Below are positions 1 through 64,000 of a stretch of 64,000 nt of DNA, piece after piece. The position numbers were made by a program, and so were the translations under genes. The notes beneath the pieces were generated by a model. That model had not been told where the DNA came from. It saw nothing but the letters and a program-made list of their open reading frames with translations, and searched no databases. Origin of the DNA: Lama glama. Taxonomy: Eukaryota. How positions within the stretch are numbered: position 1 is the first letter of the stretch; each line of letters opens with the position of its first letter. The DNA is taken from contig CM052816.1 of assembly GCA_028534125.1 (NCBI GenBank), forward strand, positions 88,166,001-88,230,000. Direction: 5' to 3'.

Positions 1-3000
1 GAAGTGAGAAAATCACTTGGCCCTTAATATTTTATGTGCTTTTTCATGACCTGGACCTCAGCCAAGTAAAAGCAGAGAAAGTGGCTAAAAGCAAAGAAGC
101 AAAAAGACAATTCTAAAGAACAATTGAATATATCTTCTCTGCTTCTCCCCAGCTATGGTTTCTTACTGTAAAACTCCCTATAAGGTGAACTGTTTCCTTA
201 AATTTCTGATTTCACTAACTTTCCTTTATTGGAACATCCTTAGAAGGAAGGAGCTACTCAGCTAAATTCTCCTTAATCAGTCATTTTCTTACTTTTCTAG
301 AAAAGTTCATAAAATTGAATGCACCCCAAGCAGTACCACAGAGTTTTCTATTTATTGCATAAGAGCTAAAATAAATTAGCTCAACTTCATAATAATGGAA
401 TTCCGTTATAGAATATGATTCATTTCCTAACAATAGCAAAAAGTTCTGCTTTTCTGTACATATTTCAAATAATGGACTTTCTGTTGATTGCAAAGTTGAA
501 TGAATTTCATTTCTTAACACTGCCCCACCCCACCCTGCCTCTACAATAACTGGAGGGTAGTCTGTCAGATAAATTGCATAAAGTCAACTAGAGAGAGATC
601 AGCATTGATTCCTTTTCCTTTTTCTGAGCTTTCTGGTTTTATAAAATGGCATTGCTAAAGGCCAGAGTTCTGAAGAGGCAAGTCCGTCTAGGAAATTACT
701 GTGGCATTTCTCCTACAGTTTTCTTCAGTTCTTTGATCACTGCAGGATGTAAGTTTTCAGTCATAAAAAAATATCCGTATGTACAGAAGGTTTCTTTCAT
801 CTCACTCTATATCTCCCTGACCACTAAATATTTGTCTGCTGTGACAGGCCGGAAGTTCTTGAAAGGCACTGACTATGTCTGGTCTCCTAAAACAAGATGT
901 AGAAATGACTTTAGAATTCTCCCTTAACTTCTGGGCTTGAAATGGACTTTGAAGGGGGCAGTCAAGTCCATCAGATAGCAATGGCACGTCAATGAAGAAA
1001 AATAAAATTGACATCTTGCCTAGAAAAGAATCTGCCTGATCCAACAGACAGTCAGCAGCATTCCAATGTCTAGAAGTAAAGTGGGAAAGAACAATTGATA
1101 CTAATTCCTACATCCTAAGAGAAGTTAATTCTGGGCCAAAAAAGGAGGTAAGCATGAGCCAGGGCAGCTCAAATAGCTGTGTAGGCAAAAGGACCCAAGA
1201 TAAAGCCAAAACTGTCTTACACTAGAAATTATGGATAAGTATGATTTAAAAAAGTATATCATTTAGCATTCATCAAGATTTTGAGTTTACAAAAACACAA
1301 AGGATATATTTATATGTTCTCTAACTGGAGCTACCCTGTGTAGCCTTATCAATTCTGCAGCACTGAGATATCTCTTATGGCATCCAGTTTCTCTTGAATG
1401 TGTCAAATGATGGGAGACTTAGTAATTCTTCAAACATCTCATCCATTACACGAGATGACATGTTTCTCACTCTTCTCTGGGTTAAATCTAAAGAGACTTC
1501 AAGCCTTGTTTATCTTTGCCCCTTTCCATCCTCCCAGCATGTATCCCAGGACCTACCACTGTGTAGGCAGACAATACTTTTAAAAATTAATTTTAAAGCT
1601 TTCATTTGTTAGAGATTTCTTCCTTTTTTAGACTTACAGCTACCGTATTTAATAATCTAAATTATGAGTCCCCCACTGAGAGACTTTTGTAATAAGCCTA
1701 ACTGATATGCAACGTGATAGCCCTTCGATATTTTAAAAGGTTTGTCCTTTTTCCTCTTGATCTTCTTTCCAGAATGAACACTCTCAGTAATGGTAGCAGT
1801 TATATATTTTTGGTTTGAAGAATATTTTGCTCTCCTATTCTGGCAATGGGTCATCCTTCCTTGAGCCTGATTCCTTTAACAAACTACTGTAGTCAAGCTG
1901 TGGGCTGATCAAAACAAGAGCATCATTGGACCATCTTTTTTTCTGGATATTATTTCTACCATTTAACCAACAGCCACAATATAAACCATGGCATATTATG
2001 CATAACTTTCCTTATATTGGCTTTAAGACAAACCAAAATTCCAAACAAGAAGGAAATGAAAACTGAAGAAAATCAATATTACACATAAACAGGTCTGAGC
2101 TGAATAAATACAAACATTAAAAAAGTAAAATAAAGCTTTGAGCTCAAGGAAAATAAATACACGGATAATAAAATGGACAAACTAAACAAAATAAAAGGAA
2201 TGATGACAGGGGAAATAAAGATAGATCTCCCTGAGTGAAAATTACTGTGAAAGAGATTTAATGTCAGGCTCAAGAAGTGTTACTGTTTGCTGTAATAAAC
2301 TTGATAGAATTGTGAGTTATTGAGGATTTCACAGCAATTTTTTTCTTTTCTTTTCCCTTCTTCATAGAAGATGCGTAAAACAGCAATCTTGTCCTTAAAA
2401 GAGAGAAATATACCTACTTTGTATCCCCCGGGTGTACCAAGGCAAAAAAAACAGACGTGTTGACTCAGCAAGTAGGTAGTCATTGGAGTCATACTAGAGG
2501 GAATTCATGTAGAGAACAGACACTTTTAAAGATCCCAGGAAAATCACTGTGTTAATTAACTATGTTATTGTTAATTTCATGTTGTTTTAGTTTTTCACAG
2601 GTGATTGGGAGCCAGAGCCACTAATCTTAATGTTTTCGTTTAAATAAAGCACTGTAATAACATCATATTTCTACAATATAATATTTTCAGTTATTGGGAA
2701 CATAAAACCGCTATTAGGAAAAAGAGTAAATGTAAAAAAATATAAAAGAGTAAAGTAAAAATGAAGAATCAGTGACTCAAGGACAAATTATGTCTGAATG
2801 CGTTTTTCACCTTCTTTTCAGATTATATATGTTCAAAGCTTTAATTCTTCCTCATATAACCTGATGATGGTTTACAGTGTCTAGTAATTATACTTGTAAT
2901 TCTGAGGACACAGAGGACTGAAACTATTTTCATAATTACTACACTGCATGTTTTAAATTTGGATACAGTCCTTTTTAGTGAAAAGATCTAGACATTCAAA

Positions 3001-3502
3001 AGTATTTAATTGAAAAAAATATTATTGTAAAAGAATAAAAGTGGTCCAAGAAAAAACATATTTTGTTGCATCAAATTTTCAGCTGGAATCCAAAAAGTAT
3101 CTTCAATGATTGCAACTTTGTTGTTTTAAATTACTGCTTAATTCCACTGGATGGCAGTATTGGATAAGAGCAGAAAATGCTGCTCTTCATAGGCACTTTA
3201 TCTCTTGCTGCTTTAAATGCTCCTAAAAAGGAGTAAACCTTACCTAGCACATATGTGTGCATATGTCATTTTAATGTATGCAGCTGATTATCTTTCCAAG
3301 TTACTCAGACACTTCTACAAGTAATTGATTCTCTTCTAAAATGTTTAACTTGTACTCCTCCTATCCACTAATGATGAAGGAAAATAAAATTTTGAAACCC
3401 ATGCAATTGGTCTTAGCTTGCAAATTGCTCTGCAGCGTGGTCAACGTCCTTGCTACCTTCTGTGTGAATGTATGTCCTCACTTTCTATTTGTCCTGCTAC
3501 AG

Positions 3503-3756
3503 CCATTAGATTTTGAGACAAAGAAGGCTTATACTTTTAAAGTAGAGGCCTCCAACCTTCACCTTGACCACCGGTTTCACTCGGCGGGCCCTTTTAAAGA
3601 CACGGCCACAGTGAAGATCAGCGTCCTGGATGTGGACGAGCCGCCGGTTTTCAGCAAACCGCTGTACACCATGGAAGTTTACGAAGACACTCCAGTGGGG
3701 ACCATCATCGGTGCCGTCACTGCCCAGGACCTCGATGTGGGCAGCAGTGCCGTTAG
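3503..3756 (+). CDS. CDH12: Cadherin-12 coding exon (end of EC3, start of EC4), 254 nt; upstream exons lie outside the window
   Basis: Pyrimidine tract and ctacAG acceptor (3501-3502), AG|GTAAGA donor at 3757. Translation [85 protein letters not shown] carries the cadherin LDFE, DVDEPP and AQDLD motifs. Confidence 0.97.
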
Positions 3757-3919
3757 GTAAGAAAAATAGACGTTTTCTATTCTGTGTGTCAGAAAGAGAA
3801 AGAAAACAAAAGAGAACAATACAAAACTCTGACTGGGCTTGCGTGAAGGAGTTAGTTCATGCAATGAACATAATGCTTGCAAGTGTAATAACTTTACATG
3901 GTAAGTATAAGAATAGAGG

Positions 3920-4130
3920 AAAAATCATAGGATTTGAACCAAAATATGTGCTAGCAATCCCTGTAACAGCTGAGCAGTGATGTGCTGTTGGACTTGTCAC
4001 TCAAGCTAACCAACATCAATTTTTTACCCATAAAAGATATTTAATAATGCAATCTAAATGGATGATCCTCATGAATAAGTTTAGTAAGGTACTTTCACCG
4101 TGCCTGAATTATCGTAGATATAGAAGGCAT
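3920..4130 (+). mobile_element. Degraded MIR SINE
   Basis: Recalled MIR layout: ataggatttgaacc...tgtgctgttggacttgtcactcaa...tttttacccataaaa...gtgcctg. Confidence 0.45.
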
Positions 4131-4944
4131 TATTACTCTAAAGTCTCTGTCCCCTACCCAGAGTTACGGTTTTAAAAAAGATAGTTTTACCACTTTTAAT
4201 TTGCAGTTCATTTTTTTCACTGTGACAGTTGTATCTGCTGATGGAAGCACAGTTTGAGTCACTCCTAAGGTAAGGGAATTGTGGAGTCGCTCAAAGCCCA
4301 GACTTTGCAGTTCCTTACTGACATAAGGCTGCTGGGTAGTAAGTCAACAAAGCAATCAGTAGAAAGTGTAAGAAAATACTGCTCCCCTAAACCCCACCCA
4401 AACCCATAAATGCCACTTGCACTACTGCTGTAAGCAGCGCAGTTTCCCCTTTTCCTCGCTTACGCATGCATCCTACAACACAGACTCAGACTTGTTTTGA
4501 TTCAAATTTGCTTCTTCAATGCGTAATCCTTGCCACATGCCACATGCCTACAAGTACTGGAAAACAGATAAACAAAAAAACAAAAAAAAAGAAGAAAGAA
4601 AGGGAGAGAGAGAAACGTGATTTGTCCTGAATCTCCCCATTCTAAAGGGTTGAAGCTAAGTATAGAAAAACCAAACCAGAGAACATATTGTTGGCTTTTA
4701 AAGCAAAACACTGCTCTCTTGACATAGGGAAAATACATAGACAACATATCTTATAAGATTTTAAGCCGTGGTGTACTTACTGATTAAAAAACAAAGGATC
4801 GACCTTTCAGCAGTGGCCTCAACACATTCCTAGCATAGGGGACAATCTCAGGAAATGGCTTGGGAGCTCTGTCATTGTATTTATCTGAATCCATCCCCCA
4901 AAGTGGCCTGAGAACTTTCTTTCTTGAAGCATGTCTGTGATCAA

Positions 4945-5444
4945 NNNNNNNNNNNNNNNNNNNNNNNNNNNNNNNNNNNNNNNNNNNNNNNNNNNNNNNN
5001 NNNNNNNNNNNNNNNNNNNNNNNNNNNNNNNNNNNNNNNNNNNNNNNNNNNNNNNNNNNNNNNNNNNNNNNNNNNNNNNNNNNNNNNNNNNNNNNNNNNN
5101 NNNNNNNNNNNNNNNNNNNNNNNNNNNNNNNNNNNNNNNNNNNNNNNNNNNNNNNNNNNNNNNNNNNNNNNNNNNNNNNNNNNNNNNNNNNNNNNNNNNN
5201 NNNNNNNNNNNNNNNNNNNNNNNNNNNNNNNNNNNNNNNNNNNNNNNNNNNNNNNNNNNNNNNNNNNNNNNNNNNNNNNNNNNNNNNNNNNNNNNNNNNN
5301 NNNNNNNNNNNNNNNNNNNNNNNNNNNNNNNNNNNNNNNNNNNNNNNNNNNNNNNNNNNNNNNNNNNNNNNNNNNNNNNNNNNNNNNNNNNNNNNNNNNN
5401 NNNNNNNNNNNNNNNNNNNNNNNNNNNNNNNNNNNNNNNNNNNN
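4945..5444. other. Assembly gap, exactly 500 N
   Basis: N run; the round size indicates a placeholder. Confidence 0.99.
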
Positions 5445-6911
5445 CAATCTAAGTGTTGTATGTGACTTAAGTTCTCAGTAAAATGTTTATAGAAATAAAT
5501 TGAATTGAGTTTACTTTCATTTAGCTACCTGCTACCAGACCAAATAAAAAGAAAAAATTTAAAAAAAATCAAACAGTGAATAAGAGGTGAAGAGATTTTG
5601 ATCTATTACTATTACCTGAACAAAATAATATTTCTTACCTCGACCTGAGTCATTATTCCTATGTTGTTATCACTTAAAGAATGAGATGTAACACTCTTAA
5701 CGGAACTCTGTACCGTCAAGTACTTTTTACAAAATGTGTTGGCAAATTGGAAGAGGGTCAAAGTTAGCTTTTCCATTAACTCTGAAAAAGTTATCAGGCA
5801 AATTAAAAGAAACAGTTTTAAAGGGAATGCTTACCTAATGAAGAGAATAAAACTTTTTAAGGCATTTCTGAAAACTCATTTATAGAAAAGTAATAAAATT
5901 GTTCTTTGTCAAGCATTAATCTTTGACTTCCATTCACTTGTTAAAACAGGTTTCTTAGCAACAGTCACTGTGCATATTTCTATGAACTATAGATTTGAGG
6001 CATTATATATAGATCATGAACATCTTTTTTTATTTGAATCTTATGTACTCACCAAATAAGTATAAGATGATTGAAATGCAATCTGTATCTAAAGGTTTTG
6101 CTCATTTAAACTGGTGAGATGGGCCAAATTAGACAGTTTATATTATACTGGTGTAATCAATTGCAATGAAAATATTTATCTACCCTTAGAATGGATGTTG
6201 ATTGCAGCAAACCCAGAGCAAACAAGTGATGGCTTACTCTGGGATGGTGTTTCTCCTGAAACTGATCTGGATGTTTTAGAACCTGGTTGTGTCTTCTCTG
6301 AACATATCTAGGAAATGTAGGAGTGAGTTGATCATCAGTTCACTGATGGTCATTTCTTACCAATGTCTCCTAGTCGCTAGAGTGGGCAAAATATCACAAC
6401 AGAAAATGGTGGCCGTCTCCTGTCTCTCACTCAGCCAGGCACAGGGGTCAGCCAGTCATACAAAGGGAGGACCTTAGGAAGGTGCCAGGACCTAGCACTA
6501 AGCATCTGACCAGAAAAAATGGCAGTAAGCTTTCTGAGATGATAACATTCGGAGAAAGGGAGTTCCAAATATCATAGGGTGATGGAGACAAAAACTAGAT
6601 GCCAGAAAATAGTGAATGAGAACCAAACACAATTGAGCCCATATTTTGTACTTCAAGGGGCTATATTTCATGGTTTGTACATTAGGGGGTTGTGGGGGCT
6701 TTGTAATTCCAATATTTTAAAGTTGAAGCCTGCATACGTCACAACTTGGTTCTAGAACAAAGCATACAGTTGTTAGGAAGAGTTTTTTTTTAACAGAAAA
6801 GTAATACAAATAATCATATTGAAAGAGAGAGGGAGGAAAGGCTACACACACACGTACATGAATGCACACACCCCACGTGCATGATTCTACACGTAGGTAC
6901 ACGTATCTCAT

Positions 6912-7100
6912 CCCATTTCATCTGTTCAACACTTACTACACGGCTAGGTAGGTATTATTTTCCAAATTTTACAGAAGACAAGAAGAACAGGCATTAGAGA
7001 GAAAGATTCCTTAATCTAATTGCACAAAGTAAGTGAAAAAACTGGTCTATCACCCTAGTTCTCTCTGTCCGAAAATTTAATGTCCTTCATGCTATATTTC
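6912..7100 (-). mobile_element. Degraded MIR SINE
   Basis: Reverse MIR core: ggtaggtattattttccaaattttacagaaga...agtaagtg...ccctagttctctctgtcc. Confidence 0.55.
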
Positions 7101-7423
7101 TTTGCCTCTCACTGGTGGTTGATTTATGGAACACAAACTCTATGTCAGTGTTAGACTGAAATGACTAAATAAGTGAAATTTGCTTACTCACCTTCCAAGA
7201 TATTGGATTTTGACTGATAGATATATAGAAGGATAAAACAGAGCTAGGTACATTATTTTATGCATGCAATATGTAAGTTCTTGAGTTTTTAAACATAATA
7301 CCATAAAAAAACTTAAAATTGCAATTAAAAATGACCCATGTGTATACAGTGATTCATTGCACGTAGATTCTGTTTGAATCAACTTTATAAATTATAACAT
7401 TTGCTGCAAGTATTAACTAGAAG

Positions 7424-7538
7424 TAAAGTGATCAACTGCCCCAGTTTTGTCTGGAACTGTGAAATCTTTTGGATCTCAAGACTTTCAGTACTAATACCGA
7501 GAAAGTCCTCAGCAAACCAGAAAGAGCTGGCTGTCCTA
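7424..7538. mobile_element. MER81-like hAT-Blackjack MITE
   Basis: About 115 bp, taaagtgatcaactgccccagtttt...gactttcagtactaataccgagaaagtcctcagcaaaccag...gctggctgtccta, with degenerate terminal inverted repeats matching the recalled MER81 consensus. Confidence 0.65.
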
Positions 7539-8287
7539 AATAAGACATTCTTAAAGCCCTAAATACATTGCCTTAAAGTAAATATATTTAACTATTATAT
7601 AGATAGATTAAGTCTGTGCATTGAATTCAATATAATATTTAAGTTGCAGATGCTAATTGCAATTAACATCCCAGGTCCTTGGCAACACAGAGATCAATAA
7701 AGTTGGCTTCAAGAAATTTAAAGAGCCTTGGGTAAAAAAGACAGTCACAGGCACAGAAAGTATGTAAGCTGTCTTACATTTGCCAAAATCTGCATAACAT
7801 TTGAGTGCTATGGGGCATCAAAAAGGATCTATTCACTGCTGAGATCTGCAACAATGTACATAAAGATGAGCTTTAAAAATTAGCATGCAGTTTAATTGGA
7901 GTGAATGAAACAGAAGAAGGGAATTCTAAAAACTGGTGGAGGTTCTACTGAAGCAACGGCAGCATGAGAAGCTCTGCGGACACACTCCCCAGTGAAGCAA
8001 GCATAGATGGCGATTATTATTATTATTTTTAAATTACAAACAACCATTTACTGTCTCTGGAAAATATCCTAAAAGCGTACAGCAAATGAAATATTCATTC
8101 AAGAAGATCTATTAAAACATGGTAAGAACAGCAAGAGAGTTTGGCACTTGACCTGCTCCCCCCTTTCCACTCCCGTCTTCCAGCTTGACTTTTAGAGAAT
8201 CCTTTCTGGATGATATGGCTGAGAAAACATGGCTCCTCTCTCCTCAGCTCTCAATCATGGGATAAAGCATGTTAACAGGAGGGGCAA

Positions 8288-8704
8288 TGTTAACTGAAAA
8301 ATCAGCTTCTGCACCCCGAAAAGTGAATTTAAACTCGGAGGAAGAGTTTTGGGAGCAAAGGATAGAGCGGCTTTATTGCTTTGTGGTCGAAGAGAGTCAG
8401 AGCAGGCTACTGCCTTAAAGACTGTGAGCGCATCTTGGGGTTGGGGTCTTGAGGTTTTATAGAAAAACTGGATGGAACAGAAAAGGTGATAGCAATCAGG
8501 GCTTTTTACGGGGTGCTACATTCCTCTTAACCTCAATGAATCTTCAGGAGGAACTCCAGAGGGTCTGTCCATTCTTCTGAGATCATCAGCCCATTATCTC
8601 CTTCCTGGAGCATAACCTCCGGGTTAAAGCTCTTCTCAGTAAAGAATGAATGAACAGTTTCCCATCAGGGAAGCCCATTTGTTAGTTTGCTTGATACTCC
8701 TTCA
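8288..8704 (-). mobile_element. ERV1-type solo LTR, 417 bp
   Basis: TG...CA termini, 4-bp target duplication gcaa/gcag (one mismatch), minus-strand AATAAA near the left end; the host L1 resumes after 8704. Confidence 0.75.
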
Positions 8705-9081
8705 GCAGGATGCCAGCATTTCTCATCCGACTCTGCATTTTCAGAAGCTAAATTCCTCGGGGGTGTGGTTGAGCTTACTCCTCCATTCAACCCCACTCAT
8801 AAGGCATAAATTCTGACCCTGCCAGGCTGAGAATTTGGGGCCGTGAGCACCCTGCCTCATATTGTTTGTTCCATTCCCCAAGAGTCAAAATGAGAAGACC
8901 ATCCTGCCTTCACCCAATGCTTGGAGCAGTGACTCAGAGAATTTCCCAGCGTAAAAGAGCCTATAGGACTGGAGAATTTTGAAGCAAATAATTGCTTCCC
9001 CCTTTTTTTTTTTTAGTTTTAATAGATATAAAATTATAGAAAGTACTAATTATAACAATAGGTTTATTGGATTTTTTTTAC

Positions 9082-9560
9082 AGTCAACTGAAATAACTGC
9101 ACAGCCTAAAAATTGAGACTTATGTTTTATTTGGCGATAAGACCCCAGCCGGGATGACAGCCTCTCAGATCGCTCTGAGGGAGGGCTCCGGAGAGGTAGG
9201 GGAGGAGCTAGGATATATAAGAGCTTTACAACAAAGACCAGGTAGTTGGAACAATAAAAGATTCCTTGTTATCTATAGAAAACCAGGCATCTCAAGTTAA
9301 AGAATTTAGTGCTTTTCTATGTATGGGAGGATGCAAACATTTAGGCTCATTGAATTCATTCCTTTGACAAGCACCTCGCTATCTAGGGCCAGTGTCCTGT
9401 CCTTTCTTATTCTGAGTCCCCTCAGGGTACACCATTGTGAGTGGCTGCAGAGGCCTGGCTGCAGGCTTGTCTTCCCTGGGGAGTGGCAGCAGCCGCTGAT
9501 GGCTTGATGGTTTCAGCATTCTTTGCTTGCTGATATTGTTTGCAGTAATTTTCGTTCACA
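9082..9560 (-). mobile_element. ERV1-type solo LTR, 479 bp
   Basis: Perfect 4-bp target duplication TTAC (9078-9081 and 9561-9564); termini AG (mutated TG)...CA; minus-strand order TATA (about 9214), R, AATAAA (about 9126). Confidence 0.8.
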
Positions 9561-10763
9561 TTACTATATCAATGCAATATAGATAACAGTATATGTTAAT
9601 ATATACTTGTATTATATATGTATGTATATGTGTGAGTACATGTGTATATCTGTATCTATATCTATATATGTATATATATAAATATAATAACACCGAGCTA
9701 CATAGGAGTAACATTTCTACATTTTATTAGAATTAAGTTAGTATGAATTTGAATCTAAGATGTATATGGTAAAATCTAGTGCAAATAAGAAAATAACTCA
9801 AAAATATAGTATAGAATTATTAAAAGCATGAACACCCCACTAGAAAATATTCACTTAGTGTAAGAGAAAGCAGCAGAGGAGAAATACAGGAATCTCACAC
9901 CATCACAGTTTTATCCTCTATAAGTGAGATTTCCAGATAATTGGAGCTTACCCCAGTTATGGAATTAAATGAAAGAAATCTGAACTAATAAGTTTAAAAT
10001 GTCTTAAAAACATATCACCTTTTCCACAACTCTTGAATATATGAAAATGAATTGTTCAGTTTAAATTGGGGAATTGTATAGTATGTGAATAAAGCTATTA
10101 CTGAAATGAAGCTTGGGAAAAAATTAAACATATGTTTGAAAAGTGAGACTCTATTACGGTGCTGGGAATAGAATAGGTTTGTTAAGGTCAGAACAGAGTG
10201 CTAATAGGAAACAATAATTAGAAAGTATTACATGCATAGTAAGAGAAACAAATTTCATTCTATATAGAAAATTGTAATAGAATCCCAATATTGCAAGGGA
10301 GCTTCAGACTCTCCAATCACGCTTAAATGTGTTCTACCGTATCTGCACCAAATATTCTGACAGTCGATGTTTGATAATTCCTGATGCTTATCATTTTCTG
10401 AGGAAATCCATTATGATCTCGTGCAGCTCTGACATCAAAGTCTCTGTTATGTTTATCTTAAATCATAGTATCTACAGATTCCATTCTCCTGTCCTATCTC
10501 CAGTTGACTGAAACTTAACAAGTAGATCTAACACTTGCTCCACATGAGTATTCTTATCAAATTAAAGGCTGCTCCATGTTCCTCCGTGTCCTCTTTCCTT
10601 CAGCCTGCATAGCCCTAGTTATTTCAATCAATCAAACCCATTGAATCAAATCTCTTCCAACCCTGGTTACTCTCTTTGTCTCTTGGCAAGATTCTGGTCT
10701 ACAGGAAATGTTCACAGTCTAGTCCCCTTTAAATACATCCACTGTATACTGTAAAAGTGATTA

Positions 10764-11415
10764 ACTTTTTTAAAAATTGAAATACAGTTAATTTACAATG
10801 TTGTATTATTTGCTAGTGTACAGCATAGTGATTCAGTTATATATATATTTTTTCATATTCTTTTCCATTATAGATGATTGTAAGACATTGAATATAGTTC
10901 CCTGTGCTCTACAGTAGGACTTTGCTGTTTTTCTATTTTATATATATTATTTAGTATCTGCAAATCCCAAACACCTACCTAATTTATCCCTCCCCCCTTT
11001 TCCCCTTTGGTAATTATAAATTTGTTTTCTATGTGAGTCTGTTCCTATTTTGTAAATAAGTTCATTTGTGTCATTTTTTTAGATTCCACATACAAGTGAT
11101 ATCATGTAATGTTTGTCTTTCTCTGTCTGGCTTACTTAGTATGACAATCTCCAGGTCCATCTATGTTGCTGCAAATGGCATATTGCATTCTTTTTTATGG
11201 CTAAGTAGTATTTCATTGTATATATATACCACATCTTCTTCATCCAGTCTTCTGTCAGTGGACATTTAGGTTAATTCCACGTCTTGGCTATTGTGATAGT
11301 GCTGCTATGAACATTGGGGTGCATGTATCTTTTCAAATTAGAGTTTTCTCCATATATATGCCTGAAAGTGTGATCTCTGGATCATATGATAACTCTATTT
11401 TTATTTTTTAAGGAA
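10764..11415 (-). mobile_element. 5'-truncated L1 3' end (cetartiodactyl-type)
   Basis: Typical L1 3' UTR/ORF2-end sequence (gtgtacagcatagtgattcag; tccatctatgttgctgcaaatggca; gctgctatgaacattggggtgcatgtatc); perfect 11-bp target duplication AAAAGTGATTA at 10753-10763 and 11416-11426. Confidence 0.9.
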
Positions 11416-11426
11416 AAAAGTGATTA

Positions 11427-11955
11427 CATTTGAACTCATACCTTATTTATACCCTTTGAAGCATTCATTCCACACAGGATCATGTCCAAGGACCTTAATA
11501 TAATTTATGAGGCCCTCCTGGACCTAAATCACTTAGCCTTTTTCCATTGTGCCTGTCAGATATTTTTCCATAATTCCCAACACCTTGTAATTCCCCCCAC
11601 ACACACTCCATGGTTTTGCTACTGCCGTTGCAGCTTCCTGAAATACCTTTCCCCCTCTCCTCACTCTGTCTGCCTCTCTTCTCATGAATAATTCCTGCAT
11701 AGCCTTCTAGCATCAGCAGAACATCATGGGTGGGAAGGTTTACCTGAACCAGTAGGTTTTGAACCAGGCACTTTTTCTTTGTACTTCTTTAGCATCTTTT
11801 CTGACCTCCTATCAGACACCCAAATCATCTATATGTGTTCTCCCAACTAGGCTCCTTATTGGTGGGCATTGTGCTTTACTAATTTGTATGTGTTTCAACC
11901 CTAGTGCAGTGTCTAGTGCATAGTGGACACTCAGTAAATATTTAGTAAATATTTA
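11427..11955 (+). mobile_element. L2 3' end (host of the L1 insertion; starts near 10730)
   Basis: L2 terminal motif tagtgcagtgtctagtgcatagtggacactcagtaaatattt with upstream aggccctcctggacct and ttcctgaaatac. Confidence 0.6.
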
Positions 11956-12712
11956 GCAAATTATACAGTTAAACACCAACAATTGTTAGTCTACACCAAC
12001 AATTCTTCCAGAAATGCTGTAGTCACTAAGGAAATTTGGGCACATCCTCTTGAATTAGGCATGTCCTCTTAAATTAGGCATGTGCCCAAATTGAACAATC
12101 AAGGTGCTGAAAAGTGGTATTGTGAGACGATGCTTTTTTGTTCAGAAAAGGACATCATGCAATAGAGATGCAGTTCATTATACCCTGTGCTCCCTGGCTT
12201 TCAAATGTGCCTTACCTTCATTGATAATTTTTGAGAACATTTCTCTGAGACAGGATGCTATGTTGAACTCATTCTCACAAATCAACAATAGGATTATCAA
12301 AGGCAGATTTAAAGCTTGGTTCATAGTCTGATCCTATTAGTTACCAATAGATATTGGCAAGTTAAGTTATAACTCTCATCTATAATGGCAAACTAGTTTT
12401 GACCTAGTGCTGAAATGATAGGCAAACTGCCTCAGTTTTAAATGAGCAATTTGTTAAAATAATAAATTTCTGTTTTGGAATACATGCCTTAAACTAACTT
12501 TTCATGGTGACCTGAGGATTTCGGTGGGCTGACTACGATGCTGTCATCTGCTTTCAGCCACTGCTGTCATGAGCTCCTCTTGATTCCCTGGCCAAAAATA
12601 TGGTCATAGATATATTGTGCATTGAGTCTTTGATTACCAAGCCCTTTCACATAGAATGATCTGTTAAAAGTTGGTAAGACTCTCTAATTATATTTATATG
12701 GAAAACATTGAT

Positions 12713-12900
12713 GACCTGGTTCAAATATCAGCTCTAAAACTTTCTAACTTTGTGAACTTTGGCAGTTTCCCTGAATGCAAAATGGGGAGATTAAAAACAC
12801 TTATTTTTAGGGTTGTGGGAATTTATGAAATTAACATATGTAAATATTTAGAATAATATCTGTCTGACACATGGTAAGATTTGAAAATATCTACTAATAC
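12713..12900 (+). mobile_element. MIR SINE
   Basis: acctggttcaaatatcagctct...tgtgaactttggca...tgcaaaatgggga...agggttgtggga...tgacacatggtaag. Confidence 0.65.
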
Positions 12901-13697
12901 AATGATTTAAAATACACGTTTAATTAATAATTTTACATGTCCCTCTCTATGCACATTCTTACATAAAATTTATACCAGTGCAGTATGTTTTTTATCCATT
13001 TGCTTGGATTTCTTAGTTCAGCTGATTCACATAAAGTAGGCAACAGCAGTTATTATCAAGAAAGATAACTAATAAAGAAGATAAAGGGTATTATTAGGCA
13101 AGGTCATTGCTTTGCTTTTTTTTTTTTGAAAGAGAGTTGCCTTGATATTTAGAGTAATAAACAACTAAGCAACCATGGCCTTTTTATAAGTGTTTGAGGG
13201 AAATCTACAATTATTGGATTTTCATTTCAAAATTTCCCTCTTAGTTTCCATAGTATGATATTTTCTGCCCACGGAAACAAAGATGCTACCTTTGTTCTGG
13301 CCTAACTTCTTTGTAGCTATTTCCAGATGTCTCCCCCACCCCCACCTCTTCCCACAGCCCCCATTAAGGGATTTTTACTGCCTGAAAAAGTTTTAATATT
13401 CAGCAGGTTAAGGAAACCCATGGTCAGCTTTAGAATTTGAGTCTCTGCTGAGCTTTCAAGGTGTCAAGACCCTAAAAGGATATGAACAGCACGGGTGCTA
13501 AATCTTTCATTATTTCCAGTTTCCCCTTGAGCATACTGACTTTGCAATAAAGAAGCTGTCATTTATACTCTTCTTTATTGCAAGGTGGGTAATAGCTACA
13601 GGGAGAAAAAAATACGGAACTGTGGCAAGTTAGCCTGCCTGCCATTATGATGAATGTGTAATCATTGCACATTTGCATCTGCTCTTTTTATATACAG

Positions 13698-13834
13698 GTA
13701 CTTCATAGACTGGAAGAGTGATGGGGACAGCTACTTTACAATAGACGGAACTGAAGGCACCATCGCCACTAATGAGTTACTCGACAGAGAAAGCACTGCA
13801 CAGTATAATTTCTCCATAATTGCGAGTAAAGTTA
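13698..13834 (+). CDS. CDH12: Cadherin-12 coding exon (EC4), 137 nt
   Basis: tatacAG acceptor and A|GTAAGT donor. [45 protein letters not shown] contains LDRE; phase matches the previous exon (AG+G = Arg). Confidence 0.96.
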
Positions 13835-14899
13835 GTAAGTATGGCATGGCCAGAATCAATGTTATGCTGCCGTTCTTTGGATTTCACGCTCTTAAACGAG
13901 TCCCTGCTGAGGTGTTTTTCATTTTCGGACTGACAGCTGAGTGGTCTCCTGGGGAAACTCGGAAACCTGTGCCTTTTCCTCGTAGCATAAGTCCAGAAAA
14001 ATTGTGACAGCTGCCAATGAGCCCTATTTGCAGGACTGCATGAATATCTAGTAGTGAATTTCATTGTGTGACCTCATCCCTTTCCATGCGGCAGCCTCAG
14101 ACCCCCACCGGAGCTCTGCCTTCTCTTCCATGCTGCATCCCTGTCTGTGTTGCTGGGAGCTTCGCAGGCCGGGCAGGAGGAAGTCATCATCACATGAAAT
14201 CCTCTATTCTGAAATAGAACAGAGCATTTTTAAAGTCACTTCTCATCTGTCTCTCTCCTTTCATTAGAATGTGTGTTTTTATGATCATCATTGTGGAATA
14301 GACAGGAGTTTTAAGTGCAGTTCTTCAAAAAGGCACTCAGATTCCATAGGATTATTAAGAATGACTCCTTGTGTTGGTTCCTGCTTGGTCCAGGACAGAA
14401 GCCTAACGACTGAGAGTAATTATAGGTCTTACTTGTTCAGCTGAAGAGTTGAGGATATTATCACAGCTTCCTGAGGTAACAGATGAGGGTGGGAGCGGTG
14501 ACATTTGGCTGTCAGCAGAGTTATTTGTAAGAGAAGTCCTTTGTACCGATCCTGTTTAGAGTCTCTTGAAAGATCTGGAGAAATCCCTTCTGAGTATTTC
14601 TCATTTTGTTTTCTTCTTATTTCCTTTTATGTGTCTGGTACAAAGACTTTGGCAGCTAATGTCATCTTCTCATGCAGGGAGGAGCTAACAGTGAACATTT
14701 CTGCTGAGGCGTTTTTGATCAGTTTCAACTCAGCGGGGTGTAAATATGAGAGAGTTGTGTTCATCTTCAACAACTGCTCCCAAACATGAGTCATCAGAGA
14801 CTTATCCCCAGGCTTTAATGATGTTTTTAGCTGATTGCATTACTTCTACATTACTGATTATTAGAGGCAAATCTAGCTTAAAAGAACATGCAGCTTCTG

Positions 14900-15196
14900 T
14901 CTTGTTTGTTGGATTTCTTCTCTTTTATGTAAGAAGACTGACTACTCTGAAGCTGTCATGCTGGAGGCTGGTGGTCAGGTTGACAATCCCAGCCCAGCTC
15001 AGCCTTTTAACCACACCCACCAGAGTGCTGGATATATAAGTCAAACTGTCTTGGAACCTCTAGCCAGATTGCTTGCTAGCTGAGTACCACACTGTAACCT
15101 CCACAAAATTATGAGAAATACTAAAATTGTAATTATTTCAAGCAACTATATGTTGGGGTCGTTTGTTGCTACCTGGCAGTAGATAACTGCAGAACT
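14900..15196 (+). mobile_element. MLT1-type MaLR LTR fragment
   Basis: MaLR 3' end: cacaaaattatgagaaata...atgttggggtcgtttgttgctacctggcagtagataactgcagaac. Confidence 0.55.
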
Positions 15197-18100
15197 CAGT
15201 AACACCAACAACAACACCAACAAAGTTGAAACTTTGACTCCTTGGTTGTGAGGGTGACTCTTGATTGTCCAATTTGTTAGACTGGAAAGGAGGGAGAGGA
15301 ATGAAAAGTATGAGTCTCTCTTCTCTGTCTCCACCGAGTGTTCCCTCCGCTGCTGCTGCTTCTAGGATTAAAATGGACTGGCCCAGTGGACTGCCACATA
15401 CTGTCCCTCTTCAAGTACCTTTTGAGTTATTTGGCGGTGGGGGCTCTGAGCATCCCACCTGTGGTAGATCTTACGGCTTCTTAATCCCAGGTCCCATTGT
15501 TCAGCAGGTGGCTTTCTTGGGTGAGTTAATAGCATGATTTCTCAACTTCCTTCTGTTATGTCCACTTGACCTTGCGGAGATGACACATCCTTGTCAGGCT
15601 AAACAGGTCCATTACAGGCTGCTCCTCTATTGTCTGCTTTCTCTCTCCTGCCATCTTCTTTCAGCTCTGTTCTTCTTGCTCAGTTAGGCTCTGAGAGCAG
15701 GTCATCCAGTCCGCTGCCTGAGCCGACTGCTATCAGGAGAACTGAACTGAATGCCAGCCTCCCCCTTTTGGAGGACCCCCATTCTCTTTCAGTTGTTTTC
15801 CTGAAGTCTCCTCTCATGCTAGGCATCCTTCCTTTCCTCCCGTATCACATCCTATTACAGTTACGTATGTTATTCATCATTCTTTTTATGTTTTCAATTA
15901 TTTCATTCATCCATAATATTGGGAACAGTGTAAGCATATTATAGTTAGAAAATAAACTTTAGCTTTGGAAGATCTTCGACAAGTATAATGAACATAAATT
16001 GTCTAAGTATGATGTATAAGACCTCTAGGAACCACATTACATTCCCTCTAATGGCTTGGATGTAGCAAGTGACAACTGACCAGAGGTAGTCTCTTCAAAT
16101 AGCTTCTATTTATCAAACGTATTGTTCTAATAAAATGTTATTCATTAGAAAACTATTAATGTAACCTAACTTCCCTATTAATGCACATGCAAACCTCGTG
16201 CCTTTTTTTTTTTTCTGAAGAGGAGTGGTAGGTCCAGTACCTTAACTCAGGATGAAAGCCTGCAGATAGTTCTTCTGTCACCTGTTTTGTAGCTTTAAAG
16301 TCTCTTTCTCTCCAGTGGTACCAAAGCCGCCAAAACCGTCATCACGGTGTGAGGGCACCTGGAGTAGCAGGTCTGGTCCCTCCAATCAGAGCCTGGGATT
16401 CAGCCATTTGGAAAATGGAAGGGGAGTTTGCACACTTACAGAGCAAGTGGTGTCATTGTTCCTTAAAAGCTTAGCTTTGTCAAACTTAGAAAACTGTGTT
16501 TTGTTAATTATCAGTATAATTAGGGCACACGCTGGCTCCACTCTGACCTGCTGGATGTAGTCTTTACCTAAATGCACATAAGGAAACCCCAGTGTGTGGA
16601 TTCTCATAAGTTGTGTTGGCCCTCTCTGGGACATATGTAGAACTGGGACTTCGACTCACAAGCCACACATATACACCATGCAAGAAGACTGTCGAGCTAA
16701 TATTTCTAAAATATCTACCCCTCATCCATTTCAGTTCTATTCAAAGACTAGTGTGTGGAGTATAGAGCCCTCAGAGGAGTCTGGTCGGACAAACACTACA
16801 TGCCTGCACGAAAAAGGAAGAGGCTGTTCACACATCGCATGGTAATTAAAGACTCTCCAGTAAGAATAGGTTATTGTGGGCTTCATTTTGTTTGAGTTCA
16901 CAGAGTTTGAAAGTAAACTTTATTCATATTTTAATACATAAGGCTGTTTTCATTGATCAAACTAGCCAGCCTGAGCAGGAAACCATCAGCATAGTGAATG
17001 ACTGAGAAATAAACATCCCACACTTGCCCTGCCGAGAGGAACGAAACTGTGTAAGTACACCTTATTGCAGATTGAACTAGCATGTTTTGGCCCTGACCTT
17101 TCTATAAAAACTCTCAGATGAAAAGAAATGGTACAATGATTGAACAACTTCCAATTAATTAAAAAGCAGTCATTAATCAGTGTCGCTATAGTTGGAGGTC
17201 CAAAACATTGTATTAGACTCCTAATAATTCTTTTATGCATTACAGCTTTGCTGTTTTTATGACACTAATCTTCAGAATTAAAAAAGGAAAATGGAAGCTC
17301 CGAAAATTCACTTCATTCAAATTATCAGAAACTTTCAGCAGGCAAATATTTCTAATTTTTTGGTTTTTTTGGTATTAGTACAGCACATATCACTAGGCAA
17401 CGATAACTAAAAATAGCTACCTTAAAGCCCTAGAACTTTATATAATTATAAAATAAATGGATGATACCAGAGAAAATACGTATTGTTCTGATCATGTTAG
17501 TTTACAGATGGCAACAGGTTGTTTCCGTTTACTGTAGAATAAGTCAAAAGTCAGTGGTTGACTTACTAAGTGCTATTCTGGGAAAAATGTATGTAAGTAT
17601 CTGGTTATGAGTTGGGATTAAATTGTTGGGTAATTAATTTTTAAGGTTATTGGATACTAAATCTCCTTTGTTTTAACTTTTTTCTACATCGACATAATGC
17701 AAGTGATATCATCTTCATATGTACAGAAAAATCAGATTTTTAACTATAATTAGTCTCAGCATAAATTCATCTAATTTTTATAAACTTCTGTAGAACATCA
17801 TTTCTGTGCAAAGCGTTTTTGGTTGTGGGTTAGAACTAAGACTGAAGTCTGTTCTTAAGGATAGTTTAAGAGTAGTTAGAAATGGATCCAAAAATTATTT
17901 TAGTATGTTATAACTATGCAATTTATGTTGGATTCCAGGGACTTCAGATTTAAGTGTACTCTCACGTAGTCTCCAGGGGAAAGCTGCAAAAGGTTTATAC
18001 TGACCATTACTGTTAAGTAATGAAGCATTTAAACAAAAATAAATAGGTTTTTTAAGTTGAATTTTCTGAAGGGTTTCTTCTGCCTATGTGGCAAATTGTT

Positions 18101-18792
18101 AGCTGTGAAATTACATTCTTAGACCAAATGAAAAGTACCTAGTTTTTCTAGGAAAATAGGAAGTAAGTATAAACTAGTAAACCAAACTATTCTAATAGTT
18201 TTATATACATTCACTCAGGTTATTACTGTCCACACTGTAGGAGGGAGGAAATGGAGGCTGAGATATTTCGTTTGTCACACAGGCAATAATGACCAAGCTA
18301 GTATTGGAGCCCATCACTCACTCCAAAACACAATTTCACAGGGACACGGATTCACTCTCCTATACTTCATTTTACTGGACTTTAAATAAGTTAACAGTAA
18401 AATTAATCAAGGAGAATTTCACATGCATGGATAGCTAAAGTAAATATAGTAAAAAATATATATATATTTGCAGTGTATGTGTCATTGAACTGAAATTATT
18501 TTTAATCTTGGCATCTGTCTATTTAACCTATCTACCTATCTTTAAACTCGTTAGACTGCTTACCTATTAGAATTCAATAGTGAATTTGCATTCTAGAAAT
18601 AAAATACAAAGACTCAAAAGATGAAAATTGGGAAATACATGTGCAATATTATGTGTGTGGCAGTGTTGTTGATAGGTAGATTTCTATCTGTGTCCAATAA
18701 GTGTTAATTACTGTATCAGTCTCAAGTTACAAGACGTCAATGTGAAGGATCCTTTTGGGTAATATCCCTGTATGTAGAAAAATGTTGTCTAC

Positions 18793-19137
18793 CTACACGA
18801 TGCTGCCTCTCACCTCATGGCTGCCCTTGGCGGCAACACCCTTCCCAGCACCAAGGATGTAAAGAAGATCCTGGACAGCATGGGCATTGATGAGGCGGAC
18901 AATGACCTGCTAACAAGGTCATCAGTGAGCTGACAGGAAAAAACACTGAAGGTGTCACTGCCCAGGGTATCCACAAGCTGGCAGCGTGCCCACCTCCAGA
19001 GGGCAAGTCTGCACTCCTGCTGCTGGTTCAGCCCTGGCCTCGGCAGAGAAGAAGGGCACAAGGAAGGAGGAGCCGAATCAGTCAGATGGCTCCATGGGAT
19101 TTGTCTTGTTCAATTAGTGTCCTGCTCCCCTGCAAAA
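18793..19137 (+). pseudogene. RPLP2: Processed pseudogene of 60S acidic ribosomal protein P2
   Basis: Intronless translation LHDAASHLMAALGGNTLPSTKDVKKILDSMGIDEADNDLL/NKVISELTGKNTEGVTAQGIHKLA...SDGSMGFVLFN* compared with RPLP2 MRYVASYLLAALGGNSSPSAKDIKKILDSVGIEADDDRLNKVISELNGKNIEDVIAQGIGKLA...SDDDMGFGLFD*. No ATG, frameshifts, and a 3' UTR-like remnant cctgctcccctgcaaa. Confidence 0.93.
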
Positions 19138-19149
19138 GTGATGTGATGT

Positions 19150-19297
19150 CAATTCTGACATTGGTGGTGCCATTTTTGCCCCATTCTATTGAGTAAAAGC
19201 AAATCATTAGATCCAGCCCTCACTTAAGGGCAGAGCATTATATGAAGGTAACTCATGTGGATGTCAGGAAGCTGTTTCAACAAGTTGCCTATCATAT
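19150..19297 (-). mobile_element. MLT1-type MaLR LTR fragment
   Basis: ccatttttgccccattctattgagtaaaagcaaatcattagatccagccctcacttaagggcagag...gcctatcata. Confidence 0.55.
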
Positions 19298-19693
19298 GTG
19301 GCTCTTGGCAACTAGACAAGTCTCTCTCAAAGTGCAGAACATCAAGAGACCATGTGACTTGACCACAAGGCCTGAAAATTTTGTGTTGAATTCATTAAGT
19401 ATACAACCAAAACACAAAGTGCTGTAGGAGAGAAAATAATTAAAATAATTATTTGCCAAAGCATAAACATAGTATGTCATATAAAAATTATCATTTGAGC
19501 TAAATCTTTAAGAGATGAAAAAGATATTGAGAGGGAGGAAAGAAGGACATTCTAGGTTAAAGAAACATCTTCAGCAAAGGCAGAGAGGTATCAGAGTTCA
19601 TGGACAGATGAGATTTTACAAGTAGAGTAGCTCAGCTGGTGTCCAGACTTTGTAAGCGGATTAGAGAAAATGCATTCAGAAGGGAAGCCTGAG

Positions 19694-19953
19694 ATCTACT
19701 CTGTGAGAAACTTCCTAATATAAGGTTCAAGGTTGTTAGCTGTTGTCACCAAGCAGTACATTACATCCCTACACGTGATCTAGTTTATAACTAGAAGTCT
19801 GCACATTTTGATCACCTTCATCCTTTTCCACCCCCTCACCCCCACTTCTATAGCCACTTCAAGATAGATACAAGTATTAAATCATTGTGTTATACACTTG
19901 AATTAATATAACACTAGCTGTCAATTATATCTCAATTTTAAAAAAAGCATAAA
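19694..19953. mobile_element. Short L1 (L1MA9-like 3' UTR) with a 5' inversion
   Basis: 19694 to about 19850 is L1 3' UTR on the minus strand; about 19851-19953 is the L1 terminus plus A tail on the plus strand. Flanked by a 16-bp duplication with 14/16 identity. Confidence 0.75.
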
Positions 19954-20379
19954 AGAAAGGAAACCTGAGGACTTATCAAAGAGAGCCTTAAATGCCTCAC
20001 TGAGAAACTGCAAAGTTTTTCAGGTGCGTTTTTGAACCAATCCTCATTCCTGCTGTTTCTACGTGTTCCCAGTTTAATATATGTCCAAAGAGGCATATGT
20101 CACTTCCCCAGCTTTCCCCAGCTGGCGGGTCTGGAAGGTAGTTTCGCAGGGACCTGCATTCCTATAAGCCAGCACTGACTGGGTTACATCGTATCCACCT
20201 GGGTGACCACGGTTAACCTCACTAGTATCAAGTGACAGGCCTGACTCCAGACTCTCTGCAGTGGTGAGCAGTAGACATTGCTTTCTAATTTGGCCAGTGT
20301 TTCTTCAAAAGAGCACTGTAAGCCACATGCACATTTATTGAGAATGGACGTACAGGTTGGCCTTTCTTTTTTTACTACT

Positions 20380-20545
20380 GTTCTTTAACTTTTCAACGGT
20401 TACTTGCATCAGAATCACCTGGGACAGTATTCCTGGACCCCATTCAAGACATACTGGATCAGAATTTTGAGAATTACTGCCAAGAAATCTCTTTTTTAAA
20501 CAAGATACCTAGGTTATTAATGGATATTGATGTTGGAACCAGTGT
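20380..20545. mobile_element. MER5A-like hAT-Charlie MITE
   Basis: gcatcagaatcacctggga...ttcctggacccca...atcagaattttga...tttaaacaagatacctaggttatt...ggaaccagtg. Confidence 0.65.
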
Positions 20546-21684
20546 ACCAAATGCTCCAGATTTTTAAAGATTGGCATGGATTTGGGGATGTTAAAGAGTA
20601 TAATGTTACTGTGAAGAGATGTATTTTCTCAGAGAGTGCAGCTGGCTTTTGAGGACTAAATGTAACCATTGGTTTCCATTCTGGATTGAAGTCATTATTT
20701 TTTTCTTTTTATTTCTCAAATAATTGCCTTTCTCTTACTCTTCACGAATACCCTCCTTTACACATATGAGTGTAGGTAGTTTATCTACCATTTACTAATT
20801 TCCTTTCTTTTCTCTAAGTAACTATATGGCACTATTTTGTATTCTCAAAGAAAGTTAAGTTTTATTTCTAATAGTATTGGCAACATTTTAATAGTACTTA
20901 TAAATGAAATACATACTGTGAAGAAAGTATAAATATTCAACTATTTCATGAAACCTTCAGTGTATTATATACATTAATAATAATCATTAACATCACCATA
21001 GTCATCTACTTTATTGAGAAATGGTACTATTTTTCTTACTATTATATGATGTGTAAATATAATGGAATACAAATTTGTTGTGATTGTTTATATTTTATTT
21101 TAAACTTTCAACTGCTTATGGGTACACTACCATAATCAAACTACTTAGGAGTCTTTAAATCAGTAAAACTGCTCTATCAAAATCACATCCAAAATAATAA
21201 TGAAAGGCTTGTTTTTTTTTCTTAATTAGTATCTGATTTTTCTCAGGAAATTAAAACCACATGACAAACTTTCCACCTGAAGGTTGAAATTTGGATGAAA
21301 AAATTATGTTTAGATATGTACAGAAAATTCCTTTTAACATCACATACCAAAAATGGAATTCAAAAATAAAAAAAATATTTTTTACATTGAAAATATCATT
21401 GACTTTATGAACTATATTGTATTTCATTTATTTGTATAGTGAGCCTCTCAGTTGTGAAATTCTTATTGTCAGAAACTTTATCTTATACATCTCTGATGCC
21501 TGTGATTTATCATACTCTCTGGAACATATGGATGTGTACATAATTAATGAATAAATGGTGAGCTTTGTGGCTATTTGAAATATATGACATATTAAATCTT
21601 AAGGGACCATTATTATATCATAACTTTTATTAATTTTTCAAGAAATTTATCATGAATATAAATGTAACAGCAAAATTTTACTAC

Positions 21685-22900
21685 TTCATTTATTCATTCC
21701 TTGCTGTATATTAAACACTGTTCTTTGTATTCAGAGCAGAAGTTTACAATGAAAAAAATATCTTCCTCATATTGACTTATAATCTACTAGGCATCAAACA
21801 TGATTAACTGCCAATAAGAATATCATGTTATAAATGTTAACATGGGAAATAGGAAAATAAGTAGGGTATTATGAGAGCACACAGAAAGATAAAGGGGATT
21901 CCTCCATGAGAACACAACATCTAAACTGAAAAGTAAAAGATTAGGAGGGAAAGGAGGGCAGAAAGGTATTTTAGATGCTGGAAATAGCACATGCGAAGCT
22001 CTAGAAGTTGAAGAGTGCATAAGACAGTCAAAGGAATATAAAGTAATGTAGTATAGGAAAAAGTAAATAAATTGAGGGTGAGTAAAAGATAAAGCTCCTC
22101 TGTCTCTCTTATTCTTTGTCTTTCTGTCCCTATCTCTCTGTACTTACCTCTTCTAAATAATCTCCTTCTACAAATGAAAAGAATCTAGATACAAAATATG
22201 AAGGCTATTTTTCCAGCATATTATAATGTTATTTCATTGTGAAGTAAAAAGTCAGTACTGAAGAGGTGTAGTCAAAAACAGGATTTGATATGACTGGCTT
22301 TGTTGAAAATTTATACTGGAAGCAGAATGGCAAATCGGTTGGAGTAAAGCAGGGTTGGAAAATGGTAGAAAAAATGGAAAAATTTTGGGATAATCTAAGG
22401 CAGAAACTGATGACTTATAGAGTAATGGCAAGGACGATAAGAAAGAAATGGAGATATTTCAAGGAAAGTTGAGAGGTGAAAATGGTAAAAATTAGTGTTG
22501 ATTGGATATGGCAATGAGGTGAATGAGGAATCATCATTAGTGGTCAGATTTTTAGATAGGCAGCAGGAGGGCTGCGGGTGCCATAAACTGAGGTAGAAAA
22601 CATAGAATGAATGGTTTTGGGCAAAAATTATGAGCTCAGTTTTGAACAGGTTAAATTTTATATTCTTGCTGCTCATGAAGGTCGTCATGTATATATGTCA
22701 TGTGTATAAGGATCAAGAAGTCAGGAGAGGGACTTAAGTCTGATAAATAAATTTGAGGTTAATCAACATATAGACTATAATGAGTATGTGAGTACAAACC
22801 ACGAGAAGTGGTTCTATGATGTGGACTTAGCCATTTACGGGTTAGGCAAAGAAACAATAGAAAGACTGGGGAACAAAAAACTTGCTAATGGGTAGAAGGG
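21685..22900 (-). mobile_element. Degraded L2 fragments
   Basis: Starts with the ttcatttattcattc tail; internal motifs atagcacatgcgaagctctagaag and tgagctcagttttgaacaggttaaattt. Confidence 0.6.
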
Positions 22901-24799
22901 AAGAGAAGTATTTAGGTCCTATAAACAACATTTTGGTCAACTAATTTGATGAGAACCATAGGAGAGAGGGGAGGTTAGAGGATAAAACACAGCTTTGAAT
23001 TCTTTGCACTGTATTCTCATTGCTTCCATGATTTAATTGATTTTAACTAATGAGAAATAATACATAATCAAACTATTAACAGTTCATTATGTTTTTCTAA
23101 GTGACTGTTTCCCAAATTTGATTGTTTACTGACCTGTTAACTACCTGTATAAAAGCATCTCCTTTTAATTAAATTGATCAAAAATCAATAATGGGTTTTA
23201 CATGCCTTCAAAATACCAATTTAAAATTCTGTTATTATATTAAAGAAAATCACTTGAGAAAAAAATGTTAAATTATAGATAGTTGAACATAAAGTAAAAT
23301 GGCACCTAATGTTAACCGTGGTCTTGCTGGCAATGGATGAATTCAAGGAAAATATATTGACTGTCTCAGTGTCGGTGGGTCATGTTCAGCAGAGGATTCC
23401 TGTTACATTAGCTGTAATAATCCACTTTTGCTTCTCAGTTCAGTCTGTTTTTGAAAGTATATTTATTCATTGGTATGTTCAGTTTGTTAGCTTCTACTAG
23501 GCACTCTAGTGTTAAACTCTGGAGGTTTAAAGATGAATATGAGGTGGTTTCTGCTCTCAAGAAACTCAGAATATCTAAGGCTTTGTGTTATTGAAAATAT
23601 TTAAAATCAGTAATAAGTTTCTCTGCTGTGTTCTTTGCAAAGAAATTGATTGGTGGTATTTTTAAAGACTTCTTATTCTTTGGAGATCAGTTTTTGTCAT
23701 CAACAGCACCAAAGGTAATTTTTGACTTTAGCATAGGTTTACACAAATAATTTAAATTCTCTTTATGGATGGCTCAGTCTAGCTACAGATCATACTATGG
23801 TAATTGAACAGAGCTATTATTAGATACTGTTTATCTCGTAATTTAAAAGTGAAGTGATTTAAAGAAAAAAGATAAATAGAGCCTGTGTTTTTTTATTCAC
23901 TATACTTTGCTCAGTTTGCATTATAATTCAATTTTTGGTGTAAAAAGCTAAGATTTCATTCTTGAAGTTATTGTAGTTGCAATTTTGTACATAGTGATAA
24001 AATTGAATTTTGAACTCCAATAGTTATTCAAAAGCAGGTGTTGTTTTTAAAATAAGGAAACCTAATAACTCCAGCATATTTTCATATAATAGGAGTATTG
24101 TGTTTGTTAGTACTTTGTGGTTTTTAAAACATTTTCAATTACACTTTTCGTTTAGTTCTTGGAAACATTTCTATCATTTGCCCAGCATTTATTGAGTATC
24201 TACTTATGTGATTAAAAACAACAAACAAAAATACCTCTTTGACGTTTGAGTATAAACTGGGCTTCCTCACAGCACGCTGGCTAGATTGCAGTATAAATGT
24301 GACTCATTGAAAGTGAGTGAGCATCACTTACATGGCAGATCTCACGCAGTGTGTTTTCTTAATCTCTGAGTTATTCGATGTATATCATAAGGTGCAAAAA
24401 ACATAGTAAGGGGATTTGGATTCCAGTCTTGGCTCTGACACAAAGCATAGGGCAAGATTACGCTAAAGTTTTCTCACCTGTAAATAACTATTTATAGATC
24501 TGTGTTTTTCAAACTCTGTTGATCACCAGGACACTTGGTCAAATGAAATCTTATGTGAGATACCAATATAGCACATACAGAGAACTATGGATAAAGCCAA
24601 TGACTTCTCTTTGCTTCCTGTAAAACTCCTTAGCACCAAAGAGGACGGCACAAGAACTGTAAATTTATATCAGTTTTTAGATTTAAATTTTAGAGGGCTT
24701 TTTGTTTGTTTTTGTTTTGTTTTTAGGATTTATCAAAAGTTACAGTGCTAATAACTAGCAACCAGTGAACCCATTCCTAAGAGATTTCTGATTCCAGGT

Positions 24800-25170
24800 T
24801 CCAAAAAGGGCTGCGTCTTTGTGTCTGTCCCATCCCATATGTTCTTCTTACAATGAGGCTGACATTTCTTTTACCTAGAAGTGAAGTCTATCTTCTCCTC
24901 CCGTAAATTTGGAAAGGGGCTGGAAACTGCCCTAACATAGAGGAGAAGTGTTCCTATGTGACCGCATTAGGTCATAAAAGCAGTAGTTTCTGTCTGAATT
25001 TTTCTCATTCTTGAAATTCATGCCCTTGACCTCATGCCACCATGTTGTGAAGGAGTCAAGTTTACATAGAGAGACAATGCATGAGTATTCGTGTCTACAT
25101 TTCCAGCAAACCGCCGGCATCAAGCACCGGACAGGTGAATCAGTGAAATTTCAGATGATTCCAGCTAAAA
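24800..25170 (+). mobile_element. MLT1-type MaLR LTR fragment next to the makorin retrocopy
   Basis: gaagtgaagtctatcttctcctccc...taggtcataaaagcagt...gccaccatgttgtgaaggag...cagatgattccagc. Confidence 0.55.
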
Positions 25171-25198
25171 AAAGCACCAATTCAGGGAGCAATGCCAT

Positions 25199-26560
25199 TC
25201 TTTGTTCTTCTTCATTCTTCTTCATTCTTCTTCCACTCACTCTTTATTTCTGATGGCTTAGGTTCATCTTGTTGGTTTTCCTTCAGTATCCTCCTACAAA
25301 AGAGCAAAGGTAAAAACCAAGGTTCTGATAAGAGAGTGAGAACGCCCTCTCTTTCCCGAGAGCACTTCCCCTCCTCCACGTCCCCCACTGTCTCACTGCT
25401 GCAGTCCATGGTGGGGGCACGTGCTACTTTCCTCCCCCACCAAGTCCAACAGGAAAAACACTGACCGCCTGCTACCACCTGGGCTCCTCAGCCTTCCGCC
25501 CCACTCGTTGATCCTGGGTACTGGAGGCCATGGTAAGAGCTGTTGGGATCATAGGAATTCTGAACCCAAGGCCATGACCAGGGCACAGTCCCCGAAGAAC
25601 ACTTTGGTCCTCTGGCTTGGCATCGCCTAAGAACACTGCTGGGCTCAGCACCTCACTCCCAGAGGCCAGCTGCACACTCTTGGGTGAGGAAGGACCTTAG
25701 CTGGGAGCTGGTGCAGGTAAACACAGTCAGACTTGAAGGCACAGTGGCCATTCTCCCACATGAAGAACTGGCCTCCGATCTGGCTGATGCGAGCCTTGGA
25801 GCTCCTGCTAGGTTGCCCCTTGTCAGTCTCTGTGCTCACATAGAATACATGGGGTACGACGTGGCTGGAATGGATCTGGCAGTGATAACAGGCTTAAGGA
25901 AGTCCAGAGAGAAGTCCTGCCCTCTCTTCAGCTACAATCACTGGCAGCCCAGACAATGGGCGTGTCCAGCTGGACAGGATGTGGAAGATCCATTTGGCCT
26001 CTGGCTTGATCCACATCTCGTCTATGCAGATGCCACATATGATGCCCTCACTGTCCTTCTCCCTCTCAAGGTCCAAGCTCTGAAGTGGGCCAGGAGCTCC
26101 TAGGAAAGGGGCTGACTTGGGCTGAGACTCCTGGGGGTGGCTGTAATCTCCATCAGCAGATGACTGCCACCAACCTCCCTGGCCTTGCTGGCCAATCCCT
26201 CCAGGCCAGGCTCTGTGTCCCCAGCAAGCCCCTTCCCAGTTCCAATCCACAGCCCACAGACGGCAGGAACGTGGGCTCAGAGCCCCTGTGGGTCAGGGCA
26301 GGGCAACATTTGGCTCCAAATGGTGGTGGCCCCACTCCAGGTGGCTTGGGGACCACGGGAGCTGATAGCTGCATCAATCTCCATGGAAGCAGAAGACTTG
26401 CTGGAAGTGTCTGCAGACCTGGGACAAAATGAGAGCTCGAGCCCCAGCAACAGCCCCCTCTGGGCAAAGTCCCTACTCGGTGCCTGGAAATGAACGCTGC
26501 TTCCCCCACCGTGGCCAGTGGGCTCTGCAGGGAGCCCATCTCAGCTGCAGCCCCCAAGTC
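25199..26560 (-). pseudogene. Processed pseudogene of a makorin-family CCCH/RING E3 ligase (makorin-4-like lineage inferred)
   Basis: Minus-strand translation gives a CCCH finger VCRHFQQVFCFHGD*CSYQL (26418-26359), a RING CGIC (26037-26026)...HAHCLGC...CYHC (25890-25879) and a C-terminal finger GHCAFKSDCVYLHQ (about 25749-25708). It has in-frame stops and frameshifts, AATAAA at 25248-25243 followed by a decayed A-rich tail, and is GC-rich against an AT-rich intron. Confidence 0.88.
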
Positions 26561-26859
26561 AGACTCCTTCTTTCCTTGTAATATATATTTTAATATGTCT
26601 TATCACCAGGATTCATTTCCTATTGCTGCGTAACACATTATCATGGAGCTTCTTTGGGTCAGGAATTCTAAGAGAGTTCATCTTAATATCTGCTCCAGGA
26701 AGTCTGGAAGACTTGGCAGCTGGGCCTGGAATCTCCGCAAAGCTCTTGCACTTCAGAAACCGAAAGGCACTGAAACGTTTTGCTTTCTGCAGTTAATTAA
26801 GCTCCCAGTAAGGAGTGATGTCAGTCCTCTTTTCTTATCAATGAAGCACACTAGTTTTG

Positions 26860-28340
26860 AAGTTCATTCATGATGTAGCATGTATCACTATTTTCTTCCT
26901 TTTTATTGTTATAGAATTTTTAATTGTGTGGATATTCCATTGTTTATCTATTCACTGAAAGACAGACATTTGAATTGGTCCCAGTTTGGAACTACACACG
27001 TAACGCTTCCGTAATATGCATCCAGGCTTTTTGTGGACATTCACTTCATCCTCTTGGCTAGACACCTAGGAGTGGAATTATTAGGTTATAAGTTCCTGTT
27101 TAATGTTTAAAGAAAGTTCTGGCCTATTTTCTAAAGTGACTACACAGTTTTACATCTCCATCAGCAATCTATTTTATTTCTCTGAGCAATGATTTGTGAA
27201 TTTCAGTTTGTAAGTCCTGCATTTATTTTGCTAAATTAATTCCTAAAGATTTTATTATCTTTGATTCTATTGTGAATTGAACGGTTTTGCTAATTTTATT
27301 TTCAATTTATTATTTGATAGTATATTAGGTATGCAATAGCCACCTTTTATATTGTTCTCTTAGCCTGTGGCCTTGATACACTCTATTATATCCATTAGTT
27401 TCCTTGTGGATTCTTAGGATTTCCTACCTATAGGATCTTGTCATTTTTTAACAAAAACACTTTTCTGTTTCTTTCCAATCTGAATACTTTTTTTTTTTTA
27501 TATTTGATTGCAATGGGTAAACCCTCAAGTGTAATGGAGAATGTGTAGTCAGAGCAGACATTCCTGCCGTGTGCTCAGTGTTGGAGAGAAAATATTTAGT
27601 TTCTCACCATTGAGTGTGATGTTAGCTATGGCTTTCTTGTAGATTTACTATGTCAGGTTGAAGATGTTGCCTTCTGTTTATTATTTGTTGACAGGTTTTA
27701 ATCATATATGGATAAAATTTTGTCAAATACTAATTCTGACTGCTGAGATGGCTATGTGATTTTTTGTTCTTTCTTCTGTTAAGATGGTATATCACATTGG
27801 TTATTATTGGATTTTAAAGTAACTTTGCATCCCTAAGGTAAATGCTATTTAGTCATTACTCATTAGGTTTATAATATGCTTCTGGGATTGACTTGTTAAT
27901 CTTTTGTTAATGAATTTTTATACCTATGTTTGTGAGTGATACTAGTCCATGCTTTGATTTTTTCCTGATGTTTTTAGTTGGCTTTAGTAATAAGACGCAG
28001 AATGAACTGGTATTTTCTAAAAGAGTTCATAAAGAATTGATACTGTATGGTCTCTAAATAGTTGTTGGAATTTCCCAGTGAAGCCATGTGGGCATGAATT
28101 TTTCTTGGTAAATTTTTAATTACAGCATAATTTTCTCCACTGTTTTAGGTCTATTAAGATTTTTTTTTAATTTTGAGATCAGTTATGAATCATTTATGTC
28201 TTTCTAGGAATCCATCCAGTTTATCTATGTTGACTAAATTTTTGGCATAAGTTTACTAGATTATTTTATAGGATGTATCTCATTTATGATAAAGTGATAG
28301 CTCCTATTTTATTCCTGATTTTCATAATTTAGCCTTTTTT
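26860..28340 (-). mobile_element. Old L1M ORF2/3' fragments
   Basis: T-rich antisense L1 motifs: cctaggagtggaatta, ttttctaaagtgactacacagttttacatctccatcagcaat, tttctcaccattgagtgtgatgttagctatgg, ggaatttcccagtgaagccatgtgggc. Confidence 0.75.
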
Positions 28341-29629
28341 TTTCTGTAGCTTAAGCCATACTTTAAAATACTAACAATAAGATCATTCTAACTCAAATTG
28401 ACTCAAAAGCTCTGGGAGCTGACTGAGATATCACCAGACGTAGAGAAAGAAGATCTAACAAAACATTCTTGACAACATGAGGAACAAAGATAGAATTAGT
28501 TATTGTTTTATCTGAACCTAAAGCTATTAATAAGCTAGTTATTCAATATAAGCAACATGAATCAATGATAATTACAGTTTAAATGGTTTGACTACTAGGA
28601 ACACAGTAATTAATTGTGTAATATTTTGGTTATTTAATATTTATTAAGTTCATATTTGAATTTGTTATCTAATTATTCAATGATAACTAGTTTCTAACAT
28701 GGCAAAGACTTGGATAATAGTGCTCATGCTGAATCAAGTTTAAGCAAATTTCACCTTTGCCGTTTCAAAGATTAGATGAATCAGAAAGAACGTCATTACT
28801 TATTCACATCATTTGGTGAATTACATAGAATGACAAAATTCTATATTACTCTAAAAAGTATATTCTCTGTGAAAAGGTGAATTCTTAAGTATAGTGGCTC
28901 TTGAATAGAAATATTACCACTTACCCAGCCAGAGTTTAAAAAATAAGGTGACATTGTTAAACCTTTAACTATAAAAAGTTTTACAAATATACAATAGAAG
29001 AGAGAATAATATAGTGAAACCCATAAACTCATCACTCATTTTAGACAATATGAATATGTTGTCTCTGTTGTTATAATTTTTCCTTTGTCCTTGTTGAGGC
29101 ATTTATTTTGTAATTGCCACAGTGATGACTTAGTAACGTTTAATATTCAGTAATTCTACAGATTCTACAGTACACAGCAAAATCTCACACAACAAAATGT
29201 TTTTATATTAATACCTAAAATACCAAAAGCACACCTTTGAGAAACACTTTTAATAATAAGATGCTACAATACTGATTATATTTTTGTGACACATTACTTA
29301 TTGGGACAGAAGTTAAAATCTATATTGAGAGAGGATAAATATTAAAATTACCAAAAGGAAATTTCTCATGGGTAAAAAACAGCTTAAATTAGTAATATGT
29401 TTCCACATTATAAACATAAATTTGTACTATAAATATAATTATGAGGGAAGTCAGGACTTTAGAAGACACCTCACCCGTATACTAACTTCATAAAATAAAA
29501 CTGTATCCTGGTTGGGGGGGACACTCTTTTCTTTTTATGTCCTTGTGATTTGTAAATTATGTACCAAATAAAATAAGAGGTAGTGATTGATTTTTACATG
29601 GTACAAAAGTTGAATAGGTTAATGTTTAA

Positions 29630-29860
29630 TAGTGTTTAAGAGCATGGACTTGAAACTAGAACACTTGGATTCAAAACTCACCTTACCACTTTTGTCTTGC
29701 AGTTTTTGGAAGAGTTACAGTCTCCTTCTGTTTTTCAGAGTTCTGTATACAATTACGGGGATAACAGTTTGTATATTAAAGTTGCTGTAAAACCTAAATA
29801 AGTTCACCTAGGAAACGTGTTTTCGAACATGGGTACGTTATAAGCATTACAAAGTATTAG
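29630..29860 (+). mobile_element. MIR SINE
   Basis: agtgtttaagagcatggacttgaaactagaacacttggattcaaaactcaccttaccacttt. Confidence 0.6.
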
Positions 29861-31510
29861 GAGTTGATTTTGGTGTACTGATTGATAATTTTCAGTTTAT
29901 TTAGGAAAGTGAAAGTAACTTAGCCAAATTGTTGATTTTATCTGTATTTTATGATATATGAGTACTTAATACTAATAACAGAAGCCGAACTAGATAATCT
30001 CCACAAATTACAGTTGGTAATGAAAATAATGACAATTTACCAAGTGATCTAACATTCTGTAAATCACCATCTGATTTAATACAACAAATCAGAAAACTTA
30101 TGAATTAGCACTTATTAATACCACAAGTTGAAGAAAGATTAAATAACTTGTGAAAACAGAACAAAGCCTTTTCTGTCATAAAAGATAATGCCATGTGACC
30201 AATATTAATGTTTAAATAATAGACATTTTATGCATCCTCCTCCAAGATTACCAATACACTTTCTATAAACAAAACCTATTTTACAAAATATACCATTTAT
30301 CCTTACTTTATGTTATCTGTGCCTGTACTGGTACACGGTAATGAATTTCACTGTGTTGTATATGAATATGTGAACATTTCTTAAGCTACTGCTGACAATG
30401 CTTTTTATTTCTTAAAATAAATTTCAGCACAGAAGACTATTGTAGGCTTATCAGAATCAGTCATGTGGTGACATTTGTATGCATTCTTTAAAAGCATCCT
30501 CACAGAAGTAGAAAAGAATACTAACATTATGAATCTTCGGTGGCACTGCAGAGATGAATTTACCACAACACCAATCAATAGAAAAGGTCTGGTGGAATGA
30601 ACACAATATTTGGTTTTCCATAGTCTTCGGATTGAATATTAACTCCTCATTCATCTAGATATACAACTTTGGACAAGGTCTTTCAACAATTTGTGACACT
30701 TTAGCCAACCGAAAGCTTCATTAGATAAAATTTTTCAATAAATAAGTTAAAACACATGCATTATGCTATGCCTTATTAGTTTAACTATTTCTGGTCTTGT
30801 TCCAACAAATGACAGAGATGAAGACAATGTATCTGGGACTAAAACTTGTGATGGGATTTTGGCAGTGACTCTTTTTTCAAACTACTGTTTTTTGATACTG
30901 TAGGAAGGAAAGGTTGTTTATTCTTTCCTTTCTCAGCACCAGCGAGCGATTTCAGGGTGCCTCCTAGTTTTACGTGATCTATCTCTTACTGCTACTTTCT
31001 TAAATTTACCTTAATTTTCATTTAGGAAAAGCCGTCTCTCATTCATTCTCCTTGTTATTTATCATTCTTTTTCAGGAGGAATCATTTTGAGAGTTTTATT
31101 TCAATATGCAGATGATGCTACTCAACATAGACACAACATAGAAATAAAATGTTTTATCTGGTGAAAAATACCACGATGGGTGAAGATTGGGTCTATGAAT
31201 TAGCCCTAGTATGATGGCTAGACTGGTGATGAAATTCCAGCTAAATGGTTGAACTTAACTTTAGTGGTGATTTTCAGGGACAAACGCTGGAGCAGTGCAC
31301 TGTGATGCTTTGACAGAGAAACATTGATACCACCTGTATTCATTGTTTTTTCATTTATTTTTGGCTCAAGTCCTCAGAGTTTGCCATTCAGGAAAGGTCA
31401 TTTGGATTCCATATGAATGCTGATTTTTTTAAATGTTAATGCTATTTACTATAAAAGCAATTATTGATCGGATTTTTAAATCAGCTGCTCTCTTTTTATG
31501 TTTTTATCAG

Positions 31511-31632
31511 GTAATCCATTATTAACCAGCAGAGTCAACATATTGATTAATGTCCTAGATGTCAATGAATTTCCTCCAGAAATCTCTGTGCCATATGAGA
31601 CAGCAGTGTGTGAAAATGCCAAACCAGGACAG
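31511..31632 (+). CDS. CDH12: Cadherin-12 coding exon (EC4/EC5 linker), 122 nt; absent from the supplied ORF track
   Basis: tttttatcAG acceptor and CAG|GTATCT donor. Manual translation (S)[40 protein letters not shown]; phases match both neighbouring exons. Confidence 0.95.
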
Positions 31633-32250
31633 GTATCTTATCAACACTCTTGATTCAGGTTGTATGAAGACCTGCTCTATGCGTGTGTTTTAGGTTACAA
31701 GACCATGCCTTAATACACACACATGGATCCTATGTCTTCATAAAAGAAGCTATAAAATATAGTCAATTTTTTTGAATTAATGGTCTATGTATGGGTGTGG
31801 AGGTAATACCGCTGGGGATAAAATTATGATGACCTGGTGAATAGTCTTTGTACAACTAAAAATTCTAGGATTGAAGATTCTGCTGTTTTCCATTCCTTTA
31901 TTATGAAATTTGAGAAGAACTTGTACCTATAAACGCAGTAAGTAAGCAACTTTACAGTACGTTCTTCTATAGTATTTCTTGCTTTGCTCACATGCCTTCA
32001 TGGAAGGTTACATAAAAGCTGTTAAACCCATGAAAAATGTAAAGTTTTCTCTGGTGGCCTTAAGTAGGGTTATTCAAAATATCTGAGTTACATTTTCTTA
32101 CTAAGTATTGCTCTGGAGGGAGGTTCTAGTGGAGAGAGAGTATGATGGAGGACCACATAGTTAATGAAAGTTACTGTAAAAATCCTAGAGTTTATGTGAG
32201 TATGGTAGGTAGGCAGCTTTTCCCTATACTATGAATGAGTGTTGAATATA

Positions 32251-32285
32251 TGATATGATATGATATGATATGACATGATATGGTA
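32251..32285. repeat. (TGATA)n pentanucleotide microsatellite, about 7 units
   Basis: tgatatgatatgatatgatatgacatgatatggta. Confidence 0.9.
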
Positions 32286-35042
32286 TAATCTAATAGGAAC
32301 TGGTCTTGAGCAAATGGTATGAATGTATTATGAAACAAGAATATGATTAATCCAATATTGTGTACCTAGTTTCCAAAGGAAAAATACATCAGAATGTTTT
32401 GGTTTGATGTATACTTTGATTACTTTTGAATAGCATAACTACTCATTTAGAAAATGTGAAGTTTTAATTCTTATTTGAAAAATATCTTAATATGTGAAAC
32501 AGTATCTTTATTGAAAAAGGTCAGTCTTTAAGATTTAGTATTTGCTTCAATTTGAATGTTTTCTGCTGCTTTGTAGAATATTTGTCCCATTATTTGAATC
32601 CTGTGAGGTTCACGAGCCTTATGACTATTAAATCAAAATTAGATAAAGCTTAAAAATAAATGTTCTCATTCACATACACCCCATTTCAAGTGCTCAGTAG
32701 TTATAAGATTTGCCTCTTTAATTTTGAATAGACACTGAAATGCATTTTTTTAAAGTTTTAATGCTTTATCACTCTAAATGCACCCCAAATTTACATTGGA
32801 TGAACCCAGTGCCTGCTTTAACATCTGAAATAGTAAATACTTCCTAAATATTTACACAAATAAATAACTTGATTTGATTATTATGAAGTTGTAAGAAGCT
32901 TTCCAAAATTCCACAACTTAGCTATTTTCAACTTTCGAGAGCCCTCCACTACTACCCCAAAAAGCCAATCATTTATTTTTAAGTAATTAGAGATATTAAT
33001 TATTTCATAGCAATTGGAATCTTGTAATGCATTAACTGAAAGCCTTTTGGAAATAGAAATATGTTTGTCTAGTAAATTAAAGAGTTTAAAAAGTTGGGAA
33101 CAGTAGGCAGAATTAGAGATAACTTGATTTTCTTATATCTAGACAAAGGGATAAGGAATCTTTGGGGTCATTGGAAGCTCTTGTTTCTAATAATTCTCTC
33201 TTGGACGTTCTTTTTTCTGTTGGGCCACATTTACATAGAAAACATAATCCTGAAATGTCTGAAAGGTAGTGTATAAGAATTTTCTGCTTTTGACCTCAGC
33301 CATCCTCCCTTAAGTCTTGGAACTCTACATAGAAACTATCTATCTGTCCTTCACTGTAATTGAATATGCATTCATGGATGGACGGACGTATGCCTTATCT
33401 ATCTATCTATTAATCAAAAGAAGTAAAAGAAAGACGATGCTGTACAAACCAATGGTGATATTTGTAGTGAATCAATAACGTATGGGCGTTGTTTTCCTTA
33501 AGGCAATAACTCCCAAGGGCCAGTTCCAGATAGGTGCCAGTTTATACTTTTCATATACTGTATGCTCTTTTGAAGGGTGTTTCTACATTCTAAAGTTATG
33601 TTCTTGATAAGTTTTGATGTTAAATATCTTTAATTTAGTAAATATTTGTGATAGTTGATAGCAAAGGCAAGACAAAACAAAATTGACAAATTAACTCCCA
33701 AGTAATTTAAAGAAATTTTATGAATGAGATATAGTGATCTGAGCACATGCTTTTATGTGAAGGAAAGTTGAAGTTTTACATGATCTGTATGGTAATTATT
33801 TGACTACATCGACACATTCCATGATTTGGCCTTCGGTGGTGAATTCATGACAATGCTAAAAGAGATCCTGTGTGACTGACTCATACTAAAATAGGGGACC
33901 ACAATTTTAATTTTATGATCAGTTGTCAAATTACAAATTACTAGTACTGTACGAAACACTTGAAGCCCCAGGATATACATCTTTGTGTTCGCGTGTGTTC
34001 GTGTGTGTTCCTGTGTGTGCCTAGGAGACCAAACAGCTACATGGGGAGGTAGATTATAGTCATTAGATTGAGTTTTGCTGTTGAATCAAAAGAAAAGTAG
34101 CAAATAACTCACATGTTTAATGACATCAGTCTCAGATCACATGGTGCAAGCTTTGCCCACAGGGACCAGGATATATCTAAGCTCTTCCTCTGGCAAATTC
34201 GAATTTAGTCTAAGACTGTGATCACCTGAACAGCACATTGCCCTCCTCCCCTTCTACTCACAAGTCCTGAAATTCTTCCTGATGCAAAGCCATTGAATAT
34301 GTTAATAAATAAACACCTCAAAGCCATTTTGCTTTGCTTATCTATACAGTGAATAATCACTTTTATGGTTTGGCTTTCAGAAGTTAATCTCTAGATTCTC
34401 AAGGACATCTCATTGAAGTATCAGAATTTTAACTACTTAGATACACAACTTATGGGAGCAATTTAGGAAAAATTTGAAGCGAGCTTGGTCTTGCTTACTT
34501 CTTAAAAAAAAACACCTCTATAAAAACACAATTTGTATTCTTACCCATTGGGGAAAAGAGACATAACTACAGAAACAGATTTACATCCTCTGTATCTCTC
34601 TTTCTCATCATTTTACTTATTTATGAAAATAAACTCAATCTCACAAACAAAACTATACTAAAATTTTGCTTTGCAAGGACTTTTAAATAATCAGAGATTT
34701 TGTTTCTGGTAAGCACTTTCTTATTTATGTTAGGAAGCATTTATTTCACCTAATTTAAAATGCAAGCAAGTACATTTTAATTTTATTTTGCTTATTAGTA
34801 AAAAATTTCAGTGTTGTTAAGCTTTTTAGCTATGTAGATATCGACTTGGAATTAGCCCATACCCTGTAACTGTACCTGCCATTATTAACTGTAAATTTTT
34901 AGCTATTTGTTTATAAAATGTATTTGTAAATAATTGGCCTACTGATATGAATTCTAAAAATGTTTCATTAAACAAACTTACTACGTAGAGTTCCCTTTGA
35001 AGTTGATGACTGATTGCAAGTTGCATCTCAACTTTGTTTCAG

Positions 35043-35160
35043 ATAATTCAGACAGTCAGCGCTGCAGACCGCGACCTTTCACCCGCCGGGCAGCAGTTCT
35101 CCTTTAAATTATCACCTGAAGCTGCCATCAAACCAAATTTTACAGTTCGTGACTTCAGAA
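35043..35160 (+). CDS. CDH12: Cadherin-12 coding exon (EC5), 118 nt
   Basis: tttgtttcAG acceptor and A|GTAAGT donor. [39 protein letters not shown] contains the AxDxD motif. Confidence 0.96.
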
Positions 35161-35524
35161 GTAAGTTTAACCACATACAAATTTACCGCTTATCATGCAG
35201 CTTTGTAAAAGGACACAAAGGTAGGAAACCAATGCCCTTCCTAACAGCCTCAAGTTCATCAAATATACAAATCCATACATGAGAAATGCAAAATTTCATG
35301 GCTAGCTGTAAACTAAATATTTAACCTATATAGACTGTATCTAATGAGGCAAATTACTTCCGTTTATAATGTGGACATCCCCTTAATGAGTCAAGCAAAC
35401 AAGAGGCTGTTTGAGAAACTGAATACTTTCCGTGTTTTAAATACACCATTTGTTCCACACGCACTACTTGTACACACAAATTGGTACCTTCCTAGTAACC
35501 ATTTCGTTTGAATAACAACACGTG

Positions 35525-35980
35525 GTACGGCACAGGCACTGTAGTGAGATTGGCATAGGTTTTCATTCCCACTGCATTACTACCTAGGTGGCAGATTCTC
35601 AATATGTTAAATTATACTAAATAATTTTAACCTTATGGTTAAAATAAATTAACCTCATAGTACTTATGTTAAATAAAATAATGTATAAGAATTCTCTAAC
35701 ATAATGCCTAAAACTCATTACCTTCAAGAAAATTTTATCCACCCCCTCTGCCATTATATCTACACTTAGATTCTACCACACTGCTTCTTCTATCACATTA
35801 GCACTACCACTGATACTAATAGTACCACAATATAAAGGACACTGGATTCGAAATATTAAGGTTAAGTACTGGTCGGTTCTGACTTTAATTGTCCTGTGAC
35901 TTGGGATATTTTATCTCTTCTAAGTCATACATAAAGTAGGGAATCAAAACACCTGAGTTCATAACATTGGGTAGTAAAAA
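35525..35980 (+). mobile_element. Two degraded MIR fragments
   Basis: ggttttcattcccactgcattactacctaggtg...gttaaataaaataatgtataa and ggacactggattcgaaat...tgtgacttgggat. Confidence 0.45.
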
Positions 35981-36983
35981 GCTAATTTTTTTTTTTACTA
36001 AATTTTATACTTACAGAACAAATGAACCAACTGTGAATGGACAGATAATGCAATGATGATGATGACTGTAGAAATCAAAGAGTGTTTTGAGAAAACTTAG
36101 TTTTCTTCAAATACTTGGGGGAAGAAAGTCAGAGTCACAGAAGGAAATTCAATAAGATTTGCAGCATCTGATAATGTAGTATGAGCACGGCTGGGAACGA
36201 ACAGGGTCCCAATTGTGAAGGGGCGAATAAGTAGGGATACCACATATGCTATCATGAAAACTGCAGCACTTTTGAGAATAGTAGTGGATGATATAAGTCA
36301 CTTTAATTAGAGAAGTGCAACTAAAATAGGGCCGTTATAAGAGAAACTAGACTGTATGATCACCCTGTCTATAAGCCATTTACAGACCTTGTAACTTAAA
36401 TCTAATGACTTGAGAATTCTTTGAAAGATTTACAGGAGAGTGTAACACTTTCAGATTTGCATTTTAGCAGATCAGTTCAGATGCAGTGTGGAAAATACAA
36501 CAGAGGAATGTAAGACGACTTCTGATGCCACTCCAGAAACTGGCTGAGTCTTGGATTAGGGTAATGGCCATGAGGATGGAAGTTAGTGGTTAGAGATAGA
36601 ATCCATAGAGCTGGATGCTAGATCTCCTGAATACTATATGTAAAGGTGATAAAAAAGAAGACTAATCCAGTTTCCAGACCATTGGCTTGGGCAACTCAAC
36701 AGATGGTCACATCACTGAGGAACAAAAGTAATGACTATTTTCCGTCATTGTATTTTTTTTTTTTTTTGCTGGAGAATCTATATCTGACTAATTGTGATAA
36801 TATGAATCAGATCATCTTGCCTCATAGCGTAATGTTTTCTCATGTATTTGCCACTTAAAAGTCTCAACATGTCTCAACATGTATTCGCCACTTACCATAG
36901 TGCCAATTTTATCTTGTTATATTTTAAGTGTAATTGTAAGGTTTTTTTTTTTAAGCAGATAGAAAATTTTTTTCATCTTTTTT

Positions 36984-37400
36984 TGTGAGAACATTTAATT
37001 TCTACTCTCTTAGCAAATTTCAGTTATACAATACAGTGTTATCAACCACAGTCACCATGCTATATGTTAGGTCCTCAGACCTTCTCCATATTATGACTGA
37101 GTGTTGGTATCCTTTCACCAACCTCTTCCTATTTCTCTCACCTCCAGCCCCTGGCAACCATTTTTATACTTTCTGTTTCTATGAGTTGCACTTTTTTTTT
37201 AAGATTCCTCATATAAGTGATACCACTGCAGTATTTGTCTTTTTTTCTGTCTGGCCTATTTCACCAGCAGAATGCCCTCCAGGTTCATCCATGTTGTCAC
37301 AAATGGCAAAATTTCCTTCTTTCTTATGGCTGAATAATATTCAATTGTGTGTGTGTATACACAGTATACATGTATTGCATTTTTTAATCTGTTTATCATT
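36984..37400 (-). mobile_element. L1MA9-like 3' end
   Basis: gtgagaacatttaatttctactctcttagcaaatttcagttatacaatacagtgttatcaaccacagtcaccatgc...ggttcatccatgttgtcacaaatggcaaaatttccttc. Confidence 0.85.
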
Positions 37401-38966
37401 GGAAACCATTTTACAGATGAAAATGTCATTTAATATATCTTTTTTCTTCCCATCATGGACAGCATAATGAATTCTGAATCATCACATATCAATAATAACA
37501 ATGGATTGAAAATAAACCTTTGAAAAGGGTAGACTGCCTTTTGACGTATTCAAGAATATCGAAACCCTAGCTTCCTAAGTGCAAATACACGAGCTTCTTT
37601 GACTTTGTATTTCTAGTAATCACTTTTCACTCAGGTTTCAGACTTTAATCCTTGAGTGTTCTTTTCCCTAGATTCAAGTTTTCAGTTAATAATTGCTGAA
37701 GGTTTCAATATTAATTCAACTACTCCTCATTTTTCTATTCCTACTGTCAACACAAGTGCCTGGCATCGCTGACTCTTGTTGAGAATATTATAATAGGCAT
37801 CTGGCAGCTTGATACTTTGTTTCTCAATTTAAAAATATCTTCTATGTCCCATTCCAAACTCTATCTTATCATATAAAGTTGTCTCAACTTGGTGCTTCCC
37901 ACTGAAATGGGTATGGAGAAGGTGCCTAATTTTTAGTTGTTGAAATTAGAATCTACAGAAAGATGAATGGAATATTATTGAGACAGTAGAATTTTTCTGA
38001 CATACTTGTATTTTCCTCAGTAGCATATTTGTCTAAAATTGTGTTTCCTGATTCCAAAGTGGGTATCATGTATGCTATAATAAACTAAATAGTAATACAT
38101 TTTTAAAAAATAGCAAAGTGTTTCTAAGAGTGACTTTAATAGACTTAAAAATGAAATAGTGTTATGAATACAATAAAATTTCCACTTCTATGTATAGAAA
38201 TAAAAGAAGCAAAGAACAAATGCATGCAAAATTTTAATAGAAATATTAATTGTATTAATATAAAATTTAAACTCCTTATTTCCTTTGATAGGTTCAAGTA
38301 AATATTTCATTGTTGATTGTATCCGAATTAAAATGAATCATTTTTGTAATTAAAGTGACAATTATTATAATTCATGATGTGTAAAAACTGTAATGAATCT
38401 TGACAGTTTTAACACATTTTATTTTCCTTTTCATGTTTCTTAAGTGAAAGTGAAAGCGTATAAATATACAAATATATGTAACATATAGATTTGGGAAAAA
38501 TTTAAAAAATCAAGTTTTATCTGAATAGTTTATTGATATTTGTTATATTTTCAAAAATAGTTTCTTAGGTAAGATATTATACAGATTCCTACATTGTAAT
38601 CTTTGCTCCTCTGTCAAGTAAGAAAACACTCACTGGAGTATTTTTTCTCTGTGAGATTTTGATGTCAGAACAAAAAAGTGGGTCAGTGCAACATACTCCT
38701 GGTCTTATAAGCCATTTTCTCTTCTCTCTGAATAGAAAATTTAATTCTTACACCAGACAAGACTAATGTTCCTTCTTTTCCTAAGGTTTGTTTTGACTAG
38801 ATTGAATTACATTTTGACAGCGTTCATAATGATAAAGGAAAGAATTAAAATCTGGGTGTAGTTTTACTGACTTAAGAAGAGCTTCCTACTGTTTAACAGA
38901 TACCAACTTTGAGGTCTGAAGTGAGGCGCATAGTAACCATCTTATCATACGTGTCATGTTTTGTAG

Positions 38967-39218
38967 ACAACACAGCTGGAATTGAAACCCGAAGAAATGG
39001 ATACAGCCGCAGGCAGCAAGAGCTGTATTTCCTCCCTGTTGTAATAGAAGACAGCAGTTATCCTGTCCAGAGCAGCACAAACACAATGACTATTCGAGTT
39101 TGTAGATGTGACTCTGATGGTACCATCCTGTCTTGTAATGTGGAAGCAATTTTTCTACCTGTGGGACTCAGCACTGGGGCTTTGATTGCAATCCTGCTGT
39201 GCATTGTTATACTCTTAG
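38967..39218 (+). CDS. CDH12: Cadherin-12 coding exon (end of EC5 and first part of the transmembrane helix), 252 nt
   Basis: ttttgtAG acceptor and G|GTTGGT donor. Encodes [83 protein letters not shown]. Confidence 0.96.
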
Positions 39219-42000
39219 GTTGGTTTCACTATTACTTGCATAGCCTCAGTCTGTCTTTCTTTTTCTCTCTCCCTTCTTCATGTATCTCTCCTCATTTTAC
39301 CGTATAAATCAATTTTTAAATTTTCATTGAGATGCCACAAATGGATGGAAGGAAGACTGTCTATTGGACTGAACTATATTTTTATTAAAATTAATTTTCT
39401 CTGTCTTGCCTCATGGAAATATGCCAATAGAAATAAATAAATGACATCATAAAAAATATAAATGTATGTTCAAGCCCCTAGGGGATTTTCAAGTAATAGT
39501 CTGTGACCCTGACTGCAATGAAACTTTCTATGACAAATATCCTATTTGTAGCAATGATTTCTCAATTTATTTTTTATATCCTAGTAATTATTGCTGCCTA
39601 ATAAGATTGTATAATCTTTACAATTATATGAGGTGAACAATAGTTCTCAAATACTAGTTTGATCAAGAAAGGAAAAAACAAAAGAGAACAGGAAAGAAAT
39701 AGAAAGTAAAGGAACCTCCAGTTGTCTCTTTCCTGTCTACAGTGCCAGAAAGAGCAAGTTTTATTTCACTGTTCTCAGATCTCCTCACGTCAAAACTCTA
39801 ACCATTCCCACCAGAACAGAACAGAACACACTAGAATTTCTCAAAGCGCAGTGAAGGGAAAGGCTTGAAGTAAATGTATTCTGTAACATCTCTGTGAGAA
39901 TGGAAACCTATGGTGCGAATTTCCCTCTTCCATCACCTCTGCTCAGCTGACTCCACTTCGCTTATTAATTCACAGCCAGACTCACAAAAGCAGAGAGGGA
40001 TTTTCTGTTTTGCCAGTCATCCCTTTAAATCGAAATTGCAGTGGAGGTACAGTCGGGCACCGTGGAGTCAGTTTATATATGCATGCTTATTGGTTAACAA
40101 AATATGCCAACAAATGTAGATACCTACCTTTTTCTATAATATAGAAAATAAAACTTAAAACAAAACTTACTAGGTTGCAAAGCATGGAGTAATACTATAT
40201 AATAGTTTGTGAAGGACAATTCTCTGAGTCAGAAGCTCACTTTGGTTTAGGGGATACAATTCTAGTCCAGTTTGCATGAAGTAGATATTAATTTCACCCA
40301 AGTAACCTTGGTGTGTAGAACAAAGTATTCTTTATATCCTTATAATTTGAATTATAAATTATATCTGGCATCTGTTTGGGCTGATGATATAAACTCCTTT
40401 AAAAGGGAAGATTCAAAATAATGCTCTCACATCTGAAATCGAGAATGATCAATTAGGTGTTTAACTTCAAATCTAACGTTTCTTTCTCATAGTCTTCTCT
40501 AGAAGCTGAGTCTGAGAGTATTTCCATATCAACCTAGCATGACTCAATATTCTGGATGTTTGTCTTTGGCCACTTTGGCTTTCTTACAATATAACAACTC
40601 ATGTTACTCAAAGTCAGCCTTGTCATGTACTGTCATCCACCACTCGTTCACCCAAATACTTCCCCCTCAGTGCCCCTGCACCACGCTAGCATCGCGACTT
40701 GCTGGTATACAGCAGTGAATGTTGACACCCTGAGTCTTGCCATGGCGTCTGCTTACAAATCCATCTACTCCCTGATATCCTCAACCAATCTCAGACTCCT
40801 TTAGGTCTTCCAGCTTATTCTGCCCTTCGTAGAGTGAGGAGGAGCATGAGAATCTTGTGGTGCTTGGGAACTTTTCGTTGGCCCTCAAGCACATCTAATT
40901 AGTCTCTTTCTCAGTCATGGCAACTCATTTTATACCTATGCAAGGTTTCTCTATGAGGTCTGCAGTCTCTCACACACTCTCTGAGTGAACAAACAATAGT
41001 CTCTTTAGTTCTGGGATTGGCCTAAACCCTGGAAGGGGTGCAGGGTGCTAAACATCTCTCCAAGGTACATTGTACAGAAGCTCTGCCTGTATCTCCTCTT
41101 TCCTGCTCCTTCATTTTGGAAGAAGAGGGAACAGATGAGCTTCCATCATCATGCAGACTTCTCTACCTTTTAATCGCATGACAAGAGTCTTCCTTCCAGA
41201 TTCTGCTGTGGTAAATCAAACATGTTTTGGCTTTCAACCTATCACCACTACTATGGAGGAGATGATAGTGTTATGCCAAATAAGGTTGAGCACTGACTTC
41301 ATGGTGGGAATCTGTGCTTATTTGCTCCTAGAAAAAAAGAAACACTGTCAATATAAAGATGGCTGTAAATCAATGGGAAACAAAGAGACATTCAATAATA
41401 AGGGTCTGTACATTAACTATTTCAAAACATTATCGTGTTTTAAGAAGGTAACCTGAGTAAAAGACATGTGATTTGGAAAATATCTCAATTTGGCAGGACA
41501 TAGAATTTACACAACTAGAGGTCTTAGTTGACATAATTTGGAAAACTAAGGTCCTTAGTTCTATATTCTTGTCTCTTTTTTTTCTTACTTATTGCTTTTA
41601 AAAGTGATTGTTAAATGAAGATTTGAGTTTATTTCATTAGGAATACAGTAACGTTAACAACTGAGAGATCTAGATATGAATAATATCTAAGTGTTACTTA
41701 TGGGTTATAAAATTCAAGTCATTATGTCAATGCTTTATAGCTCTCTGTATGATTGGAACAACCATTCTTTTCTGTTTTTTAAATTTTGTAACACACACTT
41801 TTTACCTGACACTGAAATATTTACATACAGTATGTGTTAAATACAAGGCTACAATTGTTTGGTTTTGTGAATAATTTTGCTATGGTTTCATGTTAGTTAT
41901 AATTTCAAAATGTAATTGAATTTTAACAATGAAGAAAAAGTCAACAGAGATATGATCTTTATTGATTACAATATGTTTACTTAGAAAATAATAGGATGTC

Positions 42001-42003
<3 letters not shown>

Positions 42004-42039
<36 letters not shown>
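42004..42039 (+). repeat. Pure poly(A) tract, 36 nt, in the last intron
   Basis: Directly visible; ends 82 nt upstream of the terminal exon. Confidence 0.95.
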
Positions 42040-42042
<3 letters not shown>

Positions 42043-42121
42043 AGCCAGCCCTGATCAATTTTATTTTTTATGGAGAGATGAACTGACATATTCTCAAATT
42101 GCAATTTCTGTCTTGTTCTAG

Positions 42122-42621
42122 CCATCATTGTGCTGTATGTAGCTCTGAGAAGGCAGAAGAAGAAAGACAGCCTGATGACCTCTAAGGAAGACATCAGAGA
42201 CAACGTTATCCATTATGATGATGAAGGGGGTGGGGAGGAGGACACCCAGGCTTTCGACATCGGTGCTCTGAGAAACCCCAAAGTGATTGACGATAACAAC
42301 ATTCGCAGGGATATCAAACCAGACTCTCTCTGTTTACCTCGTCAGCGACCCCCAGTAGAAGATAACACAGATATAAGGGATTTCATTAATCAAAGGCTTC
42401 AGGAAAATGATCTGGACCCCGCCGCCCCACCGTACGATTCATTGGCAACGTATGCCTATGAAGGAAATGGATCAGTAGCCGACTCCCTTAGCTCGATAGA
42501 GTCTCTCACCACAGAAGCTGACCAGGACTACAACTATCTGACAGACTGGGGACCCCGCTTTAAAGTCTTGGCAGACATGTTTGGCGAAGAAGAGAGTTAT
42601 AACCCTGATAAAGTCACTTAA
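42122..42621 (+). CDS. CDH12: Cadherin-12 terminal coding exon (end of transmembrane helix and cytoplasmic p120/beta-catenin-binding domain), stop TAA at 42619-42621
   Basis: ttgttctAG acceptor. [24 protein letters not shown] and SLSS motifs; the C-terminus [25 protein letters not shown] matches CDH12 as I recall it. Confidence 0.97.
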
Positions 42622-42687
42622 GAGAGAAGCAAAGGCTAAAACACAACCAACAGAAGGCATTTAATGAAAAGGAATGCAAATAGAAAT

Positions 42688-42713
42688 CACACACACACAC
42701 ACACATACACACA
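42688..42713. repeat. (CA)n microsatellite in the 3' UTR
   Basis: cacacacacacacacacatacacaca. Confidence 0.9.
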
Positions 42714-43245
42714 GCCAGGCTTTACAGGACAAGATTTCTTTGATTATCTGGTTTCTAGCAAGTTACTCTACTTATCATATTGTTAGTTTCGGTTTATTCT
42801 GCCAACACAAGATAAATCCTATAATGTGTACTCTTGCTTGGTTTTGTTTTGTTGTTTTGGAAACACACTGAGACAAGCTCAGGCCTCTTAAATACAATTT
42901 ATTGACATGGCAACCCAGAACGAAGATAGCTCTGTGGCATCACGGTGGAAGAGTGTTAGATTTTTCTTAATTCCACTAAAGTGCCTATTGAAACTCTTAT
43001 CATTTAAAGTGGTGTACAGTACACTCTGCTGTGATGGCATTACAGGATTCAGATACAGAGGACATAAAACAAAGACCCTGTCTTTATGTCAAGGAGCAAT
43101 AGCAACATGCTGACTTCTAACTCCTTTTAAGGAAAAAAGAAGAATGCTTTCTGAACTCCATCTTCTTAGAATTAAAATGCATTTTTTTCTTTTTTAAACT
43201 GTATGCCAAAACCTATTTGTTTTTTCTACCCTTTCAGAAAATTGA

Positions 43246-43448
43246 AATAAATGCGATAATATCAAATTCAATATGTAAGTCCCGAATTTTAAAAGCAATG
43301 TTTAATCTTAATATTAGTTCCTATTAAAGGTGTTCATTAAAATGTTACTTTTTTCCAAAAAAAAAATAAAATTTTTAAAAAGGAAATTTAAAAAAAAATT
43401 CTCTTTTTAAAGAGAGGCCTCAGGGCTGAAACTTCACATTAAAATAAA
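43246..43448 (+). promoter_or_regulatory. Candidate polyadenylation signals
   Basis: AATAAA at 43246-43251, 43365-43370 and 43443-43448, ATTAAA at 43323-43328; T/GT-rich sequence follows 43448. Which signal is used cannot be read from the sequence. Confidence 0.45.
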
Positions 43449-44961
43449 TATTGGTTTTGTCTTAATACTGTGCTGGTGTGTGGAAGGTTGGTTTTAACAA
43501 ATCACCAGATCATAGAAGACTTCAGTCATAGATAAAATTGAAGTTGTGTTTCTATGAAACATTTTGGGGGAAAAAAGTGCCATTGATTTAAACATGGGAA
43601 GAATAATTCATATACAGCTGCTCAGAGTTTCTTACAATCTAGTCATTTTTTGATGAGCAAAGAGAAGAATATACATATCATATAATACAGAATGGATTTA
43701 TAACATGTCTAAAAATATTTATTATACCTTATTGAACAAATAAAAAAATCAGGAGCTGCAGAAAATTCAAACCAATGACTAACTCTTAAAATGTACACAA
43801 ATGCAAAATCAGGTAGTTGACTTGTCAATCTTATTAATACAGAATTCAACTTTGTGAACATTGTTATTATATTGGAGCTCAGTTGCTTTTTATGCTGTCA
43901 TCTACAATAATTCTAATATAAACAGTACCATAAACCACCTCTGTAAAAAACTTTCACTTTTTAATTTGATGAGTTTTCTAAGAAAGACTAGATTTTATAA
44001 GCATACAGGTAAACTGCACCCATATACAATACTTTTAAATGAATTGTACACTCTAGAAATGCACTTAACAAAACAGGTAACTAACTATGAAATAATAATA
44101 TATTTTCTTAATATTGTAACTCTACAAGTGACTCCTGAAATTTTAGAACAATATATAGGAAAAATTAAAATTTGCTTATAGATTCGTTCTGAAGATGTCA
44201 TCAATATCTCGCTGTATTTATGAAATATTTATAATTATATTTGTATTACAAAGTGTGAAAGAAGAAATTCACACTTGGGGAAATGGGTAGAAATATAAAT
44301 AATGTAGGCAAATTATATTCAGTCCTATTCACTATTAAGTACTTACTTCAAAAACATATAACTGATAATTATGTTGGGGCCATTTGAATCTGCATTTCCT
44401 ATCCCTCTTCTGGTGTCTCATAGTTGCAGTTCTCCTTGCCCTTCCTGGGATAATTGTAGATGTCCTTTCTTACCTCTCACCATCTCAACTTTATCTTTGT
44501 CTCATTCCTGGGAACTGCATTAGAATCTTGATGTAGTGGGGTAATTTGCAGTCTAATATGCTTTGGGAAACACTTATATAATATTTTAAAAGCTGGCAAT
44601 GTCATAACCATCCTGGAGGAAAAGTTCATTCAGTCAACTTCTGGGTTGGTCCCAGCAACATGATTTGCTATGCCACGATGCAGGACCCTTTGAAGAAGGT
44701 TAATATGCAAATCGCTTCCAGCTGACAAAATGATTCTTGTCAAGAGTTACTGCATTTCGCATCTTGCTAGAAAATCTGACTGCCTCTGCATGGAGTCATG
44801 TATCAGAAGCAATGATGGCACAAGGAAAACTTAGGAGGGGCTAGTCACTTCAAACTACACGACCGAGATGCTAAGCAAATATATAAAATTGGTGGGTCTT
44901 TCTTTCACTCAATTAAGAAGGCTTTTTGAAGTACCTCTATCTTTTATTTTTGCTACACCAC

Positions 44962-45309
44962 TGCATTAGTTTGTTAGGGCTGCATAACAAAGCACCACAG
45001 GTGGTTTAAACAACACAACGGCTGGCAGTTCTGGAAGCAAGAAGTCCAAGATCAAGGTATCCGCAGAGCTGATTTCCTCTAAGGGCCTCTATCCTTGGCT
45101 TGTCCATGGCTGTCTTCTTTCCATATCCTCACATGGTCTTTTTTCTGTGCTAATTCCTTTTCTAAGGACACCAGTCATACTGAGCCCACACACATGACCT
45201 CTTTTTGACCTTAATTAAAGGCCCCATCTTCAAATACAGTCATATTCTGAAATATTGATGGTTAGGAGTTCAAAATGAATTTTAGGAGAATGTAGTTCAA
45301 CCCACAACA
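44962..45309 (-). mobile_element. MLT1B-like MaLR solo LTR
   Basis: TG...CA termini (tgcattagtttgttagggctgcataacaaagcaccaca...ttcaacccacaaca) and a perfect 5-bp target duplication ACCAC (44957-44961 and 45310-45314). Confidence 0.85.
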
Positions 45310-46679
45310 ACCACACAGATGTTAATAGCAAATATTCCAAAAATTATTTGATTTACAACAAACAAGCAAATAAATTAATGAGAAAAATACAAAACAAAAC
45401 AAAACAAAAACCACGAATGGAAATAATTTCATGCACCATGGGAAATGACAAAAGTGGCATGGTGAAAAGAGGTCTTTTGATGTTCATACATTGGAAGAAT
45501 TCTTTTTTATGCTACTGAAGGTACTAGGCCTAGTATTTCAATACTCTTAACTATCTTGGGATTTTTAAATTTATAATATCACAGCCACTGGCCTTCATTC
45601 AGGCACTAAGCATTGTAAAAATGCTTAGAATTTACATGGGGAATTTTGGCTATTAACAATAATTGTACATAACTTTTTAATTACATTGCATGCTTACCTT
45701 TACAGAAATATATGTGTACATAGTCTATGTAATATATGTATGTCACTTATACATTTTAAAAAAATGTTACCTTTGTGTTCAAAGAAGTATTAGATGGACA
45801 CATAAGAGTGAAACAGGTGTGCGATACACTAGAAAGAATCTAAAATTGCTCTTGTACCAAATTCTATCCCTAACTGGGAACGTCATAAGGGGCAAGCACC
45901 TTAGCCTCCCTGTGATCGACTCTCTTTGGTAAAATGAATTTATTGCTTTTGGTGTTATCTACGTTTCCTCTGACATTTCTTTTCTCTCAAGTTACACTTA
46001 TATGAAGTCCATTAAATCATTTACATATTGATTACATAACATGGGAATCACAGAGATCTTTAAAACATAATATAAATAACAAAATTCTTTGAGTTAGATG
46101 GATGGTACACTGACTCACTACATCCCACATCGGGAGAGCCAGACAAATACTTCTCACACAATAACTGTCAAAGTTCTTCAGCAAGAAGGAATGGTAGAGG
46201 TGTGTATAGAAACAGAGAGAAAAAGAAATGTTAAAATAGAGTCCTGCTCTTGAGGAAAAACAAGTGATACGAAGAAGAGATTAGAAGGGATGTGTTAGTC
46301 TTTGTCTGTAAGAGGAGGGTATTTTAGAGGTCCTTGGAAATGTTTCAGTAACTATTGTGTTGAAACGGGAATTCCTAGAAGCTGATGTAAATACGCAGGC
46401 ACTATATTTGAAGTGGGTCCCAAACTATGGCAAGGTCTGAAAAGAATTAATAAAATGTCAGTAAACCACATCAGTTTGCTTCCCAAGAAAAAAGGAGTGG
46501 GAGGGAGATAGTTTTGTAAATCTCTCCGTGTTTGAAAATTTCACTTGCTTTCTCACCAAATTTATAATTTGGCTAAGTGCACAACTATCGCTTGGAATTG
46601 TTTTTCCTAAATATTTTGAAAGTGTTTTTTTTTTATATTATATTCTAGCCTCCAACCCAGCTGATGAAATAGAAGGATG

Positions 46680-47179
46680 NNNNNNNNNNNNNNNNNNNNN
46701 NNNNNNNNNNNNNNNNNNNNNNNNNNNNNNNNNNNNNNNNNNNNNNNNNNNNNNNNNNNNNNNNNNNNNNNNNNNNNNNNNNNNNNNNNNNNNNNNNNNN
46801 NNNNNNNNNNNNNNNNNNNNNNNNNNNNNNNNNNNNNNNNNNNNNNNNNNNNNNNNNNNNNNNNNNNNNNNNNNNNNNNNNNNNNNNNNNNNNNNNNNNN
46901 NNNNNNNNNNNNNNNNNNNNNNNNNNNNNNNNNNNNNNNNNNNNNNNNNNNNNNNNNNNNNNNNNNNNNNNNNNNNNNNNNNNNNNNNNNNNNNNNNNNN
47001 NNNNNNNNNNNNNNNNNNNNNNNNNNNNNNNNNNNNNNNNNNNNNNNNNNNNNNNNNNNNNNNNNNNNNNNNNNNNNNNNNNNNNNNNNNNNNNNNNNNN
47101 NNNNNNNNNNNNNNNNNNNNNNNNNNNNNNNNNNNNNNNNNNNNNNNNNNNNNNNNNNNNNNNNNNNNNNNNNNNNNNN
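46680..47179. other. Assembly gap, exactly 500 N
   Basis: N run of the same size as the first gap. Confidence 0.99.
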
Positions 47180-50100
47180 AGGAACATACTATCAAAGTGA
47201 CTTACTGCTATTGGTGTTAACCTTGATCATCTGGCTGAGGTCATTTCCCAAGTTTCTTCACTGTAAATTATTTGTTTTTCCCCAAATCCATACTGTACTC
47301 CTTGGTCGAAGGTCCATTCTGCATAGCCCACAATTTAAAAGTGCAGAGTGTTGTTCCACCTCTTGAGGGCAAAATATCAACAAAGTATTTGAAGTTCTTC
47401 TACCTTGGGGATTTGTCTGTTCTCCACTTATTTATTCAATCACTTATTTATTTGAGTAGGAATCCATAGATATTAATTTGATATTGTGGCTCATAATCAA
47501 ATACTGCTTTATTATGAAGCTATTTCAGGTAGTACCTGTGCTATTTACAAATCTTCATCGCTGTTTAGTTTTTGTTTTGATTCCATGGTTGGTTGGTTTG
47601 CACGTCTTGAGCACTTTCTCACACTATAAACCCCATGCCCATCTTGTGTATTTCCTTGCCCCAGTTCTAGAATCAGCATTTCCTTTTAAAAAAACCTTGC
47701 TTTCCTTTGCTGGAAAATTATATTACAAAGATCTGGATGTTAAGAGTGCTCCTTGTTCCTGAGGTGTTTGTATTTCTAGATCCCATCAAATGACAGAACA
47801 AGGGAATATATGTGTGTATATCAACTAATGTACAAGCATACACACCCATGCTCACATATAAATGCTTCTATATGTAGCCAGTTGTACCTTTACAAACTAA
47901 AAGTGAGTTCACGCTGATATCTCAGACTTTAATCCGTTTTATAACGTGGTCCATTATAGACAGCCTTCTCGCTCACTATGTAACCCCTCCTTCCAACCCT
48001 GAAAAGCCTACTTCTCAACATTTGCTATTCATTTACTTAGTTATTCAATTACAAGGCGTATGAATAATATGTCAGAATTGTTAACTCACACTCTCATGCA
48101 AAACAACTTCATCAGAGTTACCTCAGTCTTACAGACTCCCCTTTCATTTCCAAAGTGACTTAAGCCGCATCCTTTTCACCACCCCCTTCAGTGAGGTTGT
48201 GTCAACCATTCCTCAAACAATTAGATTATTTTCTCACATTCTTCATTCAATCCTTGGATCCTCCGATTTCTTAAAAATATATTGAAACAATTTTTTATAC
48301 ATTCAGATTTACCCTTTGTGCTGTAAAGTTTTGTTGATTTTGACAAAAGCATGCTGCTGTGTATTCACTATTACAGTCCATTTATAAAATAGTTTCACCG
48401 CTTTAAAAAAAATCCTTTGTTTTTCAAATATTCCCTGATTCCTGGAAACCACTCATATCCATACTGTCTTTATGGTTTTGTCTTTTCCAGATTGTTATAT
48501 AAACAAAATCATACAGCATGTAGGCTTTTCACACTGGTTTTTTCACTTAGCGATACATATTTTAGACATAAACGTATCTTTCTGTGATACAATAGCCCAT
48601 TTCTTTTTAACACTGAATATCATTCCACCGTGTGGATGTACCACAGTTTGTTTATCAATTCACATATAGGGTGATATTTTGGTTGCTTCAAGTTTTTTTG
48701 CGATTACAAGTAAAGCTGCTAAAAATACTCATGCATGGGTTTTAATATAAACAGAGTTTTTTAATCATTTGGATAAATACCTGGGACCTGAGTTATTGGA
48801 CTAACTAAGTTTTATTTTGAAAGAAACTGCCAGAATGTCTTCCAAAGTGGCTGTGCTATTTTGCATTTCCATCAGCAATGTATGAGAGCTTCACTGCTAT
48901 CCATCCTCAGAAATTTTGGTTTTGGTATTGTCAGCTTAGGGTTTAGCCATTCTGATAGGTATGCAGTGATATCTCACTGTTTACTTTTTTTAAATTAATA
49001 TTTCTTAGTGACAAATTATGTTTAACATCTCTTTATATCCTTATATGCCATGTCATCTATATATCTTCTTTGTTAAGGTGTTGTTCAAGTATATGTCCTT
49101 TTTATAATTGCTTTTATCTATTTTCCTACTGTTTGGTTTTAAGAGATCTTTGTGTATTTTGGATACAAGTCTTTCATGATAGAGGCTTTGCAAATATTTT
49201 CTGCCAGTTTGCAGCTTGTCTTTTAATTCTCATGTGTATCTTACAAAGCAGACATCTTTAATTTTAATATAGTCCAATTAATTATTTATTTCATAGGTCA
49301 AGCTTTTGTGAGTGTATCGCAAAGTCATCACCAAACCCAAGGTCACTTGGATTTTTCTCCCACATTCTCTTCAAGAGACTGCACTTTAATTTTGGATGCA
49401 TAATCCATCCTGAGTGAATTTTTATGAAGGATATATTTTGTGTGCTGAGCACATTTTACTTTTGCATATGAACATGGAATTTTTCCAGCATATTTTGTTT
49501 AAAGGACTGTCCATTCTCTATTAAATTGTCTTTGTCATAAATTACATGAACATAAATGTTTGTGGACTCTATTCAGTTCTACTGATCTTTGTGTCTTTTC
49601 TTTTTTTTTTACAAAATCAAGCTATTTTGGTTACTGTCACTTTATGCAAGTCTTGAAATCTGGGAGTATGAGTATTTCAACTTTGTTTTTCAATGTTTTG
49701 TTGACTATTCTAGGTTTTTGTCTTTCACATGAGTTCAGAGCCAATTTGTTTATATCTACAAGGTCGCTTGTTAGGATTTTAACAGATATTGTATAAAACC
49801 TATACATCAAATTGGAAGCATTAAATCTTAACAATATTGAGTCTTCTAATCCATAAACAGAGATTTAAAAGTACAAAATCTCTCTTTTGATTTAGATGTT
49901 CTTTGATTTCTTTCATAATTTTTTGCATTTTTTTTGGCATATAGCTCTTGTACATAGTTTATTAGATTTATACCTAAATTTTTTGGTGTATATTATAAAT
50001 GGCATTTTAAAAAATTGCAGTTCTTGTCTTAATGCTGATACATAGGAAACCAGTTTACTTTTGTTTAAATTTCACTTGTATTTCTGCCATCTTGCTATAT

Positions 50101-52200
50101 TTGCTTATCACTTCAGAATATTTTTTGTAGGTGATATGGATTTTATACATAGATAGTCATGTCATATTTAAATTAAGACTTTTTTTTTCATCCAATCAAT
50201 ATGTTCCTTTTTATCTTATTTTTCTTGTATTGTACCAGCTAAGAATTCTACTATTATGTTGAATAGCAATGGTGATACCAGACATTCTTGCCATGTTTCC
50301 AAACTTAAGGGAAGTGTAGAGTCCTTCATTATTGTGTGATGTTTGATATATATATTTTTTAGATTTTTAATAATCAAATTGTGAATGTTCCTCTTTTTTT
50401 TAGTTTGCTGAGATTTTAAAATTGTAAATGGCTGTTAAATTTTGTCAATTTTTTTCTATGTTAAATGCTACAATCAAAGTATTTTTCTTTGTTAGCCTGT
50501 TGATATGGTGGATTATAGTGATTAATTTTTAAATGTTGAAACAGCCTTGAACTTTAAATAAATCATACTTGTTTGTGGTACACATACACCACTCTGATAT
50601 CAAAATCAGAAATGTCATTGAAATTAAGGAAAAATATAAAACTCCTCAACAAATCGTATTATATATAAAATATAGCAGTTTTTATTTTCCCTTAATTTAA
50701 AGTCATTTCTGCTTTTTATGTTATGATAATATTGACTTCATTAAATAAATGAAGTATTATTACTTATCACTGTATATTCTGGAAATACCGTGTGCAATTT
50801 GTATTATTTATTCACTGCTTGGTAGAATTCCTTAGTGATATAATTTGGGCCTCAACTTTGTTGTTGCTGTTGGAAACATTAATCATGAATTTATTTAATA
50901 GAAACTGTTCTCCAGATTATTTTTTTCTCCTTGTGTGAGTTGTGTGATAGTCTTGTCCTTGTCTGGTAGTCTGTTGTTTCATGTAATTGAGCCGTTATAT
51001 GTAAATTGTCAAATCTGTGGGCATAGATTTGCTCACAGTATTAGTCATATTATCATTTTGATATCTATGGATGCACGGTGATGACCCTCCTTTTTTCATT
51101 TCTTTTATTATTCATTTGTTATCTTCTCACTTTCTTTTTCCTGGTTAGTCTCATTGTAATTTTGTCAATTTTATTGATCTTTTCAAAGAACCAGGGTTTG
51201 TTTTTATTGAATTTTTTAATTCTTGTTTCATATTTTATTGATTTCTGTTCTTGTTTCAATTTTTTTTTGAATCATTTTAAGCTTAAATTGTTCTTCCTAG
51301 CTCTCCAAGATAGAGCCTGAGGTTACTTATTTTATATCGTTCTTCTTTTCTAATGTATGCATTTAAGGCCACATGTTTCCCTCTGTAGACTATTTTCATT
51401 GCATCTCTCAAATTTTGAAAAGCTGTATTTTCATTTGATTTAGTCCAAAATATATATTTAATTTATCTGGAAACATATCAAATGCATGTGTTATTTTAAA
51501 AAATGTTGCTTAATTTCCAAACACTTAGGGAATTTTTTTTTTCAGTTATATTTCTGCTTTAATCTCAGTGTGAGTTGAGGAATTTTGTGTGATTTTGAAA
51601 TATTTATTAAGGTGTATTTTATAGCACAGAAGAAGGTCTATCGTAGTGATTGTTCCATATCACCTTGAGAAGAATGTGTATTCTACTGTCTTTTGGTGGA
51701 GAAGTCTATAATGTTAATTAGATAATGTTGATTGATAGTGCCATTCAAAGAATGAATATTTTGCTGATTTTTCTCCTCCTTTCTCTCTCAGTTACTGACA
51801 AAAAGATGTTGAAGTATCTTCTAAAGAGCCTTTTTATAAGCTTTTTCTATCTCTCCTTTAATTTCTATCAATTTTTGCCTTATATATATTTAAGATTATA
51901 GGTCTTCCTGGAGAGTTGATTCTTTCTTTATGCCTGGTAAATTCCCTTTTTTTTTTTTAAATCTCTAGTAGTCTTCTGCTTTGTTCTGAAGTCTGCTTTG
52001 TCTGAAATGAATATAGGTACTCCAGTTTTCTTTTGAGTGTTACTAGCACAGCGTAGAACTGTTATCTATCCCTTTACTTTTACCCTCACAGCATCTTTAT
52101 GATTTAATGTCATTCCCATTTTCATGCAAAATATAACTGTGTGTGTTCTTAATCCTCTCTCTGACTTCTAATTGGTGTTTTAGAACATTATACTGGAGTC
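47180..52200 (-). mobile_element. Long degraded L1M (L1MC/MD-like), about 5 kb, 3' end cut by the gap
   Basis: L1MC/MD 3' motif ttaaccttgatcatctggctgagg; ORF2 motifs aaactgccagaatgtcttccaaagtggctgtgctattttgcatttccatcagcaatgtatgagag, ttaacaatattgagtcttctaatccat and cttgagaagaatgtgtattctactgt. No long ORF remains. Confidence 0.85.
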
Positions 52201-52593
52201 CTTTTGTGTGGAAAGGTGTTGAAAACGGGGAAAGTTCTATATAATCCTCTGATTAAATCTCAGTGTTTTAGTAAGACTGTGTCTCAAGTCTGTGATCTTC
52301 AAAAGTATCTGTCCAATATTATAGCTTTAAAAGAAAAAAGCAATCTATTTTTTTTAAATTTTAAAATGTGTTGCATGGGAAACTTCTTATTCCATGCTGT
52401 TATATACATTCATATGTTATTGTTATATTTTTTACCATATAAAATATGTAGCTAATATAAAGAGCCAATTTTTCACTTAATTGAAATAAACTAGACTAAA
52501 ATTTAATTGAAGAGTCTTTTAAAAAAACAAATGAAATACAGTAAACATTCCATTCTAGTGTTCTTGCCACATGTGTTTTTAAATGTGATTGCT

Positions 52594-52617
52594 TGTGTGT
52601 GTGTGTGTGTGTGTGTG
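52594..52617. repeat. (TG)12 microsatellite
   Basis: Directly visible. Confidence 0.9.
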
Positions 52618-54159
52618 TATGCAAACATATATTTGGCTCAAAATATTACATACAATGATCTATCATTTCTTAAACCCAACAATGTTATTAAATGAAGGTA
52701 GAATTTGATATTTTGTAACTGCTGTACACACATTTGCCCAACTACAACAATATGGCATACAAAGTTCCCATTTAGGATAGTAATGTGAGAAAAGTCCTTT
52801 TTCTTAACAAGTCATTAAACTGATGGACACAAAGAATGAGCAAAGCAAAATTCCAGCCTTTCCTCATTATAGTTTATAATGAGCATTTATTATAACATCC
52901 CTTAAATTCTTGAAATAGTGAAAAGGTCATATGCAACATAAAATTATAAAAATACTTCAGGTGCTGAGCCTATGAATGTTTCTGCTGTGGACACAGAAAT
53001 GAAATGTAAAATAATAACCCTTAAAATCCAGTTTTATTATGGGGTCTGTAAACTACCCAGGTAAAGTCACATTCAGAAAGCCTATTACAGACATGCTTAA
53101 ATCTTTTGTTCTTGCCAGGATGTTATCTTTTGGCTCAGAGAATTTGCTCTTCTAGGAGTAGAATCTTGCATGCATGTAAGTAACATGAGTAATTTACAAA
53201 GCTTAGGGTAACCTTATATAGAAACAATAGTATAGTTTATAAATTAAGAAAAAGTATATTTAGAGATTAGTCCTATTCTTATTTTCTTATATACAGGCAT
53301 ATAATTTTTAATACTGGAAGAAGGTTTAAATAAACATTTAGTGGTAACATAATATGTTTCAGTCACAGCTATATGTTTTCGTATCTTTCATTTTCATCCA
53401 CACAACCCCTGTGAAATTATTACCCCTCATTTCACAAAGCAAATACAGATTCTCAACCTGATCAAACAACACACTGGGAGTCACATCGCTCTTAAGTGAC
53501 AGTTCTGAAGACAGAAGTAAAACCAAGTGAAAACAGCAGCAACAAAAACAATGATGGCTCTAAAACCTTCCAATTTTATACCTGGTAAAGAACTATTTCC
53601 ACATAAACGGAAATAAATATATATGCTCTTATGTCTGCTCCGTTCAGTATTAAAGATGCTTGCCTCTTAAAGTGGACCCTTCTGTCAAGAGAACTCTAAT
53701 CTTAAAGAAAATCAGTATATTGGAAAAGTAAACCTTTTTTCTTATTGCAGCACACACGTCACATTTCACCTTGAAGTTCACTCAAAAGGAAAATGCATTT
53801 TCATCAATTTCTTAGTAACAACATTTGAACCGTTAGTTTTTTTTCAAATGTGAAAATTGAGGCATTGAGAAGTTATATAATTTCCCATGGTCTCAAAGCT
53901 AATAATTTTCAGAAGCCTGATATGGACATTTGTTAGACTGACTTCAGTGGTTAAGCTCTTTCCATATCATGTCTCTGTCTCCCCTTGACATCCCTAAGCC
54001 TGATAATCTTTTACTTATCTCTAGTCTATTTCATTTTCCATTCTGTATAGAAGTTGTTTTAAAATTATCTGCTAGGTTCATTTCCAATCACTGACACACA
54101 CCACTCTTCTTCTTACATATCTCAGCAGAAAATCAAGCTTCCAACTTTATAGAGTAACT

Positions 54160-54318
54160 TTTTTTAATTGAAGTCCAGTTGATTTTCAATATTACATTAG
54201 TTTCAGACGTACAACATAGTGATTCAGTATTTTTAAGAGATGATACTCCCTTCAAAGTTATTGCAAAATAATAACTGTGTGTCCCTGTGCTGTACAATAT
54301 ATCCTTGTTGCTTATTTA
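54160..54318 (-). mobile_element. Very short L1 3' terminus
   Basis: tttttttaattgaagtccagttgattttcaatattacattagtttcagacgtacaacatagtgattcag...ccctgtgctgtacaatatatccttgttg; imperfect flanking duplication tttatagagtaact / tttatagatttaact. Confidence 0.75.
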
Positions 54319-55648
54319 TTTATAGATTTAACTATTAGTTACATTTCACCCATTTTTCTTCCCTTTTCTCTTATCTTTTTGGGAGTATTTACACAATTTT
54401 CACTAACGTAAGTTACACAGTCCTTGAACCAGAGCAAAGTATTTGTGACCTAAATATGTTTTGGAAATTGAGGGATGATTCTTTCAAGAATCCTTTTTCT
54501 TTATACAAAGTGATTTATTTATCTTTTGTTTTCTTTTGCTTATTATAAAGTTTTTCAAGTCACTTTAAGCAAAAAACAAAAACAAAAACACATAGTTTTT
54601 GGGGGCCTGCATTCATTCATTCTTTTAAGGAATATTATTAATTGTGGATCTAATTTGTACCACTCAGGAGAATTGTATACCTATATTCTGTTTCCATATG
54701 AGTTTATATAAATAATGACAGATAGATTATAAAGAATTTCAGGAAAAAATTTACTATAATTTTAGAAGTGTACTTACCCCTCCCCACAACACATCATAGT
54801 TAATATATATCCAGTTGCTATTTCTTTAATTTACCACAAAGGGTGAAATGACATGCTTTAATGTAACCCTCTTTCTTTTCCAAGCTGGTAGGATCTGGTC
54901 ATGTGATTACTTAATAAATGTCACCAAAGCATTTAAAAATAATTTTGTTTTAGGATTCATAGTAAATTGTTACACTCTGCACCAGCAAATTGACTATTCT
55001 CACAGTAGTTGTATAAAATAATGAGTTTGCTTATCTAACCAGATGCCAAGTTCATTTTGAAAATGATCTACAGCCATGTAATAAGGTTTCAATTTTATTA
55101 CTTTTTATACTTTTTCAACCCTTTATTAAATTAGCTGATAACTTTATTGTTGTTATTATTCATAATGCATTTATTCAGATAGCAAATATTTATTATCTAC
55201 TTTGTATAGATATTATGCTATACAGTGGAGAAATAAAGATTATCAAAACTTTCATATTCTCTGATTTCTAGACAATTAAGTCAAATATATACATATATAA
55301 TCCAATGTATATTTAATCATACATATATAGACATACCCAAATACATATGCATACATCAATTAAATATATAAAATTGGCATTCCTAAGTTTGGAGCCTTCA
55401 GAGAGGGAGATTGTCAATTATGCTTTATTCTCATGACGAATTGGTCAATTGCACGGTTTCCTCTGTGCATATTATATCTCTTTAGAATCCATAAAAAGTA
55501 AATTGTTAGCATCATGCAACACAAACATTATTTATACAGTTGTACAATGAATGGGCTTCTACTTTCAGTTAATTTTTAGCCCTCCACTTTTGTTTTTACT
55601 TATAACATTTAGTTTTTGTAAGCTTTCCATTCAGAATATGGGGTGAAT

Positions 55649-56160
55649 AGTGGCCAAGTACACATTCATCTGCTCACTGCACAACAGGCCAATAAATTGA
55701 GAGAGTAGATGTTGAAACATGGAATAGTGATTTTATTTGGAAAGCCAGCAGACTAAGAAGATGGTGAAGTAGTGTGCCAAGGAACCGTCTTATCTAAGGT
55801 AGAATTCGGGCTTCTTTTATGTTAAAAGAGACGGACCAGACTCTGGAGAGGATGTGGTAATCCTTTATTCTTGCAGCTCTCCACACAGATCTGGTCATAA
55901 TGTTCCTGTAAACCGTCAATGAGCAAGTTTTATTTTCTGTGCTACAACCTTCTCTCTCTATATTAAGAAAAAGTGCTATGTCTTTAAAGGTCAAACCTGA
56001 GAGGCAGAGCCTTGAGAAAGGGCTCCCATGCATGTTTCAGGCTATTTACTGATTGACAAAGGTGCAGACCCAGCATGACTGAGCACAGGCAACAGAGCAC
56101 AAGGGTCAGAGCTAAAGGAAGAGACCCAATGTGGAGTCAGTCTTGTTCTTCTCTGTTTCA
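55649..56160 (-). mobile_element. ERV1-type solo LTR, about 510 bp
   Basis: ctgctcactgcacaacaggccaataaattgagaga...ttttatttggaaagccagcagactaagaagatgg...tggagtcagtcttgttcttctctgtttCA; left boundary approximate. Confidence 0.7.
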
Positions 56161-57189
56161 ATCTCAGTATTATATATACAAATAGAATAGAAATCAAATT
56201 TTAGAAGGACAAATGAAATAACCAGTGGATTGTTATCTTTGTCCTTGAATCAAAACTTCAGTAGGTTGGAAAAACATAAACAGAACAGTGAATTTTGAGC
56301 AGAATATTCAGACAAGGAATTGCTTGATTAGTCTGTGAAGAAAGCATGATATCTGGTTGCACTACAACTCTTTAGTCTTGTGCACCTACGTTGTGCATTT
56401 CTTTCCTTGTGTGTCAAGATTATCTGAGAAACTCTTTTGTAGTGGAAATATTTTTTATTGAAAACATTATTTTGTTCAGTGACATTTTTAATTTTAAGAA
56501 GGTGGATAAAAGCACCTGCTTAGCTTAAGGCAAAGTAATAAAGTTTTCATTATGGGGTTGTGGACCCCAGTATACTGGATATTTTGAAGGACTTCAAGTC
56601 TTTTCTGTAATAACAAGAAATGATTCTGCTGGATCCCTGATACGTGATATGAAATACTTATACTCACTCTGCAGAAGATTTTATAATAGATGAATTTGGA
56701 GAATTGTGGAAGTAAAGACACTCAGTGATGTCTGCATCTTAATTTTAATCCCTAGAAATTGACTATAGGCCTCACTATGTGTCATGATTTCACCATTTGG
56801 GAGTTGAAAAATAACATCTGCATAGCACTTTACACATACAGCTTCATAGTAATTATCTTATTTCATCCCACAACCTTCTAAATTCCCTTTGTACCATTAT
56901 GTTCATTTATTTCCTGCCACAACATGGTCCTAAGTAACTAAGTACAGTGTATGACAAAGATATAGAAAGAATTCAATGGTTCACTCAGTAGAACAAGAAA
57001 TACATGTTAAGCTTCAATAAAATAAATACATTTCTCATTTTTGGCAATAATTTGAAAGTTGTAGAATAGTGTTTGAGTTTATTGCAGTAGTAAGAAGAAA
57101 AAAAAATCTCCTGGATGTTATAATATACACAGCACATATATTTACAGATGTCAATACTAGTATGTTTGATAAATTACTTCTTAATTATT

Positions 57190-57686
57190 ACAGTAAATTA
57201 AAAAAAAAAGTTTCCCCTAAAGATATTCATAGGCGAATCCATGGAACCTGTGAATGTCATCTTATTTGGAAAAAAGTTTTTGCAGAAAAGATAAAGTTGA
57301 GGATGAGGATGATCCTGGATTATCTGAGTGGGCCCTAAATGCAATGCAAAGACATTTATCCTTACCAAAGAAAGGAAGTTGGAGATCTGAAAAATACAGA
57401 GGAGGACACTAATGTGAAGACAGAGGAGAGTGAGAGTGGAAGGTGCCAGCCTGCAAGATTGGAAGGATACAGCCACAAGCAAAGGAAGTCCAGGAGCAGC
57501 CGGAATTTGGAAGAGGAAGAAGACAGGTTCTCCGCTGGAGCCTCCGGACAGAGTGACTGCACCTTAATTTTGGCCTGCGGAAACTGATTTTGGACTTGTG
57601 GCCTTCAGAACTCTGAAGCGTAAATTACTGTTATTTGAATTGGCCCGATTTGGTTGATTTCTTATAGCAGCTATAGAAAACTAACA
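57190..57686 (+). mobile_element. MLT1C/D-like MaLR solo LTR
   Basis: ggaacctgtgaatgtcatcttatttggaaaaaagtttttgcaga...ttttggacttgtggccttcagaactctga...ttatagcagctatagaaaactaaca. Confidence 0.8.
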
Positions 57687-58169
57687 AGAGTTATATGTTC
57701 TGTTAAAATAGAAATCAAATTTGAAAATATCTTTAAAATTTACATTTTAAAAAATTTCCGAAGTGAATAAAACTAGTGAGTAATTGAGGTAAGTAAGTAA
57801 TAACTCGTGAACACTAGAATGTTAATAACTTGGATTATGCACTATTGTTTTAGCATCTATAAAGAAAATGTACTTGATGTTCCATTTTAATGCCTTATCG
57901 GTAATAAGCAATGAGCAGGGGACTCATTCAGACTGGTGAACCCAGTGCCAAACCACTCTATTATGACTAGATTTTCAATGGTATTTTCAGTGTGATGGGA
58001 AGCAAAGATAAAACGAAAAGTTTTCATTGGGGAATTGACATTTGGAAACTTTACTCTGGCTGGCCTAAAGAAAATATAAAGAAAGATTGGAATCAGGGAA
58101 AATAATTACAGACTGTTACTGTAGACCAAGTAAGGGAGGATGTTACATTTAATAAATATATGACAATTA

Positions 58170-59350
58170 GTATTCATTTCCAGTTGGTGAAAATTTGGGT
58201 GATTTCTAGTTGAAGGCTATTAATAAAGCTGTTATGAACATTATTTGAAAACCTATTTGTGTTCTTTTCATTTGTCTTGGGTTAGTAACTAGAAATGGAA
58301 ATAGTGGGTTACAAGCTAAGTGCATGATTAATTGTAGGAGAAACTCCTAAAGAAATACCTAAAGTATTATTTTATACTGTTACTACTCTCTCTTCCTTGT
58401 CTGAGACTTCAGTTACAAATTTAAGGAGCAAAATACTTTTGTCTCACAAGTCACAGAAAGTCTGTCCCTTCTGCACTTTCAACTTTTTTCTTTCATTTTC
58501 AACTTTCCCTTTCTTTTGCAAACTTCACCATATCTATCATTTCTGGACTTGTGTCTATTGTCTGGTCTATCTCTTGATTATGAGTCAGATTTTCTTACAC
58601 TTTTTACAACTTTAGTCATTTTATTTGTTTGCTAAATCTTGTGGATATTTTATTTTCTATGTTTAGATTTTGTCATCTTCCTTAATAGAACATTGTGCTT
58701 TATTTGATTATATATTTAATTTACTTGCAGATAGATCAGATGTATTTGATGCTCATGTGTACATGCTGTTAGAGCAGGCATAGATCAGCCTTTACTCTAG
58801 GTCTAGAACAGTATGATTCTTAGCCCAGATCATTTCAGGGGTCTCTACTGAAACCCTATGATGCTTCCAAGTGTTTCTTAATTTTGTCCTATTAGAACTC
58901 AAATATTTCTTAGCCTTATATGAGCTCTGCTGGCCCTACAGTTGTAAGCTACCCAATGGCGATTCCTTGACTGGCTCTATAAAGTCAATCTGTGCATGCA
59001 GTTTTCTATTCTGTCCCTCGTAGAATGGGACTCTTTTGTAGATTTCTGGAAGTCACTCTCTCTCAACGCCCTTTGCTCTGGTACCCTGGATCACACAAAT
59101 TCCACCTATTTCCATTCTCCGACCTCCGTGTTCCTCTTCACTGAGCCCTAGTCCTGAACGTGCTTCCAAGCAAAAATCCTGGGTGATGTAACAGCCAGCC
59201 TTTTTTCTTTCCCTCCAGCAGGGGAATCACATCATGTGCTGCTTTCTTCTTCTATAACTAAAAATAGCTATTTCACACATTTTGTCTTGTGTATAGTAGT
59301 TAAGGGGAGGAGAGCCAGTCTAGTACCACCCACTCTACCATGACTGAAAT
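58170..59350 (-). mobile_element. Very old L1M fragments
   Basis: taataaagctgttatgaacatt...tagaaatggaaatagtgggt at 58220-58310; the later part resembles old L1 5' sequence (cagcctttactctagg, ggggtctctactgaa). Confidence 0.45.
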
Positions 59351-59776
59351 ATCAAGTCTCTGGAGTAAAGCTTCTGAACAAGTAACAGAGAATCAATCCT
59401 GTGCATGCGTGAAGGAGTTGGCCTCAAATAGGATCCAGAAAGATTAATCCAGAAACATTGCACAATTACACAATTAAACATATGTTTTTTATGAGCCTTC
59501 TCTTCTTTTTGAGGGTGCTTCATATACCATTCCATACCCACAAGCATTAGGACTTCACTTCGTATCCAGTAACTTCCACGTCAAATCCAGTAACAAATTG
59601 TGTATATATCTATGTTCTTAATATACCTGCCCCTTCCTCTGCTTTTTCCTGTAACTGTTTTGGCACGAGTTTTCATTACATCTTGATTAGATTGTATGTA
59701 ACAAACTCTTGCCTTGTCATTTGATTTAATAGTATGCTAACAAAAATATTACTAGAACACAGTGGCATTAAAACTG

Positions 59777-60208
59777 TGTATCAGTCTGCTCAGGATGACG
59801 TAACAAAGTACCACAAAGTGGGTGGCTTAACACAACAGAAATCTATTTTTTTATAGTTCTGGAGGATAGAATCCAGCCAATGCAGTTCGAGTTAGTTTTT
59901 GGTGAGGGCTGTCCTCCTGGCTTGTGCTTGTGGTTATGACCTCACACAGCCTTTCCACAGTGCCTCTGTGCAGATGTGCAGAGAGAGAGAGAGACAGAAA
60001 ATGAGACAGAGAATGAGACAGAGGAGGGAAGCTCTCTGGTATGCTGTCTTATAAAGACACTAATCCATCAGATCAGGGTTCCACTCCTAAGACCTCATTT
60101 AACCCTAATTACTTCATTACAGCCCCATCTCCAACTACAGCTGCACTGGGGGTTAGAGCTTCAGTATATGAATTTGGGAGGGGGGACACAAACATCAGCC
60201 CGTATTAG
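59777..60208 (-). mobile_element. MLT1A-like MaLR solo LTR
   Basis: tgtatcagtctgctcaggatgacgtaacaaagtaccaca...cttataaagacactaatccatcagatcaggg...ggggttagagcttcagtatatgaatttgggagggggacacaaac. Confidence 0.8.
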
Positions 60209-63200
60209 AGTACCACCAAAATTAAATTTGTAACACCGTTAAATAATATCAGTTTAAAGGCAAATCTTAAATAGTGATTTTCAGTAGTGGCTGTAGATAC
60301 GAAAAGCATAAAGCAAAGTTTCTTCCAGTATGCTCTGATATTTCTTTACTTCTTTCTTCTTTGGTGGCAGAGCAAATCATCTCTTCCTATAAATTTAGGA
60401 TATAATGGCATAGTTTTATTTTATTTTGCAAATCCACCTATTAGACAGACACTTACACACAGATATAAAGACACATAATATAGAAATTGTGTATATATAT
60501 GTATATATATTTGGTAGCAAATATGTAAAATCTGTCTCTAAATATCACTACCAGACAAATAAACTGATTAGACTATAACTTTCAGATAACATTGAGAGAG
60601 GTAGAAATTAAATTATCTTCCCATGTTTACAAAGTAAAGCCTTATAATTTGACATTAATGATCAGAATTATTTCTGCATGTTTCTTGTTACCTGAGCTTT
60701 GTGATGGATTATTACTAACTGAATATGATGGACTCCATCTGAGTCACACACATAATTTATCATTGCCTAAAAATTCAAGGACATGACAAAAGAAAAGGGA
60801 GGGAATATGGCAATTAGGCATGTGCTTATCTAGGTCTTAGTTCACAAAGGGAAATTTTTATAAAATAGAATTAAATGTGTTATATAGCAATTGTTCAATA
60901 AATAGTTAGAGAAGGAAAAGCATCAAGGAACATAGAATAATATCTTATGCATGTATTAAATTCTAACCATTAGTTGAAGAAGCTAAGAAACAAGAAAAAT
61001 GTACAGAGATAATAAATATATTGATTATTACCGCAAATTTTCATTAAATTTATATATGTTAATTTCCATATAATTAATTAGAATAACATAAGGTCAGCTG
61101 AGAAGTTAAGAAAACAATCACTGTTAATCAAAATAATTTATCCAGGAAGTAAGCCATTTCACAGATAGTTTTGCACCTTTCAAATTTACATTTCCATTTA
61201 GATAATTGGAAATAATTTTAAAATCACATACTAGATAATGATGTTATTCATAAAATGATAATGTTATTTTGCAAACAGGAGTTTGAACCCCAAATACATG
61301 CAATACTTGAATTATGTATGTGTATACATATAATGCAACTACTAATGAATGCAATTGAAGCTGATTAAAAGTGCTCTTTCCACAAAATAATCTGATTACT
61401 TAACTTTCATTTATTCTGTTTAAAATATTCATGAATTATTTAGCTTAGAGAATTGTATAAATGGTAACAAAATTATAAACAAATATTATATTAATATAAC
61501 ATGTTTTTAATTTTGATTATTATTTTCAAAAGACAGATTGCATCTTTCTCTTTACTCACAGTCAACATATTTAAAAGCAAGTCAGGAGTCAAATGTGTAA
61601 CTGAAGACTGGAACATCTGGAGAAATGGCAGGGATGTGTCAGGTAATAATTAAGGACTTGGAACTTTCATTAAAATTCTAAATCTTGTTTAAACTCCTAC
61701 ATAACAAAATAGTCAAATTTAAATATCCATTATAATTTTCCAAATTAAAATGAAACTCAAAATGAGTAGATAAAATAGAAAGGAAATGTATCATGTAGAT
61801 ATTTATTTGATAGGCCACTTTTTATGATAGAAATGTTAAATTTTACAGCTTTTTGTTTTTACCCATTGATGTCACGTGGTTGTAAAGAACTATTTCTTTT
61901 CATACATACCTCTCTGTCCTCAAAATTGATTTAAACACAAATTTTAGTTTAAAAATGACAAAAAAATTCATTTCTTAGTTTCTGTTAAGCCAATGCTGAA
62001 TATATTTCCTTGTATTATTTTAAATTTCACTCATATATAGATGCACACATGTACATCTGCTCTCCCTGGTAATTACAGATGGTAATCTCACATTCAGAAT
62101 TCCCTACCATTTAAACAGGAATGACTAGTTTCTTAATACTGTCATATAACATTACTTACATAATATTTTCAAAAAATGTTTAATGTTGAAGTGACTGTAT
62201 GTTTGTTTTATTGCCTCAGATCCATTTCCTCTTCTCAAGAATTTGCTGGGCTTTGCTCGTGACCTCCTCTTTCCAAGCTCTTTGCTCGCTGATTCAGGTG
62301 TTGCTACACAATATCCCACTTTAGTGATGGCCATACCTTCCTGTCGTGACCAGCTGAGGAGAGCTCCTTCTCATGCAGATTGGTGTAAGAGGAAGTGTGG
62401 GAACAAGACTAAACATATGAACAAATCTATTCTAAGACTTGTTAGAATTTTTAAAAAAAAAATTTACTTTTTATAGTATATATAGTATATAAACTTGGAT
62501 ATAGTCCTGTGGTCACAAGGAAGCATGAAATTGCCTACTCACTGAACCAACAAAGAGAGCCAAGCAGAGATAGAGAAGCACAGTTGAATCTTAGTGCCAT
62601 TTTTTGAGTTTCTAGCTAGATTTATCAGAAGCCAGGAATACCTTTGGTTTACTTATTTTGTGAAGACACTACAAATTTTCTGTTTTTCTAAAAACATGAA
62701 TTGGGCTCTTTCCTTATGGATAGAGAAATTTTAGATTAGACAAGGTAAACAATTTGTCCTTTGTCAGACAGTGAGAGACAGAGATTCTAATCAAACTTTA
62801 TGTGCCTCTTTAGAGCTTTCTCAGTTCATGACACTAAATATTGGCTTTAGCTGCATTAATAGATAAATATTACATTAGATATGTGAGTGTTGAAAGCATT
62901 CTGTCAACTCTACAGTAAACTGTTGATACAATGAAAAAGTTGTTTTATGAAATTTAGTTTTTTTTTTCATTTTGTTTTGTTATTTTCCTAAAATATTGGT
63001 TAATTTAAAATAACATGTGATTAGGAAAAAAGGGACATGGAATCTAAATTTTATTTTATTATAGTTACTAATATAATACAAAATGAAAGCTTTTTTTTAA
63101 TCCTTTGAAATTGTTTAACATTTTAAAAAATTTAGAGAGGGAGAGAAAAAGCATTCTTGGTACTGATGACAACTATGGTTTTCCAGTCATGCCATTTTGA

Positions 63201-64000
63201 GGTAAATCAGCTAAAATTTTTGGATTTCTGTATCAATGTGTAAAATAAGAGAGACTGACCAGAATGCTTACAATAAAATTTGCAGTTTTTCTAAGTTTGG
63301 TATTAAAACCAGCATGTTATAAATGAAAGGTGTACTTTTACAGCAAACTATTACTCCATATCAGCGCTCTCAAAAACGACATATTTTATTTGGTCTATGA
63401 CATAAGGCTTTAATAAGTCTTTGCCAACACTTAACAATTTGGAGAGTTCACACAGAATTTAAAATTTTGTACCATGTAACAGAAGAAATAAGATATAAAA
63501 ATGCAGAAGATCTAGCTGTACTGGCCAGCATGCCCATATGGGAAACATTAACTGAAGCTACAAAGCAGATGGACCATTTAGTTAGGGATTGCATTCTGAG
63601 TCAGAGTCCTCACTCAGGGTATTTTTTGAACATACTGATTATTTATAGGGTGTGAATAGTGGTCTTTTTCTAGCATGAGTATTTTACTAATTTACTTTAT
63701 TCCCCAGGCCCTTCAGAAATGCATTGATAAATATAGATAGTATTCTTTATGACTACGAAAGTCAGGCATCTGGTTGCAAAAGAATATCCCAGTGCTGGAG
63801 TCTGACCAACTTGCAACAGTAAACTTGTGTGTTTAATAGTATACCTGGTGCCTGTAGGTTCTAATTACATGGTAGAAATGAGTAACATTGATGCAAAGCT
63901 GTTTATAGTTTAGAAAATTAGACATATTTGATAATAAGTGATGTGGAAAGAAAAATTCAAAGGGGAGATTGGGACATTATATTATATTGACACAAACTGT

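Follow-up and report, generated by a model that had tools for sequence, protein, structure and literature searches.

A disabled, intron-less copy of a mkrn4-type makorin lying antisense in a CDH12 intron of the llama

The minus strand of a 64-kb stretch of llama DNA (the window, by which we mean the whole stretch analysed) carries a decayed makorin coding region antisense to the cadherin gene CDH12, within one of its introns. We consider it very probable that this is a disabled, intron-less copy of mkrn4, likely made by LINE-1 from a spliced mRNA in the germline of an early placental mammal and likely functionless since. The copy is an ordinary processed pseudogene of an unusual parent, and the new element is the parent. 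Its parts, in window positions and in the order in which the minus strand is read, are the following.

26540–26560, minus strand: GC-rich; likely the remains of a short part of the parent's 5′ UTR, as judged from the sequence of the copy
25518–26539, minus strand: decayed mkrn4-type coding region, from a likely start ATG (26539–26537) to the position of the parent's stop (25520–25518), now TAC, as read by eye
26425–26480, minus strand: remnant of the first C3H finger, interrupted by a deletion and two frameshifts; this finger is incomplete even in most intact mammalian parents
26359–26415, minus strand: second C3H finger, with three Cys retained, His changed to Leu (26361), and a stop at 26376–26374
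25879–26037, minus strand: C3HC4 RING remnant, with seven of eight ligands readable and two stops inside
25711–25773, minus strand: C-terminal C3H finger, its first Cys changed to Gly (25773)
25243–25517, minus strand: likely 3′ UTR derived from the parent mRNA, with AATAAA at its end and a GC content of 0.57 against an intron background of about 0.33
25198–25232, minus strand: decayed poly(A) tail, by now turned into an AAG-rich repeat, beginning 10 nt past AATAAA

In a frameshift-aware alignment, residues 9–368 of the 369-residue horse makorin-4-type protein P0006 correspond to 26519–25524, with 206 of 327 positions identical, 11 frameshifts, three stops and no in-frame insertions. The score is 816, compared to a mean of 39 and a maximum of 55 for shuffled sequences (n = 20) and 48 for the plus strand, and it bears out the makorin identity proposed in a preliminary description of this DNA. 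The homology continues beyond the last finger and reaches the parent's C-terminus at 25524–25521, and the GC content of the stretch (54–62%) departs from the 27–40% seen across most of the window. All of the peptides cited in the preliminary description are present in three minus-strand frames; its account of three frame-shifted pieces is too simple, however, as the alignment requires 11 frameshifts, or 12 with an additional 2-base shift read by eye directly after the likely ATG, among about 17 indel events in total. When a single frame was used as a protein query, with stops written as X, two of 762 candidates matched (E 5e-52 and 8e-50); they come from horse and sperm whale and carry the label makorin-1 or makorin-1-like. 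Against Pfam and PDB the single frames give only weak C3H matches (Torus at E 2e-4, below the cut-off, and Yth1 at E 0.06), and RING families are recognised on the intact horse protein. A search of the 64-kb window found no second makorin copy.

The three stops given in the preliminary description as disabling the copy are where it placed them (TGA at 26376–26374, TGA at 25940–25938 and TAG at 25934–25932). The RING remnant contains two of these as well as two frameshifts, and its third Cys is gone beside the first of these, at 25974, with the second at 25892. A zinc ligand is missing from each of the second finger, the RING and the last finger, and neither the open frame nor the intact C3HC4 RING of a functional makorin E3 ligase is found.

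The parent appears to be a mammalian mkrn4-type makorin, as judged from direct scores and from trees. Ten placental mkrn4-type proteins score 638–827 against the copy, far ahead of the MKRN1/2/3-like proteins at 99–141, in a comparison set that holds no named mammalian MKRN1 or MKRN3 and in which two unnamed proteins are presumably MKRN3-like, to judge by their motifs. A tree was built from the RING and last finger of 39 rows. The copy belongs there to a mammalian group of 15 rows (100/100), itself nested in a 24-row mkrn4 group (100/100) to which alligator and wolf-eel each contribute a protein with the name 'makorin, ring finger protein, 4'. Outgroups were drawn from 50% representatives, those with names being duck MKRN1, warbler and bat MKRN2 and wolf-eel makorin 4. 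Forcing the copy to join the MKRN1/3-like rows is rejected (p-AU 0.0017), and with the direct scores this leads us to discard a parent among MKRN1, MKRN2 and MKRN3; the assignment to a makorin-4-like clade in the preliminary description thus holds in both the alignment and the tree. Fish mkrn4 scores only 106, no better than the MKRN1/2/3-like proteins, so that what ties the copy to named mkrn4 is the tree, together with tetrapod proteins of intermediate score (wallaby 276, alligator 249). Horse P0006 has 243 relatives, and the 120 matches listed extend from mammals to coelacanth and include an alligator protein named 'makorin, ring finger protein, 4'. Domain content gives the same picture: a third C3H finger and a Cys-His motif ahead of the RING are present in duck MKRN1 and bat MKRN2, and absent from alligator, horse and alpaca mkrn4, and in the region before the RING the copy aligns to the horse linker. 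Like the copy, vertebrate mkrn4 combines a RING with a C-terminal C3H finger and lacks the third finger and the Cys-His motif, as described in the available text of Bohne et al. 2010 (PMC3022923). The C-terminal tail of the copy is that of the horse, rhino, alpaca and whale mkrn4-type proteins.

An intact mkrn4-type protein is present in alpaca. Its record lies on a 44-Mb sequence and our window is more than 80 Mb into its own, so parent and copy are likely on different chromosomes. Relative to intact mkrn4, the copy differs in having neither introns nor an open frame, in lying at another locus, and in retaining ancestral residues where camelids and cetartiodactyls have changed. A metagenome scan for parent DNA gave two loci from 149 pattern matches, only 42–44% identical, and we rejected these as the mammalian parent. 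An unnamed short protein, P0208 (ENA, 90 aa), resembles the C-terminal part of mammalian mkrn4 and shares the basal-type residues of the copy; it may come from another lineage's gene, as a fragment, or represent a further copy.

Derivation from a spliced mRNA is indicated at the positions where exons would join in the parent. We placed these at the protein level, from isoform differences within species (13 species groups) together with the protein alignment, at about horse residues 23/24, 64/65, 146/147, 178–181/182, 239/240, 275/276 and 316–324/325. The seven break points would correspond to introns of the parent, and conservation of intron positions among mkrn1, mkrn2 and mkrn4 is stated, with data not shown, in the portion of Bohne et al. 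2010 (PMC3022923) available. At all seven the copy has no insertion larger than 2 nt, and the earlier claim of intron loss stands. Two of the joins are also informative as to splice form. At 146/147 (near 26160) the copy has the short join and not the alternative-donor extension seen in long isoforms of alpaca, horse, donkey and sperm whale, and at 178/182 (26065/26064) it misses exactly the three codons that sperm whale and buffalo proteins miss in their short isoform. The form shorter by 9 nt occurs in 13 of 67 scanned proteins (there were 14 pattern matches, and one lemur row with a different gap was excluded); a chance deletion of 9 nt at exactly this point in the copy is possible, and unlikely. 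At the 3′ end AATAAA is found at 25248–25243 on the minus strand, followed 10 nt further on by an A/G-rich tail (25232–25198) in which, by our count, 23 of 35 bases are A and a 10-nt unit is repeated, in agreement with the signal and decayed tail previously described. The contiguity at seven splice points, the AATAAA and the A-rich tail together identify a processed copy.

We envisage that mkrn4 mRNA would have been spliced and polyadenylated in the germline of an early placental ancestor, that LINE-1 reverse transcriptase likely copied it into the CDH12 intron in antisense, and that the product has likely been functionless and decaying ever since. The part given to LINE-1 we infer from what is established for processed pseudogenes of mammals in general. 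A search for a target-site duplication between 26760–26520 and 25260–25100 found none, the longest exact match between the flanks being 8 nt and located inside the copy; loss of such a duplication is expected at this divergence, and its absence weakens the case for the LINE-1 route and leaves the mRNA origin unaffected. The same absence would suit a duplicate made at the DNA level, or a moved fragment, either of the mkrn4 locus or of another processed mkrn4 copy. Against such an origin are the contiguity across seven inferred splice points, the specific splice form and the A-rich tail, as well as flanks without any makorin match, and a copy of an older retrocopy would itself go back to retroposition; we regard a DNA-level origin as extremely unlikely.

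After insertion, the processed copy has decayed neutrally. Relative to the majority residue of 26 intact placental proteins, identity is 67.5% (85/126) at columns at least 90% conserved and 66.2% (129/195) at the others (Fisher p 0.90), in a test that would miss a short early functional phase; six intact proteins treated in the same way are 96–100% identical at conserved and 61–84% at variable columns. Arginine is kept at only 6 of 20 positions, as against 165 of 226 for other residues (p 0.0002), and 10 of the 14 lost have become His, Gln, Trp or a break, which is the pattern of methylated CpG decay; the copy has 16 CpG where 81 are expected. It is presumably silent. Among 24 sequencing runs listed, 18 contain 94% or more of the sequence words and 12 are possible sources of this DNA; two labelled as RNA contain 5–8% and carry no weight as evidence of transcription. 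Were the copy a former retrogene, functional at first in the manner of MKRN3 and inactivated later, this would account for the near full length with ATG and poly(A) signal, and for the readability of most zinc ligands (Cys kept at 13 of 15 positions and Phe at 13 of 14). However, conserved columns have no excess identity, the 11–12 frameshifts run from the start codon through to the C-terminus, and every complete zinc domain has lost a ligand, all of which makes a functional past very unlikely. The orientation suggests a further role, in which the copy acts as RNA, either within CDH12 pre-mRNA, where it would be complementary to mkrn4 mRNA and damp the parent, or through its poly(A) signal ending an antisense transcript. 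About 14–19% non-CpG divergence and 17 indels leave only short perfect matches to the parent, no constraint is seen, and Rfam gives no match anywhere in the 64-kb window, so that such a role is scarcely credible.

The insertion is much older than the camelids. Rhino, horse, lemur and meerkat proteins all score above alpaca against the copy. In an alpaca-guided reading, 20 sites set alpaca apart from other cetartiodactyls as well as from outgroups, and of these the copy is ancestral at 11 and derived at none, with nine other or gapped. In the same reading it is ancestral at five of eight sites shared by cetartiodactyls (one derived, two other) and at one of four Scrotifera sites (none derived, three other or gapped). 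We also built a 27-row tree (LG+G4), masking those parts of nine rows that derived from different exons or had shifted tails. In it the mammalian orders are recovered, and the copy branches outside the group formed by Laurasiatheria (83/93, unstarred). Grouping with camelids is rejected (p-AU 0.021), which together with the absence of any of the 20 alpaca-lineage changes eliminates an insertion of camelid age. Positions as sister to Cetartiodactyla (p 0.27), Scrotifera (0.30) or Laurasiatheria (0.27) are not rejected; the copy's branch is long in each of the two trees (0.81 and 0.53), so any exact placement is tentative, and in the best tree it would lie near the boreoeutherian base. In a simple simulation 67% amino-acid identity corresponds to about 0.14–0.19 non-CpG substitutions per site, and at a neutral rate of 2–2.5e-9 per site per year we infer an age of roughly 55–95 million years. 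We suggest tentatively, at somewhat short of an even chance, that the insertion preceded the split of Laurasiatheria and Euarchontoglires, in which case horse, cow, dog and human would carry the same fossil, unrecognised, in this intron of CDH12.

The antisense location within CDH12, also claimed earlier, follows from plus-strand exons on either side of the copy.

About 3504–3756, 13698–13834, 31511–31632, 35043–35160, 38968–39219 and 42122–42621, plus strand: CDH12 exons, from their match to camel cadherin-12
13835–31510, plus strand: CDH12 intron of 17.7 kb (GT...AG), defined by the exon edges and holding the copy in antisense

The six exons match camel cadherin-12 in order, and the two that border the intron correspond to camel residues 379–424 and 426–466. 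The best matches of the last exon among 3398 are Camelus cadherin-12 (98%), followed by pig and ruminants (96%); in the ESM Atlas this exon returned a generic cadherin tail alone. The immediate flanks of the copy (26560–26800 and 24800–25200) are moderately GC-rich (0.41–0.46 against about 0.33) and could belong to another old element that received it. An AT-rich stretch at about 26800–27400 on the minus strand resembles, we presume, the 3′ end of an old mammalian LINE-1. Young repeats are few in the 64 kb, as seen from the absence of Rfam matches and from a single pair of internal repeats at E below 1e-6 (10759–10837 with 54152–54228). Two assembly gaps of exactly 500 N each (4945–5444 and 46680–47179) are both away from the copy.

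Mammalian genomes contain thousands of dead retrocopies; our findings show no new mechanism, and their significance is modest. RetrogeneDB (PMC4069623) reportedly covers 62 animal genomes, and it or the Ensembl or NCBI pseudogene tracks may already list the copy. In the literature searched, which included few subscription papers, we found no report of a mkrn4 retrocopy. The available text of Bohne et al. 2010 (PMC3022923) describes numerous retrocopies of MKRN1, some of MKRN2 and none of mkrn4, did not find primate mkrn4 ESTs, and names horse, cow and human among its genomes and no camelid. That mkrn4 did retropose is thus an exception to this survey of the family, as far as its available text extends. 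Human and mouse have LINE-1-mediated processed pseudogenes of MKRN1 and MKRN2 (PMC3022923 Table 1, in the part available) which, like the copy, are intron-less and disabled, and several of which also lie within introns of other genes (ATP2C1, PCDH11X/Y). The functional retrogene MKRN3, derived from MKRN1, and human MKRN4/MKRN4P on Xp (ZNF127L1) are also retroposed makorin copies; unlike the copy, both are MKRN1-derived according to the same table, and unlike MKRN3 the copy is not intact. The parent is not human MKRN4/MKRN4P, which is a copy of MKRN1 (81% identical to it in the available text of PMC8762023) and clashes with mkrn4 in name only. In the parts available, one review (PMC9024132) merges this human gene with vertebrate mkrn4, and a bioRxiv paper on the MKRN3 CH domain says nothing of the distinction.

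The preliminary description had also held that a retrocopy implies germline or early-embryonic expression of the parent in this lineage. Such expression of the parent is likely, in an early placental mammal: since the copy lacks the camelid parent's own changes, it would record expression in a much older ancestor and not in this lineage. The 9-nt splice alternative annotated today in whale and buffalo likely existed by the time of insertion, and if the copy is shared by other orders it would provide a presence/absence marker. Were the insertion to predate the split of Laurasiatheria and Euarchontoglires, it would be the first mkrn4 retrocopy on record, missed in genomes that the 2010 survey searched, a dated record of germline mkrn4 expression, in its short splice form, in the boreoeutherian ancestor, and a second lineage from which to read ancestral mkrn4 before its loss in mice and rats.

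Finally, we note that the second N-terminal C3H finger (C-x7-C-x5-C-x3-H) is intact in horse P0006, in P0027 and in most of the aligned mammalian mkrn4-type rows. The available part of Bohne et al. 2010 (PMC3022923) describes both N-terminal fingers as absent from mammalian mkrn4 sequences, and the gene models of that time may have been incomplete. Most of the mammalian mkrn4 orthologues listed are named 'makorin-1', 'makorin-1-like', 'makorin-2-like' or 'makorin-3-like' at NCBI, where 'probable makorin-1' is a further label; among the proteins listed, 'makorin 4' is attached to just a few reptile and fish records.
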